DNA of 64,000 nt from an uncultured Candidatus Saccharibacteria bacterium (GTDB lineage: Bacteria; Patescibacteriota; Doudnabacteria; UBA920). The translations under genes and the position numbers were made by a program. Numbering within the stretch: position 1 is the stretch's first letter; every line of letters starts with the position of its first letter. Below the pieces are notes generated by a model, which was given only the letters and a program-made list of their open reading frames with translations, ran no database searches and had not been told where the DNA came from. Of this stretch, positions 1 to 64,000 are shown in pieces. The stretch is from positions 64,008 through 128,007 of the forward strand of contig CAZHIA010000007.1 of NCBI GenBank assembly GCA_964532425.1, written 5' to 3'.

Positions 1-2
1 GT

Positions 3-1115
3 TTTCTCTATAAGAATTTTTACGGCCATAATGTTTCCGCATCCGCGGCGTTGCTCGAAACAGCGGCTGGGGGCCGCCAGGCTGCAGTGCGGCCATCCAT
101 GCTGCCGTCCGTGCTTCGGGCATACAGCCAGCGCAAAGTTTATGAACAGTCGCCTTTGTCCAAGTGGTCATATGCGGGGTTGGTTGCCAAACAAGGATCC
201 AAAAAGGATACGGTAGATGAAGACTTTGAGTTTGGTTTCGAGGTTCTCGGGACGTTCAACCACCTGACAGAAGCGCAAGTGGTTGGCGCGGTCTGGGACC
301 TGATGGGGATGTTGGGAGTTAAGGATATTATTTTAGAGATCAACAATATCGGCAAGCCTGAGTGTCAAGCGGCGTATCAGGAAACCCTGACAGACTTTTT
401 GGCGAGCCGTAAGTATGATCTGTGCGATAGCTGCGTCGACAGCCTTTCGAGCCGGCCACTGAATGTTTTCCGCTGCTCGAATCTGGATTGCCAGGCTATT
501 GTCAGCGAAGCGCCGACGATTCTCGATTTTCTCGACCAGGAATCCCACAAGCACTTCACCAACATTTTGGAAGCTCTCGACGAGCTTGGAATTCCATACC
601 AACTAAATCCGTTTTTGGCCGGACCCGAAGGCCACAGCCAGACGAATTTTATCATCAAGTATAAGCAGAAGGACGCGACGGTGGTGGTGGGCGAGGGGGG
701 ATACCATGAAGGCCTCATGCAGTCCATATGCGGCAAGAATTTTTGCTGCTTCGGTTTTACCGGATCTTTGACTGCTATTCGGAAAATTCTGGAATTGACC
801 AAGACCACTGCAGACCGCGAGATTAAGAACGACGTATTTTTAGTGCCACTCGGGGAGCTGGCTGCCAAGAAGAGCCTGCGTCTGTTCCGTGACCTTACGG
901 GCGAACGGATTTCCGTGTATGACCATTTCGGAAATGTCGGGGTAAAGAACCAGCTCAAGCAGGCGGAAGTGTACAAAGCCCCTATAGCGCTGATTATGGG
1001 TCAGAAAGAAGCGGTTGATGAGATGGTGATACTTCGTGACGTCAAATCAGGAATGCAAGAAGTCATTTCATATGATAAAATAGTAGAAGAAGTAAAGAAG
1101 CGGCTTGGCCGCTGA
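3..1115 (+). CDS. hisS: histidine--tRNA ligase, C-terminal ~370 aa (5' end lies upstream of window)
   Basis: The frame is open to the window edge. A class II aaRS motif-3-like GEGGYHEGL...FGFTGSL and a C-terminal anticodon-binding-like domain are present. The insertion domain contains a Cys4 cluster (CDSC...C-x4-C). Confidence 0.7.
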   Translation, partial: FLYKNFYGHNVSASAALLETAAGGRQAAVRPSMLPSVLRAYSQRKVYEQSPLSKWSYAGLVAKQGSKKDTVDEDFEFGFEVLGTFNHLTEAQVVGAVWDLMGMLGVKDIILEINNIGKPECQAAYQETLTDFLASRKYDLCDSCVDSLSSRPLNVFRCSNLDCQAIVSEAPTILDFLDQESHKHFTNILEALDELGIPYQLNPFLAGPEGHSQTNFIIKYKQKDATVVVGEGGYHEGLMQSICGKNFCCFGFTGSLTAIRKILELTKTTADREIKNDVFLVPLGELAAKKSLRLFRDLTGERISVYDHFGNVGVKNQLKQAEVYKAPIALIMGQKEAVDEMVILRDVKSGMQEVISYDKIVEEVKKRLGR

Positions 1116-1206
1116 TCTGACATTTGACATGTAACATGTGACATTTGACTTTGACCTCTGCGGGTCAAATGTCAATTGTCAAAGGTCAAAGGTTTCTGAA
1201 ATTTCT
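1116..1206 (+). promoter_or_regulatory. conserved leader element, copy A (upstream of HIT gene)
   Basis: It fills the whole intergenic gap. It has TTGAC-containing 9-mer repeats (ACATTTGAC), ATGTCAC-type heptamers here in inverted orientation, and the hairpin TTTGACC...GGTCAAA. It ends GTCAAAGGTCAAAGGTTTCT before the ATG. Confidence 0.5.
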
Positions 1207-1548
1207 ATGCCCGAACAAGATTGCGTATTTTGCAACATCGTAAACCATACCCTGGACTCGGAAGTATTATTCGAGAATGACCGTATTTTCGTCATTCGCG
1301 ACATCTTGCCTAAGGCCCCGGTACACTTGCTGATTATTCCGAAAAAACACATCTTATCCATCAACCACCTTGCTGAGGAAGATTTTCCCCTCGTCGGTGA
1401 GATGATGTCCGTGGCCAAGCAGATGGGGGAGAAGTATGGAGTCTCGGAGACTGGGTACAAATTGATTTTCAACGTCGGCCGGGACGGTGGCATGGTTATT
1501 CCGCACCTCCACTTGCACCTGCTCGGGGGGAAGAATTTGGGGGAGTAA
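1207..1548 (+). CDS. HIT family hydrolase
   Basis: It carries the histidine-triad motif HLHLHLLGG near the C-terminus and has a typical HIT length and fold pattern. The start was chosen at the ATG that follows the conserved leader element. Confidence 0.8.
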   Translation: MPEQDCVFCNIVNHTLDSEVLFENDRIFVIRDILPKAPVHLLIIPKKHILSINHLAEEDFPLVGEMMSVAKQMGEKYGVSETGYKLIFNVGRDGGMVIPHLHLHLLGGKNLGE

Positions 1549-1584
1549 GGGAATAACAATAACTATAACTATAAGGATAACAAT

Positions 1585-1610
1585 AACCGCGGTGAGAGCT
1601 GCGGTTATTT
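1585..1610 (+). terminator. terminator-like hairpin after HIT gene
   Basis: The hairpin AACCGCGG-tgagagct-GCGGTT is followed by ATTT. Confidence 0.45.
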
Positions 1611-1868
1611 AGTGGAAAATTGGATAGTAATTCGGCTTAGGTTGTTCGGCAGAGCGGCGCGTATCGGCACGCGTCTTATGGCAAGCGGCTCGCTCCACGC
1701 TTCGTTTTCCAAATTCCGATACGCACCGCTCTGCCGATAAACGATTTCCGATGGTCCATTTGACCTATTTCATGCAATATAGTATAGTTATGTAAGAAAT
1801 CCTAAATCTTATATTAACTTTTAGAGCTGGAGATTAGGATTACATATTACAGAAAGAGGTGATACGTA

Positions 1869-2105
1869 ATGGTAGAGGTCAAGAAGAAAGAGAACGAATC
1901 TTTTGAAAGCCTGCTCCGCCGCTTTAATCGCAAGATCCAGCAAAGCGGTGTTTTGGTGCGCGCCCGCAAGATCCGTTTTTTTGAATCCCCGAAAAGCCGC
2001 AACCTGCAAAAGGTTGCCGCCCGCCGCAGAAGCCAGATTAAGGCCCAGAAGGAAGAGCTGAAGCGCATGGGCAAGCCGGCGCCGAGAAAATTCGGACGAA
2101 GATAG
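1869..2105 (+). CDS. rpsU: 30S ribosomal protein bS21
   Basis: It is a basic 78-aa protein with the LRRFNRK...RKxxAARR pattern typical of bS21, and it sits next to yqeY as in many genomes. Confidence 0.85.
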   Translation: MVEVKKKENESFESLLRRFNRKIQQSGVLVRARKIRFFESPKSRNLQKVAARRRSQIKAQKEELKRMGKPAPRKFGRR

Positions 2106-2222
2106 AATCATTTATAGCTAGTTCACGGATACGCGGATAGCACGGAAAACGCTGATACATTGTGCGGTTAATTCCGCGAAATTAGCGACATCCGCGTATC
2201 AGCGAGATAACTATATTATTTC

Positions 2223-2663
2223 ATGGTTACACTCCAACAAATCGAAGAAGAAATTAAAACCGCCCTCAAGGCCCGGGACCGGGTTGCTGCAGATACGCTG
2301 CGCGGCCTTAAAGTGCGCATCCAAAACGAGAAGATAGCCAAAATGCGGGACTTGTCCGACGACGAGCTAACGGCTTTGGTGAAATCCGAGATAAAACGCC
2401 GCAAGGAAGCGGCCGAGGCTTTTGTCAGTGGTAATAGGCAGGATATGGCGGACAAGGAATTGGCGGAATCGGCAATTTTGGAAAAATTCCTGCCCGAGCA
2501 GATGACTGAGGAACAGTTGAAGGCAATCATCGACCAAGCCGTTACTGAACAGGGTTACGCGTCCCAAGATTTCGGCAAAGCCATGGGATACTTGAAAGCC
2601 AAGGTGGGCCAGGCAGCCGATGGGGCTATGCTCGCCAAATTGTTGAAAGAAAAACTAAAGTAG
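2223..2663 (+). CDS. yqeY: GatB/YqeY domain protein
   Basis: It is 146 aa and shows the YqeY pattern (LKARD...L.T.R.L...I.N.EI...LSD.E....L.KE.K.R.E....F...GR.DLA.KE..E..ILE.FLP). Confidence 0.8.
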   Translation: MVTLQQIEEEIKTALKARDRVAADTLRGLKVRIQNEKIAKMRDLSDDELTALVKSEIKRRKEAAEAFVSGNRQDMADKELAESAILEKFLPEQMTEEQLKAIIDQAVTEQGYASQDFGKAMGYLKAKVGQAADGAMLAKLLKEKLK

Positions 2664-2735
2664 CTTATAGCTTTTAGCTGTCAGCTGATAGTTTTGTTTT
2701 GCTATAAGCTGGTAGCTATAGGCTAAAACCAATAC

Positions 2736-3986
2736 ATGCCCAAGGAACACTACATTACAGGACTCGATATCGGCACCCAGAACATCCGGGTCATTCAGGC
2801 CAAAGTCGCCCACGATACCGGCAATTTAAGCGTCATCGGCGCCAGTGAAGTGCCAGCAAGCGGTATCCGCAAGGGTGTTATTGTTGATATAGAAGAAGCT
2901 GTCTCATCCATTTCCCAGGCTTTGGAGCGCGTTGAGCGCATGACCGGCGTGCCAGTGGAGCGTGCGAACGTTGCCGTGGGTGGTAGCCATATTACCTCTG
3001 TCCCGAGCCATGGAGTTATAGCGGTTTCGCGCGCAGACGGAGAGATTACGGAAAATGACGTTGTCCGCGTGGTTGATGCCTCTCAAGCCATTTCCATTCC
3101 CAATAACCGGGAGGTGCTGCATGTCTTTCCGAAAACATTCATTTTGGACGGCCAGACTGGCATAAAAGATCCGCTGGGCATGACCGGCATCCGCCTGGAA
3201 GTAAACACAATCATTGTCCAAGCTGGGTTGCCGTTCGTGCGCAATTTGACCAAGGCCATAATGCAGGCGGGTTTGGAGATTGATGATCTAGTTTTAGCTC
3301 CCTGTGCGGCTTCGGAGAGCGTTTTAACCAAGCGTCAGAAAGATCTTGGCGTGGCGCTGGTGGATTTGGGTGCTGGCACGACGAGCGTGGCTGTCTACGA
3401 AGAAGGGGATTTGCTCCATACGACAGTCCTGCCGGTCGGCAGCATGCATATTACCAACGATATTGCTATTGGCCTCCGCTGCTCCATTGAGACTGCTGAA
3501 CGTGTGAAGTTGCTCTATGGACACTGTGATCCGCACCTTATCGACAAAATGGAAGAGATTGATTTGAGCAAGATAGATCCGACCGAAGAAGAGCGTGCCA
3601 TGCGCAGCTATGTGGTTGAGATTATCGAAGCCCGTCTTGAGGAGATTTTTGAACATGTTACAGCCGAGCTGAAGAAAATAGGTCGCGATGGCAAATTGCC
3701 GTCCGGCATCGTCCTGACCGGCGGAGGAAGCAAGCTGCCAGGAATTTTGGAATTTACGAAACGGAATTTGCGGCTGCCGGTTTCTTTAGGGAGGCCGCAG
3801 AATATTACGACCATCATTGACCGAGTGGATGATCCGGCGTTTGCTACGGTAACCGGCCTGGTACTGTGGGGTGGCAAGTACGCCTCGTCCGTGGGGGGAG
3901 CGCAGTTCTCCGGTATGGTCAACAAACTCATCCAAAGTCCGAACATGGAAAAAATCCGCAAGTGGTTTAAATCGTTCATGCCTTAA
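2736..3986 (+). CDS. ftsA: cell division protein FtsA
   Basis: It is an actin-fold protein with the LDIGT N-terminus and a DLGAGTT phosphate-2 motif. Its 416-aa length is typical for FtsA. Confidence 0.85.
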   Translation: MPKEHYITGLDIGTQNIRVIQAKVAHDTGNLSVIGASEVPASGIRKGVIVDIEEAVSSISQALERVERMTGVPVERANVAVGGSHITSVPSHGVIAVSRADGEITENDVVRVVDASQAISIPNNREVLHVFPKTFILDGQTGIKDPLGMTGIRLEVNTIIVQAGLPFVRNLTKAIMQAGLEIDDLVLAPCAASESVLTKRQKDLGVALVDLGAGTTSVAVYEEGDLLHTTVLPVGSMHITNDIAIGLRCSIETAERVKLLYGHCDPHLIDKMEEIDLSKIDPTEEERAMRSYVVEIIEARLEEIFEHVTAELKKIGRDGKLPSGIVLTGGGSKLPGILEFTKRNLRLPVSLGRPQNITTIIDRVDDPAFATVTGLVLWGGKYASSVGGAQFSGMVNKLIQSPNMEKIRKWFKSFMP

Positions 3987-4012
3987 AAATCCCGCAAGGG
4001 ATTTTTTATTTT
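3987..4012 (+). terminator. intrinsic terminator after ftsA
   Basis: The hairpin AATCCC-GCAA-GGGATT is followed by TTTTATTTT. Confidence 0.6.
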
Positions 4013-4043
4013 GTAGTGCAGGCCCGTGGCCTGCTCTGTCGGT
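4013..4043. repeat. REP-like palindrome family TGTAGTGCAGGCC-N-GGCCTGC
   Basis: The sequence TGTAGTGCAGGCCCGTGGCCTGCTCTGTCGG recurs at 27326-27352 (reverse complement), 51147-51179 and, partially, 52736-52760, always just downstream of a stop codon. Confidence 0.5.
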
Positions 4044-4088
4044 GTGGTTCCTACACCGCAGGGTAAGTGGTAAACCCTCGACGGTTAA

Positions 4089-4118
4089 TTGTCGATTGTG
4101 GTCCTTTTGTGCTATAAT
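4089..4118 (+). promoter_or_regulatory. putative promoter with extended -10 (TGTGCTATAAT) for the PP2C-domain gene
   Basis: The TGnTATAAT motif is at 4108-4118. The same extended -10 recurs upstream of ftsZ (9196-9204), groES, the 44309 gene and the 59897 gene. Confidence 0.45.
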
Positions 4119-4163
4119 TATGCTAAGTTTTGGTTTTGATCTGAAATAAAAACTGTCTTATTT

Positions 4164-7100
4164 ATGGGCAATGGTCACAATGGGGGTGAAAGGCCATACA
4201 TCAATGGCAATGGCTTTGATTCCTTAAAGGATTTTAAAATTACTCCTTCGGACCCTCAAGAACCCAAAGTAGAGGGTGTTTTACCGTCGGCGGAACAGCA
4301 AGTGTCAGAGGATAGAGTTGAAGCAGGTGCAGAAAACTGGATGTCGTTGATTTCCGATCAGGAACTTGAAAAGGCAGCAGGCCTGATTCACGATTTTGAC
4401 CTTAAAAATAGAAAAGCGCTCAGAGGATATGTTTATAGTCCTGAAGAATTTTGGAACGATTTTGAAGATTCGATATCCGATGAGTTTTTCAGAAATCCTG
4501 CATTCAAGAAAGCCCGGCGCGGCCTAGCTCCGCTGGCGTTACTTGATTTAGTGCGAGAAATAGTGGACGTAAACAAAAATCGGCTAACTGCCGAGTATCA
4601 ATCGACTCCTCCCATTCCGGGGTTTGTCGTTCCGGACTTGGCGGCGGCACAGGCACCGACTGCAGAACCAGCAGCGGGAGAACATGTTGAGCCTGTTCCG
4701 GGCGTGCATGTGGAAGCAGCAAGGCCTGAAGTAAAAGCTAGCGTGGAGCAGCAGAAGGCCTTCCGGGTTTTTATTAAAATATTGCAAGAAAAGCAAGCCA
4801 AGCAGGGAATTCGTACAATCGACGATAAGATCAGAAATTTTGAGGAAGCACTTCAGGAAGGATCGGTGAAAGCGGGAATGGCTGAGGATGCACTCCTGGC
4901 TATGCTCTACGAATTGTCCAGCCGCCAGCGCGAGTATGAGGAAGTGGTAGGAGCGATTGGCAATATGGATGCACCTGCGCGAAGACGACAGTTGGTCGGC
5001 CAGCTTATTACCTTGCTGGACCAGCAGTATGGCGCGGAAGCGGGTGAACAGGAAGCGGCTGAGTCCGGGCATGAGGCAGAAATCTTGCAGCAGGGAGAAA
5101 GCTACATCGTCGTACCCGGAGATCGCGGAGGCAGGAGGATGGTCGCTGATTTCCCGTCCGCGGAAGGCAGTGCGCGTTTTTCCGTTCCCGTTCCTGAATC
5201 GATGAACCTTGATACGCCTGATCAGGCGAATGATTTTTACAATTTTGTATATGAATTCCTTCTTGCCAATGTCCCTCCGGGCGGCCGGGGGGAAATTAGC
5301 CGTTTGAGCCGCGATGAGTACCGCAAGCTGGTGCACGCCTGGAATGTCCGCAAGCAGCCGCAAGCGAGACCAGTCCCGGCAAAACCGGCAGTAGTGCGGC
5401 TCATGCCTACTGCCCCAAAGCCCCCGCAAGCTGCAGAAGCGACGAGAGATCGGTTTGGTACGGCTAACGAAATTTATATGGAGATCAAGCCGAGGGTTGT
5501 GAAAATTCCTCAGGGGACGATCGGCGTATTTGTTGACAAAGGGGTTGAACGCGACTACCAGGAAGATCGTGCCGTCATCAACTCAGAAAAACTGGCCTTT
5601 GCTTCAGTTGATGGTATGGGCGGGATGGGAGAAAAGGGGTCTGGAGCATGGGCGGCACAGATGGCGGCTGAATGGTTCCATCGCGGTTTTGAGCAAGGCT
5701 TGTCATTCGAAGAGATTCAAGACCGGATCCACACTGCCCTGAAGGACTACGAAAAAGATAAGGACAAGAAAGGGGCCGGGATCTGTTATATTGCTGCCCG
5801 CATCGAGGGAAAAATGTTGAAGGGTGCCCAGGCGGGAGATGTCCGGCTGTTCGTTATTCGGAATGGTGTGATTGCATTTACTACCAAAGATCAGAATAAT
5901 GCAAACATTGGCCGTCCGAATGAAGTGACGAATGCAGTCAGTGGCGAGGATCGCGGCGAAACGATTGCATTCGAGTTTCCGCTTGAGCCTGGCGACCGGG
6001 TCGTTATGGCTTCCGACGGTCTTACCGGCAATCTAAGCAACGAACAGGTGGCAGCTTTGGTTCAGTACAAGAACACCGAGGAAGCCTTAGATGTTTTGCG
6101 GACCGAATCTGCACGCTTGATGGGTCAAAAAGACGGCAAGAAGGACAATATCAATGTCGTCATTTTTGATTACAACCCCGTTCAGCCGCCAGCTCCGGAA
6201 CCTGCTCCTGCAGCCGGACCGAAAAAGTTGGTGCCTGGCAAGATCAATAAACCTGCACCGACTTCTGCCCCTGTTGTGGCAGCCGTGGAAGCAGTCCCCA
6301 AAGCGGCTCCGGCAGAAACCGAACAACAGGCGAGCGAGAGGCTTTCGCGTGCAGCTGAACAATGCATTGCCGTTTTGCAGCAGGTGGGCAGGGAGCTACA
6401 AAGTGGCTTACCTTTCATGGAAGGTAGTGACCGGGTTGATCGTGCATTGGAAGAATGGGTGGCAGCTCGGGGTGATTTTCATAAGCATACACAAGCTGTC
6501 CGTAATTTGATTAGAGAACAGTCAAAAAATATCGAAGAAGCCTGGAAGGTTGTGGAAGAAACTATTAAGAAGAAAGAGCGGGAAGAGAAGCGGGTAGCTT
6601 CTGAGGCTGTGCCGGTTGAGCCTGCTGTTACTGGCGGCGAAGCTCCGGCTGATGGCGAGCCAAAAAAGAATGGCGACAAACTACCGCGCAATATCCGGGA
6701 TCTGATCCGTGACAACCAGCTTTCGCCCGATGAATTGACCTCGTTCTGCGAAAAGAGGTCGCTTGATCCTATTGCAACCTTCAAAAAAGCCCTAGACTAC
6801 GCCGGGTGCCCGGATGATCTGATTCAAGAGGCATCTTCAATGGACAAGTCTGAGGAAGCGCTTGCCCACTTATTTGCTCGGGTTATGGGCCTGCGCCGCG
6901 CCTCGTTCAGATCACACATGGGTCGTGGCGGCGAGGATGTTACGGACGTCGATGCTAAGACCCAAAATAATTTATATAACAATCTAGCTTCCCAATACCG
7001 AAGAGTGTGGCAGGAATATAAGGAGCGAGTACTGCCAGTTCATAGTCCGGAGCCTCCACCTCTTCATGAAGCCGTGCCGCCCGAACCTCCTAAACCACCG

Positions 7101-7460
7101 GAAAAAAGGAAGGAGCACGTGGAAAACTCCGGAGTCCTGCCGAACCGGGCGCAGTACGAAATATTTCCGGCAAGATCGCGTTTGGAGATTAATCTGCCGG
7201 CAAATGCTAGCCTGACGGAAACAATAGTGCAGCTGCTTCGGGAACATCCGGAATTAATCTCAGTATTCGGAGGCACGGGCGATCCCGCAGAGGCGGCACA
7301 GAAATGGTTTGCCGAGTACGCTGCCAGTTACGGCAGGCGGGGAGAGAAGGCGACGCAGTTTGATCGGAGTATCAGCGGCCTCGAAGTCAGTCTGGTCGGC
7401 GGCAAAGCCAGGGTCAACAGACTTTATAGCGCAAAAATTAGGAAACCAACAATTAGTTAA
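4164..7460 (+). CDS. large multidomain protein with central PP2C-type Ser/Thr phosphatase domain
   Basis: PPM motifs are present: DYQED, FASVDGMGGMG, VMASDGLTG and DNINVVIFD. The N- and C-terminal regions are long and Pro/Ala/Glu-rich with no recognisable domains. Confidence 0.6.
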   Translation: MGNGHNGGERPYINGNGFDSLKDFKITPSDPQEPKVEGVLPSAEQQVSEDRVEAGAENWMSLISDQELEKAAGLIHDFDLKNRKALRGYVYSPEEFWNDFEDSISDEFFRNPAFKKARRGLAPLALLDLVREIVDVNKNRLTAEYQSTPPIPGFVVPDLAAAQAPTAEPAAGEHVEPVPGVHVEAARPEVKASVEQQKAFRVFIKILQEKQAKQGIRTIDDKIRNFEEALQEGSVKAGMAEDALLAMLYELSSRQREYEEVVGAIGNMDAPARRRQLVGQLITLLDQQYGAEAGEQEAAESGHEAEILQQGESYIVVPGDRGGRRMVADFPSAEGSARFSVPVPESMNLDTPDQANDFYNFVYEFLLANVPPGGRGEISRLSRDEYRKLVHAWNVRKQPQARPVPAKPAVVRLMPTAPKPPQAAEATRDRFGTANEIYMEIKPRVVKIPQGTIGVFVDKGVERDYQEDRAVINSEKLAFASVDGMGGMGEKGSGAWAAQMAAEWFHRGFEQGLSFEEIQDRIHTALKDYEKDKDKKGAGICYIAARIEGKMLKGAQAGDVRLFVIRNGVIAFTTKDQNNANIGRPNEVTNAVSGEDRGETIAFEFPLEPGDRVVMASDGLTGNLSNEQVAALVQYKNTEEALDVLRTESARLMGQKDGKKDNINVVIFDYNPVQPPAPEPAPAAGPKKLVPGKINKPAPTSAPVVAAVEAVPKAAPAETEQQASERLSRAAEQCIAVLQQVGRELQSGLPFMEGSDRVDRALEEWVAARGDFHKHTQAVRNLIREQSKNIEEAWKVVEETIKKKEREEKRVASEAVPVEPAVTGGEAPADGEPKKNGDKLPRNIRDLIRDNQLSPDELTSFCEKRSLDPIATFKKALDYAGCPDDLIQEASSMDKSEEALAHLFARVMGLRRASFRSHMGRGGEDVTDVDAKTQNNLYNNLASQYRRVWQEYKERVLPVHSPEPPPLHEAVPPEPPKPPEKRKEHVENSGVLPNRAQYEIFPARSRLEINLPANASLTETIVQLLREHPELISVFGGTGDPAEAAQKWFAEYAASYGRRGEKATQFDRSISGLEVSLVGGKARVNRLYSAKIRKPTIS

Positions 7461-7471
7461 TTTTAAGCACT

Positions 7472-8611
7472 ATGTTTTACTCCATATTGCCAAATGAAGC
7501 CCGGGATGCAACCAGGAGCGCGCCAGTCGAGCGCCAACCGGAAGGTTTTGATCCCGAAAAAGCCCTCGACACTCCAGGGTTCGCTGCTTTTTATACGGAG
7601 GTCTTAAACAAGCGTGGGGAACAACTGGATCCAGAAGAGGTCGACCGGGCTGACATGGAAACATGCTTTAAGGCTTTTCAGGCGAAAAAGACCATTATTG
7701 CCGGCTATGAAAAGATCTATCGCGACGATTTTAAAGAGCGGTTTGGCGTCGTGATGAACAAGAAGGACCTGGAAGCCGTGTCTCGCGTCATCGAAGAAAA
7801 GATCAAGGAAGAACCGGGTGAAGTTCTGCAGATGCAGGCTAATTTGGAGACCATGGTCCAGAACGCCCGGTTCATGGATCAAAAACGGAAGAATCTTGCG
7901 AATTATTACAGTAAAGAGGAACTGCAAAACCGCCGGGTTGAGCGCGAGGAAGCTCTGCGCCGGGAGGAGGAAGGCTTGCGGGAGCGAGAGAAGCGGGGTT
8001 TTTGGGGATGGGAGATTGGCTCAAAAACAAAGCGTGGTTACCGCAAGGATATTAAAAAGATCGAGGGTGAGTTGGTGGCAATAGAGCATGCTTTGGCTGT
8101 CCATGCTAACTATGAGATAAGCAAGCGGGAACTGGAAGATGCACGAATGGAAGTGTTCGAGATGGCGGAAATGGCCGATGAAGTGCATGAGAAAGCTAAA
8201 GAGGTGCTGCTGAAGGAATTTGCCGATCTGAATAAACCGGTAGACCGGTTACATGGGTTGCTCGATAAGCTCGACAAAATAGAAAAAGATGCAGACAGTA
8301 CAAACCGTCCGTTGCTCGAATTAGATGAGATCGAGAATGTCCGCACCGAGCTTCAGGATACAATTGAGGATAAAGTCACCGAGGAGCTGCGGAAGGCTAT
8401 AAAAAGCATTCCCGACACTTCATCCTTAACGCTGAAGCGGGTTAACATGGCCCTTGCCAGTTTTATGAAGCGCCAGGAACGAGTGGGTATGAAGAAAGGG
8501 GAGGAAGCCAAGGAATGGGTCAAGCAAATGCTCAGTGAAGTGGCTCAAGAGCCGGGGGTTTCCGACTCGAAGAAATTCTTATTGGCTTATGTGCGTTCAA
8601 AAATAAGCTAA
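7472..8611 (+). CDS. hypothetical charged coiled-coil protein
   Basis: It is a 379-aa ORF rich in E/K/R heptad-like segments and has no recognisable domain. It starts 12 nt after the upstream stop. Confidence 0.45.
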   Translation: MFYSILPNEARDATRSAPVERQPEGFDPEKALDTPGFAAFYTEVLNKRGEQLDPEEVDRADMETCFKAFQAKKTIIAGYEKIYRDDFKERFGVVMNKKDLEAVSRVIEEKIKEEPGEVLQMQANLETMVQNARFMDQKRKNLANYYSKEELQNRRVEREEALRREEEGLREREKRGFWGWEIGSKTKRGYRKDIKKIEGELVAIEHALAVHANYEISKRELEDARMEVFEMAEMADEVHEKAKEVLLKEFADLNKPVDRLHGLLDKLDKIEKDADSTNRPLLELDEIENVRTELQDTIEDKVTEELRKAIKSIPDTSSLTLKRVNMALASFMKRQERVGMKKGEEAKEWVKQMLSEVAQEPGVSDSKKFLLAYVRSKIS

Positions 8612-8616
8612 CGACC

Positions 8617-8895
8617 ATGGACACAAACAAATTTTACGAATTGCTCAAAGCCGGCAAACTCAACGAGGCCAAGGCTTTGCTGGAAGAATACTTCAAGCAG
8701 AAGCCGTCCGAGGAAGAAAAGGCTGCTGTCATGGTGGCCGTGACCGACGCATATGTGCGGGCGAAGAATGAGATCGACCAGGCATATATTCAGGAACTTG
8801 ATGAGGCCGAGCGGCTGCTTAAAGAGATTAAAGCCGACGAGCAAAAGCTTGAAGACCAGCAAAAGCTCGACGAAGCCAGGAAGAACATCGGTTAA
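8617..8895 (+). CDS. hypothetical small coiled-coil protein
   Basis: It is a 92-aa helical, charged ORF that starts 6 nt after the upstream stop and is followed by an intrinsic terminator. Confidence 0.4.
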   Translation: MDTNKFYELLKAGKLNEAKALLEEYFKQKPSEEEKAAVMVAVTDAYVRAKNEIDQAYIQELDEAERLLKEIKADEQKLEDQQKLDEARKNIG

Positions 8896-8912
8896 AAATA
8901 GGATCGTTTAAA

Positions 8913-8946
8913 AAATACCTTCGTGAATACGAAGGTATTTTTTTGT
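8913..8946 (+). terminator. intrinsic terminator
   Basis: The hairpin AAATACCTTCG-tgaat-ACGAAGGTATTT is followed by a T run. Confidence 0.65.
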
Positions 8947-9176
8947 ATTTTATAGTAGCGAAGCTCTTAAATATCAGTTAGTACATAGGTATCAGGTAAA
9001 TCTTTTTATACCCCCTCCCCCTCACTATGTTCGGGTACTCCCCCTAATAGGGGGAGAGTGGTCGCAAAAATTCGGTGTTCCTTCCCTTCTAGGGAAGGTG
9101 TCATCCTCCCTGGCGGATGACGGAAGGGTATCTGAAGTGTGTACTGCGGGTTGGTTCCTCCCAATGTATCATGGCC

Positions 9177-9204
9177 TTCCCAGACCCGGCCATTATGCTA
9201 TAAT
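9177..9204 (+). promoter_or_regulatory. putative ftsZ promoter (TTCCCA ... TGCTATAAT)
   Basis: An extended -10 TGCTATAAT lies about 175 nt upstream of the ftsZ start within a hairpin-rich leader. Confidence 0.4.
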
Positions 9205-9379
9205 GAAACCGCACCTCTTGCCCAAAACGCTGCTTTTCAGTAGTATATAGGAAGAGAACTTCTTTTATCTAAAATATAATTTACCCTCCCAGCCATCCGC
9301 CCCGTGCGGACCCGTCTCGCCTTGCGAGCCGAGGCGGATAGACAGGGGAAACACCAGAGAATGGGTGTAGAGGGCGGAC

Positions 9380-10573
9380 ATGAAGAAACCTATGGAAGTT
9401 AAGCCAAAAATCGAATCGTTTGCACGCATCAAAGTGTTAGGAATTGGCGGCGGCGGCACGAACGCTATAAACCGGATGACTGAGCTAGGTATTAAAGGGG
9501 TTGAGTTTGTTGCGATCAATACCGATGCCCAGGCCTTGCATAACAACCAGGCAGACCGCAAAGTCCATATTGGCAAGAATATTACCAAGGGTTTGGGTTC
9601 CGGTATGAATCCGGAGCTCGGGCGCCAGGCGGCAGAGGAGTCAGTGGAAGAACTGGAAGAGGTGGTCGATAATGCCGACATGGTGTTCATTACCTGCGGA
9701 CTTGGCGGCGGTACCGGTACCGGCGCGGCTCCGACCGTGGCCGAATTGGCAAAGAACAAAGGTATACTGACGGTCGCCGTGGTAACCAAGCCGTTCACGT
9801 TTGAAGGCAGTAAGAGAAAGGAAGTGGCTGAAGTTGGCTATGACAATCTCAAGGATAAGGTGGATGCTATTATTTCCATCCATAACGACCGCATCCTCCA
9901 GATCATCGACAAGAAGACTTCGCTCATTGACGCTTTTAAAACAGTCGACGAGGTGCTACGCCAGGGTATTTCCGGAATTTCAGATCTCATCACTTCGCAT
10001 GGTGTAGTGAATGCCGACTTTGCCGACGTTCGCAGCATTATGCAAGATGCCGGCACGGCTCTTATGGGTATCGGCCGGGGCAGCGGCGAAAATCGCGCCG
10101 AAGAAGCAGCCAAGCAGGCTATTAATTCTCCGCTTTTGGAACTGGCTATCGATGGCGCCAAGGGCGTATTGTTCAACATTACCGGCGGCCCGAATTTGGG
10201 AATGTTCGAGATCGACGAGGCTGCCAAAGTTATTACCAAGAGTATCGATCCGGATGCCAAGGTCAAGTTTGGCGCGGTTATTGACGAGAACATGGGTGAC
10301 GATCTTCGCATTACGGTTATTGCCACCGGCTTTGACGAGGCGAACAAGCGTCCCAATCTGTTGTCAATGCCTACAGCTGACGAGGCCAAGAAGCCGGTCT
10401 ACCAGGAACCGAAGTACACGCCGCCTCCGGTAGAAATTCGAAAGCCGTTGTTTAATCCGAAACCAGTAGAACCGATCCAGCCCATGCAGCCGCGCAACGA
10501 CGAAGACGCTGCCTCATCTTCTCCGGACGACGAGTTGGATATACCGGCGTTCATTAGAAAGAAAATGAAATAA
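9380..10573 (+). CDS. ftsZ: cell division protein FtsZ
   Basis: It has the tubulin signature GGGTGTGAAP and the GIGGGGTNAINRM, NTDAQAL motifs. The C-terminal tail ends DIPAFIRKK. Confidence 0.9.
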   Translation: MKKPMEVKPKIESFARIKVLGIGGGGTNAINRMTELGIKGVEFVAINTDAQALHNNQADRKVHIGKNITKGLGSGMNPELGRQAAEESVEELEEVVDNADMVFITCGLGGGTGTGAAPTVAELAKNKGILTVAVVTKPFTFEGSKRKEVAEVGYDNLKDKVDAIISIHNDRILQIIDKKTSLIDAFKTVDEVLRQGISGISDLITSHGVVNADFADVRSIMQDAGTALMGIGRGSGENRAEEAAKQAINSPLLELAIDGAKGVLFNITGGPNLGMFEIDEAAKVITKSIDPDAKVKFGAVIDENMGDDLRITVIATGFDEANKRPNLLSMPTADEAKKPVYQEPKYTPPPVEIRKPLFNPKPVEPIQPMQPRNDEDAASSSPDDELDIPAFIRKKMK

Positions 10574-10580
10574 CATGGTA

Positions 10581-10614
10581 ACACCCCTTGGACAGATCCG
10601 AGGGGTGTTTTATA
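10581..10614 (+). terminator. intrinsic terminator after ftsZ
   Basis: The hairpin ACACCCCTTGG-acagat-CCGAGGGGTGT is followed by TTTAT. Confidence 0.65.
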
Positions 10615-10689
10615 TAGTGGGTAAACAAATAATTAGCCATCCAAGCGGGTTGGAATCGCGGCAGAAGGCTATGCTTGATTTCTGTAGGG

Positions 10690-10860
10690 GCTAGCGATAG
10701 CTGCCCGACTCTCAAATTTCAAATTACAATAACCAAATCCCAAATAAATTCCAATACCCAAAATAGTCAATGTACAAATCCTTTCTGGAGTTTTGAATTT
10801 GAGATTTGGATATTATTTGGTATTTGGGATTTGGAATTTGGTGCTTATAAAAGCGGGCGC
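10690..10860. repeat. CCAAAT/ATTTGG-rich inverted-repeat element
   Basis: The arms CAAATTTCAAATTACAATAACCAAATCCCAAATAAATTCCAATACCCAAAATA and TATTATTTGGTATTTGGGATTTGGAATTTGGTG are inverted. A related element lies at 42426-42550, sharing CCAAATAAATTCCAA. Confidence 0.45.
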
Positions 10861-10974
10861 CTCCTGCCTGCCGGTAGGTAGGGTCGGCTGCCCCTACGCT
10901 GCAACCCTGGTGCAGTAGGGGTGTGCGATAACATCCCTTACCTCAGACATAGGTTTTTAAGATATAATACCTCT

Positions 10975-12381
10975 ATGACTATCAATAAGAATTGGATGGT
11001 TCCGGCCATCCTTATATGCGTCTTTTGTTTTATGTTCTTCCACCAGCTCGGCACGTTTCCTATGGTGGACTGGGACGAGGGTATATACGCCCAAGTGGCC
11101 CGGCAGTCGCTCGAGCAGCATAGTCAGGCGGCTTTGCATTGGTACGGCAGCATAACGCCGGAAAATCCTTCCGGTCTATGGTTCGAGAAGCCGCCGTTCA
11201 TGATCTGGCTTACCGAACTGTCCTTCATGGTGTTCGGAGTGGGGGAATTTGCTGCCCGCCTGCCCAATGCGCTGTTTGCCCTGGCTATAGTGTTATTGTC
11301 TTATTACGCAGCCCGTCTCTTGTTCAAATCGCATGCAGCTGCCTGGTTGACCCTAGCTGCGTACTTTTTGGCCGACTACTTTATGAGCCAGGCGTACTTT
11401 TTGAAGTTTGATATGGCTGCCGCATTTTTTATATTACTTGCGGTTGTTTCCTATATCAAAGCCCGACAACAGGGCAGGTGGTGGTACGTATTTTGGGGAG
11501 CGGTCGGTTTGGGGGTCATGGTCAAAAGCGTTATTGGCCTCCTGCCCGTACCGCTGCTTCTGCTTTGGTCCGCCTGGGCCAGGGACTTCAGTTTTTTGAA
11601 AGACCGGCATTTTTATTTTGGCTCCGTATTTGCTGTTTTGATCGCCGCTCCGTGGCATATCATTATGGGCTTGCGCTATGGGCGGACTTTTTGGCAAACC
11701 TATCTGTTCCTTCATGTGGTGGAGCGCTTTACCGCGCCTCTGGAACAGTCCAAACTTAGTAATTGGTTCTATCTTTCTATCCTCTATAATAATCTGATAT
11801 TCTGTGCGGCAGCAGTTGCCGCAACTATATACGGCGCCTATCGCGGCTTCTTAAAGCGACAGCTGCCGTTTGCGATCATGGTTATTTCCGCGGTGACTCT
11901 TTTCATATTTTTCAGCTTTGCAGGGACTAAAAATTATGGGTACATTGTTCCGGCATACCCGTTCCTGGCTATGATAGTCGGTGGTGCAGCCGCAGAGGCA
12001 ATTGGAAAGTTGCGGCAGCCGCGCTACCAGGAGTTTGCCGTTCTCTCGGTGTGCGTTTTATGCGCTGTAGCGGGATTCGTATACAAGGCGAACAAACTCG
12101 ACCGGTATGCCCGCCTGCTGCCGTTCTATCGCGAGAGCAAGGCTATGGGATTGGTTCTCCATGACAAACTGCCGAATATGCCAATTGTGGTCAAAGACCG
12201 TTCAACTCCGGCATTTCTATTCTACCTTGATCGTCCAGTGGTCAGCAGCCCGGACCAGTTGCCGGATTTGGTCACTCAGTATATTCTGATTCTACCCGGA
12301 CCGCCCCAGTCGGCAATTCCGAACAGTCAGTTGTTGTTTGCGGGTCAGACCGCCGCCGGGTTATTGGTGGACCGGAAATAA
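10975..12381 (+). CDS. GT-C membrane glycosyltransferase, ArnT/PMT (GT39/GT83)-like
   Basis: It has more than ten predicted TM segments, and a DEGIYAQVAR motif in the first loop matches the DE..YA signature of ArnT/PMT. The start is uncertain: a GTG at 10921 is the alternative. Confidence 0.5.
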   Translation: MTINKNWMVPAILICVFCFMFFHQLGTFPMVDWDEGIYAQVARQSLEQHSQAALHWYGSITPENPSGLWFEKPPFMIWLTELSFMVFGVGEFAARLPNALFALAIVLLSYYAARLLFKSHAAAWLTLAAYFLADYFMSQAYFLKFDMAAAFFILLAVVSYIKARQQGRWWYVFWGAVGLGVMVKSVIGLLPVPLLLLWSAWARDFSFLKDRHFYFGSVFAVLIAAPWHIIMGLRYGRTFWQTYLFLHVVERFTAPLEQSKLSNWFYLSILYNNLIFCAAAVAATIYGAYRGFLKRQLPFAIMVISAVTLFIFFSFAGTKNYGYIVPAYPFLAMIVGGAAAEAIGKLRQPRYQEFAVLSVCVLCAVAGFVYKANKLDRYARLLPFYRESKAMGLVLHDKLPNMPIVVKDRSTPAFLFYLDRPVVSSPDQLPDLVTQYILILPGPPQSAIPNSQLLFAGQTAAGLLVDRK

Positions 12382-12396
12382 TTTTGTACTATCTTA

Positions 12397-12963
12397 ATGG
12401 AAAAGATTTTACAGTGCTATCCATTTAAAGATGCGGGGGTAAAAGTGGCCGAAGGGTTTGCCGCGTATGACGGGAATTTACGGACCGTACCCGGAGAAGT
12501 CCATCAGGGCATCGATTACGCGCTCCGCAAGAACAATGAGTTTGCGAGCTTCGAAGTATTTTCCATGTTCGAAGGCGATGTGCGGTTCGGTGTGAGCGAG
12601 AAACTCGGTAGATTTTTTGTCATCAGTGTGGAGACAGGGGAGTTGCGGTACGATTGCGTCTATGCCCATCTGGACCACATCAATGAAGACTTGCAGAAGT
12701 ACGCTATCATCCGGGGTGAGATGGATTTTGTCATCCCGGCCAGGTATAGCCTTGGTTGGGCGGGGACAGCCGGCAGCTCGCGGGGTGTGAGGCATCTGCA
12801 TATTGAAATTCATGAAAAGAACCTGAAGACCGGACAGCGGCGGAAGTTGGACCCCTACGGGGTGTACGGTCGGTTGTCCGGCGGCGGTTACCGACAGCCG
12901 GGAGAGAGTCTTGCGGGTTTAGATCATATCTGGATTTCAGACCAACCTGATCTGGTCTCGTAA
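12397..12963 (+). CDS. M23 family metallopeptidase-like protein
   Basis: It has HQGIDYA (HxxxD) and HLHIEIH (HxH) zinc-ligand motifs plus YAHL and DPYG elements typical of LytM/M23. No signal peptide is evident. Confidence 0.6.
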   Translation: MEKILQCYPFKDAGVKVAEGFAAYDGNLRTVPGEVHQGIDYALRKNNEFASFEVFSMFEGDVRFGVSEKLGRFFVISVETGELRYDCVYAHLDHINEDLQKYAIIRGEMDFVIPARYSLGWAGTAGSSRGVRHLHIEIHEKNLKTGQRRKLDPYGVYGRLSGGGYRQPGESLAGLDHIWISDQPDLVS

Positions 12964-13129
12964 ATACTTTTTATGCTTCGCTTTCGATGTATTTAGAATG
13001 CACAGTGAGAAGTGGTTGCAAAAGGATTTTCCCACCATACCTTGCTATGATCCCATGGCTATGGTATGCTCAAGTGTCCAATGATAGAGGAGGACGACAT
13101 CGCCGCAAGGCGAGTTAAGAGGTGATGCT

Positions 13130-14140
13130 ATGATGAAAGGACTGCATCGGCAGTTTTCTGAGATCGAATCCTTCTTCGAAAATGGGGGAGGCTGTCGGAA
13201 TCTTGCCGACGCGTTGTTATGCAATCACACCGGCTTCATGGAAGGCTTCTCCTCCAAGAAGATAATCGGCTACACGCGGAGCGCATTGCGCTACTTGTGC
13301 AGTCGCGGATACTCGGTAACACGCAAGGAGTGTCGCGAAATTTATGAGACGAACTTTTTCGTGCTCAAGGGTCCTGGCGAAGCCAGAATCTTCGCTCGAG
13401 AACTTGGGTTGCTGCCGGTAGACATCCGTTCGGCCGTCAGCGATTTGTTGGCGGAGCGTGTCTATAACTCATTTGAGTTTACTGCCAAGATTTGGCAGAA
13501 ACTGAATGAGTTGCGGAAGTCGGCTGGGTTTCGGCCGCTTTCAAAATCCGACCGACGCATCCTGCGATCACAGGTCCTCACCGCATATAACAGTGATCCG
13601 CACGAGCAGTTAGAGTATTTGGCCGAGAGTCTTCGTTTCCTCGGGTGGGAGCTGCTGCCGTACGTACGGGAACTGCACCGCTATCCGTTTGCCGGACTGC
13701 TGGCAGGAACGGATGACGGCTACAGCCCGCTCGTCGAACTCTATGCCGGCCTCATCGTAGATCGGCGCATGACAAAAGCGGAGGTGATCGAGGAACTGAC
13801 GACATACGACCTGCTCTTCAGCGATCTGGTCGGCTGGCCTGAACTGGCAAAGTACGGGGCTCGCGTGGAAGAAGACTACTTCCTCCAGCGGCTTACCTTA
13901 CCGGTCGAGATCGAGGACCATGCCCGCATGCTGTACCTGCTGAAAGTCCTGTGTGATGACTGTCGCGAGTGGAACGGAATTGCGGAGCAGATTGCCCGCA
14001 ATTTACTCAGTGATAGTCGCCAGGCCGCCGAGAGCCGCAGAATCTTTTGGAGATATGGGTTCGACCTGGACCAACTCGCCGGAAATTTCACAGATACGGT
14101 TTCCCGAGGATCGGTACTATCGGTTGCTGCCGCTGTGTAG
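13130..14140 (+). CDS. hypothetical protein
   Basis: It is a 336-aa ORF with a GAGGTGA RBS 5 nt upstream and no recognisable motifs. Confidence 0.45.
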   Translation: MMKGLHRQFSEIESFFENGGGCRNLADALLCNHTGFMEGFSSKKIIGYTRSALRYLCSRGYSVTRKECREIYETNFFVLKGPGEARIFARELGLLPVDIRSAVSDLLAERVYNSFEFTAKIWQKLNELRKSAGFRPLSKSDRRILRSQVLTAYNSDPHEQLEYLAESLRFLGWELLPYVRELHRYPFAGLLAGTDDGYSPLVELYAGLIVDRRMTKAEVIEELTTYDLLFSDLVGWPELAKYGARVEEDYFLQRLTLPVEIEDHARMLYLLKVLCDDCREWNGIAEQIARNLLSDSRQAAESRRIFWRYGFDLDQLAGNFTDTVSRGSVLSVAAAV

Positions 14141-14182
14141 ATAGCCTGCGCACTCCCAAGAGGGGAGTGCGCTCTTTTAATT

Positions 14183-14342
14183 GTCATTGCGAGAAGATAA
14201 GGGCTTTGACTTATCGACGAAGCAATCTGACGCCTTTGGTGTCATCCCAAGTGTCAACCTCAGACGGACCTGCCGACGGCACGACATCCGAGGGGTCTCC
14301 TTTATAGGAAGGATTGCTTCGCTTCAGATAAGGCCCTGAAGC
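14183..14342. repeat. MITE-like element, family GTCATTGCGAG...CTCGCAATGAC
   Basis: The terminal inverted repeats are GTCATTGCGAG at 14183 and CTCGCAATGAC at 14332. The sub-terminal inverted repeats are GAAGCAATC and GATTGCTTC. It is 160 bp with no ORF. Confidence 0.6.
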
Positions 14343-14643
14343 TCGCAATGACAACGGTCTTGCAAAAAAAATCTATCTGTGCTATAATATATGTAGATTC
14401 ATTCCGGCAGAAACAAAAAACAAAAGAAAATTGAATATTTTCTTTAACACCTTGCAAAAAGGTGGTTGTTGCTGTGGAATATAAAGGTCGATAGGGCCAA
14501 TGGTCCTACAGAATCTTCTAAGAAACAAACAATAAAAACAAAATCACAAAAGAGAGGGTTCCGTCCGGCGGTGTATGCGTGGAGGGAAAGGAGTATATCC
14601 GCGCGAATACTTCTTTACGCCAGCTGTCCGGCGGTGCAAACTT

Positions 14644-15084
14644 ATGAATAACTTCTTAGTAGAAGAGACTCCGGGTAAGGTCGTGGGCCTGCTCGGGGCT
14701 ACGCTGTTCTCGCTCGCGTTCCTGTTCGCAGTGACCGCCAGCGATGCAAGTTTTATGGGAACGAAAACCCATGTGGCAGATCCGTTTTCTCCTGCCAAGG
14801 TAATGGCGGTGCTGGATGGTGTTTCCAATTCGTACAGTAATTTTTTGGACACGAATCTGTTCCAGCCGAGCAAGAATGATTTCGCCATGGTCAGTGACAA
14901 CGTGACGTGGCTGGCCATGAACGCTTCAGATGGAATGAAGAATTCCCTGGGCGTGCAGGATCCCGTTGTACCGCAGGTGATGCCGGTTGCCGGGAGGGTT
15001 GCCGGAGCGTCAGTAACTCGGGCGCAAGAGACAAGTGGACCGTTTCATATGCTCGATAATATTTATACGCTGTTAACCCAGTAG
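14644..15084 (+). CDS. hypothetical membrane-anchored/secreted protein
   Basis: It has an N-terminal hydrophobic helix (VVGLLGATLFSLAFLFAV). A long A-rich leader follows the promoter at about 14360-14390. Confidence 0.4.
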   Translation: MNNFLVEETPGKVVGLLGATLFSLAFLFAVTASDASFMGTKTHVADPFSPAKVMAVLDGVSNSYSNFLDTNLFQPSKNDFAMVSDNVTWLAMNASDGMKNSLGVQDPVVPQVMPVAGRVAGASVTRAQETSGPFHMLDNIYTLLTQ

Positions 15085-15166
15085 GTGCTTGGAGGTGTTA
15101 CGATTACAAATCCCCGGATGTGCCCCCGGGGATTTTAGTTTGCGTGGACCGCTGAGGAGTCGCGGA

Positions 15167-15186
15167 TATCCGCCAGCTGGCGGAAC
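15167..15186. repeat. REP-like palindrome ATCCGCCAGCTGGCGGAAC
   Basis: There are identical 19-20-nt copies at 15167-15186 and 18973-18991, each shortly downstream of a gene stop. Confidence 0.5.
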
Positions 15187-15274
15187 ACTGAATCAACGCT
15201 GAGTGTATATTCGAGTGAGTAATAAAATTCGCAGGTCTTAGTCATATACGGTGCTAAGATTTAATGTGACCTGT

Positions 15275-15694
15275 ATGGCTAACAAATCGCAAAAGGAACA
15301 GGCAAACAAAATCATCGAACAGGCCATTCAAAAGGAGCAGTCAATGCAATCAGATAGCCCTTCAGGTCAAAACGAGGTCCAAAGGATTGCTGTTGATTGT
15401 TCCAATGCCCGCAACATGTGCTTGCAGACGCTTAACTACTGCTTGTCCCAGAGTGGCAAATATTCAGACAAGGAGATTATTAAGCGCATAGAAGACTGCG
15501 CTGTGTTGTGTGAGGCAACGATCAGTTTTCTTTTGCGGGACAGCAGGCTGCTCGGACCCTTGCTGCGCGTATGTGCCACTGCCTGTGAAAAGTGCAGCCA
15601 GTCTTGCGAGCAGATCCCCGGGGACGAGCAGTTGGAGACCTGTGCTCACTACTGCCGGGTCGCCTTTCAATCTTGTTCGAGCATGAATGGTTAA
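15275..15694 (+). CDS. Cys-rich four-helix-bundle protein (DUF326/Csp-like)
   Basis: Regularly spaced Cys residues (C..C...C) recur in predicted helices, which resembles four-helix-bundle copper-binding proteins. Confidence 0.45.
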   Translation: MANKSQKEQANKIIEQAIQKEQSMQSDSPSGQNEVQRIAVDCSNARNMCLQTLNYCLSQSGKYSDKEIIKRIEDCAVLCEATISFLLRDSRLLGPLLRVCATACEKCSQSCEQIPGDEQLETCAHYCRVAFQSCSSMNG

Positions 15695-15704
15695 AAGCTA
15701 AAAA

Positions 15705-15745
15705 TGAACAGCCTGCACGATAACACGTGCAGGCTGTTTGGTATT
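15705..15745. terminator. bidirectional terminator between convergent genes
   Basis: The hairpin AACAGCCTGCACG-ataaca-CGTGCAGGCTGTT is flanked by A/T runs. Confidence 0.6.
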
Positions 15746-16101
15746 TAGAACAATGACCCGAGGATACTCTCGGTCTCCTGGCGCTGGCTCTTAAACCATT
15801 GGTCGGCTGCGGAACGAGCTTTCTGTTCGAGCTGCCGGTTAGTGGAATGGGGAGGGAGCTGCCCTTTCTGGAACATCGGGCTGAGTTCGTCAACTACCGC
15901 CCCGGCGATGGTCATGGCCAGACTCTCTGGTAGGCCGTGCTCTTGCATCAGCGTGCCGCTGAGCTCCCTGGTGAGGCGGTCTTGTGCGAAATGAATCGGG
16001 TTTTCCCTGGTGACGTTGGCGTGGGCAGAGTAACGCTGCCACTGAACCAGCATAGCAGCCGGCTCGAACCGCGATCGGGTCTGTGTCGCTGTCATTGCCA
16101 T
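15745..16101 (-). CDS. hypothetical protein
   Basis: It is a 118-aa ORF with a GAAGGAGGA RBS on the minus strand. A bidirectional terminator lies between it and the convergent gene. Confidence 0.4.
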   Translation of the reverse strand: MAMTATQTRSRFEPAAMLVQWQRYSAHANVTRENPIHFAQDRLTRELSGTLMQEHGLPESLAMTIAGAVVDELSPMFQKGQLPPHSTNRQLEQKARSAADQWFKSQRQETESILGSLF

Positions 16102-16201
16102 TCCTCCTTCGAGCGAGTATAGCGCAGATTGTCGTTTAGGTCAATAGGTTTATTTATCTGTTCAATTTACCAGTCAACATTTATGGTATTTCTCCAAACG
16201 T

Positions 16202-16245
16202 CATTGTGGGGATGACCTCACAATTGTGAGGTCATCCCCACAATG
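16202..16245. repeat. perfect 44-bp palindrome
   Basis: The sequence CATTGTGGGGATGACCTCACAA is joined to its exact reverse complement with no spacer. It sits about 100 bp upstream of the minus-strand gene 15745-16101. Confidence 0.6.
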
Positions 16246-16373
16246 TAGTTTTTATTATGTTGGGATTGGAATACAAATGTGAGGTAGGGAAAAGTAGGTT
16301 GGTGTTGTCCGTCTTTGTTGAAAAAAATAAGCACACTCGGAAGTGTGCTTATAAAGTAAATGCATAGCAGCCG

Positions 16374-17849
16374 TCAGGTAGAAAGTTGGCCTTGCGTGGA
16401 GGGTTGTTCCATCACATATTTGATGAGCAGCGGCCAGACGAGTGTGGCATCGGTGTGAACTTCGGCGAACAGCCCGTGTGGATCCATTTTCCCCCATGAC
16501 ATGTTTTCTGAGTATGAGCAGCTGCCCAGGTTCCCATACCATGGCTGGTCCGGGGCGATACGGCAGCCGTAAGCATAGAGGAGCGGATCGCGCCAGGCCC
16601 CCAGGCGTTTTTTAATCAGGTCTTCGGCAACCGGGTCGTTCTGCGCGTTGTTGCGCGGCACGCCGCCGCCGATGCTGATAATGCCGGTGCGACTCAGGTT
16701 CAGTCTCGCCTCGAGCCGGTGCAGCGTATCAAATTCGGGATTGATGAAAATTCCTCGCTGTCCCTGCTGGCGCTGCAGCATGTTATAGGTCATTACATCG
16801 TTGCCGATCTCGCTGTCCGTGAATGCTGGAACATATATTGGCACGTTGCACTCATAGGCGGACCGGAGGATAGAGGGGTGACCAGGGTAATGCTCGGACA
16901 GATACTGTCCAATGAGTCGGAGAAAACTATGCGTTGACAGCACACTGCCATCAGGAATGTTTTCAAGCACGGCGCGCAGGACTTCTTCGATGTGGTCGAA
17001 GTTTGTCTCCGGCTCTAACGTATCGGTCACCCGGTTTAAGCGCAGGCTGGCCAGCAATTGGTCGCTGTGAGCCGGGTTGTGCTTGTAATGCCTCAGACCA
17101 GTGCCGGCAATTAACCCGTGGGCCATGAGCGCCCCGGTCGAGAATATTGCGTTCACCATGCCGAGCTCGATCATGTCCCGAATGACGAGCGAGAACTGTG
17201 CCACGGTCATAGCGCCGCTCAGCGTCAGGGTTTTGTGGCAAGCAGGATCCTTGATCATGCCAGTGAGCGCGGCTGCTGCCTGTTTTATTTCACCTGCCAG
17301 GCCGGTTTCGGGAAGCTGGTCCACGAATTCAGTAGCCGTGATCTTGGTCCCTTTCAACCGTTCAGAGAGGGCAGCGGAGATGCAAGGGATGACAAAGTTC
17401 GGGTCGGCAAAGACCGCGTTTGGGAAGTGCCCGTCCTTAATTTGACCGTTCCGACACATGCCGTACTGGTTGATGAACAGGATTGGCAGCTCCGGGCGTT
17501 TTTTTACGAAGTTCTGAATATGGTTATTTAGGGGACCAATGATCACGAGGGGTTCAGTGTAGTTCAGATCGATTGTTCCTTGTGGCAGAAGGACGGTCTG
17601 CACCCAACCCTCCTCTACCATCGCGTCTGTGAGCAATGCATAGGTTTGGGGGTCGGTGTTGTCCGTCAGTATTGCGTGGGGGCTTCGGGATTCCTGAATC
17701 CATGCCATCCATGTATGGGCCGCCTCGCCAATCATGCGGGCGCCGAACGAGCAATGGGCCATGCCGGCCACAATTTTGCCGACAGAATCGCACTTCCGCA
17801 GGTCGAGCGGGGAGAGGGGCTCCAGGTTCAGTGGGATTTTATCATACAT
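16374..17849 (-). CDS. deoxyhypusine synthase family protein (DHS-like)
   Basis: From memory, the C-terminal region matches DHS: TGIISIGGGVPRNN against DHS TGMIILGGGVVKHH, and ENMSWGKMD...DATLVWPLL against EAVSWGKIR...DASLVFPLL. The start was set at MYDK, which has a GGAGGA RBS. Confidence 0.6.
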   Translation of the reverse strand: MYDKIPLNLEPLSPLDLRKCDSVGKIVAGMAHCSFGARMIGEAAHTWMAWIQESRSPHAILTDNTDPQTYALLTDAMVEEGWVQTVLLPQGTIDLNYTEPLVIIGPLNNHIQNFVKKRPELPILFINQYGMCRNGQIKDGHFPNAVFADPNFVIPCISAALSERLKGTKITATEFVDQLPETGLAGEIKQAAAALTGMIKDPACHKTLTLSGAMTVAQFSLVIRDMIELGMVNAIFSTGALMAHGLIAGTGLRHYKHNPAHSDQLLASLRLNRVTDTLEPETNFDHIEEVLRAVLENIPDGSVLSTHSFLRLIGQYLSEHYPGHPSILRSAYECNVPIYVPAFTDSEIGNDVMTYNMLQRQQGQRGIFINPEFDTLHRLEARLNLSRTGIISIGGGVPRNNAQNDPVAEDLIKKRLGAWRDPLLYAYGCRIAPDQPWYGNLGSCSYSENMSWGKMDPHGLFAEVHTDATLVWPLLIKYVMEQPSTQGQLST

Positions 17850-18513
17850 ACTATTATTCCTCCTTGTATGACAGTTTAGTATGCCGAAAAAGGTGGGGGT
17901 TGGCAAGCCCAGGCGCAATCCGATTGTGCCTGGGCAGGTCATCGTTCGTTGTTTGGTTATAGGGTTCTGTGGCCGGCCTTATTGATGATCACCATCGAGG
18001 ATAAACCTGTTCAAAACGATTAATTGAGTACTCAGGCGTGATCTTCCTTAAGAAAGCTGGTCCTCGATGGTGACCATCATCTGTCTCATGACTCAAATCT
18101 TACCCTGTCGCTATAGGTTTGCTCAGCAGGCTAAACTATGGTCAATTAATAAATCTGTGGATAAAAAACAACAATATCAGAAATTGCTAGCAATTCCGTC
18201 ATTTCTGTTAGGATACTAGCTATAGTATTATGAAGGAGGTAAATATTACTACATATGGTGAATTCGCCATATGGAGGGTGAGAAACAAAAGCACGTATTA
18301 GTAAGCAATAATTGTCCCCAGGAGGTCGCTTTTTCTGCCAAAAAAGCCGTATTTTTTTACGCTAAAATAGGGGTGGAAATTATAGAGTCTGAGCCGTCGG
18401 ATTAACTCCGCGGCGAAGGCAACACTCCGGAAAGGGGAGGCAGGAGCCAACGGTGACGGTGGAAGGGGAAAACCCCTTTCGGTTCTCGCCGGGGTTTCCC
18501 CCTCCAATGCATT

Positions 18514-18960
18514 ATGCGCTGTCCAAACTGTCAAAATGAGGATACAAAGGTAATCGATTCGAGGCCGGTTGATGACGCCAGTGCCATACGGCGCCGGCGC
18601 CAGTGCGAAAAGTGCGAGTTCCGCTTTTCTACGTATGAGGAGATTGAAATTCTGGACCTGACCGTGGTCAAGAGGGACGAGACCAAAGAGCCTTATAGCC
18701 GGGAAAAGCTGGAACGGGGGATTAAGCGGGCCTTTGAGAAGCGCGAGCACAATGACCAAACCTTGAGAAAGCTTATTTCCGGCATTGAACAGGATATCCA
18801 GAAAAAAGCCAAGGATGGAGAGATTCGGAGCTCAGATATCGGTGACATTGTCATGCGGCGAATGAAACGGATCGACAAGGTGGCCTACATCCGTTTCGCC
18901 TCGGTCTACCGCTGCTTCGAGGACGTGGAAGAATTTAAGGCGGAACTGCAAAAACTGTGA
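18514..18960 (+). CDS. nrdR: transcriptional repressor NrdR
   Basis: It has an N-terminal zinc ribbon (MRCPNCQ...C..C) and an ATP-cone, and sits immediately upstream of the RNR gene. Confidence 0.85.
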   Translation: MRCPNCQNEDTKVIDSRPVDDASAIRRRRQCEKCEFRFSTYEEIEILDLTVVKRDETKEPYSREKLERGIKRAFEKREHNDQTLRKLISGIEQDIQKKAKDGEIRSSDIGDIVMRRMKRIDKVAYIRFASVYRCFEDVEEFKAELQKL

Positions 18961-19158
18961 TAGTAATCTCGAATCCGCCAGCTGGCGGAACAAATGCAGC
19001 GCAAATATTCGAATTGCTATTGGCCGTATATCCAATCAAGAGCGGTGTGTAGTATTAGTATATTTGTGTTTGATTCGTTATATTAGAGAATACTCCTTTA
19101 CATTAAGTTAACAACCATTAACCATCCATCATCAGGTGGAATAACAAGAGAGCAATCC

Positions 19159-21843
19159 ATGCAATCCAAAGTCAACCTCCAAACCCGGGACACAAATGCC
19201 TTGTCAGAACTGGGCGAAAAGATCTTTTTAGACCGTTATGCAGTAAAAGACGTTAAGCGCGAAACTCTTGCCGTGGGCGACACGGTGGTGGTTTTGGTCA
19301 ACCCAAAAACCGGACAGCGGGAGATCGGTACCATCGAATCGATTAACCAGGAAACTCGTGAGGTCCAGGTGCGCATGCGTGACGGCCAACTGGAGTCGCG
19401 TGTCATCGAACACGTGGATAAGCCGCTCGAGCTGGTTCCCGAGCAGATGTTTGACCGGATTGCCAAACATATTGCTTCCGTGGAGCGCACCCAGGAAAAA
19501 CAGAAGGAATGGGAAGAGAAGTTCCGATCCCTGATGGATGACTGGAAGTACGTGCCGGCCGGCCGCATTTTTACCGGCGCTGGCACCGGACAGAACCTGA
19601 CCTTTTATAATTGCTACGTCATCCCGTCTCCTAAGGACAGCCGCCATGGCATCTTTGACACGCTTGGCCAGATGGCCGAGATCATGTCCCGCGGCGGTGG
19701 CGTGGGTATTCCGCTGTCTTCGCTGCGCCCGCGCTATGCATACGTTAAAGGCGTGAATGGCAGATCTTCCGGATCGGTCTCGTGGGGCAGCCTCTACAGT
19801 TTTGTTACCGGCCTCATTGAACAGGGAGGCAGCCGGCGCGGCGCGCTCATGTTGATCCTTGAAGTGTGGCACCCGGATGTCATTGATTTCATCAATTCCA
19901 AAAAAGAAGCCGGCAAGATCACCAACGCTAATATCTCCGTGGGTATTACCGACGACTTCATGCAGGCGGTCAAGAATGACCAGCCGTGGGATCTAGTCTT
20001 CCCGGACACTTCGGACCCGCTCTATCAGGACCATTGGGACGGCAATATGCGCAAGTGGAAAGAAATGGGCGGCAAGGTTATTAAGCACAAGACCGTACGT
20101 GCGGCTGACATTTGGCGCAATATTATCGAGTCGGCCTGGTCGTCTGCCGAGCCGGGCATGTACTTCGTGGACCGTGCCAACTATTATTCCAACTCGTGGT
20201 ATTACTCGCCGCTGATGTGCACAAACCCCTGCGGGGAGCAGCCGTTGCCGGCCTGGGGCGTATGTAATTTGGGTCATGTCAATCTTTCCAAATTTGTCAG
20301 CAAGGATACCAAGGAAGTCAAATGGAATGATTTGAAGCAGGCGGTCCAATACGCCGTACGCTTCCAGGACAATGTCATCGATGCTACCCCATACTTCTTT
20401 GAGGAGAATCGCAAGCAGCAATTGAGCGAGCGTCGCGTGGGTATGGGCACTGTCGGTTTGGCTGAAATGCTCGTTCACTTGGAACTCCGCTACGGCAGCC
20501 CTGAGGCCGTACAATTTATCGATAAGTTGTACCAGTTCATTGCACTGACCGCTTACGAGACCTCTGTCGAACTGGCGCGTGAGAAGGGTGCGTTTGCCCG
20601 CTTTGATTCGGAAAAATTCTTGCAGTCCGGCTATATGAAGCAGATGCCTGAGTACATTCGCGACTTGGTCGCCAAGTACGGCATCCGCAATGTGACCATT
20701 ATGACCCAGGCGCCGACCGGCACCGTGGGAACCATGGTCGGGACTTCCACCGGCATCGAGCCGTTCTTCTCCTGGACCTATTTCAGAAAGAGCCGCCTCG
20801 GCGTGCACGAGGAAAAGATCAAGCTGGCCCAGGACTGGCTCGAGAAGCATCCGGGACAGGAATTGCCGAATCACTTCGTGACCGCAATGGAGCTTACCCC
20901 GGAAGAACACGTGCGCATGCAGGCCGCAGTGCAGAAGTGGACCGACGCTGCCATTAGCAAGACCGTTAATGCCCCGTCGAATTACACTGTCGAAGAGACC
21001 GAGAAATTGTACGAGCTGCTGTATGATTCCGGTTGCAAGGGCGGCACTATTTATCGTGACGGCAGCCGCGACGAACAAATTTTGGCTACTGACCACAAAA
21101 AGCTCGGCAAGGATGCCGCTGACCAGGTGGAAGCGAAGAAAAACTCTCCCAACCCCTCTTTAGAAAAGAGGGGAGAGACTGCAGACAATCGCGTGCAAGA
21201 GGTTATGTCCGTTTCCGGCGATAACATTCAGATGAAGATTGCCCCGCGCCAGCGGCCGAACGCCATGCATGGCATGACCTATAAGATGCCGACCGCGTAT
21301 GGCAGCCTCTACATTACGGTCAATGAGGATGAGCATGGACCGTTTGAGGTCTTTGCGACCATGGGCAAGGCCGGCGGATTCTTCTCCGCCCAGACCGAAG
21401 CCATTACGCGATTGATCTCTACTGCACTGCGTTCCAATATTGCCATTGAAGAAATTATCGACCAGCTCAAAGGCATCCGCGGGCCGGATGTGACCTTCTC
21501 TGAAGACGGCATGATCTATTCTTTGCCGGACGCCATTGCCAAGGTTTTGGAAAAGCACATCAAGCGCCACCAGCAGGAACTGAACTTGCCGATCACGGAA
21601 TCCAAGCAGCAGATGCAGCTGGAAGTGCCGAAGCCACAGGCCGAAGTTGTGCAGGAAAAAGTCGTGGAGACCATCTCCGAAGAGAAGATCCAAACCAACG
21701 GCCATATGACCTACAAGAAAACGCAGAAGGTTTCCATTGCCAACTTAGGCAACGCGCCAGTCTGTAACTCCTGCGGCGCCATGCTCGTCTTTGCCGAAGG
21801 GTGCATGAAGTGCGAGAGCTGCGGGTATAGCAAGTGTGGATAG
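19159..21843 (+). CDS. nrdJ: ribonucleoside-diphosphate/triphosphate reductase, class II adenosylcobalamin-dependent
   Basis: It has the CTNPCGEQPL active-site motif of class II RNR and the C-terminal Cys cluster CNSCGAMLVFAEGCMKCESCGYSKCG. Confidence 0.85.
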   Translation: MQSKVNLQTRDTNALSELGEKIFLDRYAVKDVKRETLAVGDTVVVLVNPKTGQREIGTIESINQETREVQVRMRDGQLESRVIEHVDKPLELVPEQMFDRIAKHIASVERTQEKQKEWEEKFRSLMDDWKYVPAGRIFTGAGTGQNLTFYNCYVIPSPKDSRHGIFDTLGQMAEIMSRGGGVGIPLSSLRPRYAYVKGVNGRSSGSVSWGSLYSFVTGLIEQGGSRRGALMLILEVWHPDVIDFINSKKEAGKITNANISVGITDDFMQAVKNDQPWDLVFPDTSDPLYQDHWDGNMRKWKEMGGKVIKHKTVRAADIWRNIIESAWSSAEPGMYFVDRANYYSNSWYYSPLMCTNPCGEQPLPAWGVCNLGHVNLSKFVSKDTKEVKWNDLKQAVQYAVRFQDNVIDATPYFFEENRKQQLSERRVGMGTVGLAEMLVHLELRYGSPEAVQFIDKLYQFIALTAYETSVELAREKGAFARFDSEKFLQSGYMKQMPEYIRDLVAKYGIRNVTIMTQAPTGTVGTMVGTSTGIEPFFSWTYFRKSRLGVHEEKIKLAQDWLEKHPGQELPNHFVTAMELTPEEHVRMQAAVQKWTDAAISKTVNAPSNYTVEETEKLYELLYDSGCKGGTIYRDGSRDEQILATDHKKLGKDAADQVEAKKNSPNPSLEKRGETADNRVQEVMSVSGDNIQMKIAPRQRPNAMHGMTYKMPTAYGSLYITVNEDEHGPFEVFATMGKAGGFFSAQTEAITRLISTALRSNIAIEEIIDQLKGIRGPDVTFSEDGMIYSLPDAIAKVLEKHIKRHQQELNLPITESKQQMQLEVPKPQAEVVQEKVVETISEEKIQTNGHMTYKKTQKVSIANLGNAPVCNSCGAMLVFAEGCMKCESCGYSKCG

Positions 21844-21852
21844 TGTAAAATC

Positions 21853-21888
21853 GAGGCGGCGGATATTCCGCCGCCTCTTCTTATCTTA
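21853..21888 (+). terminator. intrinsic terminator after nrdJ
   Basis: The hairpin GAGGCGGCGG-atatt-CCGCCGCCTC is followed by TTCTTATCTT. Confidence 0.6.
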
Positions 21889-21930
21889 ATTATTTTATGT
21901 GTCCAGTTTCGGGTTATTTCATACTAGGTT

Positions 21931-22872
21931 ATGAATAAGAGTAAGAAAATGTACAAGGATAAAAATCCAGTAAATATACCACAAAAGGCTAACTGGTTTA
22001 AGTCGGTGGCTGCTTGGCTCTTTGTGAAAGTTGCTTGGGGGGCTATAGTGTCTGGTGCAGTTTTTGCATTTTTTTGGCTAAATGGGAATGTAAGTTTTTG
22101 TGATTTTAATCTAGGTTTTGTTTCAGGGAAAATTAGAACCACAAAAAATTCAGAAATCTGCGACTCTAACAAGACAATGCAGGCACAGCTAGTTTCTCAT
22201 GATCAAAAAAATCCAAACACTCCATCCGTAGCTGGTGCTCAAGTAATCAAATGTAATTTTAGAAGTGGTGGATGGATTGATAAGGATCGCTTTAAGACCT
22301 TAGATCAGGAAAAAGTTACTTTACGGTCACCTAGCAAAAAAGGGAATGAAGGTGCTGTTATGAAATATGAAACGAGAGTCTCGCCCCCCTTTGCTAACGC
22401 TATCTCGTTTTTGCCTCTTACTCCTGATAAAGGAAATTTAATCCATGGTTACGATCAAGTTTATAGAGCTATAATTGCCGAAAGTAACTACGCTACCTTT
22501 AGTCTCGAAAAAAATAAAAATTATGCAACTGCAAATCGGAATATCGAATGGGAAAAAGTGAAGGAGCTCGATAGCCAATCTTTCAGACCATTATTTAGAA
22601 ACCAGATAGTCCCCAATACAGAAATACTGTCAACCATGAAAGTGTTGCCAGAAGCAGATTCTAATTCTCTTAGAGTCGAGTTTGTTGTGTCATATTATCC
22701 AATTTCTGATTCAGATCACAGAACCACACAGACTTTTATCTACAAAATTGGTTTACCAATAAATCCTGAAAATTTGAATGAGAGGATTATGACAGGCCTT
22801 ATAAATCCAGTCTCAAAAAAAACCTCCGAAGTGGATGCTGAGTTTAAAAGCTGTGAAATTATGATTGAATAA
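21931..22872 (+). CDS. hypothetical membrane-anchored protein (AT-rich, likely foreign)
   Basis: This 313-aa ORF lies in a roughly 35% GC segment and has one N-terminal TM helix. It is Asn/Lys-rich. Confidence 0.45.
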   Translation: MNKSKKMYKDKNPVNIPQKANWFKSVAAWLFVKVAWGAIVSGAVFAFFWLNGNVSFCDFNLGFVSGKIRTTKNSEICDSNKTMQAQLVSHDQKNPNTPSVAGAQVIKCNFRSGGWIDKDRFKTLDQEKVTLRSPSKKGNEGAVMKYETRVSPPFANAISFLPLTPDKGNLIHGYDQVYRAIIAESNYATFSLEKNKNYATANRNIEWEKVKELDSQSFRPLFRNQIVPNTEILSTMKVLPEADSNSLRVEFVVSYYPISDSDHRTTQTFIYKIGLPINPENLNERIMTGLINPVSKKTSEVDAEFKSCEIMIE

Positions 22873-22940
22873 GTAATAACCTCAAAGTAGTGTTTCCTCC
22901 ATGTTAATTTATGCAATAATTTTTTTTTTAATGTATTTAT

Positions 22941-23522
22941 ATGAAAACAATTTTGTATTTAGCCCAAAGCTTGAACGGGTTCATTGCTAAGGAGAATGGG
23001 GATACGGCGTGGGTGGGAAGCGAGGACAAGGAACGATTTAAGAACATGACCATGAAGGCCCGGAATGCGGTCATGGGAAGGAACACGTATGAGATTATGG
23101 AAGCCGAAGGCGATTTTCCGTTGGATGGCCGGCTCAACGTGGTCATGACGCGCAATCTGCAGCCATCGACTGAGAATGTCATGTTTACGGACAAGACCCC
23201 GGGAGAAGTTATTGATTTCATGAAGGAGCAGGGTTTTACCGAGACCATGGTTATTGGCGGTGGCCGCATTGCCAAGTCATTTTTGGAAGCCGGATTGATC
23301 GATGAACTTTATATATCCATCGAACCCATTCTGTTCGGCAAAGGTGTGCCGCTTATTGGCGGCGAGTTTGTTGAACAGGGCGAGTTGGAGGTAAATTTGG
23401 AGTTTTTGGATTTTATGCGGATCTCGGAAAACGAGTTGCAGTTACACTACCGCGTCGTGTCTCAGAAAGACATGGAGTCAGGCACGGGTAAAGAAATTGA
23501 AGAGTTTATGAATAAAGAATGA
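22941..23522 (+). CDS. dihydrofolate reductase family protein (RibD C-terminal domain-like)
   Basis: It shows the pattern LNGFIA...W......F......A.VMGR.TYE...PL..R.N.V.TR....IGGG.IA.SFL.AGL.DEL typical of RibD_C/YwjB-type reductases. Confidence 0.6.
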   Translation: MKTILYLAQSLNGFIAKENGDTAWVGSEDKERFKNMTMKARNAVMGRNTYEIMEAEGDFPLDGRLNVVMTRNLQPSTENVMFTDKTPGEVIDFMKEQGFTETMVIGGGRIAKSFLEAGLIDELYISIEPILFGKGVPLIGGEFVEQGELEVNLEFLDFMRISENELQLHYRVVSQKDMESGTGKEIEEFMNKE

Positions 23523-23526
23523 AACC

Positions 23527-23814
23527 ATGAACTCTTACTTCGTATATATTTTGGCGAGCCAAAGGAATGGCACATTGTATATCGGAGTGACGAATAATCT
23601 GATTAAGCGCGTTTGGCAACATAAGAATAAAGTCGTTGATGGTTTTACAAAGAAATACGGAGTTGGCATATTGGTTTATTTCGAGGAGACGTCGGAGATC
23701 GAATCAGCGATTCAAAGAGAAAAGCAGTTGAAGAAATGGAATCGTGCTTGGAAGATTAGGCTCATTGAAGAAAAGAATCCGTTTTGGAAAGATCTTTACA
23801 ACGGACTTTTATAA
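23527..23814 (+). CDS. GIY-YIG nuclease family protein
   Basis: It has the YFVYIL...GTLYIGVTNNL.RR motif of the GIY-YIG/URI domain. It is 95 aa. Confidence 0.7.
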   Translation: MNSYFVYILASQRNGTLYIGVTNNLIKRVWQHKNKVVDGFTKKYGVGILVYFEETSEIESAIQREKQLKKWNRAWKIRLIEEKNPFWKDLYNGLL

Positions 23815-24030
23815 AGAGATGTGTCATCCTCGGGCCGAGTGCATCCGAGGTCCCGGGGATCCATATGCCTGGATTCCCGCCTCCGCGGGAATGACACAGG
23901 GGAGAGCGAGAATGACAAGGGGAAAGTAGGAGTGACGCTAAAAATTATTAAGTACGTATAATGCTGGTGAGGTTAGAATTTTGACATAAAAAATACCGGA
24001 CCACTATTGTGGTCCGGTGGGGTACCGAAG

Positions 24031-24531
24031 CTATTCGGCTGATCGCTCAACGGGCGGTGGCTCGCTGGCTGTCGCCGGTTGGTCTCCATCCTTAATATAA
24101 TCGGCGAACTGCTGGAGCTTGCGAGTAAGTCCCTCGTTCTCGGCGCGCAACTTGGCGGCAGTGTCGTTAGCAGCTGCCTTTTCCTCGGAAAGCTTTCCGA
24201 GCACGCCTGCAAATCGCTCCGCGGCTTGCCTGTTGGCTTCAGCATGGGCCGCAGCCTGCTCTTCTATCTCTCGCTTGAGCTGTCGCAGGCCGAAGTCCTT
24301 CATACTCACTTTCAAGTCGGTCAGGGCCAGGCTCGTTTCGGCGGTGTCACGCTGCATTGTCAGTTCGGCGATCGCAGCCGCAACCTCAGTGTTGTGATCC
24401 ACTAGCGCCTGTTCGAGCAATTTAGCATGATGCCTCATTGCGTCGTCCATGTATGGATCCAGGACGTAGAACAAAGCCTTGAAAGAGCTGATGATCGCAG
24501 GGATCATCTGAGCGTTGTAATGGTGAGCCAT
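24031..24531 (-). CDS. hypothetical coiled-coil protein
   Basis: It has a CAGGAGGAAATAATG RBS. It is helical and charged with a P/E-rich C-terminus. Confidence 0.45.
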   Translation of the reverse strand: MAHHYNAQMIPAIISSFKALFYVLDPYMDDAMRHHAKLLEQALVDHNTEVAAAIAELTMQRDTAETSLALTDLKVSMKDFGLRQLKREIEEQAAAHAEANRQAAERFAGVLGKLSEEKAAANDTAAKLRAENEGLTRKLQQFADYIKDGDQPATASEPPPVERSAE

Positions 24532-24562
24532 TATTTCCTCCTGATGTTTTTTGACAGTTCGA

Positions 24563-24931
24563 CTACTGCGCCGGCTCCGTGCTTTCTTTTTCGGGTGGGG
24601 TCGGGATCTGGGTTTTGAGGGCCGCGTTCTCCCCGGTCAGCTGAAGGTTGGCAGCTTCCAGCTCCTTGATCTGATTCCGCAGTATTTGGATCTCCTGATT
24701 CCGGAGCGTTAACGAGTTGCTTTTGTCCTCGAGCGCGGTGGTAATCTTCTCGTACTCACGAGCGACGGCAGCGATCTCCTGTTCGGCAGACCCATAAGTG
24801 TCTATGAGCTGGTCTGCCAGGACGCTACCGAGAGCGAATCTCTCCGGCGGGATAGATTGTCTGAGTTCAAGAAAAAGCTTTCGGCACTCCTTACCCAGTA
24901 GGTCGAACATTCGAATGTTTATGCGAGTCAT
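24563..24931 (-). CDS. hypothetical coiled-coil protein
   Basis: The start was chosen at MTRINIRM because it has an AGGAGG RBS. Its architecture resembles the neighbouring minus-strand gene. Confidence 0.45.
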   Translation of the reverse strand: MTRINIRMFDLLGKECRKLFLELRQSIPPERFALGSVLADQLIDTYGSAEQEIAAVAREYEKITTALEDKSNSLTLRNQEIQILRNQIKELEAANLQLTGENAALKTQIPTPPEKESTEPAQ

Positions 24932-24989
24932 ACTTCCTCCTGTCGTGTTTTGAAATTCGAACTCCAAACTATACTAAATTTTTAATAAT

Positions 24990-25616
24990 ATGTCAACCCT
25001 TCAGAGAAAACCAAAAAAAGATAAACCGGTCATAGCCAAAAAAGGTCTGGTCATCGCCTACATTGGCGACGGCAAGGGTAAGACCGGTGCGGCCATGGGA
25101 CTAGCCGTGCGCGCGGCCGGTAGCGGCATGGATGTCTGCATTTTGCAATTCGTAAAATCCAAAAAACCCGAAGGCCGGAATCTGCAACCCGGCGAATGGC
25201 CGCTCTCGAATGAAATCGTTTTTTTTGACGGCATCTCGGGCAGCGGCAAGATCGGCTGCATTGATACCGAGCAGTTAGGGGAGGGGTTCGTTGGAATCTT
25301 GGGCGACAAAAAAGACCGCGACGTACACATCCGCGAAGCCCTCAGAGGGTTGGAATCGGCCCGTCAACTGATATTGTCAGGTAAGTACCAACTGATTATT
25401 TTGGATGAAATTATCTCCGCCCTGGAGCTGAATTTGCTTACCGAGCAGGATATTGTCGAGCTGATCAAAATCAAGCCTGAGATGCTTCACCTCTGTATGA
25501 CCGGCCATAAAAAATTCAAAAAGATTATTGCAGCCTGCGACCTGGTCACGGAAATGAAGATGATCAAGCATCCGTACTACGAGGGAGTGCTGGCGCAGCG
25601 GGGAATAGACTATTAA
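24990..25616 (+). CDS. cobO: cob(I)yrinic acid a,c-diamide adenosyltransferase (CobA/CobO/BtuR family)
   Basis: It has the GLVIAYIGDGKGKTGAAMGLAVRAAGSGM P-loop region and YQLIILDEI motif typical of ATP:corrinoid adenosyltransferase. Confidence 0.75.
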   Translation: MSTLQRKPKKDKPVIAKKGLVIAYIGDGKGKTGAAMGLAVRAAGSGMDVCILQFVKSKKPEGRNLQPGEWPLSNEIVFFDGISGSGKIGCIDTEQLGEGFVGILGDKKDRDVHIREALRGLESARQLILSGKYQLIILDEIISALELNLLTEQDIVELIKIKPEMLHLCMTGHKKFKKIIAACDLVTEMKMIKHPYYEGVLAQRGIDY

Positions 25617-25744
25617 AAATTGAACAAAATTGATCAAAATTAAATAAAATTGACAAAATTGCCACTGCATAGTTTCGTGGCGTCACTTGTCAAAATTATT
25701 TATCGACATTAGAATACAAGGGTAAATTAAAAAGAAAGAAGACA

Positions 25745-26110
25745 ATGGCTCAATCGAGAACAAAAATTTTCGTCTGGATTTTGGTGCTGGTGATCCTTGT
25801 TGGCGGGGGTATATATGCCTATCGCTATCAGAAGACCCACAGCAGCCAGCAACAGGGCAGCGGTATTTCATATAAAGGCCAGAATGGCAAGACGGCTTTG
25901 GACCTTCTTAAGTCCAATTATAAAGTTGAGACGCAGAGCTTTACCGGCGGCGAGTTCGTAAAGTCCATCAACGGCCAAACACCGGACAACAATCATTTTT
26001 GGGCGTTCTATGTCAACGGCCAAGAGGCTACCATTGGTGCTTCGCAGTACGTGACCAAAGACGGTGACACGGTTGAATGGAAGATGAAGCAGATAAATTC
26101 AAAACTGTAA
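25745..26110 (+). CDS. DUF4430-like membrane-anchored protein (putative cobalamin-binding)
   Basis: An N-terminal TM is followed by a small beta domain with GKTALDLL...YG.FV..ING......FW.FYVNG..A..GA......GD.VEW, which resembles DUF4430 proteins. It is adjacent to cobO and an ECF S component. Confidence 0.45.
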   Translation: MAQSRTKIFVWILVLVILVGGGIYAYRYQKTHSSQQQGSGISYKGQNGKTALDLLKSNYKVETQSFTGGEFVKSINGQTPDNNHFWAFYVNGQEATIGASQYVTKDGDTVEWKMKQINSKL

Positions 26111-26158
26111 GCAGTGAATAGTGCCGAATGCATAGCGAATAGTAAATAGATAACTATA

Positions 26159-26671
26159 GTGATATATTTTATCATCATACTCGCAGTTGTCTCGAGGTTT
26201 GTCCCTCACCTGTCGAACGCGGCACCCATAACGGCGCTGGCGATTTTTGCCGCAGTCCACATGACAAAAAAGGAAGCGCTGGGTGTCACGCTGGTGGCGC
26301 GATTCGTTTCCGATATATTCTTAGGGTTCTTTGCCTGGCCTCTGATGGTGGCCGTGTATGCATCTCATGCGGCCGGGATAGGGTTAGGCTCGTGGATCAA
26401 AAATTCTAAGTCCGCGTCCAGACGCTGGATGAAGATTGGCGCTTCCGGCGTGGCTTCGTCGCTGCTCTTTTTTCTGGTCACGAATTTTGCTTTTCTCTAC
26501 AGCACCTATCCGCACACCTGGGCCGGCATTGTTGCCGCCTATACCAATGGCCTGCCGTTCCTGCGGGGAACCCTGGCAGGGGATGTTGGGTACACTGTAG
26601 CATTCTTTGGGTTATATGAACTGGCCGCAGTCTTAATGAAGCGCAGAAAAAAAGTTCTCATAACAGCATAA
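26159..26671 (+). CDS. ECF-transporter S component-like membrane protein (CbrT-like?)
   Basis: It has a GTG start and is 170 aa with 5-6 TM helices. Its size and context suggest a substrate-capture subunit. Confidence 0.4.
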   Translation: MIYFIIILAVVSRFVPHLSNAAPITALAIFAAVHMTKKEALGVTLVARFVSDIFLGFFAWPLMVAVYASHAAGIGLGSWIKNSKSASRRWMKIGASGVASSLLFFLVTNFAFLYSTYPHTWAGIVAAYTNGLPFLRGTLAGDVGYTVAFFGLYELAAVLMKRRKKVLITA

Positions 26672-26793
26672 TATTCGGGATGATTGATGTTATTTGTTGA
26701 TCACCGCAGCAAGTCACAGGTCAATTGTCAGTTCTATATAAATTACCGCACCTGGAAATTCCAGGTGCGGTTTCGTTTTGTCTGAACTTCATC

Positions 26794-27204
26794 TCAGGCC
26801 GTAGCCCTTATTGCGAGCGGGTTGTGTTCGCTGACAATTTTAAGGCCGGCTTTTTTTATAGCCGTTCGGGCAAAGTCTCCGATCCAGTTATCGCAGCCAA
26901 GCATGGCAGCCCGGCCGAGGTCTACCTTGAGCGTGTGTATGCCCGAACCATTGCCGTTTTTGCAGCATAGAAGGCTGTGAAAGCCGTTGCACAATCCATG
27001 GTCGGATTTGACTCCCAACAACAGTTGGCTTCGCGTCATGACGCGCTTCCTGCATAGTCCTTCGTATTCGTAGCAGACCATGCTGGAAATTTCTGCTTCG
27101 GGCAGCTGAGGCATAGCCGACCGGAGCCTCTGCAGAATTAACTGTCCAGGAGCGTGACTGGCTTTACTGTCAGGTTTGAATTCAATCAAAAAGACGTGCT
27201 TCAT
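26794..27204 (-). CDS. hypothetical protein
   Basis: It is a 136-aa ORF with an AGGAGGA RBS on the minus strand and contains Cys/His-rich segments. It has no confident family assignment. Confidence 0.45.
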   Translation of the reverse strand: MKHVFLIEFKPDSKASHAPGQLILQRLRSAMPQLPEAEISSMVCYEYEGLCRKRVMTRSQLLLGVKSDHGLCNGFHSLLCCKNGNGSGIHTLKVDLGRAAMLGCDNWIGDFARTAIKKAGLKIVSEHNPLAIRATA

Positions 27205-27482
27205 TCAGTATCCTCCTGAAACTCTTGGCTATCCCGAAGAGTACCGTATTCTGCCTGCCCGGTCAATGGTTATTTAAAAAAGCCTTTCAGCAACAAGTGA
27301 CCTGTAACACTAAACATTTACAAAGGGCAGGCCACGGGCCTGCACTACAGTCACAGATCAAAGGTTAATCATCAAATGTCTCTTGGAGTATTTGTTTAGG
27401 ATTTCGGATTTGAAATCGCGGGCGCCTGTCGGCGGCCCCTACACAGCAAAGTATGTCCATCGAAATGTGTTATGATATGGGC

Positions 27483-27707
27483 ATGAAGATTTCCATTACC
27501 GCCCATCCAAATAGCAAGAAACCGCGCATCGAGGGGGATAATCAAAACGGGTTGCACGTGTTTGTTAAAGAACCGCCTGTAGATGGCAAGGCCAACGAGG
27601 CCGTGCGGCGGGCACTGGCCGAATATTTTAAAGTTGCGCCTTCCTTGGTCACTTTGGTCCGTGGTGGGGGAGGGAAGAGGAAGGTGTTTGAAATTGATCA
27701 TGAGTGA
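27483..27707 (+). CDS. DUF167 (YggU) family protein
   Basis: It shows MKISI...KANEAVRRALAEYFKVAPSLVTLVRG...RKVFEI, which matches the UPF0235 pattern. Confidence 0.65.
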   Translation: MKISITAHPNSKKPRIEGDNQNGLHVFVKEPPVDGKANEAVRRALAEYFKVAPSLVTLVRGGGGKRKVFEIDHE

Positions 27708-27746
27708 CATGATTGATCAGGATTGACAAGATTGTTAACCCAATTC

Positions 27747-29303
27747 ATGTTCAATCATTTAAATCATTTAAGTCTTGTCACTGTGCCCTTGTCCAAATCC
27801 AAAATTTTCATCTTCATCTGCATTTCTTTCAGTGCCGGCATCGGCATTGCTTCGGTTATTACTATCGATCGGTTCATACTCTTTGCCTGGCTGGCCGCAG
27901 CGTGTACAATATTTGCCGTATGTTTTGGTCGCCACCGGAAGACAGCGCTGCTTGCGCTGTTTTTATTTTTTGCGGGTAGCGGAGCATGGCGGCTTTCAGC
28001 GGCTGTCGTGCAAAGCGAATATCAGGACCAGATCGGCTCTTCCGTGCAAATAGAAGGGTACATTGTTGCCGAGCCGGATGTGAGGCAGGATCGACAGTAT
28101 CTAGCGTTTCGTCCTGACGGCCACCGGCAGAACATCCAGCTGTTCATGCCGTTGTATGCGGAGTATGCATACGGCGACCGGGTGGTGGTCAAAGGCAAGC
28201 TCGCTGAGGCCAAGGTCTTCGAAGATTTTGACTATCGGGGGTACTTGCAGCGGTTTAATATTTTTGCGGTCATGAACCGCCCGCAGGTGCTCGTATTAAA
28301 ATCGGGGCAAGGCAATCCCGTTATCCAGGGCCTGCTGGCGGTCAAACATGCATTCGCCGCCAATGTGGCCCAAAAGTTCCGTGAACCGCATGGTAGCCTG
28401 CTGCTCGGTATACTTATTGGGGCCAAGAAGGCCATGCCGCAGCCGGTGCTCGATGATTTTGCCGCAACCGGGACTTCCCACATTGTTGCCGTGTCCGGTT
28501 ACAATATCAGCGTCATCGTCATGGCACTCGGATATTTGGCTTACGCAGTCGGCCGGCGCTGGAGCTTTGCGGCTGCCGCGGTGTTTATTATCGGTTTCGT
28601 AATCATCTCCGGAGCTTCCGCTTCGGTCGTGCGGGCTGCTGTTATGGGCAGCCTGTTAATGATTGCAATGGCCATTGGCAGGCAATATGCCGTGGGACCT
28701 GCCATGTTTGGGGCAGCCGCGTGCATGCTCTTCATCAATCCGAAAATTCTGTTTTATGATATCGGTTTTCAGTTATCGTTTGCCGCGACCATGGGCATTG
28801 TCTACTTTATGCCGCTGCTCGAGCGCCTCACGGAACACTGGCCGAAGCTGTGGACCGTCAAGAGTAATTTGCTGGTGACATTGTCGGCCACTGCTGCGAC
28901 GTTGCCGCTTTCGCTGGCTCACTTCGGCTTGTTGAGCATTGTCGCCCCGCTCGTGAATGTCCTGGTACTACCCATCGTGCCATATGCCATGCTGTATGGA
29001 TTTTTGTCGGCAGTGCCCATTGCCGGAACCGGATTCGCTTTTGTCACGAGTCTGGTATTGACCTACATATTGACGGTCATTACGTGGTTCGCCCGGTTGC
29101 CGTTCAGCCATGTCCAAATTGCCACGAGCGGATGGGTGGCAGCGCTGCTCTATGGCGTTTTAGTGTTAATATATTTTTCGCTGCGATGGATGGCGTTTAA
29201 GCGGGCGGTTAAAATGCAAGGATGTTCGCCGATCGCTGATAAAACGCTGACAGGTACGCCTGCCTGCTCGCCTCGCTTTCGCTCTGGCGAAGCGGGCCGG
29301 TAG
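27747..29303 (+). CDS. comEC: ComEC/Rec2 family competence channel protein (no beta-lactamase domain)
   Basis: It has multiple TM helices and the competence-domain motif TGTSHIVAVSGYNISVI. An N-terminal DUF4131-like segment is present. The start is uncertain: TTG 27723 versus ATG 27747. Confidence 0.7.
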   Translation: MFNHLNHLSLVTVPLSKSKIFIFICISFSAGIGIASVITIDRFILFAWLAAACTIFAVCFGRHRKTALLALFLFFAGSGAWRLSAAVVQSEYQDQIGSSVQIEGYIVAEPDVRQDRQYLAFRPDGHRQNIQLFMPLYAEYAYGDRVVVKGKLAEAKVFEDFDYRGYLQRFNIFAVMNRPQVLVLKSGQGNPVIQGLLAVKHAFAANVAQKFREPHGSLLLGILIGAKKAMPQPVLDDFAATGTSHIVAVSGYNISVIVMALGYLAYAVGRRWSFAAAAVFIIGFVIISGASASVVRAAVMGSLLMIAMAIGRQYAVGPAMFGAAACMLFINPKILFYDIGFQLSFAATMGIVYFMPLLERLTEHWPKLWTVKSNLLVTLSATAATLPLSLAHFGLLSIVAPLVNVLVLPIVPYAMLYGFLSAVPIAGTGFAFVTSLVLTYILTVITWFARLPFSHVQIATSGWVAALLYGVLVLIYFSLRWMAFKRAVKMQGCSPIADKTLTGTPACSPRFRSGEAGR

Positions 29304-29499
29304 GCAGGCTGAACTAACGCTGATAAGTTGTGCGAGTACTGAATTTATTACCACAATCAGGTTTGGTGAACATATCGTATTCAGCAATCTTTCGGCGTCG
29401 AAATCAGCGTGCATTCAGCGGTATGGGGTGTTTGCTCCTTGTCTGTCTATATGATAAAATCATTAAAGAATTCTTAAATACTAAGACTTTAAGGAACGC

Positions 29500-30288
29500 A
29501 TGTCAAACAAAACTCTCAGCATCATCGTAGCTGTGATTGTTATCCTGTTCGCAGGAGGAATATACGGCTACCGCGTCTATTCGAACAGGCAGGCAGCGGA
29601 AGTTGAAGGAACCGAACCGGAAGCCAGTACTCCACCCGGATCGACGGAACTCCAACAAGCGGCCCAGCAGCAAGCGACCACGACACCTCAACAACCAACT
29701 AATCAACCAGCCATGAATCAGCCCACTGCCGGCAACTGCCAACGCAATTTTAATCCGGACACATTAAAGAATGCCAAAGTTGACATTGCCAATCGCACCG
29801 TCGAGATGGACATTAAAGATTTTGGCAAAGTCCAGGTGCAGCTGTACGACAAGGATGCACCTAAGACCGTGGAGAACTTTTTGCGGCTGACTAATGCCGG
29901 TTACTATAACTGCCTGACCTTCCACCGCATCGCCCAGGACTTCGTCATTCAAGGAGGGGACCCGACCGGAACCGGTTCGGGAGGGGATAGCGCCTTCGGC
30001 GGTGAATTTGCGGACGAGCTAAATCCGGAAACGCCGAGCTATAAAGCCGGGTATGTTAAAGGCGTCCTGGCCATGGCTAATCGCGGACCGAATACCAACA
30101 CCAGCCAGTTCTTCATTATGCTAGCAGACCGTCCGTTGCCGAATAACTATACTATTTTCGGAAAAGTCATAGCCGGTCAGGATGTCGTCGACAAGATCGG
30201 CAAAGTGCCGGTTACTCCTCAAATGGGTCCGACCGATGGAGCTCCCAAAGTTCCGGTGGTTATGGAGAGTGTTAAGATTATCAAGTAG
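29500..30288 (+). CDS. peptidyl-prolyl cis-trans isomerase, cyclophilin type, with N-terminal membrane anchor
   Basis: It has the FHRIAQDFVIQGGDPTGTGSGG and SQFFIML cyclophilin motifs and an N-terminal TM helix. Confidence 0.85.
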   Translation: MSNKTLSIIVAVIVILFAGGIYGYRVYSNRQAAEVEGTEPEASTPPGSTELQQAAQQQATTTPQQPTNQPAMNQPTAGNCQRNFNPDTLKNAKVDIANRTVEMDIKDFGKVQVQLYDKDAPKTVENFLRLTNAGYYNCLTFHRIAQDFVIQGGDPTGTGSGGDSAFGGEFADELNPETPSYKAGYVKGVLAMANRGPNTNTSQFFIMLADRPLPNNYTIFGKVIAGQDVVDKIGKVPVTPQMGPTDGAPKVPVVMESVKIIK

Positions 30289-30379
30289 CATTTAACATTT
30301 AACACCTGACATTTAACCTTTGACAGCTGCAATTGCAGGAAGTCAAATGTCACATGTCATATGTCAAAGGTTTTCTAAA
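30289..30379 (+). promoter_or_regulatory. conserved leader element, copy B (upstream of ndk)
   Basis: It has ACATTTAAC repeated three times, CCTTTGACA, the heptamers ATGTCAC ATGTCAT ATGTCA, and then GTCAAAGGTTTTCT before the ATG. CCTTTGAC and GTCAAAGG can pair. Confidence 0.5.
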
Positions 30380-30874
30380 ATGGAACGATCACTCGTTTTG
30401 CTCAAACCCGATGCGGTTGACCGCGGACTCGTCGGAGAAATTATCCAGCGCTTCGAGCGCGTGGGTCTCAAGATCGCCGGTTTAAAAATGCTCCACCCCA
30501 AGCGCGAGCATGCCGAGAAACATTATACGGAAGATCTGACCATCCGCCGCGGGCAGCATGTCCGTGACCTTATGATCGAGATGTTGACTTCAGGTCCTAT
30601 CGTAGCCGTATGCCTGGAAGGCGTAGAAGCGGTGGAACTGGTCCGTAAGATGGTCGGCACCACCGAGCCGAAGTCTGCCGCTCCGGGAACCATCCGCGGC
30701 GATTACGCGCATGTCTCGTTCAAGCACGCGGATGAAAAGAAGATCGGCGTGTATAATCTCATTCATGCCTCCGGCAGCGTTGAAGAAGCCAAGCAGGAAG
30801 TGGATGTCTGGTTCGCGCCGGAAGAGCTTGTTGACCATAAACCGGCGTATACGCAGAAGACGATAGCGTACTAG
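30380..30874 (+). CDS. ndk: nucleoside diphosphate kinase
   Basis: It has ERSLVLLKPDAV, GLVGEII.RFE and the active-site region NLIHASGSVEEA. The start follows the conserved leader element. Confidence 0.85.
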   Translation: MERSLVLLKPDAVDRGLVGEIIQRFERVGLKIAGLKMLHPKREHAEKHYTEDLTIRRGQHVRDLMIEMLTSGPIVAVCLEGVEAVELVRKMVGTTEPKSAAPGTIRGDYAHVSFKHADEKKIGVYNLIHASGSVEEAKQEVDVWFAPEELVDHKPAYTQKTIAY

Positions 30875-30913
30875 GGGACAAGTAAGGAGTAAATAGTAAA
30901 CAGCGATAAGTAG

Positions 30914-30984
30914 GGGCGGGCATTGCCCGCCCTTTAAAGTTTCAAAAACAGCCATATTTATTAATAATATGGCTGTTTTTTGGT
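30914..30984 (+). terminator. tandem terminators after ndk
   Basis: A GGGCGGGCATTGCCCGCCC hairpin is followed by AAAAACAGCCATATTTATTAATAATATGGCTGTTTTTT. Confidence 0.65.
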
Positions 30985-31049
30985 TATTGACATTTTGCCT
31001 AAAAAATGCTATAATTATAGGAAAATTTGAACTGGAGGGTTTAAATCAT

Positions 31050-31295
31050 ATGTCTCGCAAAGAGAAGATTTTTGAAGCCGCGGTGTACAGTTTAATCGCG
31101 GCTAGTGTCCTTTTCATCGGCCTCTTGGCAATCACTGCCCCTCACAATCCGCAGCTGGCCAACCGCCCGGCTGCGACTACGGCCGTCCAGAAGAAAGAAG
31201 CACCGAAAAGACAAGGTATGTCTGACGCGGCCATCGTCGGCGCCACGCTCGGCGGCCCTGAAGGTATGATGGCAGCCGAACTGCTCTTTAACTAG
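31050..31295 (+). CDS. hypothetical small membrane protein
   Basis: It is 81 aa with a GGAGGG RBS and one TM helix. Confidence 0.4.
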   Translation: MSRKEKIFEAAVYSLIAASVLFIGLLAITAPHNPQLANRPAATTAVQKKEAPKRQGMSDAAIVGATLGGPEGMMAAELLFN

Positions 31296-31396
31296 TTCGG
31301 TACGAGACATTCGCACCAGTCCCGAACATCGCTTCGGGACCATTCTTGAGCCTATTTGTGCAAACGGGCTCAAGAGTGAACAGGAGGAATTTTAGA
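31296..31396 (+). promoter_or_regulatory. conserved structured leader, copy 1 (paralog array)
   Basis: The hairpin GTCCCGAA...CTTCGGGACC is followed by TTCTTGAGC-hairpin-GCTCAAGAGTG and then AGGAGG. The same architecture appears at 32348-32441 and 32901-33008. Confidence 0.45.
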
Positions 31397-31894
31397 ATGG
31401 AAAACCGGAATGAGTTGCCAGCAGGCTTTGATGACGGCTTTTGGGCCCTCGTCGGTGTTTGTTTTTTAGTCTCCCTGCTCTTCTGGATCGGTGTATGGGA
31501 CTTCCAGGAGTATCTGAAGTCTTTCAGCACCGAGGCAATCCACGTGAACGCGGTTGTCGCCGGCAAGGGCGACATACAGCGCTTTAACCTTGAGCAGGGT
31601 GCCACGACGGGCACTGCTGTGGCTGTAGGTACAGCCTTGGCCGGTGGCAGCAAGAAAGCCGTTGCGATCAATGGCATCGCGAGCACACTCACCTCGGGGT
31701 TTCTTTCTGCCGAAGGCTGCCGCATGCCGCTCACTGTAGAAGGTGAACCCAAGCTCCTCAAAGCGCCGGAAGAAGCATGCAAATCCGGTAAGTTTCCGGC
31801 CGGTACTGCTGTGACCATCAAAAAGGTCACGGAGTACCGTAGTCTCGGTGATCCGCACACCAAGACCGTCAACAAGGTCTGGTACGAGTGGTAA
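31397..31894 (+). CDS. membrane-anchored small protein, paralog family member
   Basis: It has an AGGAGG RBS, an N-terminal TM and a beta-rich domain. Its leader is conserved with the next two paralogs. Confidence 0.45.
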   Translation: MENRNELPAGFDDGFWALVGVCFLVSLLFWIGVWDFQEYLKSFSTEAIHVNAVVAGKGDIQRFNLEQGATTGTAVAVGTALAGGSKKAVAINGIASTLTSGFLSAEGCRMPLTVEGEPKLLKAPEEACKSGKFPAGTAVTIKKVTEYRSLGDPHTKTVNKVWYEW

Positions 31895-31927
31895 CCAGGT
31901 ATTCAATCGGATTTCCGGAGGCATGAT

Positions 31928-32347
31928 ATGACCGATTTCTTGAATGAATTATTCGAATCAATCTCGTTCATGTGGTCTGATGGTGCGCCTGGCAAGGTAG
32001 TTACGGTTTTGGTCCTAGCCGTATTAGTGATACTTGCTGGATTGGTGGCGTGGGGGCTATACGCGCTGCTGGAGTCGGCGTTCATATCGACCCGCGCTGC
32101 CATTGGTACGGTGGTAAAGAAGGAATATCAACCGGAGACCAGTGACTACATTTATATCGATGGAATTCCGTATCCTTCCACTTCCGGCCCCTCTTATAAC
32201 CTCCTTGTTGAAACGCAAGGGGAATATGGGTGGATTTCCGTAACGCCGGAGTTCTATACCAAGGTCAAGGTCGGCAGACAAGTCCGCGTCGCTATCGGAC
32301 ACGGCCGGCTTACCGGTAAGTTGCAAGTAAAGCAGATTTATGGCTAA
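31928..32347 (+). CDS. membrane-anchored small protein, paralog family member
   Basis: An N-terminal TM is followed by a domain ending ...GKLQVKQIYG, similar to the 33009 protein, which ends ...EIKVIQIYA. Confidence 0.45.
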   Translation: MTDFLNELFESISFMWSDGAPGKVVTVLVLAVLVILAGLVAWGLYALLESAFISTRAAIGTVVKKEYQPETSDYIYIDGIPYPSTSGPSYNLLVETQGEYGWISVTPEFYTKVKVGRQVRVAIGHGRLTGKLQVKQIYG

Positions 32348-32441
32348 CCAGCCGTCGTCTGTATCCCCAAGCTGAGCGCTTGGGGACCTTTCTCCAGTCT
32401 CCCGAAGGGGGATTGAAGATTGGTACCCTTAAGGAGGGAAT
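32348..32441 (+). promoter_or_regulatory. conserved structured leader, copy 2
   Basis: It reads CCCCAAGC...GCTTGGGGACCTTTCTCCAG...GATTGAAGATTGGTAC...AAGGAGG. Confidence 0.45.
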
Positions 32442-32900
32442 ATGGATATGATTTTTTCGATTGTTGTCGGACTCGTGATCTACGTGCTTGGGTATTGGCT
32501 CATCGGGCTTCCTATGGCCCGAAAAGGCCTGGAAGTATGGAAGAGGAGCTACCCGACCGGGAGCAATGGCGGATTTTGGGGATTCATTCTTTTCCCGGTG
32601 ATGAGTTCCGAGGGAAATGTGGGTAGCATCTGTCAATCGACGTTTTTGATGAGCACGATTGGGAGCTTTGACCTATTCAGCTGTTGGGAAAATGAACGCC
32701 TTGAAGCGGAACACAAGTACATTACCGCTTCGGCTGCGTTTTGGCCATCGCGTATAGCGTTCAATCTGATCGCGATGGCGGTCATGACCGTCTTAGGCCT
32801 ATTGGGTCTGGTCTTAATGGCCTTCATTGAAGGTCTGCCGGCACTGGCCTCAAAGGCGTACAAGTCCGTGACCGGCCAGCGGGCTACGACAAGCAGTTGA
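32442..32900 (+). CDS. hypothetical multi-pass membrane protein
   Basis: It has an AAGGAGG RBS and 3-4 TM helices. Confidence 0.45.
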   Translation: MDMIFSIVVGLVIYVLGYWLIGLPMARKGLEVWKRSYPTGSNGGFWGFILFPVMSSEGNVGSICQSTFLMSTIGSFDLFSCWENERLEAEHKYITASAAFWPSRIAFNLIAMAVMTVLGLLGLVLMAFIEGLPALASKAYKSVTGQRATTSS

Positions 32901-33008
32901 CGTCAATCGGACAACGGCACCCGAAGCTTCGGCTTCGGGACCTTTCTTGAGTCCACAAGACTTGTGGGTTCAAGATTGGTACAGAAACCAAAAAAGGAGG
33001 ACTTGAAT
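32901..33008 (+). promoter_or_regulatory. conserved structured leader, copy 3
   Basis: It reads CCCGAAGCTTCGGCTTCGGGACCTTTCTTGAG...TTCAAGATTGGTAC...AAGGAGG. Confidence 0.45.
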
Positions 33009-33494
33009 ATGAAGAGCGGATCTGATTTTGATTCCGTGTGGTCTGCCCTGCGTGAAATGGTTTCGGTCCTCTATGGACTGGTAGTTACATACGCGCTGTT
33101 TATCGCGGGTATCTACCAAAGTGGAGGATGGTGGCGGGTGGTCGCGGTTGTTGTAGCAATCGCTACTCTTTTGCTGATCGTGGCGTGCGTGATCGCATTC
33201 AGCGTGATGCTGGACAAGGCTTGGTTGCCGGTCCGGCAGGCAAAAGCCATACTGCTCCGCAAAGACAGTCCGGTAGGCTCGGCTTCGGTGGAATATGCAG
33301 GCCAAAGGGTACAGGTGGGCGTCATCGTCGAGGTGACCGGATTCAACCTATTATTTGGCCTCCCGGAAGGCAGGGCCTGGGTTGAGGTGCCGGTTGAGGT
33401 CTACCAATACCTTGCGCTCGGCAAATACTACCGCGTGGACTATACGCGGACCCGCTGGGGCGGGGAGATCAAGGTCATCCAAATCTACGCTTAG
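33009..33494 (+). CDS. membrane-anchored small protein, paralog of 31928..32347
   Basis: It has an AAGGAGG RBS and a TM followed by a domain with a conserved C-terminal ...IQIYA. Confidence 0.45.
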   Translation: MKSGSDFDSVWSALREMVSVLYGLVVTYALFIAGIYQSGGWWRVVAVVVAIATLLLIVACVIAFSVMLDKAWLPVRQAKAILLRKDSPVGSASVEYAGQRVQVGVIVEVTGFNLLFGLPEGRAWVEVPVEVYQYLALGKYYRVDYTRTRWGGEIKVIQIYA

Positions 33495-33571
33495 GCCGGT
33501 ACGAAGGTGCCGGTCTTTTCTTATTGCTGTTTTTTCAGCGGTCTGGTAGAATGGTCCTTCAAGGAGGAACC

Positions 33572-33865
33572 ATGAATTTGCATCTGCCTACTTGGTGGGA
33601 CATTTTCAGCCAGGCGGGGATACTCCTCAGTGTAGTCGGATATCTCATGCTAGCCAAAAAGAACAGATGGGGCTGGGTTATTGGCCTCGCTTCGCAGCCG
33701 TTCTGGTTTTATTCATCCATTACCAACCATCAGATTGGGATCATAATAAACACGGTATTCTTTTCCGCTGCCCAGCTCTACGGTATCTGGAAATGGTTCG
33801 GTCACAATCCGGAATGCGAGGGAAAAAAGCTGGTTCTTCAGACTGCCAAAGACGAGGTTGTGTAG
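33572..33865 (+). CDS. hypothetical small membrane protein
   Basis: It has a promoter-like TAGAAT box and an AAGGAGG RBS, and three predicted TM helices. Confidence 0.4.
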   Translation: MNLHLPTWWDIFSQAGILLSVVGYLMLAKKNRWGWVIGLASQPFWFYSSITNHQIGIIINTVFFSAAQLYGIWKWFGHNPECEGKKLVLQTAKDEVV

Positions 33866-34081
33866 TCATGTTTGAAGAACCGGATACACCTCCGCAAAAT
33901 CGTTTTCCGGCGGGACTGGCGCTTCCCACAATTTTGGCAGTGCTCGCTATTGCGGCGATCGTGGTTTTCTATGCCGCGGCCCATTGATGCGCGTACCTCT
34001 TGCCTTGCCTTGTAATCGGGGCAGGGCTTTTATAAACAACAAAGACCGGTTTTGAACCGGTCCCTGCTTCAGCGTTAATTC

Positions 34082-34105
34082 AGCCTGCCTACCGGCAGGC
34101 AGGCG
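34082..34105. repeat. REP-like palindrome GCCTGCCTACCGGCAGGCAGGC
   Basis: It is near-identical to 48967-48990, with degenerate copies at 10865-10890 and 53795-53815. Confidence 0.5.
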
Positions 34106-34130
34106 TACCTGTCAGCGCATGATCAGCGGT

Positions 34131-35636
34131 TTATTTCTTGCGAAAAAATCTCGGTAGTTTGAAGTCCTGCAATTTGAGTTCCTTAACGCGCTGGATAATG
34201 CCTTTGTCATGCTCGTTAAGGTAGTGGCGGATTTTGTTGCGCGCACTGCTGGTCTTGGCTGCAGCCAGCCAGTCGCGGGAAATGACTGCCTCTTTTTTTG
34301 ACTTGATGATTTCGACCACGTCGCCTTTGTTGAGTTCGTCGGTGATTTTTGCCATCTTGCCGTTGACCTTGGCGCCCATCATGTGGTAGCCGAGGTCGCT
34401 GTGTACCGCAAAAGCAAAATCAATAACCGTGGCGCCGACCGGCAGGTCTTTAATGTCGCCTTGCGGTGTAAAGACAAAAATGCGGTCACGGAAAAAGTCG
34501 ATTTTTAGACTTTCTAAATATTCTTCCGGGTCCGTGGTTTCTTCCTGCCAGGATTGCAATTCTTTGATCCAGTTGGCCTGCAGGCGGCCGGCCTCTTCCG
34601 GTTTGCCTTCCTCAGTATAGAACCAGTGGGCGGCAATGCCGCGCTCCGCCTCTTCGTGCATAAGGTCGGTGCGAATCTGTAATTCAAACACGTTCCCGTG
34701 CTGGTCGAACACGGTGGTGTGCAGGCTCTGGTAGCCGTTTGGCTTGGGCGTGCTGATAAAATCCTTAATGCGTCCCGGCACCGGCTGGAAGTGCTTATGG
34801 ATGATCCCTAAAATAGCGTAGCAATCAGCCGTGGATTTGGAGATGATGCGTAAGGCGATAATATCGTAAATTTTCGTGATATCGCCGTCATACTTTTTGA
34901 GTTTGTTGAACAGGGAATAGAGCCGTTTAACGCGACCGGAAATTTCCATGTATTTCTGTCCTTCTGTCCTGAAAATGTGCGCGAGCTTCTTTTCCATGTC
35001 CTTCAGAGACTCTTCGCGTTTCTGCAAGGCCTCTTCCAGCTTATTCTTAGTCTCGGCATATTCCTTCGGGTACACGATCTCGAACGCCAGGTCTTCCAGC
35101 TCGTCTTTCCAAGCTCCAATGCCCAGGCGTCCGGCAATGGGCGCATACATCTCCAGCGTCTCCAGTGCCACCTTGTGCTGCTTCTGCGGCGGGAGATGTT
35201 CAATGGTTCGCATGTTGTGGAGCCGGTCGGCCAACTTGATGAGAATGACGCGCACGTCTTCGCCCGTGGCGATGAACAACTTGCGCAGGTTTTCCACGTA
35301 CATCTTGTCTTTGGCTTCCTTCAGCCGGACCTGACCGAGCTTGGTTACGCCGTCAATGAGCCGGGCGACCTCTTCTCCGAATTTTTCTTTGATAGTGTCC
35401 AGAGTGACTTGGGTATCTTCCGGAACATCATGCATTAGTGTTGCTGCCAGTGTCGGTACGTCCGGAAAAATCTGTCCGAGAATAATAGCTGCACCTTGCG
35501 GATGGACGAAGTAGTCTTCGCCGCTCTTGCGTTTCTGTCCGTCGTGGGCATTTTGGGCAAGATCAAAAGCGTCCTGAAGGATCTTTTCTTCCTCTGGAGA
35601 GAATTTATGCGGGATACTTTTGAGAAAATTGTCCAT
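34131..35636 (-). CDS. RelA/SpoT family (p)ppGpp synthetase/hydrolase (HD + synthetase + TGS, no ACT/C-terminal domains)
   Basis: It has the HD motif MHDVPEDT, the synthetase motif GYQSLHTTV and a TGS region. It is 501 aa. Confidence 0.8.
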   Translation of the reverse strand: MDNFLKSIPHKFSPEEEKILQDAFDLAQNAHDGQKRKSGEDYFVHPQGAAIILGQIFPDVPTLAATLMHDVPEDTQVTLDTIKEKFGEEVARLIDGVTKLGQVRLKEAKDKMYVENLRKLFIATGEDVRVILIKLADRLHNMRTIEHLPPQKQHKVALETLEMYAPIAGRLGIGAWKDELEDLAFEIVYPKEYAETKNKLEEALQKREESLKDMEKKLAHIFRTEGQKYMEISGRVKRLYSLFNKLKKYDGDITKIYDIIALRIISKSTADCYAILGIIHKHFQPVPGRIKDFISTPKPNGYQSLHTTVFDQHGNVFELQIRTDLMHEEAERGIAAHWFYTEEGKPEEAGRLQANWIKELQSWQEETTDPEEYLESLKIDFFRDRIFVFTPQGDIKDLPVGATVIDFAFAVHSDLGYHMMGAKVNGKMAKITDELNKGDVVEIIKSKKEAVISRDWLAAAKTSSARNKIRHYLNEHDKGIIQRVKELKLQDFKLPRFFRKK

Positions 35637-35916
35637 AGAAACATTTGGAGAGACAACCTAAAGGTTTTCTCTTCCAATACCTCTCTTTCCAATATAGGAT
35701 TCTCGGGTGCGAAGTAAATTCGACACCCTCGAAGCTATAGATATTATGACGGAAATTAAGGAGGTTATCAAATTTATATGGTACGGATGTTAGTGTAGGG
35801 GAGGGTTCCTCCTACGCTAAAGCTTCGGCGGACAAGCGCGACCGGCCCGTACGGCGCTAAAAGAAACTATTTTATCAAAAAGAACCACCACAAAAAGAGT
35901 ATGTGTGGTGGTTTGA

Positions 35917-36135
35917 TCAAATGGCGATCGAGGGAATGTCGGCGGAGAACAACGGGCGCTGCTTGCGGGCGTCCTTAGCTGCACCGGCGACACTGTACTT
36001 AAAAATGCGGATGTGCTTACGCGGCGCTTTCTGCTTACCGCTTAGTCTGCCGGTGTGAAAGTCCGAGTAGATCCGGTGCAGCGGTACCCCAAGCTGCTCG
36101 GCAGCTTCCTTAGGCGGGATTCCCTGCTTGGCCAT
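35917..36135 (-). CDS. helix-turn-helix DNA-binding protein
   Basis: It has an AAGGAGG RBS and the HTH-like segment KEAAEQLGVPLHRIYSDFHTGRL. Its own rho-independent terminator lies downstream on the minus strand. Confidence 0.5.
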   Translation of the reverse strand: MAKQGIPPKEAAEQLGVPLHRIYSDFHTGRLSGKQKAPRKHIRIFKYSVAGAAKDARKQRPLFSADIPSIAI

Positions 36136-36188
36136 GATATACCTCCTTGGTATAATTGGTGTAGTAATTTCAAGCATTTATAATTGGC

Positions 36189-36269
36189 GTCATCCTGAGT
36201 CCCGAATGCATCTGAGGGCGAAGGATCTCAAATGAGATTCTTCGGTCGTCTGACTTCCTCAGAATGACG
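36189..36269. repeat. MITE-like element, variant termini GTCATCCTGAG...CTCAGAATGAC
   Basis: It is an 81-bp element with the internal inverted repeat GAAGGATCTC...GAGATTCTTC, and sits immediately upstream of fpg. Confidence 0.5.
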
Positions 36270-36287
36270 CTGTGTAAACAAATCCCT

Positions 36288-37214
36288 ATGCCAGAGCTTC
36301 CTGAAGTTCAAACCATTGTAACCGAACTGAATAGAAAACTCAAGGGCCGGAAAATTCAGGCCGTGAAAGTCAATGCCCCGAAGATGATCAGTATCGGCCC
36401 CCATACGGTCAGTAATGTCAGAACAGTTAAAAGTTCTCAAGTTATCAAGTTTCAAGAACTGCTCAAAGGGTTAAAGATTGAAAGTGTCAGGCGCCGGGCC
36501 AAGCTTTTGATTTTTGATTTGTCTAGCCCACTTTCCATGCTGGTACATTTAAAAATGACCGGACAGTTTATTTTCGAGGACCAGGCCCAGTACAAAAAAA
36601 CTGGCGGCAAGTATCGCATTCTCAACAAATTGAATGCGCCTCTCGTGGAATTGCCTTCTAAACATACTCATGTCGTGTTTGATTTTACTGACGGATCGCA
36701 TTTATATTTTAATGACGTGCGGAAGTTCGGGTACTTGAAACTGGTGCCGGATGACGAGATAGATAAGGTAAAAGATCTCAAGGGGTACGGGCCTGAACCA
36801 CTGGATAAAAAGTTCACTTATGGTCTCTTTGCGGAAATTATGAAGCGGCGGCCGAACGGCAAAATCAAGCAGGTACTTATGGATTCAATGCTGATTGCCG
36901 GCATCGGAAATATTTATAGCGACGAGATCCTTTTTCATGCCAGGGTTCGTCCGGTGCGCACTATTTCATCATTGACTGAAAAAGAATTGAAGGCTGTCTA
37001 TAAGTATATCCCGATCGTACTCAAGAAGGGGATTGAGGCCAAAGGTTCTTCGGTCGGTGATTTTATCCGCACTGACGGTAGTTGGGGGCAGATGGGTAAA
37101 TTCCACTACGTCTATGGCCGCGGCGGCCTACCCTGTAAAAAATGCGGCACCACCATCGAAACCGTTAAGATGAACGGCCGGACAGGGAGTTTTTGCTCTC
37201 ATTGCCAAAAATAA
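36288..37214 (+). CDS. mutM: formamidopyrimidine-DNA glycosylase (Fpg/Nei family)
   Basis: The N-terminus is MPELPEV, with the catalytic Pro2. It has an H2TH domain and a C-terminal zinc finger CKKCG...CSHCQ. Confidence 0.8.
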   Translation: MPELPEVQTIVTELNRKLKGRKIQAVKVNAPKMISIGPHTVSNVRTVKSSQVIKFQELLKGLKIESVRRRAKLLIFDLSSPLSMLVHLKMTGQFIFEDQAQYKKTGGKYRILNKLNAPLVELPSKHTHVVFDFTDGSHLYFNDVRKFGYLKLVPDDEIDKVKDLKGYGPEPLDKKFTYGLFAEIMKRRPNGKIKQVLMDSMLIAGIGNIYSDEILFHARVRPVRTISSLTEKELKAVYKYIPIVLKKGIEAKGSSVGDFIRTDGSWGQMGKFHYVYGRGGLPCKKCGTTIETVKMNGRTGSFCSHCQK

Positions 37215-37226
37215 TTCGCTTCTATT

Positions 37227-37339
37227 GTCATTGCGAGCCCCGCCCTTTTTGCATCAAAAGGGTGGGGCGAAGCAATCTTTCCACATTGTGAAATAATAGA
37301 TTGCTTCGTTATTCGGATGCACTCATTCCTCGCAATGAC
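37227..37339. repeat. MITE-like element, same family
   Basis: It shows the same terminal and sub-terminal inverted-repeat architecture, GTCATTGCGAG...GAAGCAATC...GATTGCTTCG...CTCGCAATGAC, over 113 bp. Confidence 0.6.
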
Positions 37340-37370
37340 AGTTGTAGGGGCGGGTCTGTGACCCGCCCAA

Positions 37371-37415
37371 TGTTTTTGAAATAAAAATCCGCCCCAGTCA
37401 TTCGACGGGGCGGAT
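37371..37415 (-). terminator. intrinsic terminator for minus-strand gene 37423..37959
   Basis: On the minus strand the hairpin AATCCGCCCC-gtcgaatgact-GGGGCGGATT is followed by TTTTATTTC. Confidence 0.6.
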
Positions 37416-37422
37416 TGTGCGT

Positions 37423-37959
37423 TTACAGTTGGTCGGTGTATTCGCGCATAGATCGTTGGAGCTGTAGAGACTTTTTGCGCAAGTCTGCACGTAACCCATT
37501 GAGGCGCTCAAGGGCCAGAGGGAGGTGCGAGATGGTGCTTATATCGGCCTCGGCAATGAGGAATCCATAGAGTTTGGATAACTCTTCGCGAACCAGGAAC
37601 CCGATCTCGCACGGGCTGGTTGATACGGCAGTGCGCTTGATGGCGACTATTTGCCCGTGTCCGAGCCAATTCTCGCAGCGCTGGCGGGACCATCCCGTAG
37701 CTAAAGCGAGAAATTCTTCCTCGGCTAGTGCTCCACAAACTACCCTCGGCTGGATTTTGTCTTCGGTAAATGCTTCCGTAAATGTTTGGTACAGGTGATA
37801 GAGGGGGCTGTTTGCCGTGCGGTAGAACAAGTGGATGTCCGACCCGAACAGGTTCAGTGTATCGCTGTGAGAATTCACGTGGAAGAGAATCCGGACAATT
37901 ACCCGGGATTGACTCTCTTTGTTAAGCCATTTCCAAAATGTTTGCGCTTCGCTACTCAT
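37423..37959 (-). CDS. hypothetical protein
   Basis: It is a 178-aa ORF, and a minus-strand intrinsic terminator at 37371-37415 follows its stop. Confidence 0.4.
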   Translation of the reverse strand: MSSEAQTFWKWLNKESQSRVIVRILFHVNSHSDTLNLFGSDIHLFYRTANSPLYHLYQTFTEAFTEDKIQPRVVCGALAEEEFLALATGWSRQRCENWLGHGQIVAIKRTAVSTSPCEIGFLVREELSKLYGFLIAEADISTISHLPLALERLNGLRADLRKKSLQLQRSMREYTDQL

Positions 37960-38169
37960 ATATCCTCCAGTTGCCTAGGGTAACCCGTCGGCTATGGTTT
38001 TTGATTGCCTCTTGGCAATCTGCGTAGTATAGAAGGAATAGGTGAGGGGTGTCAAACGGGTAAGGTTCCGAGTAGTTTGCAATGTAAGGAACGGTCTAGA
38101 CCGTTCCCTACGAAAACTGTTGCATAAATTGAAAAACACGGACACCCTGAATGGGGTGTCCGTGTAGTG

Positions 38170-38559
38170 TTACGCGGCAGCTTTGGCGGCTGCCGGCGTC
38201 AAATCGAAGGAGAGAAACATCTGGGGGCCGGTGTCCATCGACAGGTATGCTTGGGGGTGCGGAGGAAAGCCGACTTTGTACCACGGAAGCTTTTCCGTCA
38301 GCCGAGCTTGCAAGATCAGACGGTGGCGAATGATCGTCCCTGTCGCTTCGTCTTTTACCTCCACAACCTTAACCGGTTCCCAGCAGGCAATCCGAATCTG
38401 GTGGCGACCGTTCTGCCCGTCTTGATTGACGAACTCCGCGGTTAGCTGGGTTTCGTCATCCAGTTTCCCTGTCGGGGTTAACGGTACGGTGCGGGCGAAC
38501 TCTCGGTATGGTTCCAATTCCGGGATCTTCGTTTCGGTGTCTCTATCTATTACTCTCAT
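38170..38559 (-). CDS. hypothetical protein
   Basis: The start was chosen at MRVIDR because it has an AAGGAGG RBS. An alternative start at 38622 is possible. Confidence 0.35.
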   Translation of the reverse strand: MRVIDRDTETKIPELEPYREFARTVPLTPTGKLDDETQLTAEFVNQDGQNGRHQIRIACWEPVKVVEVKDEATGTIIRHRLILQARLTEKLPWYKVGFPPHPQAYLSMDTGPQMFLSFDLTPAAAKAAA

Positions 38560-38964
38560 TTTAACTGCTATTCCTCCTTTCGCCATTGCTGTATGGTAAG
38601 GCCAGAAAGCGGGTATTGTCAAGTGAAGTTTTACTTATGGTATATTGCAGGGAATGTTTCCTGTAGGGGCGTGCGACTTTATCCGCCGAAGTCTTGGCGT
38701 AGGCGGGAGTTGTCCGTCGTACGTTAATAAATATTCCCATATGATAGTTCCAGCGGGCGCCTGACGGCTGCCCCTACGCTGCAAGGCACACCTGTCTGTT
38801 GTAGGGGCGTGCGACAGCAGCCCGTTCTCCTGATGATTTTGTGATGCGCTTTAACTGGCGCCTGAGGGCTGGTCGCCCACAAGAAAAGCCTGCCGAATTC
38901 TGCTCTGGGGAACCTTTGGCACCGGGATGGCCGCATGTTAGAATACCAGTGAAAGGAAAATCCT

Positions 38965-39192
38965 ATGGAAACCAATATCAACCCGGTGCCAAAACCAGTC
39001 AGCCAGGAACAAATGTTGCAGGAAATTTACGAAAATACCCGCAAGACTATGAATTACATGAAGTGGCAGCTCTATATAACCATTGCCCTGGTGGTCTTGC
39101 CGCTGCTGGCTACGCTTATTATGATCCCGGTCCTCATGAAGAGCTTGAGTACGCTTGGTGGCGTATATGGGGCCGGTGGTCTTTTACAGTAA
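38965..39192 (+). CDS. hypothetical small membrane protein
   Basis: It is 75 aa with an AAGGA RBS and one TM helix. Confidence 0.4.
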   Translation: METNINPVPKPVSQEQMLQEIYENTRKTMNYMKWQLYITIALVVLPLLATLIMIPVLMKSLSTLGGVYGAGGLLQ

Positions 39193-39204
39193 CATTAACA
39201 CGAA

Positions 39205-39300
39205 TATGATACGGATATACGGATAGGTGCTGATGATACGGATAATACTGATGAGGTCCCATCCGTATCCATCAGTATCATCCGCATGCATCCGTATATC
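39205..39300. repeat. iteron-like array of ATACGGAT / ATCCGTAT octamers
   Basis: There are at least three direct GATACGGAT(A) copies, followed by inverted ATCCGTAT(C) copies and a TGATGATAC...GTATCATCCG symmetry. Confidence 0.45.
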
Positions 39301-39314
39301 GGTATCTCACAATT

Positions 39315-39659
39315 ATGGAAAACGAAAAATGGGAACAGCTTGTCCAAATGGTGAAGACCAAGTTTGACGACGTGGAGCTCTCCACGGAAGATCTTGAGCT
39401 GGAGACTCAGGATGGCCCTGTCAAACAGGGAACCATGGACATTCTGATTTTCGAAAATAATGGCGGGCGCTTCAAGTTGACGCGAGAGAACCGGCCGGTG
39501 GTGCTCGAAAAAAAAGAACACTTCAGCCACCGGATGGGGGACACAGCTCGGACCGAGTACAAATTTTCCGAGACGGAATATTCGCACAAGCTCAGAGTAT
39601 ACAAGGAGACAGGATATGAGGAGTGGGAAGAGATAACTTTGGATAAACTTAGGATATAG
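39315..39659 (+). CDS. hypothetical acidic protein
   Basis: It is 114 aa and sits downstream of the ATACGGAT repeat array. Confidence 0.4.
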   Translation: MENEKWEQLVQMVKTKFDDVELSTEDLELETQDGPVKQGTMDILIFENNGGRFKLTRENRPVVLEKKEHFSHRMGDTARTEYKFSETEYSHKLRVYKETGYEEWEEITLDKLRI

Positions 39660-39660
39660 A

Positions 39661-39705
39661 AATACAGTAGAAATACAATTGAAATAAATAGAAATACAAT
39701 TGTAT
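39661..39705. repeat. left inverted repeat flanking the four-helix-bundle gene
   Basis: GAAATACAGTAGAAATACAATTGAAATAAATAGAAATACAATTG is the reverse complement, at most positions, of 40096-40146. Confidence 0.5.
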
Positions 39706-40084
39706 GAACCAGAACACATATGTGCATTTGTACGACTTGGAGGTGTATAAGCTAGCTCGAGAGCTTTCTCGGGTCGGTTGGCAAATTTACGAGAAGTTAG
39801 ACTGGCAAACTAAGAAGATCATGGGAGACCAGTTTATAGAGTCAACAGATTCCACTGGAGCAAACATAGCAGAGGGGTACGGGCGGTTCCATTTTTTGGA
39901 TAAAATAAAGTTTTACTACAATAGTCGTGCATCGCTATTTGAATGTGGGTTACACTGGATAAGTTTATTAGAAGAGAGAGAAAAGGTGGAGCATGATTTG
40001 GCTTTGGAGTTTAAGAATGTTGCTAAGCAGTTATCAGTTAAGTTGAATAATTTTATTACTGTTTCGTATCAGCACCGCAAGTAA
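39704..40084 (+). CDS. four-helix-bundle protein (23S rRNA intervening-sequence protein / DGR Avd-like family)
   Basis: It shows YKLARELS....Y......K...GDQ...S..S...NIAEGYGR........Y..RAS..E, which is typical of this family. The gene is AT-rich and flanked by roughly 40-bp inverted repeats. Confidence 0.6.
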   Translation: MNQNTYVHLYDLEVYKLARELSRVGWQIYEKLDWQTKKIMGDQFIESTDSTGANIAEGYGRFHFLDKIKFYYNSRASLFECGLHWISLLEEREKVEHDLALEFKNVAKQLSVKLNNFITVSYQHRK

Positions 40085-40095
40085 TTGTCCGGTAC

Positions 40096-40146
40096 TATTG
40101 TAATTCTACTATATTTCTACTGCATTTCAATTGTATTTCTATCTCA
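40096..40146. repeat. right inverted repeat flanking the four-helix-bundle gene
   Basis: ATTGTAATTCTACTATATTTCTACTGCATTTCAATTGTATTTCTATCTC mirrors the left flank. Confidence 0.5.
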
Positions 40147-41127
40147 ATGCTTAAAGATCAGGTATTATCCACATTACGTTTCTTCGATCTCCAAGACTTC
40201 CCGCTCACGTTAACTGAGCTGTGCATGTATTTGGTTGCGGAACCGTCCGAGCTCGGCGGTACCCAGCAGAACTCGTGGGAGTACGCGGGGCAGCAGGCTG
40301 GGGGACAACCGGCAGGCATGGATGAAATATTACAATGCCTGGAGCAGGACTGCCGGGGTTTGTACGAAACGGACCGGGGATTTTATTTTTTGCCTGGCCG
40401 TAGCCGGATTGTGGCGCAGCGGCTGCTGGGTTATTTGGGCGGCATTGGCCGGCAGCGGCGCATTTGGCGCTACAGCGGGTTTTTGCGGCACATCCCATTC
40501 GTGCGCGGTGCGGCTCTTTCGGGTTCGCAGGCACTGGGCCAGCAGAAGGAATCGTCCGATATTGATCTGCTTATTTTTACTGATCCGGCATTTTTATGGC
40601 TGGCACGGACACTGGTGACCGGATATTTCCAACTAATCGGCATGCGTCGCCATGGGCGCTATGTCGCGGGCCGGTTCTGCCTCAATCACTATATTGCCGG
40701 GACTAAAGAGTTGTCCGCATTCCGCAATTTGTACACGGCGCTCGAATACGCCAAACTTCGACCGCTCGCGTATCCTCAAGCGATTGCCAGGTTTCAGGTT
40801 GCGAACCGTTGGATACAATTTTATCTGCCGAATTTTTCTGCTGGAAACCCTGCGAATCAACCCCAGTCGCGGGCACAGTACCGATTGGAACAGTGGCTGG
40901 GCGGACGGTTCGGTAAATCTTTAGAACGCATATTAAAATCCTGGCAGCAACCAAAGATCCGCCAGGAAAAATTCATTATCGTAGAAATGGACGAGCTGTC
41001 GTTCCATCCCGACAGCAAGCAGCAATATCTGCTGCAGCGTTTTTTTAGTCCCTCAGCCCAGGTTTTACAAACTCCAAAAGTAACAATAACGGATACCGGT
41101 ATAGTTGATACTGCAAATCGAAATTAA
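40147..41127 (+). CDS. nucleotidyltransferase-domain protein
   Basis: It has the Pol-beta-type NTase motif GSQALGQQKESSDIDLLIF. Its 3' end overlaps the convergent methyltransferase gene by about 80 nt, so the true end is uncertain. Confidence 0.45.
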   Translation: MLKDQVLSTLRFFDLQDFPLTLTELCMYLVAEPSELGGTQQNSWEYAGQQAGGQPAGMDEILQCLEQDCRGLYETDRGFYFLPGRSRIVAQRLLGYLGGIGRQRRIWRYSGFLRHIPFVRGAALSGSQALGQQKESSDIDLLIFTDPAFLWLARTLVTGYFQLIGMRRHGRYVAGRFCLNHYIAGTKELSAFRNLYTALEYAKLRPLAYPQAIARFQVANRWIQFYLPNFSAGNPANQPQSRAQYRLEQWLGGRFGKSLERILKSWQQPKIRQEKFIIVEMDELSFHPDSKQQYLLQRFFSPSAQVLQTPKVTITDTGIVDTANRN

Positions 41128-41809
41128 GACTATCCTGCCGGCTTCCGAGTTCTTCAATCCGCGCGTGCACGAACTGTGCCGCGCGGGCTTTATTAATGTA
41201 GTCGGCGAGCGTATAGGCATTGGAACTGATAAGGATGTTGTCCTCGCCTGCCGGGTTAAACTGCCGCACTATGCCGGACTGGGTCGCGTAGTTTCCGGTA
41301 AGGCGCAACGTCGGCTTCCGGCCGAGTGCGAGATCGGTAATGCTTCGCTTCCAGACTGCAGCCGGAAAAGTGTAGTACGGATTCGGTATGGTGACGATGA
41401 GACGGCCGCCGGGTTTAGCCACGGCAAACAGATTTTTGTACATCGCATCGAGATCGCTAATGTCCGGCGCTGCCATGTTGAGGATGACGGTATCGAACGT
41501 CTCACTCGGGTAGGGGAGCGGTCCGGTCAGGTCGGCAGTTTGGAAGTCGATCTCCGGAAAGTGATGCTTGGCGTAATCGACAAAATGCGGAGACGAGTCG
41601 CAGCCAAAAACATGGCGGTAAACCAGGCCCAAGGTGCCACAAAGCCAGCCCGGACCACAACCGGCGTCCAGGATGGAAGTAGGTTTAAAAGCGGCGAGGG
41701 ATTTGAGGATGGCTTTACTCAGGGTATCTTTTTGTACCTGGCCATTGGCAGAATCCAAGAATGCTAAATATCCCGCTGCCGCGGCCTGGTCTTGATAGCC
41801 GTTGTTCAT
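41045..41809 (-). CDS. class I SAM-dependent methyltransferase
   Basis: It has motif I ILDAGCGPGW and a Rossmann-fold pattern. Confidence 0.65.
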   Translation of the reverse strand: MNNGYQDQAAAAGYLAFLDSANGQVQKDTLSKAILKSLAAFKPTSILDAGCGPGWLCGTLGLVYRHVFGCDSSPHFVDYAKHHFPEIDFQTADLTGPLPYPSETFDTVILNMAAPDISDLDAMYKNLFAVAKPGGRLIVTIPNPYYTFPAAVWKRSITDLALGRKPTLRLTGNYATQSGIVRQFNPAGEDNILISSNAYTLADYINKARAAQFVHARIEELGSRQDSLNFDLQYQLYRYPLLLLLEFVKPGLRD

Positions 41810-41895
41810 ACTGGTATTATAACATTTACGAGTTGCTTCGGGGGCATTTGCAGGAAGGGAAGCTAATGGCTTCCCCTACGTAGTGACCCTGTCTT

Positions 41896-41920
41896 TGTAG
41901 GGGCGGATATTATCCGCCCG
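41896..41920. repeat. REP-like hairpin family TGTAGGGGCGGATAnTATCCGCCCG
   Basis: It matches 52794-52818 at 24 of 25 positions. Related TTGTAGGGGCGGGTCTGTGACCCGCCC lies at 37342-37368, and TGTAGGGGCGTGCGAC lies at 38655 and 38800. Confidence 0.5.
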
Positions 41921-41990
41921 CTCGATTACTGGCATAGTTATTAGTTTAGTAGTTTCGTATATTTTAGTATTTAGTAGAGAGTGGGCGAGT

Positions 41991-42017
41991 TTAGCAATCT
42001 GCTTGACAGAGTGCTAA
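41991..42017 (+). promoter_or_regulatory. CIRCE (HrcA operator) overlapping groES promoter
   Basis: The sequence TTAGCAATC-N9-GAGTGCTAA differs from the consensus TTAGCACTC-N9-GAGTGCTAA at one position. The TTGACA -35 (42003-42008) sits inside the spacer and TATAAT is at 42025-42030. Confidence 0.7.
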
Positions 42018-42116
42018 TGTGCGCTATAATACATTTTGAGATTACTCGATAAACAAGATAAGTAATTGCCGATGCCGCTAACATAAGCGGTCCATAGGCA
42101 CATCAGGAGAGATTGT

Positions 42117-42425
42117 ATGAAAGTCAAACCGTTAGGCAACCGGATCCTGGTAAAACAGCTTTCAACCGAAGAGGTGACCAAGTCGGGAATTGTTTTGCCC
42201 GGATCTATGGATAAGGAAAAGAAGGCCCAGGGTAAAATTGTGGAAGTCGGCCCGGGCGAGGAAATAAAAACGCTTGGCCTGAAAGTTGGCGATGTCGTGG
42301 TCTTTTCCAATTACGCCGGAACTGAAGTGGAGATTGAGGAGAATGGCGAGAAAGTCGAGTACAAAGTTTTGTACGTCGGCAAGGAAAAGGATGACAGCGA
42401 CGTGGTGGCAATAATAGAGCAATAA
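42117..42425 (+). CDS. groES: co-chaperonin GroES
   Basis: It shows KPLGNRILVK...GIVLPGS...GKIVEVGPG, and a CIRCE operator lies upstream. Confidence 0.9.
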   Translation: MKVKPLGNRILVKQLSTEEVTKSGIVLPGSMDKEKKAQGKIVEVGPGEEIKTLGLKVGDVVVFSNYAGTEVEIEENGEKVEYKVLYVGKEKDDSDVVAIIEQ

Positions 42426-42550
42426 CAATACATTCATCAAAATTCCAAATCACAAATCACAAATTCCAAATAAATTCCAAACTTCAAATTCAAATGAGTA
42501 AGCAGTTTTGGAGTTTGGAAATTGAAAATTATTTGTAATTTGATACTTGG
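42426..42550. repeat. CCAAAT/ATTTGG-rich inverted-repeat element (groES-groEL spacer)
   Basis: It reads AAATTCCAAATCACAAATCACAAATTCCAAATAAATTCCAAACTTCAAATTC...TTTGGAGTTTGGAAATTGAAAATTATTTGTAATTTGATACTTGGTACTTGGAATTTT. Confidence 0.45.
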
Positions 42551-42577
42551 TACTTGGAATTTTTCCGAAGGAATATT

Positions 42578-44221
42578 ATGGCGAAAATTATCAAATACGG
42601 TTATGAGGCCAAGCAGGCCATCAAGGCCGGCGTGGACAAGGCGGCGAACGTCGTCAAAGTTACTTTAGGTCCTACCGGTAAGACAGTCATTTTGGACAAA
42701 GGTTTCGGCAGCCCGTCCGTAACAGACGACGGCGTGACCGTGGCTAAAGATATTGAACTCGAAGACAAGTTTGAAAATGTCGGCGCCTCTCTCATTCAGG
42801 AAGTGGCCAATAAGACTAATGAAGAAGCTGGTGACGGTACGACCACGGCAACCGTGCTGGCCCAGAAGATGATCGAAGAGGCTTTCGGCGCCGTGGCGAT
42901 CAACTCTTCCCGCGCCAATGACATTAAGAAGGGGATGGACAAGGCTGTGTCTTTTGTAGTGGAAGAACTGCATAAAATGAAGAAAGACATCAAGGACCGC
43001 GGCGAGATTCAGCAGGTGGCGACCATTGCCTCGCTCGATCCGGAAGTCGGCAAACTTATTGCCGAGGCTATGGAAGAAGTTGGCCATGACGGCGTGATCA
43101 CGGTTGAGGAAGGCCAGACCATTGGACTCGAAAAGGAAGTGGTCAAAGGCATGCGCTTTGACAAGGGATTCGTTTCCCCGTACATGATGACCAACACCGA
43201 GCGCATGGAAGCCGTGTGGGAAGACCCGTTCATTTTAATTACTGATAAGAAAATTTCCAGCGTGCAGGATGTCCTGCCGCTGCTCGAAAAAGTCGCCCAG
43301 AGCGGCAAGAAGGATCTCGTTATTATTGCCGATGACGTGGAAGGTGAAGCTTTGGCAACATTCATCCTGAACAAGATCCGCGGCACGTTCAATGTCCTGG
43401 CCGTGAAAGCCCCGGGATTCGGCGACCGCAGGAAGGAAATGCTCCAGGACATTGCGGTCTTAACCGGCGGCGAAGTCATTACCGAAGATTTGGGACTTAA
43501 GCTGGATAAGTCTGAACTCTCCCAGCTTGGCCGCGCCCGCCGCGTAGTTGCGACCAAGGAACATACGACTATCATTGACGGTGCGGGCGACAAGAATGCC
43601 ATCGAGGGCCGCGTACAGCAGATCCGGAATGCCATCAAAGATTCCACTTCCGATTTTGACCGCGAGAAATTGCAGGAACGCATGGCCCGGCTGGCTGGCG
43701 GCGTGGGCGTCATTAAAGTCGGCGCCTTTACCGAGACCGAGATGAAAGCTAAAAAATTCAAGATCGAAGACGCGCTTAATGCCACCAAAGCTGCCGTGGA
43801 AGAGGGAATCATCCCGGGCGGCGGCGTGGCTTTGGCCAAGGTCGCTCCGAAGCTCGACGGTTTCGGCAAGGATCTGACTGACGGCGAGAAGGCCGGTGTC
43901 AAGGTCATCCGCAATTCCCTGGAAGCGCCGATCCGCCAGATCGCCATCAACTCCGGCGTGGAAATTACTCCTATCTTGAGCAAGATCCACAATTCCAGTG
44001 ATCCGAACGTGGGGTATAACTTTGCCACGTTGACCGAGGCTGACATGCTCAAAGAAGGCATTGTCGATCCGCTGAAGGTCGCGCGCTTGGCCCTGGAGAA
44101 CGCGGTGTCTATCGCGTCCACCCTGGTCACCAGCGAGGCGATCGTCGTCGACAAACCCGAACCCAAGACCCCGGCTGCCCCCGGCGGCCATATGGGCGGC
44201 ATGGGTGGGATGGATTACTAG
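42578..44221 (+). CDS. groL: chaperonin GroEL
   Basis: It shows AKIIKYG...[23 protein letters not shown] and a C-terminal GGM repeat. Confidence 0.9.
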
Positions 44222-44237
44222 AATACATTTCCGATAT

Positions 44238-44272
44238 GTAAGGCGCTTTTTTAAGCGCCTTACTTTTAATTT
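44238..44272 (+). terminator. intrinsic terminator after groEL
   Basis: The hairpin GTAAGGCGC-tttttt-AAGCGCCTTAC is followed by TTTTAATTT. Confidence 0.65.
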
Positions 44273-44308
44273 GTGCTATAATAAGACAAAAGTAACTAAT
44301 ATATTTAT

Positions 44309-44623
44309 ATGTTTTCCGAAAAACAATTACATGAAACGGCAGGGCCGTGGGATGCCCGCTTGGACGAAATGTATGAGGGTTTTGACCATGATCAAAATTT
44401 TACCCACCACTTTCCCTCCCAGGAAGAATTTGACCGGTTTGTGTCCCTGCAAGTGGCTGATTACATAAAAAATCATGATGCTGAGCACGTATCTAACCCT
44501 CCAGATGCAACACTCAACGCCGCTTTTGCTGCGGTGAGGGGGATGATTGCTACCATAGTCGAAACAGGCAAATTTCATCCGGACAGCGACGTGACCATGA
44601 CCCATTCCCAATCGACCCGGTAG
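44309..44623 (+). CDS. hypothetical protein
   Basis: It is a 104-aa ORF that follows an extended -10 TGTGCTATAAT. A bidirectional terminator lies downstream. Confidence 0.4.
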   Translation: MFSEKQLHETAGPWDARLDEMYEGFDHDQNFTHHFPSQEEFDRFVSLQVADYIKNHDAEHVSNPPDATLNAAFAAVRGMIATIVETGKFHPDSDVTMTHSQSTR

Positions 44624-44647
44624 GGTGTAGAAACATGTGCAAATTAT

Positions 44648-44689
44648 AAATGTCACAATGAGGATGCTCATTGTGACATTTTCGTTTTT
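44648..44689. terminator. bidirectional terminator
   Basis: The hairpin AAATGTCACAATGAG-gatg-CTCATTGTGACATTT has a perfect 15-bp stem and is followed by TCGTTTTT. Confidence 0.6.
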
Positions 44690-44972
44690 AGCTCGGAAGT
44701 GAAACTTTCTTGGCATGGGGGCTGGCTCCGGAGGCTGGAAGGGGAAGGTGGGCAATTTGCTGCCGGGCTTGCTCCCATTCCGAGAGCGGCATGGCAGCAA
44801 ATAACGGGTTGTTCTCTGCCTCGGTCAGCAGGTTGAAAATTTGCTCTTTGGTGGTGGCCAGCCAGCGGTGGCTTTTTCCGGAGATTCGGATCTTGATATA
44901 GACAAACTTCAGGGAAAGCCTTCCGAGCGGCAGCTTGAACGGTTGAAATACGATCGTGCTGTCCGCGGACAT
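44688..44972 (-). CDS. hypothetical protein
   Basis: It is a 94-aa ORF convergent with the previous gene. Confidence 0.35.
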   Translation of the reverse strand: MSADSTIVFQPFKLPLGRLSLKFVYIKIRISGKSHRWLATTKEQIFNLLTEAENNPLFAAMPLSEWEQARQQIAHLPLPASGASPHAKKVSLPS

Positions 44973-45067
44973 GGGTCCTCCTTAGTATCTTGTAATTTTA
45001 AATCGGGTCAGTCTCGTTGTCAATTAGCCGGTTTTTAAAAAATTTGTTATTATTATGGCATAATTAT

Positions 45068-46456
45068 ATGGCCGAGACTCTCCGATATTATGAATCGTTT
45101 CCGGACTTCTCTGTAATGAGAAAAGACCGGGACAGTGCGTATCCAGACGAACTGGAACTGGTTCCTTTGCGGCCTTTGGTCCACAATACAAGTCACGCAG
45201 AGCGGACACGTATCATGACTGCAGTGCTGGAAGCGGTCGCCAGTCTAAAGACCCGAGGAACGGCCGAACAGATACTGATCGGAATTTTTGAAAGAAATTC
45301 CAACGAGCAGACAATCTTACTGAGCCGGTGGGAAGATTCTCTTCTCAGAACTTTTCAGCACTTGCCACCCGATGCGGACATTGATAAGGAAGTGGCAACT
45401 GCGTTGGCTCCGCTTTCGGCGTACGTCCAGCGGTTTTACCATGAACACAAGCGGCATATTGAGCAACAGGCTCTGAATCGGGGTGTACAACCTCGAGAGC
45501 TAGCCCCTGCTGATTTTTTGGGAAGGATCACAACTCCCCAAGGTGTCATTAGTCCGCTCAAGTACATTCGGGCGCGCGATAGGGCATTCCCCTTGCAGCA
45601 GGAAAAAGGTGTTTACGAGAAGGGTGATCAGCATGCTTTTTATTTAAACGAGAGGCTCGATGCTGGCGATGCGGTGGACTTGGTAGAAGTAATTTATCAT
45701 CAGTCATCGGCTGGGATGGGTATCCGTGAAGTGCGATTGGTCCAGATTGCCTCGAGTGATATCCATGTTCAGGATAAAATAGAACAAGTCAGACAAAAGC
45801 ATCCGAGGCTGGTGGGAGAATGGGAGGGCAGGCTGGAACGGTTCAATGAAATGTATTTTCCGGAACTAAAATTTCCGGATCGCGCTGCGGAAGATACATA
45901 TTTTGACGAACAGCTATTATTGTTTGCAGAAACGCTAGAGACGATGAGCGAGTCTGAAGATCAGAATAAGCGTACTAAGAAATTTGAGAAACTGGTGAAC
46001 CGGATCGGTATGGCCTATGGCCTCCCCACTCAGCAGCTGCCGCTTGAAGCACGGGCACGCATCGGCTCGAGGGTGTTTTACGATTTTTTGATTACCGCTG
46101 TCCGTAACGACTTTTTTATCCATGAAATCGCAGACGCTATCAGCGAGGAGTTGAAGCATATACAAAAGAACTCTGATCGGGGCTATGCGGTGCGGCTCTA
46201 TATAGACCACCTCCAGGAATTGGTCGATCATGATGCTGTGACTTACAGTCCCCAAGTTGCCGAGCAGGTGAGAAACGTAACTGACCGCATCCGGGCTGAG
46301 TTCCCAAATCTTGATTGGCGCGGTTCCTATCCGCAGACAGTCAGTATTCCTAAATTCCGTTCGGTAGTTGCGGTGGCCGATAAAAAAACATTTTACAACC
46401 AAGAAATTCCGGTGTCGGGGAAGCCGGGTAAATATCTGGTGCACCGGATACATTAA
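45068..46456 (+). CDS. hypothetical protein
   Basis: It is a roughly 460-aa ORF with the start chosen at MAETLRYYE. No nuclease or transposase motifs were found. Confidence 0.45.
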   Translation: MAETLRYYESFPDFSVMRKDRDSAYPDELELVPLRPLVHNTSHAERTRIMTAVLEAVASLKTRGTAEQILIGIFERNSNEQTILLSRWEDSLLRTFQHLPPDADIDKEVATALAPLSAYVQRFYHEHKRHIEQQALNRGVQPRELAPADFLGRITTPQGVISPLKYIRARDRAFPLQQEKGVYEKGDQHAFYLNERLDAGDAVDLVEVIYHQSSAGMGIREVRLVQIASSDIHVQDKIEQVRQKHPRLVGEWEGRLERFNEMYFPELKFPDRAAEDTYFDEQLLLFAETLETMSESEDQNKRTKKFEKLVNRIGMAYGLPTQQLPLEARARIGSRVFYDFLITAVRNDFFIHEIADAISEELKHIQKNSDRGYAVRLYIDHLQELVDHDAVTYSPQVAEQVRNVTDRIRAEFPNLDWRGSYPQTVSIPKFRSVVAVADKKTFYNQEIPVSGKPGKYLVHRIH

Positions 46457-46524
46457 TCCTTGACCGTTATAGAACCCTCTGGTATACTTTGTCTTCGACC
46501 TAGTATAGCGGAGGACTAAATTAT

Positions 46525-46821
46525 ATGAGTGAAAAGATGGAATTAGGCTCAAAAGCCTATGAAGCGCCGGAAGGGTTAGATTCGGCGATGGGGGATCTGC
46601 GGCTTGTTCCGTTGCAACAATCGGGAGCAGATCGTGCCGAACAGTCTCCAGCCATTTGGGATCCTGCCGCTTTCCGTGTTTCTTTAAACGAATTTTTACC
46701 GCAGCTAGTACAAATCCGCCAGCAACGAAAGATGGGTTCTATTACCGGACTGCAGGCAGATGAGCGCACGAAGATGGTTTTAGATCAGGCGCGGGCTAGA
46801 TATCGGGAGCAACACTCATGA
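46525..46821 (+). CDS. hypothetical protein
   Basis: It is a 98-aa ORF with a GGAGGA RBS, and a terminator follows. Confidence 0.45.
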   Translation: MSEKMELGSKAYEAPEGLDSAMGDLRLVPLQQSGADRAEQSPAIWDPAAFRVSLNEFLPQLVQIRQQRKMGSITGLQADERTKMVLDQARARYREQHS

Positions 46822-46829
46822 CAAGCGAA

Positions 46830-46870
46830 AAATCGGGAAAAGGCGAAGCCTGACCCGATTTTTATTATAA
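46830..46870 (+). terminator. intrinsic terminator
   Basis: The hairpin AAAATCGGG...CCCGATTTT is followed by TATTAT. Confidence 0.55.
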
Positions 46871-46926
46871 TTTATGATTATTTATGGCTTAATTAAGCCA
46901 TATTTTCAGTATTGGCGGGATAACTC

Positions 46927-46955
46927 TTGACAAAAAACAGCTTTTGGTGTATACT
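46927..46955 (+). promoter_or_regulatory. consensus sigma70-type promoter with no downstream ORF
   Basis: It reads TTGACA, a 17-nt spacer, then TATACT, and is preceded by an AT-rich UP-like region and the palindrome TGGCTTAATTAAGCCA. Confidence 0.5.
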
Positions 46956-47728
46956 GTTGAGTTAAATAAAAAATTGTAGTTTAAATAACGCTCTTACCAA
47001 TCATATAGCTGTGCCTCGAATGTTTTACAGGAGACAATCGGGTGCACGGTTTACGTCCGGCACTGGTTTCTGTGAGTTCAGTATAAACCAGGTCAATTAT
47101 TTCGATTACTAGTTGGTATTTATGTTAGCTTGCAGAAACTAGTGCTGGACACCATCATGCTCCTAATAGGGCTTAAACCCTTTTGGGGGCGCGATAAAGC
47201 CGTGTATTCTATACAAGAATAACTTTTCCAGAGATTCTCCTGTATAAAATATACGGTTTTTTGTTTAGGAGTAATCTCTAATATACGAATCTAGCACAAA
47301 TATACGAATACAGCACACCATCATTTATTTCTTAGAGCGGCCAATAGCTATTTGAATATTTGCGCTGTATTAGCCATATTCGAGATCACTATAATTGTTT
47401 CCAGTATTCCGGATCGGAGAAGGTCAACTTTATGGGTCCGATACGACCCACCGCCTCATCTCTGATCCAGAGTGGTGGAAATAATATCAATGTTGTGTCA
47501 TTCCGGCCCCGGAGCCGGAATCCATGCTCCCTTATCGTTCCTTACTATTCACTAAGCTTTGTTTACTAAAATCCGTAGTTATCCGTAGATTGGCATTCAT
47601 TGGTAGATTTGTAAATTTTCTCTACCATCGTGGGCCTAACAGGAAGGCAAACATTTTAGGATCGAGACGATCCGTCGGCCTCATCCTTTTGCTTAGACCC
47701 ACAATGGTGGATGAAAATCTTCCTCTGT

Positions 47729-47790
47729 GTCATTCCGAACTTGTTTCGGAATCCAGAGAAATGGATCCTGAAATGAATTCAGGATGACAC
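47729..47790. repeat. MITE-like element variant (GTCATTCCGAAC...TCAGGATGAC)
   Basis: It contains paired hairpins, TTCCGAAC-ttgt-TTCGGAATCC and GGATCCTGAAATGAATTCAGGATGAC. Confidence 0.4.
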
Positions 47791-47923
47791 TATAGGTTCT
47801 TGTCTGTATTGCAGAACCGATTTAAGTCGGTTCTGCAATTCAGGGAAGGACGTAGTCCTGGCAAGGCCAGGACGCAGTGATCCGGAACTGAAGTGAACAC
47901 TACAAGCCACAGGAGGCTAACAA

Positions 47924-48733
47924 ATGTCATTCGGACACGAATCTCACGAAGGTTTCGGGGATTTCTTTTCCTCTCAACGGAAACCCAACGGCCGCGACTA
48001 CACCGGGTCCAACCCGGTAGCAGACGCGCTCCGCGAAGTTCTCTCGGGCCTCGGTGGTCCCGAGCTGGGTGCCACCCTCAAGGTGGGCGCCATCGCAAAG
48101 AAGAACGAAGATGATGAGGTCAAGACGGCGCTCTTCGAAGCCCTGAAAACCCGCGCCTCGCTGAAAACGATCACCGAGATCGGTGATCAGACTGTCAAAG
48201 AGTACGAGAAGGCCGTCGCCGAGCGCGACAAGACAATCGCCGAACGCGACAAGGCCATGGCGGCTCTGCGCCAGCAGAGTCGCGAGTTGCAGATCAAGCT
48301 CTCCAACGCTGATGCGGCCAAGATGGTCGCCGAGTCGAACGAGCGGTTTGCCAAATCGCAGCTTCAGGCAGCTCGTGACACGAGGGATCAGTACTGGGGT
48401 GAAATTTCCAACCTCACGGCGGAGATCGGCGAGATCGGCGAGCGCGAGCAGCGCTTGCTGCAACTGGTGAGCGAAATCAATGCCGCGCTTTCCGCCGGAG
48501 CTACGCTGACCCCTGAGGATATCGCCGGCGCGAAGGGTCGTGCGACGAACCTGAACTACAAAGGCAAGAAGTTCCTGAAGGTCAACGTGAAGCCGGCCCC
48601 GGCGCCGGAAGCACCGGCCGAGAACCCGGTCCCGCCGGCGGCAGATGCTGCCGCGCCCGTGAAGGAGACACCGGCACCTGAGAATCCGCTCGCCGGACTC
48701 GGGCCGGAAGGGCTCACCAACGGCGATTTCTAG
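47924..48733 (+). CDS. hypothetical coiled-coil protein with Pro/Ala-rich tail
   Basis: It has an AGGAGG RBS. The GC-rich coding region is bounded on both sides by ORF-free structured regions and by inverted CCACAATGGTGGAT motifs. Confidence 0.5.
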   Translation: MSFGHESHEGFGDFFSSQRKPNGRDYTGSNPVADALREVLSGLGGPELGATLKVGAIAKKNEDDEVKTALFEALKTRASLKTITEIGDQTVKEYEKAVAERDKTIAERDKAMAALRQQSRELQIKLSNADAAKMVAESNERFAKSQLQAARDTRDQYWGEISNLTAEIGEIGEREQRLLQLVSEINAALSAGATLTPEDIAGAKGRATNLNYKGKKFLKVNVKPAPAPEAPAENPVPPAADAAAPVKETPAPENPLAGLGPEGLTNGDF

Positions 48734-48778
48734 TCCGAATGTAACAATGAGAGTGGCACTGCCTAGCAGTGCCACTCT

Positions 48779-49761
48779 CAACCATCTAATTCACTATTTC
48801 TCTAATTCACTAATTTACTAGCTAGTTTGTTTCTTCCATCATGGGCCAGAGCAGAGAAGGTTAACCAAATTTGGGTCGCTATGACCCTTCGGCCTCGTCA
48901 CTGCTGTGACCCATAATGGTAGAAGTAAAACACAATTTTAGAAGGGAAGATTGCCGCGCTCGGATGCACCTGCCTACCGGCAGGCAGGCTCGCTCGCAAT
49001 GACATGTAAGACTTTGTCATTGCGAGGAGAAAAGGACTTTAACTTTTCGACGACTTGTCCGCTGTAGCCTTGGCGAAGGTGGAAGCAATCTTTCGGTGTC
49101 ATTCCGGAGACCACGAAGCGAAGCGGAGAGTCATCCGGAATCCATTCTCTATAGTTGCCATACTATTCACTAGTCACTGACCACTATTTTGTATCCACCA
49201 TTGTGGATCTAAGCACGGAAGGTAAAATTTTTATGTCGCCTGTGGCGGCACCGACCTCATCCGAATGCTTTGATTCACAATAGCGGATGCAATCCGCTGG
49301 AGCCAGCCTGCTGGGCCAGGCTCGCATTCATAAAATGAAAATAAAGAATAGAGAATAGCCCCTCCGCGCACCAGGAGGGGGTGGATCACCGGGACTCGAA
49401 CGAGTGACAACGAATCCATAAAGGACGATTCGAGGATCAAGGACCATACATGAGCGTGCATGGGGCGTTTAAGTCCCATAACCGAGCGGTGAAAGCTGCT
49501 CAAATATTTAACCCTGCCGGGCGGCGACAATTATCCCCGGCATAAAGCCCTGAAAAGCAGGAGGAGGAAAAAGGACATGCGCTACAAGTTTCGTTTATGA
49601 ATCTCTACGGGTCTAGACCGGGACTGACCCAACCGGTTGCTGGCTCCGGCGGGAGATCACGGCGTATCCAAAACCACGCGCTGGGCAAGCCTCGCTTGCC
49701 CTTCTTTCTGAGCTAGCCTATCTGTAATGTTTAGATAGGCAGCTGAGAAGGAAGGAGGATT
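48779..49761. other. ORF-free structured region (~1 kb) rich in family repeats
   Basis: No credible ORF was found. It contains REP and MITE family copies and the hairpins CCCCTCC...GGAGGGGG and GGGTCGCTATGACCC. It carries the inverted partner of CCACAATGGTGGAT, whose other copy is at 47700. Confidence 0.4.
48993..49150. repeat. composite of MITE-family termini (head-to-head CTCGCAATGAC/GTCATTGCGAG, then GTCATTCCGGAG...CATCCGGAATCC)
   Basis: The family motifs are juxtaposed, and it shares the CGCTGTAGCCTTGGCGAAGGTGGAAGCAATC block with the element at 50280-50310. Confidence 0.4.
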
Positions 49762-50007
49762 GTGAAGAAAGAGAAAAAAAGTGACGCTCCGAGAGAGAGG
49801 AGCGTTTGGGCGGCCCGTTACGGCCACCAAATCGAAAGGTTTGCGGGATCGGCTTTCCCTCGCCGGCGACGGCAGGATGAGCCATCAGAGTTCGAGAGTG
49901 AAGTGACTGCGGTCGAAGACCGGCATCTCTACGGAGCTCGCTCGAACCGACGCCCCTCGCTTGAGGAGCTCGAGAACCCCTTCGCGAATCTTAACCAGCC
50001 CCACTAG
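49762..50007 (+). CDS. hypothetical small charged protein
   Basis: It has a GTG start preceded by GAAGGAAGGAGG and is 81 aa. Confidence 0.4.
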   Translation: MKKEKKSDAPRERSVWAARYGHQIERFAGSAFPRRRRQDEPSEFESEVTAVEDRHLYGARSNRRPSLEELENPFANLNQPH

Positions 50008-50150
50008 GGCGCGCAGCGGGGGAGCCTTCCAAAAGCTCCCCCACATCACTTTGGGTTTCAAGGGTAAACATTTTATGGGTCGCTTTGACCCACCGGCACC
50101 ATTTGAAACTCAGTGTGATGCGGATGCATATTTAAAGATTTGTTTTATTT

Positions 50151-50238
50151 GTCATTGCGAGGGAGTGCATCCGACCGAAGCAATCTTTTATGGTAAAGAT
50201 TGCCACGCTCCTCGGCTGCACTCGGAGCTCGCAATGAC
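50151..50238. repeat. MITE-like element, same family
   Basis: It reads GTCATTGCGAGGGAGTGCATCCGACCGAAGCAATC...GCTGCACTCGGAGCTCGCAATGAC over 88 bp. Confidence 0.55.
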
Positions 50239-50449
50239 ATAGGGATGCAGTACTCTCCTGCAATATTAGGAGGAGTGGCTGCGACCTGTCCACCGTAGCC
50301 TCGGCGAAGGCGGGAGCAGACGAGGTGGTAAATGTCCTTAACTCTGTGGCAAGAAGTTTGGCGGTAACTCGGTAATCCGGTTTATTGCCAAGCTCCTTCC
50401 CGCAAGGGAAAAAATCAAAGCTGTTCATTTACAAGGAGAATACACAAAA

Positions 50450-51151
50450 ATGGCCGCTCAGGCGACTGCTACTGCTCAAGCTCATTCCACTGCTCCGCGC
50501 AGTGGGAAACCGTTCAACCGCAAACCGGTGCCGGTCGCGGTCAGTCACGTGACTCTCACCTTGACCTTTCGCCAGAAAACCAAGAATGGTATCACGAAGG
50601 TTTTGGCCACGGCGAACGAGGGGAGTCGGGTAGTTACCTACTACCCGGACCGCAAAGAATCCAGGCCGCCGCTCAACGTGGCGATGGATTGCGAAGTCAT
50701 CGATCAAACGACCGCGAACGACGCGTTCGCGATCCGTATCGTGAAAGTCCTCGGCCCGTCCGAATCAGCGCGGCTCGCCGCGATCACCACATCCGCGGCT
50801 GCTGCAGCAAAGGCTACGATGGCAGCCATCAACCCTCAGCCCAAGGCTGAGGAGGTGGTGGACCAGCTCATCGCCGCGGCTATGCCCGCGGCTGCTGCGG
50901 AGCCCGTTCCGGTCGCCGAGAAAATCGTCGCGCCGGAAGTCCACGAGACGCCGGGTCAGCCCAAGGCTGCGGACCAGACGCCTGCTCCCGCGCCTGAGAA
51001 GACAACCGAGCCGTCCAAGCCCAAGAAGAAGTTCACAAGCAAAGACGGTAAGGTATTCAACGACAAGGGTCGTAGTCCGCGCGGCAAGCGCGGCGGGGCG
51101 AGTGCGGTGGACCCCATTCGGGCCGAAATGGAGGCCATGGGGTTGATGTAG
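50450..51151 (+). CDS. hypothetical Ala/Pro-rich protein
   Basis: It is a 233-aa ORF in a GC-rich region with a basic C-terminus. Confidence 0.45.
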   Translation: MAAQATATAQAHSTAPRSGKPFNRKPVPVAVSHVTLTLTFRQKTKNGITKVLATANEGSRVVTYYPDRKESRPPLNVAMDCEVIDQTTANDAFAIRIVKVLGPSESARLAAITTSAAAAAKATMAAINPQPKAEEVVDQLIAAAMPAAAAEPVPVAEKIVAPEVHETPGQPKAADQTPAPAPEKTTEPSKPKKKFTSKDGKVFNDKGRSPRGKRGGASAVDPIRAEMEAMGLM

Positions 51152-51498
51152 TGCAGGCCATTGGCCTGCTCTTGTGCGGACAATATAACAGGAGGAACGT
51201 TATGCGTTAAAAAGCCAGCGTAGTTCAAGAAACTACATTTGAATAAAACGGCGGCGAAAAGGTTTTACAGGTAGACCTTGCGGAAAGCCGGAAATTTCCG
51301 CTCAATATGATCTGTCCGTGGCGGGTAGCGCTGGGAGAGCATGCTCTCCCTTCTCTTCAGAGTTCATTTTCATCTTTTGGCGTCATTCTGAGCCGAGGCA
51401 TCCGAGGCGAAGAATCTCTCATCGAAAGTGAATTGTGAAGAGAAGGAATTCTCGTCAGACTTAGGGTCTGATTATATCGAATCAAGGAGGCATTTGCC

Positions 51499-52470
51499 AT
51501 GTCAGGTTTTACAGTTGAACGTTTCGTGCGTATTGCCCTAAACGGGGAGCGCATTATCGGCCTTTGTGGGCCAAGCGGTGAGCATGTCGAGTTAATACCG
51601 GTCACGGTGAACGGGAAAAAACAGCTGAAGGCTGTCTGGTCCCGTTGCCACCGGCTGGAGTATACGGAACCGGAAGCAACGCCGGTAACACTCGACAAGG
51701 TTCCCGAAGCGCTGCTTCCCCGACTGGGGTTCGTCCGGGTTGGGGAGAAAGACATCGTCGTCCAAATCGATTGGGAGTATGTAGAAGGCGTGGGACAAAC
51801 CTCTGTTTACCGGACGCACAAAGCCGGCGACTGGGTTCCGGCGCATGTCGCGAACTATGGGACTGTACGTCCCGACGGGAGCTCTTTTGTGAAGGAGACC
51901 CGTTTCCGGAACAGCCGGCCGTACGAGGTCAAACTTCGGGTCGACAACAAAGGCGGCGAGCCCGTCGTTGTCGATTATGAAGCCGAAAGGCGGAAGCAGG
52001 TGTTCGAAGTAAAGCGGGACACACTGCAGCAAGCCGGCTACATGCCTTGGCGGATCAATAAGCTGGTTGCAGCTCTTGGTCCCACCTACGCAGTGTACGC
52101 CCATGATTGGCTGTGCGACGCGGTGTGTGATTTGCTGCGTGATGGGTTCGAAGACCCGCAACGGCAGCTGCAGTCTGCATTGCGTCGGGCGCTGGCCTCG
52201 AAGGAGCAGAACCTTTTTGCTTCGGCAGTCGAACGGGTGTTGTACGATGACTTCAATTACATATATTTTGGTCATCGGAATCTCACCGATCTCGCCAAAG
52301 GCGCACTCTTGATTCTCGATACCGGCGGTTTGCCGGCTAAGACGGTCAAAGAGTATTGGCCATCTTTGGACCCGGAAGACTACAAGCTTTCGCAGGAGGC
52401 GCGTCGGCTCCAGCTCCGCAAAGAGCAGGATCATAAGGTTCTGCTGGATACGGTCCTCGGCACGGTATAA
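51499..52470 (+). CDS. hypothetical protein
   Basis: It is a 323-aa ORF with an AAGGAGG RBS 9 nt upstream. The overlapping minus-strand ORF was judged to be a shadow. Confidence 0.5.
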   Translation: MSGFTVERFVRIALNGERIIGLCGPSGEHVELIPVTVNGKKQLKAVWSRCHRLEYTEPEATPVTLDKVPEALLPRLGFVRVGEKDIVVQIDWEYVEGVGQTSVYRTHKAGDWVPAHVANYGTVRPDGSSFVKETRFRNSRPYEVKLRVDNKGGEPVVVDYEAERRKQVFEVKRDTLQQAGYMPWRINKLVAALGPTYAVYAHDWLCDAVCDLLRDGFEDPQRQLQSALRRALASKEQNLFASAVERVLYDDFNYIYFGHRNLTDLAKGALLILDTGGLPAKTVKEYWPSLDPEDYKLSQEARRLQLRKEQDHKVLLDTVLGTV

Positions 52471-52934
52471 AAACATGTGTGCGGTCACCTTCGGTGACCG
52501 CCTCTCTTCCGAACTCGTTTATGCGGGTTGGGAAGAGGGGATGATATTGATCGAAATTCTGTGCAGTGCAGGCCCGCTTCGCTATCGCTTGAGCGAGGCG
52601 AGCCCTTGGCCTGCTCCCCGTGTCATTGCGATTTTAGAGGTAAATTCCCATGATGAAGCGATCTAAACCTCGTGTTAGGTAAGATTGCTTCGTCGTTCGG
52701 CTGCACTCACTTCTCGCAATGACAAACAGCGGGTAATGTAGTGCAGGTCCTCTGACTACGCACAAGGCTACGTCGTACTAGTCGGCCTGCCAGTGTAGGG
52801 GCGGATAGTATCCGCCCGAAAGAAGGGAAGATAATATCTTCCCCTTACATAACGCAATAGATTTATTGCCAGAATTGAAAACTTAAAGAATTGAGTTTAT
52901 AATTCTGTCAGTATATAAACCTGTAGGGGGATTC

Positions 52935-53111
52935 ATGGGAAGTTTTTTTTCGCAGTACTTAGAAGAGCGGCGCTTGTATAAGCGCCAACGGCAGATTGAT
53001 CAAAACTTGGGCGTGTCACGCTCCTGGATCGGACTGTCCGGCTGGATAGTCCGAGGCGGGTATGTCGCATTTCTCGCCTTGATGTTTCTCTGGATCTATA
53101 CGAGGAGGTAG
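52935..53111 (+). CDS. putative small membrane protein (58 aa)
   Basis: It has an AGGGGGATT RBS and a C-terminal TM helix. It is the first of three tightly packed mini-ORFs. Confidence 0.3.
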   Translation: MGSFFSQYLEERRLYKRQRQIDQNLGVSRSWIGLSGWIVRGGYVAFLALMFLWIYTRR

Positions 53112-53115
53112 TTGA

Positions 53116-53262
53116 ATGCTTATTGTAGCCGGAATTAGTCTGGCTTTGCTCATCTCAATAATCTCCGTGAGAGCGGCCTTCTTCCCTTCGTCTGAGCCGG
53201 GTCAAACGGATGACTCTAATGATCAGCCCGAATTTCCCGCTGTGTGGAAGAGTGAGTCATGA
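53116..53262 (+). CDS. putative small membrane protein (48 aa)
   Basis: It has a GAGGAGGT RBS and an N-terminal TM helix. Confidence 0.3.
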   Translation: MLIVAGISLALLISIISVRAAFFPSSEPGQTDDSNDQPEFPAVWKSES

Positions 53263-53405
53263 CCTGGGTGGACGCTCTCGTGCAGACCCTTGCCGGGTTT
53301 GCATTCTTCTTCGGTTCCATCTTCCTCCCGCCGCTGCTTGCGGTTAGCTACATCAAGTGGCGGGAGCACCGCGAACGAAAACACGAATCCGAAAAGGGGA
53401 CATGA
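53259..53405 (+). CDS. putative small membrane protein (48 aa)
   Basis: It has an ATGA start/stop overlap with the previous mini-ORF, which suggests translational coupling. A TM helix is present. Confidence 0.3.
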   Translation: MTWVDALVQTLAGFAFFFGSIFLPPLLAVSYIKWREHRERKHESEKGT

Positions 53406-53638
53406 ACCTTACGTCTCCTTTTCCCCTCTAACCTGTCGGCGATGTGCTGATACGTACGTAATGGGGCAACCCTAGCCGTATTTACCAGCATCCTGTCTCG
53501 CCGGCGGGTTTGAGGGAATGACTATTGAACAAAATTAAATAAAATTAATTAAAATTAAGTAAAATTGGAACGCAAGGGCTGCTCAGAGCAAGTTCAATAT
53601 TGTAATATACAAGTCTTCCGATATGGGAAGTCTTTTTT

Positions 53639-53762
53639 ATTTGCGACGTAGAGCGAGGAGGTGGAAGCTTGCTTTCAATTTCCGAGCCGAGGAGCAAATA
53701 TTTATAATATTTGCGACGTAGAGCGAGGAAATGGAATCAAAATTCCAATTTCCGAGCCGAGC
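53639..53762 (+). repeat. tandem duplication of a ~54-bp unit (period 70)
   Basis: ATTTGCGACGTAGAGCGAGGA...CAATTTCCGAGCCGAG occurs twice, at 53639-53692 and 53709-53762. There are only two copies and the spacers differ, so it is not CRISPR-like. Confidence 0.5.
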
Positions 53763-53985
53763 CTGCCTGCCCCGGCACCATCATATGGTGCTCGGGCCTG
53801 CCGGTAGGCAGGGAGCAAATATAGGTTCAATTTCTTGGCAGCTTGCAGTATGGAACCTCTATTTTGTCCACTTTGACAACCCTAACTTTAGGGAATACAA
53901 TAGGCCTATAGTTTCCAGCTTGTCGCTGGCTGCTGTGTCCTCGGCAGTCAACATCCAGGCTTGGAAAGCCACCAGGAGGAAGTGA

Positions 53986-54492
53986 ATGAAGCATTATTTT
54001 GATCCGGATGAACGTCCGGATTGCAATGACCCACAGTATGATGAGCCAGATGTTTTGGCGACTGAATCGAACCGTAACGGTGCCGGCAAAAAAACCGCCA
54101 CGATCAAACCGAAGAAACACGTGATGATCGTGAACGGAGAGCGGGTGCCGAAACGGGTGGTGAGATTCCTCGCTCAAACAGCTCCGGCGGAACTGGACCA
54201 GTTGAGTCCTTTTGACCTCCAGGCACTGCTTGCGTGCCGCAACTGCGATCCTCCCCAGGATCCGGGTACCGATCTGTTCGACAATGCACCGCTGGTACCG
54301 CTTGATGAGATTGAAGAGGGTTCTGGGACCCGGTCTCACATACAGCGCGCATTGCCGGATCTGGCAGACATCGAAGGCATGACAAACTTCGAGGAAGACC
54401 CGGTGGGTCAGTTTGAAGAGGCCATCCCTCATACAGCGGGGGAGCGTGAACTTGGATTGTGGCCCAATTCGATCCACTTCACAACGGCTTAG
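53986..54492 (+). CDS. hypothetical acidic protein
   Basis: It is a 168-aa ORF with an AGGAGGAAG RBS and has no C-terminal CxxC pairs. Confidence 0.45.
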   Translation: MKHYFDPDERPDCNDPQYDEPDVLATESNRNGAGKKTATIKPKKHVMIVNGERVPKRVVRFLAQTAPAELDQLSPFDLQALLACRNCDPPQDPGTDLFDNAPLVPLDEIEEGSGTRSHIQRALPDLADIEGMTNFEEDPVGQFEEAIPHTAGERELGLWPNSIHFTTA

Positions 54493-54636
54493 CTGATGTT
54501 GTGGCGGTAACCGGATTTCGTCCGGTTGCCGCCGTATTTTAATTTGACGCCAGGCGGCAATTACGATATAATGCGTACAGTTTGCAATCTGACTTATCAT
54601 TTTGCATTTTTAACTTTTAACTTTTCTCTGATCACT

Positions 54637-54807
54637 ATGGGAGTTCCCAAGAAGCATAAGACCAGAAGCGGTCGCGACCAGCGGCGCAGCCATCATGCCT
54701 TGAAAGCCACCAGTTTTGCCACTTGCAAGAACTGCGGCAGTGCAACCATGCCCCACCTTCCCTGTAAGAACTGCGGGCACTACAAAGGCAGAAAAGTCAC
54801 GAAATAA
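54637..54807 (+). CDS. rpmF: 50S ribosomal protein bL32
   Basis: It is 56 aa and shows KKHKTRSGRDQRRSHHAL...C.NCG......CKNCGHYKGRKV. Confidence 0.8.
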   Translation: MGVPKKHKTRSGRDQRRSHHALKATSFATCKNCGSATMPHLPCKNCGHYKGRKVTK

Positions 54808-54891
54808 GATAAACATTTGACAATTAACCTTTGACATTTGACCACTGTGATCGAGTTACATGTCACATGTCAAAGGTCAAAGGTTTTCTTT
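54808..54891 (+). promoter_or_regulatory. conserved leader element, copy C (upstream of nusB)
   Basis: It has ACATTTGACA, CCTTTGACATTTGACC, ATGTCACATGTCA and GTCAAAGGTCAAAGGTTTTCT before the ATG. Its architecture matches copies A and B. Confidence 0.5.
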
Positions 54892-55380
54892 ATGGCCAAT
54901 CGCCACATGTGCCGCACTATCGCCATGCAGTCCCTGTTCGAGTGGGACTTCAAAGGCAAAAAGGACGATCTCAAAGAGATCATCGATAACAATTTGGAAC
55001 AATTCGGTTCCGGTCTCGATGACGCGGCCTTTGCGTATGAGCTGGCCCAGGGCGTGGCGGGAAAGATTACTGACATCGACGCACTCATTACCAAGTACGC
55101 ACCCGAGTGGCCTATTGACCAAATCACTCTCGTTGATCGCAACGTACTGCGCATTGGCATTTTTGAACTGATGTTCCTGAAAGACGTACCTCCTAAAGTA
55201 GCCATCAACGAAGCTGTGGAGATAGCTAAAGCCTTCGGGGGAGAGAATAGCGGCAAGTTCTTAAACGGCGTTCTTGGCAGTCTCTATAAAACCTTGGATC
55301 CGGAAGAGAGTAAACCCAAGGAACCTCCGACCCCGGACATTTCAACCACTGATGTCGCCAACGACCAGTCAATATCGTAA
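54892..55380 (+). CDS. nusB: transcription antitermination factor NusB
   Basis: It shows R.ARE.A.Q.L...[32 protein letters not shown] and KFLNGVLG. The start follows the conserved leader element. Confidence 0.8.
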
Positions 55381-55604
55381 GTTCATTACCGATAGGTTTT
55401 CCTATCGGTATTTATTTTAAAAATATGCATTGAAAATAAAAATAGCTATTCCTCACAATTCAACGATCGTTGAATTGTAGGGAATAGGGGGAGGGTTAGG
55501 AGTGAAATATGTGTGAGCACTGTCTCAAAAATCCCTAGGTTTGATATTTTTAAATTAATATTGTATATTTAAGCCAAGTTTTACCAATAGAAACTAAAAT
55601 ATCC

Positions 55605-57764
55605 ATGCGGCAAAAATTAAATATAGGAATTTTACTTACGCTCGGCGCGATTTTGGGATCGTGCTTTTTTTATACCCAAAGGGCACATGCCGGGGCGCTG
55701 CCGGTCTATATAAGCCAGGTGCAGATTACCGGCGGCTCCGGCCATACGAATGATGATTTCGTGGAATTGTTCAATCCGAATTCTCAAGCGGTGAATTTGA
55801 AAGGATACCGCTTGGTCAAGCGGACCGCAGCTGGGACTGTCGACACCCTGATCAAATCCTGGACGAGTGATACCATAATACCGCCGTTCAGTTTTTATTT
55901 ATGGGCTAACACGGGCTGTGCGAATCTTCCGTACCCTGCCGATGGAACTACGTCGGGAACACTGTCCGATGATAACGGCGTTGCCGTGCGGTTTGGAGCC
56001 AGCGACAGCGGAGCGTTGATCGACAGTATTTCCTGGGGCAAGGCGAATAATACGTTCCGGAATGTATCAGCGCAGAACCCAGGTGCGGGGCTGGCCTTGC
56101 AGCGCCAAGACCTATATACCGAGAACTCAAATTTTTCTATAGCAGCTTCGCACCCGCGAAACAGTTCCGTTGCGGACAAGCCGGCACCACCATCCAGCGG
56201 CGGTACAGCCACTTCCACCCCGCAGTCAGAAACTCCGGCGGCGGTTACGGTGGAAGGAACCGAATATAAGAATAAAGCCGAAGGCATAGTCTTCTCCGAG
56301 CTGCTGGTGAACCCGGAAGGGGAGGATGGCGGGCAGGAAGTTGTCGAACTCGAGAACACCGGCCTGGAAGCGGCGGATCTTCGCAAATGGATTTTGCGGG
56401 ACGGAAGCGGTACGTCGACGGTCGATTTTACGATTGGATCTGTCCAGCTGCTGCCAGGCGATGTGGCAACCATTACCCTTCCTGCCGGGTCATTTGCATT
56501 AGATAATCAGGGTGATGCTATCGCGTTGCTCTACCCAGATGGCAGCCAGGCGGACGCACTCCAGTACAAAGGACCAGCACCAGAGAGATTGAGTTATCAA
56601 AAGTATAAAGACGGCTGGGTCTGGTCGTTGCCAAGCCTTGGTCGAAAAAATTTTACTAAAACCTATATAGGGCAATCGGGGCTTGGCGTGCGTATCAGCG
56701 AGGTGCTAGCAAATCCCGTGGGGGAGGATGAAGGTAAGGAATGGGTAGAGCTACTCAATTTGGGGGAGGAGGCAATCCCTTTAGCTGGTTATCGTCTTGA
56801 TGATGCCGGTACTACGCTTGGGCCAAGTAATCACGCGGTGGCTCTGGATGACCAGGGAGTCCTTTTACCCGGCGAGTTTTTGGTCGTGGCCATACCTGAG
56901 GATGCGTTCCAGCTGAAAAACGACCATGGAGAGCTGCGCTTGTTTGATGCACAGCAGAAAATGGCCGATGCGGTAACGTATGAAGAAGCGCCGGAAGGCA
57001 AAAGCTACGCAAGAAGCGCGGACGGCGCGTGGGCTTACGGCATTCCTACCCCCGGAGCCGCCAGTCTGGTTGATCAGCCACTTTCCGGGGCTTTCATTTC
57101 CGAACTATTGCCGAATCCTGGTGAGGGTAGGGAAGAATTCATGGAATTGGGCAATGCTTCTTTGGAGCCGGTACTCTTAAAGGATCTGGTTCTCGGGTCT
57201 GACAGCCAGCGAAAAGCCCTCGAAAAGGACGTGTTGTTGCAACCTGGGCAGTTATTCGTATTCGGGGCGTCTGAGCTTCCATTTTCTTTGCGCAATTCGG
57301 GCGGCCGTATCGAGCTTTTCGATCAATACGGCAGACGGCTTTCCGCGGTTGATTACCCTGCTGCTCCGGCGGGGCAGTCGTATTCCCGGGACAGTGGCGG
57401 AAGTTTTTTTTGGACCGATGTGCCTACGCCCGGGACAGCGAATACGATCATTCAGGCGGCAGCCGTGGAAAAGGAACCGGCCGCAACCGTACCAGCAAGC
57501 AGGTCTGTGTCCGAAGCAACAGTATACAAGCGCTTGTACGCTCAGCAGCAGGAGCTGAATGCCAGATTGGAAGGGGAGCTGGCTGCTCTGCAACAATCCG
57601 TGGCTCTGTTGGGGCCATCGGAGAACCGTATCGTAGAACAGGTTGTCCCCACGTCTGATACAATGCAAACCGCGCCGACGCAACATCGCGAGGGTTGGTT
57701 GTACGGGATTATCTCCTTATTGGCGCTGGTGTTAGCCATATTACTCTATCGGCGAATTGCCTGA
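55605..57764 (+). CDS. secreted surface protein with four lamin-tail domains (LTD) and C-terminal membrane anchor
   Basis: It has a signal peptide, four repeats of the LTD signature (I/V)SE(L/V)..NP.G.D...E(F/W)VEL.N, and a C-terminal TM. Confidence 0.7.
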   Translation: MRQKLNIGILLTLGAILGSCFFYTQRAHAGALPVYISQVQITGGSGHTNDDFVELFNPNSQAVNLKGYRLVKRTAAGTVDTLIKSWTSDTIIPPFSFYLWANTGCANLPYPADGTTSGTLSDDNGVAVRFGASDSGALIDSISWGKANNTFRNVSAQNPGAGLALQRQDLYTENSNFSIAASHPRNSSVADKPAPPSSGGTATSTPQSETPAAVTVEGTEYKNKAEGIVFSELLVNPEGEDGGQEVVELENTGLEAADLRKWILRDGSGTSTVDFTIGSVQLLPGDVATITLPAGSFALDNQGDAIALLYPDGSQADALQYKGPAPERLSYQKYKDGWVWSLPSLGRKNFTKTYIGQSGLGVRISEVLANPVGEDEGKEWVELLNLGEEAIPLAGYRLDDAGTTLGPSNHAVALDDQGVLLPGEFLVVAIPEDAFQLKNDHGELRLFDAQQKMADAVTYEEAPEGKSYARSADGAWAYGIPTPGAASLVDQPLSGAFISELLPNPGEGREEFMELGNASLEPVLLKDLVLGSDSQRKALEKDVLLQPGQLFVFGASELPFSLRNSGGRIELFDQYGRRLSAVDYPAAPAGQSYSRDSGGSFFWTDVPTPGTANTIIQAAAVEKEPAATVPASRSVSEATVYKRLYAQQQELNARLEGELAALQQSVALLGPSENRIVEQVVPTSDTMQTAPTQHREGWLYGIISLLALVLAILLYRRIA

Positions 57765-57986
57765 AGAATATCGGAAAAATTATCGCAATTATTCCCTCTT
57801 TTTTACGTCACATAAATTGCAAACCTCAATGATTATAAGGTTTTCCACTGGTCTGGATGAAAATTTTGGTCTATAATGCAACTAGTAGCGCGGCTTTCAT
57901 GCCCGTTTGCATACACGAAAAGAATAATTAACTGACTTCAGGCCTGGTGCCTGGGCTAGCGACACGGGAATTAAGACAACAATCTT

Positions 57987-58268
57987 ATGAACAAACTTCA
58001 GCTCACAGAGCAGTTGGCGGCCCGCCTCTCCATCACCCATAGTGAAGCAGAACGCTTCTTGAATACGCTGATACAAATGATTTACGAAACTCTCCGCGGC
58101 GGCGACAAGGTGAACATTTCCGGCTTCGGCCAGTTCTCTGTTTCTCATCGTGCTCCTCGTATTGGGGTTAACCCGCGCAATCCGTCTCAAAAGATCCAGA
58201 TCCCGGAACTGAACACTCCGAAATTCAAAGCCGGGGAAGCTTTCAAAGAGGCGATCAAACTCCGCTAG
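57987..58268 (+). CDS. hup: HU family DNA-binding protein
   Basis: It is 93 aa and shows the arm region GFGQFSVSHRAPRIGVNPRNPSQKIQIPELNTPKFKAG. Confidence 0.85.
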   Translation: MNKLQLTEQLAARLSITHSEAERFLNTLIQMIYETLRGGDKVNISGFGQFSVSHRAPRIGVNPRNPSQKIQIPELNTPKFKAGEAFKEAIKLR

Positions 58269-58341
58269 TTAATTTGCCTTGCCGGTCGCCGGGGGTATCA
58301 AAAAAGATGCACCCGGACCGCAGGGGTAAAATAAAACAAAT

Positions 58342-59655
58342 ATGAAGCATTATTGGGGCCAGTATGTATCTGCCTTTTGTATGGCAGCTTTTTTGGCGTT
58401 GTCCGGTTTTACACCGGCGCGGGCACAGTATAATGACCTGTTGTTCGGACAGGAACATTCCTACAGTGTTGTTTTTCGGGGGAACGGGGAGGCAATCGTG
58501 TATGCAAAAATCGTGGTGACGAACCAAAATACGGAATCGCTTTCCGAATTTTCTTTCGAGGTACCGCGTGCCACGGTATCAGATCTGGTCGCTTACCAGC
58601 AGCAACTTCCGCGGCGCTGCACCAAGCAGCACTATGATTATCAGACTGGCCAGCAGATTTGCGACCAGTATAGCGAGCCGGATTACGGCCAAAATTACTA
58701 TGGTGGGTATTATGGTCTTGATGGCCAGCCACAGTATTTTAAAATGCCTGTCGGGAAAAACGGGAACAAGTACACGCTTGCGCTCCCGTCGCCCCTGTCG
58801 ACTGACCAGGCGACAGCCTTTATAATTTCCTATGCGGCCAAAGGATATGTGAAAAATACCGCCGGATTGTATTCGTTCGATTTTGAAACTCTCAAGGTCG
58901 ATTCCCGCATCAGCACGGCGCGCGTTTCTGTCGATGTCGACACCGACCTGGCCATACGGGGTAAGCGGAGTGAAGTGAATTACCAGACTGGCCAATTAGC
59001 CGCTGTCAGCGAGTCGAATTCGCTTGCCGGTGCCAAAAGCGCTTCACTGGACCGCCTGGCTTCCAGCATCGGTACATACGGCGCGATGGTCAAACAGGCA
59101 AAAGGACTTGCGGCAGGGGAGTCTTTGTCGGTCAAAGGGGAATATGCCCGCAGCGCGTGGCGGTTATATGTCAGCTCCATTATCTGGTTCATCATAATTA
59201 TCGCAGCTATTATTGTAGGAATCTTTTATGGGGTCAGGTTTTTCCGTCGCCGGCATCCGGCAGTAAACCGTGCCGGTGTCACACCGGTCGCAGTGATGCC
59301 GGGGATCGCGGCTGGTGGAAACCTGCTCATTCCGTGCGCTGTTACCGGCCTCGTCTCTGCTGCTGCAGTCATTGCCGTGACCTTTGGCTTGCAGGTGTTT
59401 AGCAGGGTGCTCGATAATTTGGTTTCGGGCATGGGTGATGTGTTCCAGGTGGTCATGGTCATTGTGGTCCTGCTCATTTACGCGGTTTTGATTTTCGGGC
59501 CTGGCATCTGGCTAGCTTCCAAAAGAGGATGGAAAGCTCTGCTCTATGCCGTCCTGCTGGAGCTGGCCTGGTTGATCATCTTGGGTCTGCTGTTCGCCCT
59601 ATTGTTCCAGAACGGGTTGTATACCACCGGTTATTACCCGGGGCTGCGCTATTGA
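58342..59655 (+). CDS. hypothetical membrane protein with N-terminal extracytoplasmic domain
   Basis: It has a signal peptide, a Tyr/Gly-rich segment, and 4-5 C-terminal TM helices. Confidence 0.5.
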   Translation: MKHYWGQYVSAFCMAAFLALSGFTPARAQYNDLLFGQEHSYSVVFRGNGEAIVYAKIVVTNQNTESLSEFSFEVPRATVSDLVAYQQQLPRRCTKQHYDYQTGQQICDQYSEPDYGQNYYGGYYGLDGQPQYFKMPVGKNGNKYTLALPSPLSTDQATAFIISYAAKGYVKNTAGLYSFDFETLKVDSRISTARVSVDVDTDLAIRGKRSEVNYQTGQLAAVSESNSLAGAKSASLDRLASSIGTYGAMVKQAKGLAAGESLSVKGEYARSAWRLYVSSIIWFIIIIAAIIVGIFYGVRFFRRRHPAVNRAGVTPVAVMPGIAAGGNLLIPCAVTGLVSAAAVIAVTFGLQVFSRVLDNLVSGMGDVFQVVMVIVVLLIYAVLIFGPGIWLASKRGWKALLYAVLLELAWLIILGLLFALLFQNGLYTTGYYPGLRY

Positions 59656-59676
59656 ATAATAAACAAAAAAACGCTA

Positions 59677-59715
59677 CAATATACTCACGTCAATTGACGT
59701 GAGTATATTGTTTGT
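59677..59715 (+). terminator. hairpin terminator upstream of tRNA-Gly
   Basis: It is a perfect palindrome, CAATATACTCACGTCAATTGACGTGAGTATATTG, followed by TTTGT. Confidence 0.55.
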
Positions 59716-59790
59716 GCGGGTATCGTATAGCGGTTATTATCTCAGTTTTCCAAACTGATGATGGGGGTTCGACTCCCCCTACCCGCTCCA
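59716..59790 (+). tRNA. tRNA-Gly (anticodon UCC), CCA encoded
   Basis: The acceptor pairs GCGGGTA with TACCCGC. The anticodon stem is TCAGT/ACTGA with the loop TTTCCAA, giving anticodon TCC. The T-arm is GGGGG-TTCGACT-CCCCC and the discriminator is U73. Hairpin terminators flank it on both sides. Confidence 0.8.
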
Positions 59791-59791
59791 C

Positions 59792-59828
59792 AAAAGCACC
59801 CTGCCTTAAGGCAGGGTGCTTTTGTCTA
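59792..59828 (+). terminator. intrinsic terminator after tRNA-Gly
   Basis: The hairpin AAAAGCACCCTGCC-ttaa-GGCAGGGTGCTTTT is followed by a T-rich run. Confidence 0.65.
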
Positions 59829-59896
59829 TGTGCATATCTCTTTTTAGAATTATGCTATAATTAAGACAAATTCAGTGTCCAATTAAACAATAAGTT

Positions 59897-62782
59897 ATGC
59901 TTACCTTGAAACAAAAGATATACGCCTTATTGGCGTGTTTGGTCGTTCTCTCCACCGGGTTTGCCTATAACCAGGTGCAAGCATTGAGCTTTCAAGAACT
60001 GCGGGGTAATGTGCTCAGTGCGACCACTGCCGATTCTGTCCAGCTGACGTCGGCCGGTAATCGCAATCTGAAAGTTACGGCTACTCCGGTCTCGTTTGAC
60101 GGAGCGAACTGGACCTACCGGTTCGATTGGCAGCGGACTGCCAAGCGCGCGGGTTCACTGTATGTGAACCAGAAAGCCATCGCGGCTTCGGCTGATCCAG
60201 CCGGCAGCGCGACCGTGGTCTTGCCGCCGAGTTCCCGCGCCAGGATAGAATTTTACGGATCCCCGAACGGCAAAGGGTCATTGCTTTTGAGAAAATATCT
60301 CACGACCCAGCCGGCTGTAAGCCAACCGACGACGAATTTGACCGCGGAGACGGCCAAAACCGCAGCCCAGACCAGTGATGTTTGTACATCGCAGGGGACC
60401 ATAGGTGATTTTGAAGGATATAATTCAAGCAGTCAGACCTGGTGGTTCACGTTGCCGCGCGACCCGGACCATGAAGGTTGTAGTCCTGCTTGCGTAGTGA
60501 ACGATCAAACCAAAGAGGCCGATATTAACTGGCGCTGTACCGGCGGTTTGCCTACTGATGTTACTGGGACAACTACTCAACCGTCCATGTGTAGGTTTTT
60601 TGCCGCCCCTTCCTGTCCTGATGGCAGCAAACCGGTATTTACCGATCCAAATTCCTGTAATTACACCTGCCCAACCAAAACCTGCCAGCCACGCCCTGCG
60701 TGCCTAGACAACGGTCCGGTTCGTTGTTATCTCCAGGAGCCGGCTGAAGGCTGGTGCCCGGTTACTCGACCGACCAGCTCGGCTGTCTCCATTACCAAAT
60801 TGGATCCGACTTCCGGTGCCATAGGTACCAGAGTCACGATCACCGGAACAGGGTTTACGGAAGCTGCTATAACCGCATCCATCCCGGGCAATACAACGCC
60901 TTTGAATACGGTTCTGTTCAACGGTATGAAGGTAGGGCAGTATTATTCCTTTGACGGAAAAACTTTGTCTTTCACCGTACCGTCATCCCTAGCACCAAAT
61001 TGCGCTCAAGGCCAAATTTGTCCGACGTATGCAATGGTAGTAACCCCCGGCGACTACAAAGTCACGGTGAGCAACGTAAACGGAACCAGTAATAGCGTGA
61101 CATTTACTGTTACGACCGGCGAAGCCCGGGCTTGCACGATGGAAGCTAAATTATGCCCGGACAACAAGACATACGTCAGTCGCGACCCACTCAATAATTG
61201 TGAATTCAAACCGTGTCCAACGGTTGCAATGTGTGATTACGCGGCTCCTCCGCAGGGGTGTTCTTATATCCCAGGACCGAATTATAATTCCACAACTCAG
61301 TGCGGCATGATACTTTCTTGCCCTGCAAGGAGCGTTTCCATTACGACTTCAGATCCCCTGAATGTAACCAAGGGTACGGCCAGTACCATCACCTTTTACG
61401 CCTCCGCAGCCAGCGTTGGAGCTTTTTCTCCGATAAATCAATATAAGTTCACTGAAACCGGCAGCGTACCTGGAATGACATTCACCTCCTGTCCGCCCTG
61501 CAATGCCGGGCCGGGGATGATGTGCTCGATGGTCTGCAGTGCCAATTCTGTAGCCTTAACCGGAACGCCGACAACAGCCGGGTCGTATCCGATTACTATC
61601 ACGGCTACCGATTCCAACGGCAATACCGGGACCCAGAATTTTACGGTAACCGTGAGCGGAGGTGGTAGTACGTGTACGTACCCAATACCTATGCCGCTTT
61701 GTCCCAATGGTGGCACGCCAGTGTTTAACTCATCTACGTGTTCGTATGCATGTCCCACTGTTGACTGCCCGCTGTACTGGTACTTTGACAACACCAGCAC
61801 TTCCTGCCAGCAAAAGCGTTTCTGTGGCAGCTTCATGTATCTTGGCCTGGAGACGTTTAGCACCCAGGAGCAGTGCAATACTGCGCTGCAAAACAAGAAT
61901 AAGCCAGCAAGCTGCGACAGCCTGCAAAATGGGGCCGGCGCTTCCTATTTCAGCATGTGCAAATCTTCTGGTTATACCAGTGTCTGCTTCAATAAGAATA
62001 CCGGCGATTACCAAGGATGCGTGAGCAGTAGCCGTGATGATTGTACTACCTACAACGTAAACGCTGGCCAAAATATGCTCTGTCCCATACCGGGTGTGCC
62101 GACTGTTCCGGTTATTAACAGCTTTAGCCCATCTTCAGGCGCAGTTGGGACCCCGATATCTATACTGGGAACCGGATTTGACGCAACAGGTAATTACGTA
62201 AATTTTGGCGGGTATGGCATTCAGAACATGCCTTCTACTAATGACGGTAAGAGCATCAGTGTAACCGTTCCGCCTATCAGTACCGGCACGGTCCAGGTCT
62301 CTGTTTCCAGTTCCCGCGGACAATCCCAGCCGGTGAGCTTTACGGTTACGAACGCGTCGGTAGTATGTTCAACCGAAGCCAGACTTTGCCCGGACAATAA
62401 AACCTACGTGAGCAGGACTGGTCCAAATTGCGAGTTTGCCCCATGCCCTCCGGTTGTTCCGATTTGTCCGAATTATACCCCGCCTGCGCCAGACTGGTGC
62501 GCTACCGGTTCCATTGTGTCCCAGGGTATTGGTCCTGATGGATGCCAGTTGCCCCCGAAGTGCGTGTATCCGGATGTTCCTCCGACCTGTAATTATTACG
62601 TCGCTCCCACTTGTCCCAATGGCGGCAAGCCGGTATTCAGGTCGGGAACGTGCGATTATAGCTGTCCGACCACCCCAACCCCAACGTGTCAGTATACTAC
62701 CGGGTTATACTGTCCGAATAACAGTTACAATTATGACAGTAATGGTTGTGTGAGCGGCTGCAAGGTCGTAACCAGTTATTAG
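59897..62782 (+). CDS. large secreted Cys/Thr-rich surface protein with IPT/TIG-like domains and repeated Cys modules
   Basis: It has a signal peptide, the TIG-like segments ITKLDPTSGAIGTRVTITGTGF and INSFSPSSGAVGTPISILGTGF, and repeated CP(D/N)G.KPVF....C.Y.CPT and LCPDNKTYVSR..NCEF.PCP modules. Confidence 0.55.
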   Translation: MLTLKQKIYALLACLVVLSTGFAYNQVQALSFQELRGNVLSATTADSVQLTSAGNRNLKVTATPVSFDGANWTYRFDWQRTAKRAGSLYVNQKAIAASADPAGSATVVLPPSSRARIEFYGSPNGKGSLLLRKYLTTQPAVSQPTTNLTAETAKTAAQTSDVCTSQGTIGDFEGYNSSSQTWWFTLPRDPDHEGCSPACVVNDQTKEADINWRCTGGLPTDVTGTTTQPSMCRFFAAPSCPDGSKPVFTDPNSCNYTCPTKTCQPRPACLDNGPVRCYLQEPAEGWCPVTRPTSSAVSITKLDPTSGAIGTRVTITGTGFTEAAITASIPGNTTPLNTVLFNGMKVGQYYSFDGKTLSFTVPSSLAPNCAQGQICPTYAMVVTPGDYKVTVSNVNGTSNSVTFTVTTGEARACTMEAKLCPDNKTYVSRDPLNNCEFKPCPTVAMCDYAAPPQGCSYIPGPNYNSTTQCGMILSCPARSVSITTSDPLNVTKGTASTITFYASAASVGAFSPINQYKFTETGSVPGMTFTSCPPCNAGPGMMCSMVCSANSVALTGTPTTAGSYPITITATDSNGNTGTQNFTVTVSGGGSTCTYPIPMPLCPNGGTPVFNSSTCSYACPTVDCPLYWYFDNTSTSCQQKRFCGSFMYLGLETFSTQEQCNTALQNKNKPASCDSLQNGAGASYFSMCKSSGYTSVCFNKNTGDYQGCVSSSRDDCTTYNVNAGQNMLCPIPGVPTVPVINSFSPSSGAVGTPISILGTGFDATGNYVNFGGYGIQNMPSTNDGKSISVTVPPISTGTVQVSVSSSRGQSQPVSFTVTNASVVCSTEARLCPDNKTYVSRTGPNCEFAPCPPVVPICPNYTPPAPDWCATGSIVSQGIGPDGCQLPPKCVYPDVPPTCNYYVAPTCPNGGKPVFRSGTCDYSCPTTPTPTCQYTTGLYCPNNSYNYDSNGCVSGCKVVTSY

Positions 62783-62904
62783 GCCGAACTGGAAGATGGT
62801 GCGTAGTGTGTAAAGGGAAAACATTCCTGAGAAGAACAGTAATAGGGTTTTTGCATCAAGCAAAAACCCTATTATTCTATGGTACAATAAGTGAGAAGTA
62901 TCGC

Positions 62905-64000
62905 ATGAACGCGTTGAAACCAATCCTTCACCACCGATATACTAAACTGGCTGGCCTATTGCTGGCTTTTTTGGCATTGGGAGCATGGTGTACGGTGTTG
63001 GTGGCCCGTCCCATTAATCTCTCTACTGCAGATTTGGGACGGCATATTACGAACGGGAAGGTTTGGATGGAAGGCGCTGACCGCTGGCAAATGCTGCATA
63101 CCAATTATTATTCTTATACGAACCAGAATTTTCCTTTTGTAAACCATCACTGGGGGAGTGGCGTAGTATTTTACGGACTTTATCAGTTGGTGGGTTTTAC
63201 CGGATTGTCAGTTGTCTATGTATTGCTGAGTGTTGTTATGGCGGGGTGGTTTATGTGGCTTGCGATTCGCAAATCGAACCTGGTATTGGCTATTTTGGCT
63301 GCGGCTGCCTTTGTCCCTATGGCCGTTTCGCGCGCTGAAGTTCGTCCTGAGGTCTTTACCTATCTGTTGTGCGGAATCTACTATTGGCTTCTGGATGCCC
63401 ACCGGGGCGGTCGCAGTTCCGGCAAGGCTTTGTATTGGCTCATTCCACTAACTGCACTCTGGATTAATCTGCATATCGGGTTTATCGTCGGCATTGGCAT
63501 TACCTTTGTGTTCTGGCTGGAACAGGCAGTACAGTTTGTCCGTAAGCGCCCCAACTCGGCGCCGTTTTTGACGATCATTTTAGCCGGATCAGCTCTGGCC
63601 GCCCTGCTCAACCCGGCAGGCTTGTGGGGCGTGGTCTATCCGCTCAACATCTTTCGCCACTATGGGTACTTGATCGTAGAGAATCAGTCTATTTTCTTTT
63701 TGCAGCGCCTCGGCATAAATTCTATGGGGTATTTGGTCGTAATGGTGGCCATCACCTGGACCAGTTTTGCAGCCCGGGCTATTCATGAACGAAAGATTAC
63801 AGATTGGCCGCTTCTTATTTTGAACCTCGTATTCGCCTTTATGGCAGCTAAAGCGTTGCGGAACTATCCGTTTTTTGCCCTGTTCGGCATTGTAGCGTTG
63901 GCTGCCAATATTCATGCGGTGATTAAGGGTTTTCAGAAGCCTGCAGCACGGAAGGTGAAGGCCGGGGTGATGGCTGTTGCAGTTGTTCTAGCTGCGGGCT
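62905..64000 (+). CDS. polytopic membrane protein, partial (3' end beyond window); possibly GT-C-like
   Basis: The frame is open from ATG 62905 to the window end and has many TM helices. It is absent from the ORF track only because it lacks an in-window stop. Confidence 0.45.
   Translation, partial: MNALKPILHHRYTKLAGLLLAFLALGAWCTVLVARPINLSTADLGRHITNGKVWMEGADRWQMLHTNYYSYTNQNFPFVNHHWGSGVVFYGLYQLVGFTGLSVVYVLLSVVMAGWFMWLAIRKSNLVLAILAAAAFVPMAVSRAEVRPEVFTYLLCGIYYWLLDAHRGGRSSGKALYWLIPLTALWINLHIGFIVGIGITFVFWLEQAVQFVRKRPNSAPFLTIILAGSALAALLNPAGLWGVVYPLNIFRHYGYLIVENQSIFFLQRLGINSMGYLVVMVAITWTSFAARAIHERKITDWPLLILNLVFAFMAAKALRNYPFFALFGIVALAANIHAVIKGFQKPAARKVKAGVMAVAVVLAAG

Follow-up and report, generated by a model that had tools for sequence, protein, structure and literature searches.

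Palindromic arrays of TTGACA heptamers between co-directional genes of a Saccharibacteria genome

Why would three unlinked gaps between housekeeping genes be filled by the same short element? Within a 64,000-nucleotide stretch from an uncultured Candidatus Saccharibacteria bacterium, analysed whole and called the window here, three co-directional gene pairs, assigned by Pfam as HisRS→HIT, cyclophilin PPIase→NDK and L32→NusB, are separated by copies A, B and C of one element, which takes up all of the space between the upstream stop codon and the ATG that follows (start codons at 1207, 30380 and 54892, respectively). A preliminary description of this DNA recognised the common element and read it as a dedicated promoter and operator combined with a translational gate for hit, ndk and nusB. 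Our analysis confirms the common element and its coordinates, with motifs far above chance and the same orientation in all three window copies, and leads to a different reading of what it is.

One palindrome of seven-nucleotide units

The three ~85-nt copies show a mean column identity of 77% when aligned, a likeness far above chance, and a profile built from the copies themselves scores A, B and C at E values of about 1e-18 to 1e-19 (Table 1). The motif ACATTTRAC has 8 matches in the window against 1.04 expected, a count reached in 0 of 100 shuffles, and ATGTCAYATGTCA, allowing at most one mismatch, has 6 matches against 0.13 expected. Exact GTCAAAGGTTT occurs in the window only at 1185, 30363 and 54876, and these motifs are restricted to the three gaps; the family itself has a decayed fourth copy on the minus strand. 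The gap of this copy is divergent, a minus-strand gene with a GGAGG of its own follows ~74 nt downstream, and its loop holds a nested GC-rich repeat (27324–27349). All four are extragenic, and coding sequence throughout the 64-kb window is free of copies.

The architecture of the element is (TTGACAn)x4, a short loop, (nTGTCAA)x4 and a 3′ end of AAAGGTTT, with AT-rich arms of ~30 nt in a whole of ~80 nt. In A, B and C alike, TRF reports a period of 7 for each arm, and an inverted-repeat search finds the arms of copy A (1120–1149 and 1164–1193) to be 80% complementary. Paired cells amount to 75.7% in the palindromic register, compared with 21–43% after sliding the arms. The sense strand of each copy folds as a hairpin (z −2.8 to −4.5), and both strands beat their shuffles (z −2.8 to −5.6), copy B folding much better as antisense. 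The stem starts 0–5 nt past the upstream stop and ends 2–9 nt (GGTTT up to 14 nt) short of the downstream ATG. In addition, TGA or TAA recurs every 7 nt, so that, as read from the sequence, stops are present in all three frames.

This architecture redraws several features of the preliminary description. Its separate modules, namely 9-mers, ATGTCAC heptamers and a 3′ GTCAAAGG, are real motifs, but they are one 7-nt unit plus its reverse complement. A palindrome of this one unit also explains why, in copy A, the heptamer block gives the impression of being on the other strand. CCTTTGAC and GTCAAAGG are indeed complementary in all three copies, but in a register one unit off the main palindrome. 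The invariant 3′ end, placed 4–10 nt before the start, is found 2–9 nt before the ATG.

The element also bears on gene annotation. Since ATG, GTG and TTG codons within the elements share the frame of the gene that follows, gene callers start genes inside them. Specifically, the program-made list of open reading frames places the starts of hit, ndk and nusB within the element, and the database Ndk of this organism, at 175 aa, is 11 residues too long, with an extra N-terminus (MSHVICQRFSK) that comes from an in-frame ATG at 30347. Awareness of the class would allow such start sites to be corrected in CPR genomes.

Table 1. Coordinates of the element copies, their arms, sibling hairpins and nearby transcription signals in the window
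Feature	Position	Strand	Remarks
Copy A, whole element	1116–1206	+	Fills hisS stop → hit ATG gap; profile E 3.8e-19; MFE −27.9 kcal/mol, z −3.17
Copy A, 5′ arm	1118–1156	+	TGACATT x5.6 tandem 7-nt units, TTGACA-type; TRF period 7
Copy A, 3′ arm	1163–1195	+	GGTCAAA x4.4, reverse complement of 5′ arm; ends GTCAAAGGTTT; SD-like AAAGG 1188–1192
Sibling hairpin, TAGCTnT heptamers	2664–2735	+	Fills yqeY → ftsA gap
Decayed fourth copy, same family	27273–27381	−	Profile E 4.8e-4
Copy B, whole element	30289–30379	+	Fills PPIase stop → ndk ATG gap; profile E 2.8e-18; sense −22.8 kcal/mol, z −2.75; antisense −33.0 kcal/mol, z −5.56
Copy B, 5′ arm	30289–30325	+	CATTTAA/CATTTGA units x5.3; TRF
Copy B, loop	30326–30341	+	Includes small GC hairpin GCTGCAATTGCAGG
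Copy B, 3′ arm	30342–30373	+	GTCAAAT units x3.9; ends GTCAAAGGTTT; SD-like AAAGG 30366–30370; in-frame ATG 30347
Terminator-like hairpin (30944–30980), then perfect TTGACA-17-TGnTATAAT promoter (30987–31015)	30944–31015	+	Downstream of ndk
Sibling hairpin, AAATTCC/AAATCAC heptamers	42426–42553	+	Fills groES → groEL gap; z −3.78; related copy 10714–10841
Promoter-like site TTGACG-17-TATAAT	54544–54572	+	Upstream of rpmF; likely promoter of rpmF–copy C–nusB operon
Copy C, whole element	54808–54891	+	Fills rpmF stop → nusB ATG gap; profile E 1.6e-18; MFE −27.5 kcal/mol, z −4.49
Copy C, 5′ arm	54812–54843	+	ACATTTG units x4.3; TRF
Copy C, 3′ arm	54855–54886	+	GTTACAT GTCACAT GTCAAAG GTCAAAG GTTT; SD-like AAAGG 54879–54883
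Terminator-like hairpin + T-run	55387–55410	+	Downstream of nusB

The family and its wider class in related genomes

The same family is present in six other Patescibacteria MAGs, where the downstream genes are ssb, rpoA, pilT, secD, khpB/jag, a Kef-type antiporter gene and nusB. Genes downstream of the family form no coherent regulon, and two of the outside copies are inverted relative to their flanking genes (forward:reverse 8:2, not significant); a gate common to three housekeeping genes is not supported. The related-genome scan used 20 specified bases, for which ~60 chance matches are expected, and 36 of its 43 loci are noise. The outside-window copies were collected with a pattern requiring ACATTTRAC and GTCAAAGGTTT, so the constancy of these two motifs is partly built in.

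Presence/absence polymorphism is seen at two orthologous sites, rpmF→nusB and PPIase→ndk. At rpmF→nusB, the element is present in the window and in L026, a TTGACA variant with a 9-nt period is present in L045, and the other ~48 inspected loci either lack the element or hold something different; a profile search of 80 nusB loci (665 kb) gave no match in any of them. Most relatives are without the element at orthologous gaps: the PPIase→ndk gap of L127 does not have it, other families are found in L126 and L142–L146, and this family was not found in L126–L147. Many relatives lacking the element have rpmF→nusB gaps of 1–9 nt and an ndk gap of 21 nt.

All copies lie ~10–12% from one consensus, in host genomes only ~60% identical in NusB, and the orthologous copies C and L026 (84%) are no more alike than C and L004 (89%), which are not orthologous. 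Identity is 81% among copies within a genome, barely above the 77±6% between genomes, so there is no evidence for recent transposition or intragenomic spread. A phage or plasmid origin was rejected, as the two-arm pattern has 12 matches in IMG/VR, all of them chance matches in coding sequence, and a blastn search of phage and plasmid collections with copy C gave no match. A DNA-uptake sequence was likewise rejected, as TTGACA outside the elements is not over-represented (coding, 23 against 23.6 expected; other intergenic, 8 against 6.6).

The gaps themselves hold hairpins more widely than the family does. Across 803 kb, short tandem arrays of period 7 number 208, compared with 53–66 for periods 6, 8 and 9, and the strict inverted-array pairs (n = 16) are made of many different units, 14 of them ending at most 14 nt from an ATG. 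A hairpin made from changing unit families is present in the PPIase→ndk gap in 6/7 genomes (z −2.75 to −7.6), and one made from unrelated tandem units in the groES→groEL gap in 6/6 genomes (z −1.5 to −3.8); neighbouring control gaps are unstructured. The CTACTAAATAC..GTATTTAGTAG family occupies the ndk gap in L126 and L142 and the groEL gap in L145 and L146. The TTGACA element is best read as one sub-family of clade-wide intercistronic inverted-tandem-repeat hairpins in Saccharibacteria/Patescibacteria.

Patescibacteria have tiny, tightly packed genomes, yet hairpins of ~80–130 nt are kept between genes of essential operons while their sequence family is replaced. This retention of the hairpin through turnover of the family suggests either an unrecognised intercistronic control layer or an unusually active repeat-generating process in the phylum.

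What the element may do

The account that we favour, and to which we give an even chance, is of a dispersed REP-like intercistronic palindrome, the TTGACA sub-family of the clade-wide class, acting, if at all, post-transcriptionally. As the stem starts directly past the upstream stop and ends near the ATG, a ribosome terminating at that stop would open the base of the stem and release the 3′ end, which in forward copies carries AAAGG, probably as a replacement for a displaced native Shine-Dalgarno. AAAGG is the sole SD-like sequence ahead of hit, ndk and nusB in the window, it departs from the AAATG of a perfect palindrome in 10/11 copies, and it resembles the native ndk Shine-Dalgarno of relatives, GAAAGGAA; the two inverted copies bring no AAAGG to the start codon. 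By analogy with E. coli REPs, the stem might also block exonucleases or be a site of processing, and in this way set the relative expression of the two cistrons. Any effect on coupling or on stability is an inference.

The Shine-Dalgarno had been described as locked in the stem, and this part holds for one copy: the modelled probability that the start region is unpaired is 0.18 in copy C, indicating clear occlusion, but 0.40–0.62 in the other copies. When the upstream stop region is modelled as occupied, the value rises from 0.18 to 0.47 in C and from 0.42 to 0.61 in A, and is unchanged or lower in B, L026 and L028. A ribosome at the stop codon is predicted to unmask the start region in some copies but not in others, and AAAGG may act as a Shine-Dalgarno that is weak and partly occluded.

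A different role, that of a sequence-specific binding array, is suggested by how the copies vary. Conservation is concentrated in the TTGAC/GTCAA cores, between which the spacer nucleotides change freely and independently. Stem covariation is confined to 1 double change in 341 cells, a score that lies below the shuffled mean and is equalled or exceeded in 498–499 of 500 shuffles; with no compensatory covariation, the pairing is not demonstrably under selection. Furthermore, mRNA-sense mismatches are A.C in 26 cases and G.U in 8, the wrong polarity for an mRNA hairpin, which argues against a selected mRNA stem. In such an array, the TTGACA/TGTCAA core every 7 nt would be bound by one protein per heptamer and the pairing of the arms would be incidental; the binder could be a cold-shock or S1-type single-strand protein on mRNA, or a helix-turn-helix protein (sigma region 4, repressor) on DNA, and the bound protein would regulate the downstream gene at the level of translation or transcription. 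The uniform distance of all copies from the consensus despite the divergence of NusB, the lack of extra closeness between C and L026, and the recurrence of TGACA/TGTCA cores at a 9-nt period in L045 and L126 are consistent with this role, for which the TAACTGA heptamers, with their proposed protein binders, and the binding of CspB to heptamer repeats, one protein per unit, are a precedent (PMC4679880).

Nevertheless, we consider a binding array unlikely. The same gaps in relatives hold hairpins of quite different units, so a structural or positional role fits better than a motif-specific one. The absence of a coherent regulon, the two inverted copies and the decayed copy also speak against it. 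On duplex DNA, a 7-bp spacing would present the cores on different faces, and the change of period from 7 to 9 breaks the phasing. A candidate binding protein was not found among the window ORFs.

The elements may instead have no function. Replication slippage would then generate the units and quasi-palindrome template switching would maintain the complementarity of the arms, or the elements would be selfish insertions, and the hairpins would survive only where they are harmless, between cistrons, with the palindromic form keeping stop and start close. Their patchy distribution, with the short gaps of many relatives that lack them, the nested repeat in the decayed copy, the missing covariation and the tolerance of either orientation all agree with this. 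So do the great abundance of period-7 arrays of many unit types and the three-frame stops, which would prevent 7-nt units from being absorbed into ORFs. On the other hand, a hairpin is kept at the ndk and groEL gaps in nearly every genome while control gaps are unstructured, the cores are conserved across the NusB divergence in a manner unlike neutral sequence, and the start-proximal end departs consistently from the palindrome as AAAGG. Because the same unit family recurs at different gaps across genomes, drift in situ is insufficient by itself. We regard the absence of function as improbable.

A bolder proposal, to which we attach a somewhat slender probability, is that inverted heptamer arrays are a Patescibacteria-wide post-transcriptional device, and that the PPIase→ndk and groES→groEL junctions require a stop-to-start hairpin of freely changing sequence. 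In one version, the stem would bring the upstream stop beside the downstream start and allow SD-independent re-initiation in SD-poor genomes. In the other, a few unit motifs (TTGACAn, CTACTAAATAC, AAATTCC and others) would be read by a heptamer-counting Csp/S1-type single-strand binder that tunes translation.

The preliminary description's own model, in which TTGACA is a −35 promoter element, the heptamers an operator and the stem an SD-sequestering gate for hit, ndk and nusB, is very improbable. TTGACA does match a −35 consensus in demonstrable use by this genome, AAAGG lies in or beside the stem, the start region of copy C is modelled as largely paired, and the three window copies share their orientation. 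However, a promoter scan found no usable −10 box at 16–18 bp from TTGACA in copies A or C, and the sole promoter call in copy B is a 9/12 match whose −10 overlaps the ndk ATG. The real signals of the genome, TTGACA-17-TGnTATAAT promoters and GC-stem/U-tract terminators, bracket the operons rather than lying in the gaps. The element directly follows a co-directional gene, and in many relatives the same gene pairs are 1–21 nt apart, from which we infer that the flanking pairs are co-transcribed. The element would thus lie inside operons and be transcribed within polycistronic mRNA, and the missing signals suggest that it has neither promoter nor terminator activity of its own. In other genomes the downstream genes are unrelated and some copies are inverted. 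The model had also been staked on compensatory changes in the stem; the aligned copies have none, by which it is already largely refuted.

An intrinsic terminator or attenuator, with the stem and TTT(T) stopping part of transcription between the cistrons, is highly unlikely: the stem is stable (−23 to −28 kcal/mol), is followed by GGTTT(T)C and stands directly after the stop codon, as is typical, but it is AT-rich and mismatched with 3–4 T's after it, a scan for a GC-rich stem plus at least 5 T in 8 called none in any copy while calling classic terminators nearby in the window, the inverted copies are without even a short T-run, and the downstream gene would be left without a promoter.

Comparison with known systems

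At gathering score, Rfam 15 finds only a tRNA-Gly in the whole window, and permissive scans of A and C give chance-level 15–20 bits against thresholds of 45–70. Our literature search found no description of such elements in Saccharibacteria. An integron attC site (RYYYAAC...GTTRRRY) was rejected: ATTTAAC is present at some 5′ ends, but the 3′ end is GTTTTCT or GTTTCTG, and the flanks are syntenic core genes across genomes.

REP/BIME elements of Enterobacteria and Pseudomonas are imperfect extragenic palindromes within transcription units, often near the upstream stop, with several families per genome and a patchy distribution among relatives. Their known effects are post-transcriptional, as barriers to 3′ exonucleases on mRNA, and in E. 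coli a REP at most ~15 nt away from the stop codon reportedly reduces translation of the upstream gene. The element resembles them in being multi-copy, extragenic, imperfectly palindromic, intercistronic apart from the decayed copy in its divergent gap, adjacent to the upstream stop and patchy. It differs from them in being ~80 nt long and AT-rich with arms of tandem 7-nt units in a CPR host, whereas REPs are 20–40 nt and GC-rich. A GTAG-type 5′ tetranucleotide is absent from the TTGACA family, and no RAYT or Y1 transposase domain was found among the ORFs scanned in the 64-kb window. The preliminary description had set the element apart from a generic REP; the evidence points the opposite way, to one family among REP-like intercistronic palindromes.

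Translational-coupling hairpins, as in the MS2-type coat–replicase junction and several ribosomal-protein operons, hide the ribosome-binding site of the downstream cistron for as long as the upstream one is untranslated; they are gene-specific and show compensatory evolution. Here too the stem base abuts the upstream stop, and AAAGG, sometimes with AUG, pairs with the stop-proximal arm. In contrast to coupling hairpins, the copies belong to a dispersed family in which no covariation is seen, and most of them show only weak occlusion.

MITE-type hairpins (Neisseria Correia, Yersinia ERIC/IRU, pneumococcal BOX/RUP) are ~70–150 bp long, intergenic and co-transcribed, with inverted-repeat arms, and as RNA they are processed, or they mask or supply translation signals according to orientation. 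Size class, inverted-repeat arms, intergenic location and presence/absence polymorphism at orthologous sites are shared with the element. Unlike in MITEs, its arms consist of low-complexity tandem units and not of unique terminal inverted repeats, and no recent intragenomic burst is seen. At the approximate boundaries of the copies, no consistent flanking direct repeat is seen; TCTGA stands on both sides of A and is unmatched in B or C.

TIGR-Tas systems comprise long arrays of ~36-nt units with two spacers beside a Nop-domain Tas gene (PMC12045711); such an array was rejected, given the period of 7 nt, the total of ~80 nt, the housekeeping flanks and no Tas gene.

The nearest counterparts of the unit are the TAACTGA heptamers of Beggiatoaceae, Cyanobacteria and Bacteroidetes, intergenic direct repeats just upstream of start codons with stop codons in all three frames (MacGregor 2015, PMC4679880), and the contiguous heptamers upstream of recF/recO in Nostoc (bioRxiv 10.1101/2022.06.06.494920). 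Such sets contain 2–6 or more units and are also found in ribosomal-protein operons, translational regulation has been proposed for them, the genes after them are mostly without a canonical Shine-Dalgarno, close relatives have shorter repeat-free gaps, and their cross-phylum spread hints at transfer (PMC4679880, bioRxiv 10.1101/2022.06.06.494920). S1, Csp or CsrA have been proposed as binders of the TAACTGA repeats, with CspB taking heptamer repeats one protein per unit, and 1/170 TAACTGA sets is inverted (PMC4679880). Like the TAACTGA/STRR heptamers, the units described here are tandem, 7 nt long and intergenic, stand 2–9 nt before the ATG and carry three-frame stops. Unlike them, every element here is an inverted array pair, and the unit is TTGACAn rather than TAACTGA, GACYAAT or TTTTGAA. 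A link to these unexplained heptamers of Cyanobacteria, Beggiatoaceae and Bacteroidetes would add a fourth lineage and a hairpin version.

Architecture of the gap-filling elements

The elements upstream of hit, ndk and nusB (copies A, B and C) fill their gaps exactly, with the upstream stop codon at one end and the downstream ATG at the other, as first described, and the motifs named for them are well above chance and restricted to these three gaps. In the window, ACATTTRAC has 8 matches versus 1.04 expected, a number reached in none of 100 shuffles; ATGTCAYATGTCA has 6 versus 0.13 expected; and exact matches to GTCAAAGGTTT occur at the three 3' ends only. The copies align with 77% column identity, and a profile of family members matches each with an E-value of about 1e-18 to 1e-19. 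The element is genuine and the observation is good; its interpretation is to be rewritten.

The preliminary description divided each copy into three separate modules (9-mer repeats, a heptamer block and an invariant 3' part). A repeat finder reveals one architecture instead, in which each copy is an imperfect palindrome. For example, 1120-1149 of copy A is 80% complementary to 1164-1193, with a 14-nt loop between; when the 5' arm is taken from one copy and the 3' arm from another, complementarity reaches 91%. Tandem Repeats Finder assigned period 7 to both arms of all three copies, and the consensus of 11 aligned family members is TAACATTTGACATTTGACAnTTGACATTTGAC, loop, GTCAAATGTCAAATGTCAAATGTCAAAGGTTT, laid out as (TTGACAn)x4 then (nTGTCAA)x4. 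The 9-mers are 5'-arm units, one and a bit each, and the ATGTCAC heptamers are 3'-arm units, which explains the apparent change of strand of that block in copy A. The 3' arm closes with the unit GTCAAAGG. Since 7 nt is not a whole number of codons, the TGA or TAA in each unit gives stops in all three frames.

A single long hairpin spanning the whole gap is predicted for each copy, with sense-strand energies for A, B and C of -27.9, -22.8 and -27.5 kcal/mol (z -3.2, -2.8 and -4.5); the antisense folds (-25.6, -33.0 and -24.2 kcal/mol) were judged equal or better. ORF finders (1138, 30320, 54838) and public gene calls place the hit, ndk and nusB starts within the element, and the 175-aa database Ndk of this organism (P0001) begins with a spurious MSHVICQRFSK for which the 3' arm codes.

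Operon context and the putative Shine-Dalgarno sequence

The upstream gene is co-directional with the element and ends 0-5 nt ahead of the stem, and the same gene pairs lie just 1-9 nt (rpmF-nusB, many relatives) or 21 nt (PPIase-ndk) apart in relatives, indicating that the elements sit within operons. With about even confidence, we regard them as REP-like intercistronic palindromic heptamer repeats, transcribed in the operon mRNA and exerting any effect post-transcriptionally. The stop-proximal stem could act on mRNA stability or processing, and the AAAGG end would replace the displaced Shine-Dalgarno (SD) sequence, perhaps coupling the downstream start to upstream translation.

AAAGG is the sole SD-like sequence before hit, ndk and nusB and is similar to the SD that relatives natively have at ndk, GAAAGGAA or AAGGAA. 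It breaks the palindrome (expected AAATG) in 10 of 11 copies, a constancy to be read with the caveat that copies outside the window were retrieved by a pattern containing GTCAAAGGTTT. The two inverted copies supply no AAAGG to the downstream start, and of the 66 crude gene starts in the window only ~15 have a GGAGG-type SD. The proposal that a stem locks the SD is only partly true, since modelled accessibility from -16 to +3 is low in copy C (0.18) but 0.40-0.62 elsewhere, and when 13 nt past the stop are masked to mimic a terminating ribosome, the modelled value shifts inconsistently.

Variation among copies and turnover at orthologous gaps

One genome per GTDB species was scanned with a two-arm pattern, giving 43 loci, of which 36 are noise (~60 chance matches are expected for 20 specified bases). 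The other 7 are true copies, each with a hairpin and multiple TTRAC/GTYAA units, and their sources are six Patescibacteria MAGs (labelled two Saccharibacteria, two Patescibacteria, one Peregrinibacteria and one unclassified); in one of these a profile search revealed another copy. No family members were found in IMG/VR, phage and plasmid collections. Eight copies run in the direction of the flanking genes and have GTCAAAGGTTT adjoining the start codon; the two inverted ones are that in L029 and copy 1 of L024, and the remaining one is almost symmetric. The genes downstream of the outside copies (SSB, NusB, RpoA, PilT-type ATPase, SecD, KhpB/Jag, Kef-type antiporter) share no obvious theme except operon location.

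The palindromic register is genuine, with 75.7% of 341 cells pairing versus 21-43% with partner columns slid. The aligned copies were checked for compensatory stem changes, as the preliminary description had advised, and covariation is essentially absent: there is one such change, and the score is equalled or exceeded in 498-499 of 500 column shuffles. Mismatches in mRNA sense are A.C (26) more often than G.U (8), likewise in inverted copies, a polarity opposite to that expected for a selected mRNA hairpin. Variation falls mostly at the spacer position of each unit, uncompensated, and the TTGAC/GTCAA cores are nearly invariant. An array of TTGACA heptamers read by a protein is an unlikely explanation. 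Arm identity is 81% within a genome and 77±6% between genomes, and C is no more similar to its orthologous counterpart in L026 (84%) than to the non-orthologous copy in L004 (89%), placing all copies ~10-12% from one consensus. This distance indicates either motif constraint or between-genome transfer. From the arm identities, no recent within-genome burst is evident. We doubt, to the same degree as for the protein-read array, that the element is a functionless by-product of slippage or template switching, or a selfish repeat.

In 803 kb (the window and related loci), short tandem arrays of period 7 number 208, versus 65, 53 and 66 for periods 6, 8 and 9. There were also 16 pairs of arrays in strict inverted arrangement, with many different units; 14 of these end <=14 nt from an ATG. 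Together with window gaps of the same design (Table), these counts make the TTGACA elements a sub-family of clade-wide, gap-filling inverted short-tandem-repeat hairpins. The AAATTCC/CAAATCA hairpins form a second multi-copy family, and units like theirs also occur in L048, L004 (1796-1911) and L081, three loci outside the window.

We then compared orthologous gaps. Among 80 metagenomic nusB loci fetched independently of the element (665 kb; NusB identity 54-76%), the profile matched none. Their rpmF-nusB gaps are, in many loci, too short for any element; others hold a short plain hairpin, a TTGACA/TGTCAA hairpin of roughly 9-nt period (L045), or hairpins and arrays of unrelated short units (e.g. 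CTTCTAG, CAAAT-type, GAATTAG). The sole other genome with the TTGACA family at this gap is L026, whose NusB is 59.6% identical to that of the window. In L045, TGACA/TGTCA cores also precede rpmF with reversed arm polarity (AAGTCAA…TTTTGAC, 9600-9727) and precede nusB at a 9-nt period (9901-9994); in L126, a TTTTGTCAW array of 9-nt period precedes the PPIase gene (5902-5978).

Ndk-based look-ups yielded five further syntenic genomes (nrdR-nrdA…comEC-PPIase-ndk…relA…fpg…groES-groEL). Of seven genomes, six have a significant hairpin in the PPIase-ndk gap (z -2.75 to -7.6), and all six compared at the groES-groEL gap have a hairpin there (z -1.5 to -3.8). Among four comEC-PPIase control gaps, three are unstructured. 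At the same gap, unit families differ between genomes. One family, CTACTAAATAC…GTATTTAGTAG, occupies the ndk gap in L126 (6756-6835) and L142 (7139-7205) and the groEL gap in L145 (17686-17768) and L146 (17372-17428); its CTAC/GTAG termini resemble the GTAG of RAYT-associated REPs. Retention of the hairpin at particular junctions during sequence-family turnover is the most intriguing result.

Transcription signals, other repeats and known systems

The promoter/operator-plus-gate model originally proposed is very improbable: -35-like hexamers are present in the elements, but no -10 lies at usable spacing, and the sole weak promoter call, in copy B, has its -10 overlapping the ndk start codon. 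A terminator or attenuator is equally hard to credit, no copy being called in the terminator scan. This genome uses textbook promoter and terminator signals (Table). In many window genes an AT-rich leader follows a TGnTATAAT promoter, and GC skew is positive across the whole window on the plus strand, which carries most genes.

The window holds further repeats. The GC-rich nested palindrome family TGTCATTGCGAG…CTCGCAATGACA has at least five intergenic copies, and two more GC-rich hairpin families are TAGGGGCGG…CCGCCC and TGTAGTGCAGGCCCGTGGCCTGC; the loop of the decayed TTGACA element contains a nested member of the TGTAGTGCAGGCCCGTGGCCTGC family. The A-tract arrays, from their helical phasing, suggest intrinsically bent DNA, not hairpins. 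The inverted ATAGAAATACA arrays and the ORF they flank (126 aa, "23S rRNA-intervening sequence protein" domain, PF05635) may form a small mobile cassette. The repeat near nrdA contains a ACACAAATATAC-type sequence reminiscent of NrdR boxes. Three long non-coding stretches with very stable predicted structure (e.g. -247 kcal/mol for 702 nt) gave no gathering-level Rfam match and may represent unrecognised ncRNAs or clustered repeats.

Table. Positions of elements, signals and repeats in the window
Feature	Position	Context	Composition
Copy A	1116-1206	HisRS to HIT (Pfam), upstream stop to ATG at 1207	
Copy B	30289-30379	Cyclophilin PPIase to NDK (Pfam), upstream stop to ATG at 30380	
Copy C	54808-54891	Ribosomal protein L32 to NusB (Pfam), upstream stop to ATG at 54892	
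Decayed copy	27273-27381	Minus strand	Different GC-rich repeat nested in loop
Hairpin, same design	2664-2735	yqeY-ftsA gap	TAGCTnT 7-mer units
Hairpin, same design	42426-42553 (hairpin family, 42426-42574)	groES-groEL gap	AAATTCC/CAAATCA 7-mers
Relative of groES-groEL hairpin	10714-10841		Arms 84% complementary between both loci
Gap-filling hairpins	2112-2222, 39208-39306		ACGGATA-type 8-mer arms
Promoter	4089-4118	Before gene at 4164	TTGTCG-18-TGnTATAAT
Terminator	30944-30980		GC stem/T-run
Promoter	30987-31015	Directly after terminator 30944-30980	Perfect TTGACA-17-TGnTATAAT
Promoter	54544-54572	Upstream of rpmF	TTGACG-17-TATAAT
Terminator	55387-55410	After nusB	
GC-rich palindromes	14181-14353, 37226-37340, 49014-49053, 50197-50239, 52682-52724	Intergenic	TGTCATTGCGAG…CTCGCAATGACA
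Two GC-rich families	30911-30933, 37345-37365, 41898-41920, 52796-52818; also 4012-4037, 27324-27349		TAGGGGCGG, TGTAGTGCAGGCCCGTGGCCTGC
Phased A-tract arrays, 10 nt	25616-25661, 53531-53566	Directly after/before genes	(AAAATTGAAC)n, (AAAATTAAAT)n
Inverted 11-nt tandem arrays	39653-39700, 40095-40145	425 nt apart, flanking ORF 39704-40084	ATAGAAATACA, 82% complementary
Inverted repeats, 34-35 nt	18993-19078, 47285-47371	28 kb apart; first just upstream of nrdA (19159), downstream of nrdR (18514-18960)	86-91% complementary
Long non-coding stretches	46822-47523, 52471-53826, 8896-9379		702, 1356, 484 nt

For the elements themselves, Rfam gave nothing at gathering level and permissive scans gave noise only, and our literature search found no paper on such elements in Saccharibacteria or Patescibacteria. 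TIGR arrays (PMC12045711) and integron attC sites were rejected on defining features. Intergenic heptamer direct repeats are represented by the TAACTGA repeats of Beggiatoaceae, Cyanobacteria and Bacteroidetes, which end ~1 nt before start codons, supply stops in every frame, lack an SD, and are found in ribosomal-protein operons and missing from close relatives (PMC4679880); in Nostoc, contiguous heptamers precede recF and recO (bioRxiv 10.1101/2022.06.06.494920). These heptamer repeats and the REP/BIME extragenic palindromes, the latter multi-copy, intercistronic, stop-proximal and post-transcriptional in action, are the closest known systems. As inverted pairs of heptamer arrays, the present elements unite the REP/BIME palindromes with the heptamer repeats.

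Follow-up and report, generated by a model that had tools for sequence, protein, structure and literature searches.

A PP2C phosphatase-like giant in a probable hypervariable gene island between ftsA and ftsZ of a Candidatus Doudnabacteria genome

The ftsA-ftsZ pair is among the most conserved and stable gene adjacencies in Bacteria. For CPR bacteria, we know of almost nothing on how division is regulated. In the metagenome-assembled genome (MAG) of an uncultured Ca. Doudnabacteria member (CPR) analyzed here, the pair is split by a 5.4-kb operon of three genes, which raises the question whether these genes take part in division or only share its genomic neighbourhood. In the following, "the window" denotes the whole 64-kb stretch of DNA that was analyzed and "the island" the inserted segment, with these features:

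2736..3986, + strand: ftsA, 416 aa, left flank of the island (Pfam FtsA 3.7e-36; SHS2_FTSA 5.3e-29)
3985..4006, + strand: terminator-like hairpin after ftsA (9-bp stem, 4-nt loop, T run)
4015..4037, no strand assigned: REP-like palindrome GCAGGCC-N3-GGCCTGC, repeated in the window
4089..4118, + strand: promoter-like site of the island operon (TTGTCG, 18 nt, TGCTATAAT; the last at 4110-4118)
4164..7460, + strand: predicted cytoplasmic multi-module protein of 1098 aa with a central PP2C domain (ORF list, hydropathy, AF2)
5466..6188, + strand: PPM/PP2C catalytic core, aa ~435-675 (AF2 pLDDT >90, Foldseek, subfamily alignment, HMMER)
7472..8611, + strand: charged protein of 379 aa, presumed helical; begins 11 nt past the stop of the 1098-aa gene
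8617..8895, + strand: protein of 92 aa, modelled helical (AF2 pLDDT 95); begins 5 nt past the stop of the 379-aa gene
8910..8943, + strand: strong terminator-like hairpin at the end of the island operon (15-bp perfect stem, 4-nt loop, T run)
9177..9204, + strand: promoter-like site of ftsZ (TTCCCA, 16 nt, TGCTATAAT; the last at 9196-9204)
9211..9379, + strand: putative ftsZ 5' UTR of ~170 nt, placed from the -10 position
9380..10573, + strand: ftsZ, 397 aa, right flank of the island (Pfam Tubulin 1.7e-47; FtsZ_C 5e-36)

On the left, ftsA is the last gene of a HisRS-HIT-S21-YqeY-FtsA block that is conserved in relatives; on the right, the window FtsZ is 66-88% identical to FtsZ proteins of Doudnabacteria and Patescibacteria MAGs. 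All three ORFs between them lie where an earlier reading of the sequence alone (the sequence-only reading) had placed them. They form a tight, self-contained unit: an extended -10 promoter of its own precedes it, the genes are 11 and 5 nt apart, and a strong terminator closes it.

The first gene product carries a PP2C core, as that reading had claimed. It passes the curated Pfam cut-off for PF07228 (SpoIIE; 33.0 bits vs a gathering cut-off of 25, residues 476-654) and falls just under threshold for PF13672 (20.2 vs 24) and PF00481 (18.6 vs 20.3). AF2 modelled aa ~435-675 with a pLDDT >90, and Foldseek against the PDB matched this core to tPphA, PstP and Stp1 (E = 1e-12, probability 1.00); top matches were tPphA, PppA, PstP and Stp1, with target TM-scores of 0.73-0.83 among the top 15. 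The core thus shares its fold with the bacterial PPM/PP2C phosphatases (PstP/Stp1/tPphA/PppA) as well as their ED, DGMGG, GD, SDG and DN motifs, which read QED466, DGMGG483, GD558, SDGL617 and DNINVV661 here. In alignments with 9-13 relatives, E467-D468, D483-G484-M-G-G, G558-D559, S617-D618-G619 and D661-N662 were invariant or nearly so, and every metal-binding Asp is present in the window protein. One departure from the subfamily follows SDGL, where T-G replaces W-D and the relatives' SDGLWDN motif reads SDGLTGN. Judged by these residues and the model, the core looks catalytically intact, and the protein most likely works as a Mn2+/Mg2+-dependent Ser/Thr phosphatase of the PstP/Stp1/tPphA type. 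In contrast to PstP, however, its core sits mid-protein between two ORFan arms, and a hydropathy scan predicted no transmembrane anchor. A motif scan of the 64-kb window found no Hanks-kinase motif and no partner kinase.

The arms comprise ~430 aa on the N-terminal and ~420 aa on the C-terminal side, and in the AF2 model each consists of short helical units connected by disordered, Pro/Ala/Glu-rich linkers. They had been described as having no recognisable domains, and this was borne out: neither Pfam nor NCBIfam placed a domain on them, and an exhaustive HMMER search against 1.84 billion representatives gave 1144 matches, all confined to the PP2C core. The full-length protein is a singleton, with no match but itself when 5.8 billion proteins were searched by word index, and a metagenome-contig scan returned no match. 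The arms showed no internal repeats, no similarity to the 379-aa or 92-aa protein and, by hhalign, nothing above 30% against 90 island protein clusters. The 1098-aa protein is absent from the other ftsA-ftsZ islands, and the PP2C proteins most closely related to it are encoded away from ftsZ. Relatives that likewise carry long, unrelated extensions sit in ORFan-rich or toxin-antitoxin-rich accessory regions, such as P0009, in an ORFan run beside a DUF87/TrwB-type ATPase, and P0020, within a toxin-antitoxin-rich region. In the PHROGs collection, the phage family phrog_5650 matched the core, the only part of the island with a PHROG match.

A comparison with SpoIIE of Bacillus subtilis, which binds FtsZ at the sporulation septum, suggests itself: it is likewise a large multi-region PP2C protein, the best Pfam model for the window protein is the family named after it, and the window protein is linked to ftsZ by position. 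However, the latter has no N-terminal polytopic membrane domain and no homology to SpoIIE beyond the PP2C core, and SpoIIE structures ranked only 35th and 40th in the Foldseek list, behind the PstP/Stp1 type. The resemblance would thus be an analogy of architecture at most, not membership.

The two smaller proteins are highly charged (35-41% D+E+K+R), and no transmembrane segment was predicted in any of the three window proteins. Both had been called coiled-coil proteins, which is not established. AF2 models the 92-aa protein as all-helical (pLDDT 95; helices 3-11, 15-27 and 32-91), and the score in a crude heptad scan of the small proteins was not above that of shuffles. The further suggestion of a ZapA-like factor fails for the 92-aa protein by both sequence and fold. 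It is small and acidic like ZapA/ZapB, and its long C-terminal helix could oligomerise. ZapA, however, has an alpha/beta head, whereas the model contains helices only, the N-terminal ones forming a TPR-like hairpin. Neither ZapA nor ZapB appeared among the Foldseek matches (none in the PDB with E <1; best E = 2.9), and neither ZapA (PF05164) nor ZapB gave a Pfam match at E up to 0.1. DUF5663 (PF18908) gave no Pfam match to it either, and hhalign against the DUF5663 cluster stayed below 30% probability. NCBIfam, PADLOC and PHROGs were equally uninformative for the 92-aa protein.

For the 379-aa protein, no Pfam, NCBIfam, PADLOC or PHROG family was found, a metagenome-contig scan gave no match, and a profile search with its family retrieved itself and one 493-aa protein. 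Its residues 23-201 nevertheless resemble the N-termini of 680-700-aa proteins encoded directly upstream of ftsZ in three relatives (L003, L004, L011; blastp 4e-5, hhalign 93%), with the common motif ALxTPGFxxF. In the same position, L003 and L011 encode 94-aa proteins that are weak homologs of the 92-aa protein (blastp 4e-5), and L004 has a tblastn match. By sequence similarity, the 379-aa/92-aa pair is the only part of the window's three-gene set with apparent remote homologs at the same ftsZ-proximal spot, in these three genomes.

The signals around the island bear on whether it changed the expression of its flanking genes. The proposed terminator and REP hairpin behind ftsA were both recovered, the latter as a truly repeated element: exact-stem copies lie at 4018, 27327 and 51153, and the window holds 6 matches with at most 2 mismatches where 0.28 are expected. 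L026 carries a 23-nt identical match to this palindrome. The operon terminator, which had been put at 8913-8946, is present at 8910-8943, and after it follows the TGCTATAAT copy of the ftsZ promoter. Since TGCTATAAT occurs 6 times in the 64-kb window, always on the + strand, against 0.29 expected copies, it is the generic extended -10 of this genome. In most relatives, too, a TGnTAnAAT site precedes ftsZ, at a distance of 40-270 nt. The only sequence common to both island junctions is this generic 9-nt promoter, and the idea that its two copies are direct repeats flanking the island was dropped on account of the 6 copies in 64 kb. What did not survive is the 430-nt hairpin-rich leader of ftsZ: from the promoter it would measure ~170 nt, neither it (z = -1.28) nor the spacer upstream (z = -1.4) folded more stably than shuffles, and Rfam returned sub-threshold noise only for the ftsZ upstream region.

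Separate terminators and promoters support the view that ftsA and ftsZ are transcriptionally uncoupled, but not that the insertion caused it. The 13-mer TTTGTGCTATAAT lies 127 nt past the window ftsA stop, and the island-free relatives L010 and L018 have an identical copy 88-106 nt past theirs, ahead of ftsZ, together with an equivalent post-ftsA hairpin in ftsA-ftsZ spacers of 186-233 bp. Because terminator and TTTGTGCTATAAT are already found in these island-free spacers, the uncoupling seems to predate the island.

We compared 80 related species-level loci. In 44/80 loci, ftsA and ftsZ are separated by only 4-233 bp; ftsA was absent from the 2.1-10 kb examined upstream of ftsZ in 33/80, almost all in one FtsZ clade. 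Among these 33 inserted loci, three show ftsA 7.2-9.9 kb upstream of ftsZ, and for the other 30, with at most 10 kb of upstream sequence, the inserted state is deduced from the tree and from island families they have in common. The inserted state is nearly confined to a single clade of this FtsZ tree, a neighbour-joining tree over 320 residues that does not separate loss in L010 and L018 from several gains. L010, the closest relative by FtsZ and sister to the window in the tree, has no island, and neither has L018. Since 44/80 relatives including L010 keep the pair adjacent, the island is dispensable and, as judged by gene order, is not required for division. The sequence-only reading had taken the arrangement to suggest a phosphatase scaffold at the division site, a proposal that adjacency of the two genes in relatives was expected to weaken. 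It is weakened in part: inserts recur at the same spot across the clade, but 44/80 relatives do without.

The islands differ greatly in content. Sister islands encode ORFan giants of 1300-1780 aa with ~105-aa partners, small proteins that match the DUF5663 profile, and the giants share a median identity of 27% in genomes whose FtsZ cores share 88%. T4SS_pilin (VirB2-like pilin) proteins occur in the islands of 11 genomes, MNT-HepT toxin-antitoxin pairs directly upstream of ftsZ in four, and an AbiEii protein is present as well; L022 has a second, unrelated PP2C beside a kinase-like gene upstream of ftsZ. Island families are confined to the ftsA-ftsZ interval, except for one small family also found downstream in two loci. 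Gene order is partly shared, in that the two membrane-protein families that follow ftsA in L012 also open the examined upstream sequence of L007, L015 and L020. Neither signal peptides nor transmembrane segments were predicted on the giants or the window proteins. Among 66 island representatives there was no integrase, transposase or phage Pfam family, and a check of the island for a mobile element or prophage origin revealed no mobility gene, direct repeat or foreign composition. Our literature search on DUF5663 and on CPR ftsA/ftsZ gene neighbourhoods returned nothing relevant.

On balance, we therefore consider it probable that the 5.4 kb are the form which a hypervariable island of accessory genes takes in this species, at the ftsA-ftsZ junction of one Ca. 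Doudnabacteria clade. Like variable genomic islands and integration hotspots, it combines fixed flanks with variable content and patchy presence even between close relatives, and some islands hold toxin-antitoxin genes. Unlike the usual hotspots, it lies inside ftsA-ftsZ, lacks an integrase, a tRNA and direct repeats, is native in composition and consists largely of giant charged ORFans with no predicted transmembrane segments. The partly conserved gene order fits vertical descent and fast divergence better than repeated insertions. ftsA and ftsZ would have been separate transcription units before the island existed, and it would have been placed between the ancestral post-ftsA promoter and ftsZ, then presumably inherited within the clade while its content turned over fast by divergence, replacement and loss. 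The 379-aa and 92-aa proteins would represent an older, positionally conserved part; they might self-associate via long helices and could be partners of the 1098-aa protein, whose ORFan arms may tether the phosphatase to its partners. Only position links the island to FtsA and FtsZ, and a role in division is guilt by association.

Such a role has its own arguments. In Actinobacteria and Firmicutes, both PP2C phosphatases and Hanks kinases are regulators of division, and SpoIIE binds FtsZ. This would fit a phospho-regulatory scaffold: the PP2C protein, along with the two helical ones, would attach to FtsZ and/or FtsA and remove phosphates from divisome components, like septal PstP, PhpP or SpoIIE, and sister islands would encode lineage-specific Z-ring proteins. 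The position is kept across ~33 species, the 379-aa/92-aa pair is retained beside ftsZ in three further genomes, the three charged proteins have no predicted transmembrane segments and are modelled as helical (92-aa protein, 1098-aa arms) like many FtsZ-associated proteins, and L022 offers a PP2C with a kinase-like neighbour upstream of ftsZ. We nonetheless regard this scaffold as unlikely: 44 genomes, the closest relative among them, divide without any island, the PP2C gene occurs in one genome only, toxin-antitoxin modules occupy the same slot, and the window lacks a Hanks-kinase motif. Moreover, nothing resembles ZapA, ZapB, SepF, EzrA, DivIVA or the non-catalytic parts of SpoIIE, and the extreme divergence of the giants would be unusual for partners of an FtsZ that is 88-97% conserved here. 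A broader version, in which the interval holds unrecognised, very fast-evolving Z-ring scaffolds (charged giants with ~100-aa adaptors), here remodelled into a PP2C scaffold for Ser/Thr phospho-control of division, strikes us as quite improbable.

The same divergence looks like an arms race, and the genes could instead be cargo for conflict or host interaction, i.e. fast-evolving effector, immunity or defence genes, possibly with a VirB2-pilin/T4SS-like apparatus, for which the gap is a safe, well-expressed landing site and the PP2C giant an effector or regulator. The pilins in 11 islands, the MNT-HepT and AbiEii modules, the surroundings of P0009 and P0020 and the phage family matching the core are in line with this. 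The window island itself, however, has no pilin, toxin-antitoxin or ATPase genes, and PADLOC defence models gave noise only for the window proteins and the giants (E = 0.007 and 5e-4, short stretches). With no signal peptide or transmembrane segment on these proteins, no integrase or transposase and a native composition, we find the cargo explanation doubtful. That a chimeric MAG assembly or a decayed ORF falsely separates ftsA and ftsZ might be suspected from the MAG source and the flanks devoid of homologs, but is very hard to credit: an independent Logan assembly of run SRR11567520 has the identical order from HisRS to FtsZ on a 12-kb contig, chance would not be expected to leave a 3.3-kb ORF unbroken at ~51% GC, the island matches the neighbouring genes in GC content and codon usage, and long inserts occur here in thirty-three other genomes.

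If the island is a neutral hotspot, ~33 Doudnabacteria species would tolerate 5 to >10 kb of hypervariable genes within ftsA-ftsZ, including ORFans of 1300-1780 aa, and ftsA and ftsZ would be independent transcription units in this lineage. The junction would then offer a defined, easily located site to study the origin and turnover of orphan giant proteins in reduced genomes. Island proteins that do contact FtsZ or FtsA would count as new division factors, and a clade-wide set of scaffolds would be a divisome module peculiar to one lineage of CPR bacteria. More modestly, the window itself appears to hold a species-specific PP2C fusion protein tied to division by position only. What speaks against a neutral hotspot is that a whole clade keeps its island at this exact junction, encoded on the same strand as ftsZ and in many cases ending a few hundred bp or less from it, a placement that could reflect function.

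The six-frame ORF list places three genes between ftsA and ftsZ, and Pfam calls on both flanks bear out this part of the sequence-only reading. The promoter and terminator calls listed with these genes, like those at all other loci, are consensus matches only.

Features of the ftsA-ftsZ locus and repeats (window positions; genes from the six-frame ORF list, hairpins and promoters from a consensus scan)
2736-3986, ftsA, 416 aa, Pfam FtsA
3985-4006, terminator-like hairpin
4110-4118, plus strand, extended -10 promoter TGCTATAAT
4164-7460, PP2C protein gene, 1098 aa
7472-8611, second island gene, 379 aa
8617-8895, third island gene, 92 aa
8910-8943, terminator-like hairpin
9196-9204, plus strand, extended -10 promoter TGCTATAAT, precedes ftsZ
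9380-10573, ftsZ, 397 aa, Pfam FtsZ
4018-4034, 27327-27343 and 51153-51169, exact copies of the palindrome GCAGGCC-N3-GGCCTGC
52598-52614, degenerate copy of the same palindrome

GC content and codon usage look native in all three island genes. Upstream, Doudnabacteria share the conserved block HisRS-HIT-S21-YqeY(GatB-like)-FtsA, and in the window (51-3986) as in most related loci ftsA-ftsZ lies outside any dcw cluster.

A search with FtsZ yielded 80 species-representative loci with 66-88% identity, all of them Ca. Doudnabacteria or unclassified/mislabelled Patescibacteria MAGs, on which the window proteins were placed by tblastn within ±10 kb of each relative. In 44/80 loci, the conserved block ending in FtsA is followed by ftsZ after 4-233 bp. 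A further 33/80 were classified as inserted based on the absence of ftsA from the 2.1-10 kb of sequence upstream of ftsZ, and three were left unassigned because their flanks were too short. Among the inserted loci, ftsA was found further upstream in three (L021 at 7.2 kb, L012 at 8.4 kb and L004 at 9.9 kb; L numbers denote related loci) and would lie beyond the examined flanks of at most 10 kb in the other 30. In a neighbour-joining tree resting on FtsZ alone, the inserted state is almost entirely limited to a single clade, to which the window belongs; within it only L010, the window's nearest neighbour, and L018 are in the adjacent state. Carrying an island between ftsA and ftsZ is thus a trait of the clade, and an apparently dispensable one as judged over ±10 kb of each relative; island genes may have moved elsewhere in those genomes.

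The upstream ORFs of the related loci were clustered and scanned against Pfam. Directly upstream of ftsZ, 18 loci carry an ORFan family with members of up to 1300-1780 aa; these giants are E/K-rich, have no transmembrane segment and gave no match in the Pfam scan, with a DUF5663 protein of ~105 aa usually in front of each. A second family (~1000 aa) has a small partner related to that of the first family (hhalign 95-96%). The first genes after ftsA in L012 belong to two membrane-protein families, and both families also come first in the examined flanks of L007, L015 and L020; this argues that ftsA probably lies just beyond 10 kb there.

Genes in sister islands (locus:positions)
L007:4825-9549, L015:4618-9597, L020:4892-9784, L021:5162-9847, L060:4257-9602 and 13 further loci, giant ORFans
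L002:8522-9655, L003:5713-7233, L008:919-2604 and 8 further loci, minus strand, proteins with a C-terminal T4SS_pilin (VirB2-like) domain
L019:9161-9761, L022:9216-9960, L027:1380-1980, L034:9295-9931, MNT (nucleotidyltransferase)-HepT toxin-antitoxin pairs
L022:2863-4701, minus strand, PP2C_2 protein of 613 aa (24.2 bits, cut-off 24)
L022:4861-6078, minus strand, adjoining kinase-like protein (Pkinase 21.4 bits, below cut-off)

The T4SS_pilin proteins, which also carry transmembrane segments, occur inside the ftsA-ftsZ islands of 11 loci, and the toxin-antitoxin pairs directly precede ftsZ in four genomes; one island representative contains an AbiEii protein. The PP2C_2 and kinase-like genes of L022 are both upstream of ftsZ, and this PP2C_2 is unrelated to the window PP2C. 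Except for one small family that is also found downstream in two loci, the island families are confined to the ftsA-ftsZ interval and appear nowhere else within ±10 kb of any locus. Between genome pairs, the giants show a median identity of 27%, compared to 88% for the FtsZ core, and even where FtsZ identity is 92-97% the giants share 21-53%. For the listed giants directly upstream of ftsZ, identity is about 22-45% at that level of FtsZ core identity.

Two of the three window genes have counterparts in these islands. Over its first 180 residues, the 379-aa protein matches the N-termini of proteins of 680-700 aa before ftsZ in L003, L004 and L011 (blastp E-values from 4e-5 to 3e-4; hhalign 93%; motif ALxTPGFxxF in common), and the 92-aa protein matches 94-aa proteins downstream of them (blastp 4e-5; hhalign 79%), with a tblastn match in L004. 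Since these homologs occupy the same position, the sequence comparison indicates that the pair is an inherited part of the island and the PP2C gene species-specific. In its AF2 model (pLDDT 95), the 92-aa protein consists of two short helices and one of 60 residues. For the two small proteins a coiled coil remains putative, as a crude heptad scan scored no better than shuffles. Pfam gave no ZapA, ZapB, SepF or DivIVA signal, and Foldseek yielded neither ZapA nor ZapB, with every PDB match at E of 1 or more; the earlier suggestion of a ZapA-like factor is therefore unsupported, and membership in ZapA was dropped. The protein may still act in the manner of ZapB, as a helix that oligomerises.

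The 1098-aa protein is a singleton in a database of 5.8 billion proteins. When 1.84 billion representatives were searched exhaustively with HMMER, 1144/1144 matches fell on residues ~440-675 only and no homolog of residues 1-440 or 690-1098 emerged, in agreement with the initial description of flanks without recognisable domains. These arms contain no internal repeats and stay below 30% in hhalign against every island family. In the AF2 model of the full-length protein, built with nine PP2C homologs in the alignment, residues 435-675 exceed pLDDT 90, and the arms, modelled with low confidence, form short helical modules (194-289, 325-396, 720-814, 842-907 and 1010-1055; pLDDT 60-79) parted by long low-confidence linkers. 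The core matches Pfam PF07228 at residues 476-654 (33.0 bits, cut-off 25), and its nearest relatives show 36-46% identity. In the subfamily defined by alignment with these relatives, ED, DGMGG, GD, SDG and DN are invariant; the window protein keeps E467/D468, D483, D559, D618 and D661/N662, and the single motif change is T-G in place of W-D after SDGL. The core is thus a bona fide PP2C domain with its metal-binding Asp residues, as had been proposed. In a Foldseek search of the PDB, tPphA, PppA, PstP and Stp1 rank first (target TM-scores of 0.73-0.83 across the top 15), whereas SpoIIE appears only at ranks 35 and 40; based on this order, the modelled core is of the PstP/Stp1 type despite the 'SpoIIE' label of PF07228. 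Several subfamily members (704, 910, 1337 and 1667 aa) carry long, mutually unrelated extensions. The genomic contexts of five relatives contain no ftsZ nearby; one relative lies within an ORFan run beside a DUF87/TrwB-type ATPase and another in a toxin-antitoxin-rich region. The former, the 910-aa relative P0009 (L087:430-13749), lies within a row of seven co-directional ORFan genes (154-1013 aa) followed by an 828-aa DUF8128/DUF87/TrwB-like ATPase, and the region may represent a cluster of secretion or conjugation type.

The predicted terminators at 3985-4006 and 8910-8943 and the separate ftsZ promoter at 9196-9204 support the proposed transcriptional boundaries. Exact copies of TGCTATAAT occur six times in the window (4110, 9196, 14380, 31007, 44274 and 59853), all on the plus strand, compared to 0.29 expected, which evidently makes this predicted generic strong promoter element the genome's dominant extended -10. 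Given the promoter position, the ftsZ leader would be ~170 nt rather than the 430 nt first assumed, and it folds no better than shuffled sequence (z = -1.28); the same holds for the spacer upstream of it (z = -1.39). The REP palindrome after the ftsA terminator proved to be a genuine repeated element, and a second Doudnabacteria genome has an identical stretch of 23 nt (L026:15570-15592). The island-free L010 and L018 have a terminator hairpin between ftsA and ftsZ, then TTTGTGCTATAAT 88-106 nt past the ftsA stop. The identical 13-mer lies 127 nt past the ftsA stop in the window, now preceding the 1098-aa gene, and together with the second TGCTATAAT before ftsZ this suggests that the island sits between the ancestral ftsZ promoter and ftsZ. 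Uncoupling of ftsA and ftsZ, previously attributed to the insertion, would therefore be older than the island. In L010 (9895-9925), TTTGTGCTATAAT is tandemly duplicated with a 16-nt period, which might be a scar or seed of rearrangement at the junction. A TGnTAnAAT site 40-270 nt before ftsZ is found in most relatives, whether or not they carry an island.

On balance, and with moderate confidence, we regard the locus as a clade-specific, hypervariable accessory island, here comprising the inherited charged pair and a species-specific PP2C fusion protein. This fits the synteny, the divergence, the toxin-antitoxin content and the loss in the nearest relative. Judging from sequence and model, the 1098-aa enzyme is probably active as a phosphatase, and its arms probably act as tethers. 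The division-site scaffold of the sequence-only reading draws on the position between ftsA and ftsZ alone and appears unlikely, as the island is dispensable, the 1098-aa protein is unique to this genome and the hyper-divergence stands beside a highly conserved FtsZ.

Cargo for conflict or host interaction would match the divergence and the toxin-antitoxin and pilin content of the sister islands, but has no direct support within the window, and we consider it doubtful. An assembly artefact is highly improbable, since the order from HisRS to FtsZ is identical in an independent Logan assembly and inserts are present in 33 other genomes.

Apart from the island genes, the large ORFs in the window are housekeeping genes or surface proteins, and a motif scan across the 64 kb revealed no Hanks-kinase motif. 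An antisense ORF over the ftsZ 5' end (9265-9798, minus strand) recurs at the equivalent position in most loci; the simplest explanation of this apparent 'conservation' is that ftsZ itself is conserved, the ORF not being a gene. A deoxyhypusine-synthase-family protein (16374-17942, minus strand; DS domain at residues 207-509) has an N-terminal extension of ~200 aa without family match. Probable surface proteins are a 719-aa protein with three lamin-tail domains (55605-57764) and a 961-aa protein with TIG/He_PIG Ig-like domains (59897-62782), and the codon usage of the latter gene is atypical (its correlation with the housekeeping set is 0.34).

Follow-up and report, generated by a model that had tools for sequence, protein, structure and literature searches.

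The short non-coding elements that recur across the 64,000-nucleotide stretch of DNA analyzed here (the window), which the original prediction had described as a MITE-like family, are most probably (probability of about 0.78) inverted pairs of one hairpin repeat, the YGTC-tagged REP or Ssn-related-motif (SRM) repeat. The class with the basal stem ATTGC is a further, apparently undescribed member of the CGTC-tagged REP/SRM family; in a full-text search of the literature, GTCATTGCGAG and related 10-mers matched unrelated primers only. Read 5' to 3', a unit of this class consists of a (T/C)GTC tag, ATTGC, GA, an inner stem-loop that varies in both length and sequence, GAA, GCAAT, and C(T/C). In these units, which are 26 to 80 nt long, ATTGC is paired with GCAAT to form the basal stem, covariation is seen in the inner stem, and the GA/GAA purine internal loop is conserved. 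Two such units standing in inverted orientation with their tags outward (an "HH dimer") give the impression of inverted repeats, 11 bp long at the termini and 9 bp long in sub-terminal position. Accordingly, the "TIR" and the "sub-terminal repeat", initially taken for separate features, are the 5' and 3' halves of a single hairpin unit; they are not independent, given that ATTGC pairs with GCAAT and that units also occur singly, tag-to-tag, and in tandem.

The inverted-repeat family proposed is real: its members are non-coding, have sharp boundaries, and are accompanied by relatives of variant sequence. The motif GTCATTGCGAG has 9 exact matches on the two strands, all intergenic, against 0.02 expected from shuffles, and GAAGCAATC has 7 against 0.84. 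A generic finder, which required GTC followed by a stem that begins with AT and has 5 bp or more and then by C, returned 22 matches in the window, compared with 2.1 ± 1.4 in dinucleotide shuffles; approximately 5 of the 22 are weak and lie within coding sequence (stems of 5-7 bp with long loops), and the others are the intergenic units collected in Table 1, where the unit at 23823-23861, outside the finder output, was entered manually because of a wobble pair in its stem. The copies at 37227-37339 and 50151-50238 have the boundaries originally given to them. The first copy, claimed to end at 14342, ends at 14352, the former position being the start of its right terminus, and the size range of the elements is corrected from 88-160 bp to 88-170 bp. 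The supposed fragment at 48993-49026 proved to consist of the GTC-tagged ends of two complete units, 48949-49003 (-) and 49016-49090 (+), and that at 52690-52725 is a complete unit, 52683-52723 (-), which together with a degenerate partner, 52622-52663 (+), constitutes a fourth inverted dimer. The predicted relatives with variant termini, at 36189-36268, 51382-51416, 23823-23895, 47729-47788, and 49098-49142, are genuine and share the same anatomy; one more, at 47497-47522, had been missing from the list. GTAG-tagged REP-like hairpins are likewise present in the window.

Table 1. Hairpin units and the ssn gene in the window (z, folding z-score as DNA).
Feature	Coordinates	Strand	Details
ATTGC unit, left half of dimer 1 (14183-14352)	14183-14227	+	GTCATTGCGAG...CGAAGCAATC; folds, ATTGC/GCAAT plus inner stem
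ATTGC unit, right half of dimer 1	14312-14352	-	spacer 84 nt; z = -2.7
ssn, 95-aa single-domain GIY-YIG nuclease (Ssn family)	23527-23816	+	Pfam PF01541 only, E = 1.5e-16
ATCCT-class unit	23823-23861	+	one G-T stem pair; loop with GAGTGCATCCGA; begins 7 nt past ssn stop
ATTCCCGC-class unit, NTS/dRS3-like (GTCATTCCCGCGGAGGCGGGAATC)	23872-23895	-	inverted dimer with 23823-23861, downstream of ssn
Two solo terminus remnants (..GAATGAC, ..GAGTGAC)	23909-23935	-	direct reading of sequence
ATCCT/AGGAT unit, left half of fpg-upstream dimer	36189-36227	+	dimer z = -4.2
ATTCT/AGAAT unit, right half of fpg-upstream dimer	36236-36268	-	
ATTGC unit, left half of dimer 2 (37227-37339)	37227-37277	+	13-bp inner hairpin; z = -4.8
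ATTGC unit, right half of dimer 2	37299-37339	-	loop GAGTGCATCCGA; spacer 21 nt
ATTCCGGC-class unit, single	47497-47522	+	8-bp stem, 5-nt loop
ATTCCGAA-class unit, left half of dimer	47729-47753	+	8-bp stem, 4-nt loop
ATCCTGAA-class unit, right half of dimer	47764-47788	-	8-bp stem, 4-nt loop
ATTGC unit	48949-49003	-	loop holds nested palindrome copy CCTGCC..GGCAGG; tag-to-tag with 49016-49090
ATTGC unit, long form (75 nt)	49016-49090	+	first 40 nt 88% identical to 14181-14220
ATTCCGG-class unit, long form	49098-49142	+	tandem with 49016-49090
ATTGC unit, left half of dimer 3 (50151-50238)	50151-50185	+	dimer z = -6.3
ATTGC unit, right half of dimer 3	50198-50238	-	spacer 12 nt
ATTCT/AGAAT unit, single	51382-51416	+	
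Degenerate ATTGC unit, left half of dimer 4	52622-52663	+	GTCATTGCGAT...GAAGCGATC
ATTGC unit, right half of dimer 4	52683-52723	-	

The stems of all units have the form AT....AT, i.e., they open with an A-T and a T-A pair, and in the units of the window the two stem halves switch together from class to class (ATTGC/GCAAT, ATTCT/AGAAT, ATCCT/AGGAT, and ATTCCGG/CCGGAAT), with a tag that reads TGTC or CGTC. Among 261 distinct units in the matches listed, the GTC tag is invariant and is preceded by T in 62% of cases and by C in 24% (position -1), the conservation of the termini in this cross-phylum set being partly a collection artefact because they were fixed by the search pattern, a bias from which the units fetched through the protein are free. 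The 3' tail of the ATTGC class consists of C, followed by T (80%) or C (18%) and then by C (65%), the published consensus being CCA; the ATTCC-type units of the window end in CC. As for arrangement, the 246 units at the 120 loci listed form 69 HH, 28 HT, and 11 TT pairs, the spacer of the HH pairs having a median length of 23 nt, and the window contains 7 HH dimers plus a single TT and a single HT pair.

A classical MITE, i.e., an internally deleted IS moved in trans by a DDE transposase through the 11-bp TIRs, would agree with the perfect inverted termini of 11-12 bp and with the 88-170 bp, non-coding, intergenic elements, but it is a very improbable origin for them, given that a transposon defined by terminal repeats would not yield single, HT, and TT units. 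Moreover, no target-site duplication was found at any copy: the sequences on either side of the three full dimers of the ATTGC class (left/right, TTAATT/AACGG, TCTATT/AGTTG, and TTATTT/ATAGG) contain no direct repeat, and the flanking T...A is not a duplication, as it extends the palindrome TGTCAT...ATGACA. None of 50 ORFs scanned in the window has a Pfam match to a transposase or integrase, no IS-like ORF recurs near the units at the 120 loci listed, and identical termini in approximately 25 phyla among the matches listed would be unusual for an IS/MITE pair. Correia/NEMIS, RUP, and Nezha MITEs resemble these elements in being short, non-coding, bounded by inverted repeats, multicopy, and intergenic; the elements described here differ in the lack of target-site duplications and of a parent DDE IS, and in that their "terminal repeats" are halves of autonomous units that are also found alone.

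Consistent with a hairpin repeat, the dimers fold well as single-stranded DNA (z = -4.2 to -8.7, the latter value for the whole of dimer 2, 37227-37339). Among 34 units of equal length taken from other genomes, both sides vary in 5 of the 6 inner-stem pairs, with 43 both-side-change cells compared with 17.4 in shuffles (none of 500 shuffles reached 43) and a covariation score of 0.255 compared with 0.04-0.12 when the partners were slid. The five units of the window with the GAGTGCATCCGA loop have an inner stem of just 2-4 bp around a conserved 12-nt loop, and three of these, folded singly, did no better than shuffles (z = -0.1 to +0.6). The possibility that the inner region is non-palindromic in the window genome was considered and rejected upon identification of this short stem. 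A strain-level indel of 47 nt is located within the loop of a unit and may hint at a second layer, in which small modules, among them one made up of a hairpin and TAAACTCCG as well as further palindromes, might insert specifically into the apical loop of units.

The elements have defined boundaries and are not terminator stems: they lack T-runs, and separate canonical terminators adjoin copies 1 and 2. The suggestion that the copies supply promoters was not supported by a scan for sigma-70-like consensus sites, which covered three intervals with the elements at 14, 36-37, and 48.9-52.7 kb and detected no such site inside any element of these intervals. Copy 1 is preceded by a terminator (14148-14172) and followed by a promoter-like site (14360-14388). 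Before the fpg-upstream dimer (36189-36268) there is another promoter-like site (36128-36156), and the dimer itself, which ends 20 nt before the fpg start codon (36288), probably belongs to the 5' leader. A secondary effect of the dimers on expression may exist.

These positions bear on a role at the RNA level, with the dimers serving in 5' or 3' UTRs as mRNA stabilizers, processing sites, or attenuators and the link to ssn described below being incidental. Copy 2 immediately follows the fpg stop codon and the other dimer stands between the promoter-like site and the start codon, so that both are probably transcribed, and the dimers would fold as RNA too. We nevertheless consider such a role quite unlikely to be the explanation of the family. 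In addition to the absence of T-runs and the adjoining terminators, an Rfam scan of the whole window at gathering thresholds identified one tRNA and no match for the hairpin units, and motifs known to be stable in DNA include loops of the GCGAAGC type as well as the conserved GA/GAA internal loop. Furthermore, the orientation-specific flanking of ssn would be left unexplained, and SsnA binds neither RNA nor double-stranded DNA (PMC11893778).

In GTDB species representatives, the exact ATTGC unit was found on at least 120 contigs, with labels from approximately 25 phyla among the matches listed. ORF clustering at the 120 loci listed yielded a single recurrent and specific family near the units, a small GIY-YIG protein. 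At four loci fetched through the repeat (L016, L035, L109, and L110), the GIY-YIG ORF lies between inverted ATTGC units, with approximately 6-25 nt from unit to start codon and approximately 8-55 nt from stop codon to unit; in four further contexts fetched through the protein (Desulfobacteraceae, a locus with an HsdR neighbor, Calothrix NIES-2100, and Dehalococcoidia), ATTGC units are found beside the gene in all cases. Thus, ssn genes of this type, characterized by the motif KGGSR, reside among ATTGC units at 8 of 8 independent loci and between an inverted pair in the 4 repeat-fetched ones. Hence, a relation of the kind that links a MITE to its parent IS does exist, in that other genomes carry a nuclease gene enclosed by two of these units in inverted orientation, but the partner is not a transposase; it belongs to the Ssn family of GIY-YIG nucleases and has 95 aa.

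The same observations bear on a REP/REPIN doublet moved by RAYT, a Y1 transposase of the IS200/IS605 type. The design is the same, with a tagged hairpin, inverted doublets, and intergenic location, and GTAG-tagged REP-like hairpins do occur in the window. However, the units in question carry YGTC in place of GTAG as their tag, no ORF resembling RAYT recurs beside the units at the loci listed, the 50 window ORFs include no Pfam match to a Y1 transposase, and no RAYT is flanked by CGTC repeats according to Di Nocera et al. (PMC3733652), making this alternative highly improbable. In broader terms, the REP/REPIN-RAYT and IS200/IS605 systems also employ a small nuclease or transposase that reads a tagged hairpin in single-stranded DNA, with hairpins that bracket the gene and numerous gene-less singlets and inverted doublets; they differ in the HUH/Y1 fold and the GTAG tag, as opposed to GIY-YIG and YGTC, and in that transposition has been demonstrated for IS200/IS605, not for Ssn cassettes.

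The statement that the window lacks a cognate enzyme stands for the ATTGC units, there being no ssn gene of the KGGSR type within the 64 kb, but not for their ATTCC-type relatives, with which the ssn gene at 23527-23816 pairs. This gene is 4 nt from the upstream DHFR gene and has hairpin units (of the ATTCC/ATCCT type) downstream only. Its product is 45-55% identical to the KGGSR-type proteins. With a GIY-YIG ORF of N. gonorrhoeae embedded in NTS-like repeats (9 within 1,458 bp), it shares 61.6% identity across 91% of its length; we infer that this ORF is ssnA, the sequence record being unannotated. A PDB sequence search with the window Ssn yielded no match, its NCBIfam matches were sub-threshold only, to group I intron endonucleases, and viral contigs yielded only distant Ssn relatives (38-50% identity), accompanied by other hairpin classes or by none.

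The clade of the window Ssn carries the motif KKWNR, and its partner stems, by co-occurrence, are ATTCC/ATCCC. At 80 metagenome loci of close relatives, a unit is present upstream of ssn in 51, downstream in 52, and on both sides in 41, and the density of units is 5.1/kb near ssn compared with 0.34/kb elsewhere (15-fold; p = 4e-71). Orientation is strongly biased, with 52 plus and 7 minus units upstream and 56 minus and 14 plus units downstream. The stems at these loci comprise 98 of the ATTCC and 15 of the ATCCC class, with a single ATTGC unit anywhere in the loci. Each Ssn clade thus has its own hairpin class, KKWNR with ATTCC/ATCCC and KGGSR with ATTGC.

Binding of the hairpin and cleavage of single-stranded DNA a few nucleotides 5' of the tag have been shown biochemically for the Neisseria and Wolbachia Ssn/NTS pairs (Chenal et al. 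2025, PMC11893778). By analogy with these pairs, when the DNA becomes single-stranded, during replication, transformation, or repair, each ATTGC unit would fold into a hairpin, as suggested by covariation and folding, and the cognate Ssn of about 95 aa would bind both the hairpin and the oriented flank that carries the GTC tag, and would cut the single strand a few nucleotides 5' of the tag. Co-occurrence suggests that each Ssn clade would act on one hairpin class. The unit(+)-ssn-unit(-) arrangement, observed directly, would be the coding form, and the short dimers would correspond to the same cassette minus its gene. In the window genome, the ATTGC dimers are probably orphan or served in trans, because no ssn gene of the matching clade lies within the 64 kb and several units have lost the ability to fold alone.

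A bolder reading is that the unit(+)-ssn-unit(-) cassette is an autonomous mobile element with a new mechanism, the nuclease driving its own spread and that of the gene-less dimers, with horizontal movement on a very large scale. The near-identical termini in approximately 25 phyla among the matches listed and the 70-80% identity of Ssn proteins across Bacillota, Cyanobacteria, Chloroflexota, and Desulfobacterota fit this reading, which we regard as possible but doubtful. Three syntenic relatives, with Fpg 72-75% identical, have no units around fpg, and their intergenic DNA is too diverged for an empty site to be delimited. No exact empty site was found among the loci compared, of which L001 and L002 are identical to the window and the fpg relatives are diverged.

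In a homing variant, the dimers would be pre-existing targets rather than deletion derivatives, and ssn would be a free-standing gene, resembling those of homing endonucleases, that entered the dimer spacer. GIY-YIG is a classic fold of homing endonucleases, ssn does occupy the dimer spacer in the four cassette loci, and the gene-less dimers have spacers of 8-21 nt in the window (84 nt in dimer 1) and of 23 nt (median) in other genomes. We consider homing unlikely, nonetheless, because it does not explain the multiplication of the dimers themselves, no pair of gene-containing and gene-less alleles of one locus was found, and Ssn has no DNA-binding domain of the kind present in homing GIY-YIG enzymes and does not cleave double-stranded DNA (PMC11893778).

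The reading of the elements as Ssn-related hairpin repeats is in line with two previously described systems. The superfamily of CGTC-tagged REPs (Di Nocera, De Gregorio & Rocco 2013, BMC Genomics 14:522, PMC3733652), which includes Neisseria dRS3 and Rickettsia RPE-4/RPE-6 and with which no enzyme was associated in the 2013 paper, has the same unpaired 5' CGTC/TGTC tag, a stem opening with A-T and T-A, a prevalence of HH dimers, intergenic location in many phyla, and GTAG-tagged REPs in the same genome; a short pyrimidine-rich 3' tail may be a further common trait. The ATTCC-type units of the window fit the published form (8-bp stem, 4- or 5-nt loop), whereas the ATTGC class, compared with published stems of 8-9 bp and loops of 4-5 nt, has a 5-bp basal stem and adds the GA/GAA internal loop and a second stem-loop that is free in sequence and length.

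The NTS/SRM repeats are the recognition sites of Ssn, a GIY-YIG nuclease of about 95 aa that acts on single-stranded DNA only (Chenal et al. 2025, Nat Commun 16:2388, PMC11893778). In that system, too, oriented (C/T)GTCAT-hairpin repeats flank, in inverted orientation, the gene for a single-domain GIY-YIG protein of the cd10448 type and about 95 aa (about 94 aa in Neisseria SsnA), with many solo copies elsewhere in the genome; ssn is flanked on both sides at 51% of the window-clade loci studied here, close to the 42% of the published set. The differences are that the ATTGC class co-occurs with a separate Ssn clade, that its unit is bipartite with an apical region tolerant of insertions, and that the host is an uncultured CPR-like bacterium, neither a symbiont nor a pathogen. 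The published SRM pattern, HGTCWYN(0-2)YYVSBRHN(0-5)WNVSBRGN(0-2)RNCYNB, which is a search heuristic of Chenal et al. 2025 and not a biological definition, matches the canonical NTS and not the units of the window, the NTS-like unit at 23872-23895 included, or the ATTGC consensus. Because it misses the ATTGC class, the pattern captures less diversity than the family actually has.

Ssn enzymes, presented in 2025 as the first nucleases with site specificity for single-stranded DNA (PMC11893778), have a value as tools that rests on a catalogue of enzyme/site pairs, to which the KGGSR-type Ssn and YGTC-ATTGC-GA...GAA-GCAAT-C would add a new, well-delimited candidate. The very broad phylogenetic spread of the repeats and the pairing of clades with hairpin classes lend further weight to the view, as yet unproven, that these are selfish mobile cassettes rather than host regulators. 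For annotation, such repeats are better labeled Ssn-related hairpins than MITEs; being very common, they cause spurious ORFs and N-terminal extensions. The 316-aa fpg ORF of the window begins within a unit, and several of its homologs are 316-345 aa long.

The repeat family in the window is real: the 11-mer GTCATTGCGAG is present in 9 copies over both strands, compared with 0.02 expected from dinucleotide shuffles, GAAGCAATC in 7 copies compared with 0.84, and a generic unit finder returned 22 matches, compared with 2.1 +/- 1.4 in shuffles, the convincing units all being intergenic. The original prediction, which described a MITE-like family, placed the start of copy 1 correctly at 14183, but its end, 14342, is where the right terminus begins, the element ending at 14352. 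Neither of two presumed fragments is one: 48993-49026 spans the point where two complete units meet tag-to-tag, and 52690-52725 corresponds to a complete unit (52683-52723) with a decayed partner (52622-52663; GTCATTGCGAT...GAAGCGATC). All variant-terminus elements were confirmed by reading the sites, and the list lacked one more, at 47497-47522.

The terminal and sub-terminal repeats belong together, because ATTGC within GTCATTGCGAG is complementary to GCAAT within GAAGCAATC. The repeating unit, (T/C)GTC-ATTGC-GA-(inner stem-loop)-GAA-GCAAT-C, measures 35-75 nt in the window and 26-80 nt in other genomes, and each "MITE" is an inverted pair of units, 8-84 nt apart, whose GTC tags point outward. 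The variants keep this design, with both stem halves altered in concert (ATTCT/AGAAT, ATCCT/AGGAT, ATTCCGG/CCGGAAT and ATTCCCGC/GCGGGAAT). As single-stranded DNA, the dimers fold with much greater stability than shuffles do (z = -4.2 to -8.7), and units with a real inner hairpin adopt the predicted fold (z = -2.7 and -4.8); units with a 2-4 bp inner stem around the 12-nt loop GAGTGCATCCGA folded, on their own, no better than chance. Among 34 units of equal length from other genomes, the inner helix displays double-sided changes in five of its six pairs, with 43 double-sided cells where shuffles give 17.4 (0 of 500 as high) and a covariation score of 0.255 against 0.04-0.12 with slid partners. 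The apical loops of many short units are of the GCGAAGC or GCGNAAGC type with GA/AG flanks. Loops and flanks of these kinds are unusually stable in DNA and would favour a DNA-level structure. The loop GAGTGCATCCGA (up to 2 mismatches) is common to units of four stem classes in the window genome and occurs nowhere in 1.16 Mb of loci of other genomes, a sharing that could stem from lineage-specific constraint or from gene conversion between units. A palindrome family, CCTGCCTACCGGCAGGCAGGC, has four copies in the window, one of them (48969-48989) nested in the apical loop of the ATTGC unit at 48949-49003.

Features in the window and in compared contigs (L handles denote contigs used for comparison; minus in brackets, reverse strand)
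Feature	Position	Remark
Copy 1, complete inverted element	14183-14352	site read directly
Copy 2, complete inverted element	37227-37339	site read directly
Copy 3, complete inverted element	50151-50238	site read directly
Complete unit, minus strand	48949-49003	tag-to-tag with 49016-49090
Complete unit, plus strand	49016-49090	tag-to-tag with 48949-49003
ssn gene	23527-23816	PF01541
Loop GAGTGCATCCGA	23837, 36204, 37313(-), 48960(-), 50163, 50212(-), 52697(-)	
Palindrome CCTGCCTACCGGCAGGCAGGC	48969-48989, 10863, 34084, 53793	
GTAG family TGTAGGGGC	10683, 27435(-), 37343, 38662, 38800, 41896, 52794	
GTAG family GTAGTGCAGGCC	4013, 27337(-), 51148, 52563, 52738	
AT-rich arrays, first group	25599-25658, 53514-53573	
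AT-rich arrays, second group	1120-1198, 30288-30376, 54801-54889	
AT-rich arrays, third group	10714-10841, 42428-42574	
Loop replacement	L230:514-592 vs L227:960-991, L231, L235	near-identical contigs
Long-form units, further loci	L110, L133, L138, L139, L166	
Tandem half-sites, solo remnants	L016:5022-5068, L109:5140-5200, L147, L149, L169; window 23909-23935	

A scan of one genome per species for the exact unit, GTCATTGCGAG-N(12-42)-CGAAGCAATCT, found it in at least 120 contigs, about 2 chance matches being expected in the collection by hand arithmetic on 22 specified bases. The record titles of the matches listed span at least about 25 phylum-level groups, including Chloroflexota, Patescibacteria, Planctomycetota, Bacteroidota, Desulfobacterota, Pseudomonadota (among them a Rickettsiales Tisiphia symbiont), Bacillota, Spirochaetota, Omnitrophota, Acidobacteriota, Atribacterota, Elusimicrobiota, Fibrobacterota and Campylobacterota. 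Outward-tagged (HH) dimers dominate among these matches (69, compared with 28 tandem, HT, and 11 tag-to-tag, TT), with a median HH spacer of 23 nt. Clustering of every ORF that lies up to 1.5 kb from a unit at these loci yielded a single specific recurrent family, a GIY-YIG protein of ~95 aa (Ssn), the remaining recurrent clusters being generic families or spurious ORFs of the repeats. In four loci (L016, Planctomycetota; L035, Bacillota; L109, a Campylobacteraceae MAG; L110, Phycisphaerae), ssn lies between inverted units, the closest standing ~6-25 nt from the ATG on the start-codon side and ~8-55 nt past the stop codon; such a locus is the predicted "MITE" with an ORF in its spacer.

The window encodes an ssn of its own; 7 nt past it lies an inverted dimer that pairs an ATCCT-type unit with a ATTCCCGC-type one, and two terminus remnants come next. 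Loci of the 80 closest metagenomic relatives of this protein carry a plus-strand unit within 150 nt upstream in 51 cases, a minus-strand unit downstream in 52 and both in 41; unit density beside ssn is 5.1 per kb, compared with 0.34 per kb elsewhere (p = 4e-71), and unit orientation is strongly biased. The stems at these 80 loci are ATTCC (98), ATCCC (15) and a few others, with only one ATTGC unit. The proteins between ATTGC units form a different clade, with the motif EKQIKGGSR and 45-55% identity to the window Ssn. With 7,983 database proteins at E <= 1e-10, this KGGSR clade is very large; its members share 70-80% identity across Bacillota, Cyanobacteria, Dehalococcoidia, Desulfobacteraceae, WOR-3 and KSB1. 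ATTGC units stood beside ssn in all four additional independent contexts found through the protein rather than the repeat. Since stem classes differ between the loci of the two clades, each clade has its own hairpin class. No KGGSR-type ssn is encoded within the 64-kb window. The competence channel gene comEC (27723-29303) lies 4 kb from ssn, a proximity that may be relevant, since in Neisseria the substrate of SsnA is single-stranded DNA entering the cell during transformation.

These elements belong to a system already described. CGTC-tagged REPs carry a CGTC or TGTC tag, stems of 8-9 bp starting with AT, loops of 4-5 nt and a short 3' tail; they form mainly outward-tagged dimers, occur in several phyla, equal Neisseria dRS3 and Rickettsia RPE-4/-6, and "apparently lack a dedicated transposase" (Di Nocera et al. 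2013, PMC3733652). NTS (CGTCATTCCCGCGMAVGCGGGAATCYRG) is oriented dRS3, and NTS and related "SRM" hairpins flank the 94-aa GIY-YIG gene ssnA across bacteria in an insertion-sequence-like arrangement (NTS-ssnA-NTS), with a motif near 71% of homologs and on both sides of 42%; SsnA binds the hairpin solely when the DNA is single-stranded, cleaves immediately upstream of it, is inactive on double-stranded DNA and RNA, has homologs of differing specificity, and with NTS modulates natural transformation in N. meningitidis (Chenal et al. 2025, PMC11893778). The window Ssn is 61.6% identical to an N. gonorrhoeae ORF with 9 NTS copies around it within 1,458 bp, so the ATTCC-type units of the window and their ssn are ordinary members of this system. 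The gonococcal locus comes from PLSDB (L246, NZ_CP119142.1), where two 2.17-Mb N. gonorrhoeae records labelled plasmids are evidently chromosomes. The ATTGC class shares the tag, the AT-start stem, the dimer habit and the kind of partner; what sets it apart is a bipartite stem together with a conserved purine internal loop. The published degenerate SRM pattern matches neither this class nor any window unit, full-text literature searches found no ATTGC-class sequence in print, and only Chenal et al. 2025 was found to tie GIY-YIG proteins to such repeats. Within the CGTC-REP/SRM-Ssn system, the ATTGC class and the Ssn clade that goes with it form an undescribed member.

Directly established are the unit structure with its covariation, the class- and orientation-specific Ssn association and the very wide distribution; the mechanism would be hairpin-dependent, strand-specific cutting of single-stranded DNA, as published for sister Ssn/repeat pairs, with KGGSR-clade Ssn presumably cutting next to ATTGC units and gene-less dimers likewise presumably derived from, or served by, the coding cassette. 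The MITE reading holds insofar as the dimers are non-coding relatives of a nuclease-bearing cassette, but the "terminal repeats" are hairpin halves, target-site duplications and a transposase are absent, and a promoter role is unsupported. The proposed search for target-site duplications revealed none at any full dimer, and, in line with the predicted lack of a cognate transposase, Pfam scans of 50 window ORFs found no transposase, integrase or Y1 enzyme. No exact empty site was found; the three syntenic relatives have no unit around fpg and are too diverged for base-level comparison. The sole strain-level polymorphism seen lies inside the unit upstream of ssn, where L227/L231/L235 have the loop CGAAG and L230 has in its place a 52-nt module with TAGACTCCG at its end. 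Similar long forms, built of a hairpin plus TAAACTCCG, recur in both the ATTGC and the ATTCC class, and such modules may be a second small element targeting unit loops. High cross-phylum protein identity together with identical termini points to frequent horizontal transfer, and a selfish element would fit better than a host regulator. The elements would gain in interest only if the cassette were a GIY-YIG-driven mobile element moving through single-stranded DNA. Tandem 5' half-sites (GTCATTGCGAG or GTCATTCCCGC, 10-20 nt, then a full unit) and solo terminus remnants are frequent and may be footprints of cutting and rejoining.

The window is CPR-like in gene profile, the 50 ORFs comprising housekeeping genes (HisRS, HIT, YqeY, FtsA, FtsZ, a PMT-type glycosyltransferase, a deoxyhypusine-synthase-like protein, ComEC, PPIase, NDK, GroES/EL, NusB and a lamin-tail-domain protein) and many ORFs without a Pfam family; precomputed annotation adds RNR and DHFR from identical contigs (L001/L002) and RelA/SpoT and Fpg from syntenic ones (L242-L244). 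The sole named relatives of Fpg are from MAGs labelled Candidatus Doudnabacteria (68-70% identity). Copy 1 is directly flanked by a terminator (14148-14172) on its left and a strong promoter-like site (14360-14388) on its right; the fpg-upstream dimer is preceded by a promoter-like site (36128-36156) and ends 20 nt short of the start codon at 36288; and copy 2 comes after the stop codon of fpg and precedes a GTAG-tagged hairpin/terminator (37348-37368). A promoter-supplying role for the elements is unsupported, because none in the scanned regions contains a promoter-like hexamer pair, and some elements are likely transcribed through. The longest fpg ORF (36264-37214, 316 aa) begins within the upstream unit, the true start at 36288 (MPELPEV) giving 308 aa; many database homologs have 316-345 aa (proteins P0127, P0128, P0129, P0139 and others), which suggests similar start-codon over-extension in annotation, a repeat origin being unconfirmed in the one case read (no YGTC unit upstream of P0127 in L242). 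Between NDK and RelA/SpoT, a 3.2-kb block (30969-33987) holds six small ORFs without a Pfam family, three preceded by GCTTCGGGACCNTTCTYGAG; RelA fragments directly follow NDK in syntenic L243, so the block represents either an insertion or the local expansion of a gene family.

Alongside the YGTC-tagged units, the window contains REP-like hairpins with a GTAG tag, in two families, TGTAGGGGC plus a GC-rich palindrome (7 copies, 0.47 expected) and GTAGTGCAGGCC plus a palindrome (5 copies, 0.24 expected), and no RAYT. A 21-nt repeat, CCACCATTGTGGRTCTAAGCA, at 47690-47710(-) and 49195-49215(+), lies ~20-50 nt from ATTCCGG/ATTCCGAA-type units, within unusually long ORF-poor stretches (46822-47923, 1.1 kb; 48734-50449, 1.7 kb) that contain several units and gave no Rfam match. 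AT-rich intergenic arrays comprise 10-nt periodic ATTGAACAAA-like tracts, ACATTTGACATGT-type arrays and AAATTCCAAATCACAAAT arrays, and several of these directly precede genes, among them groES, nusB and the HIT gene.
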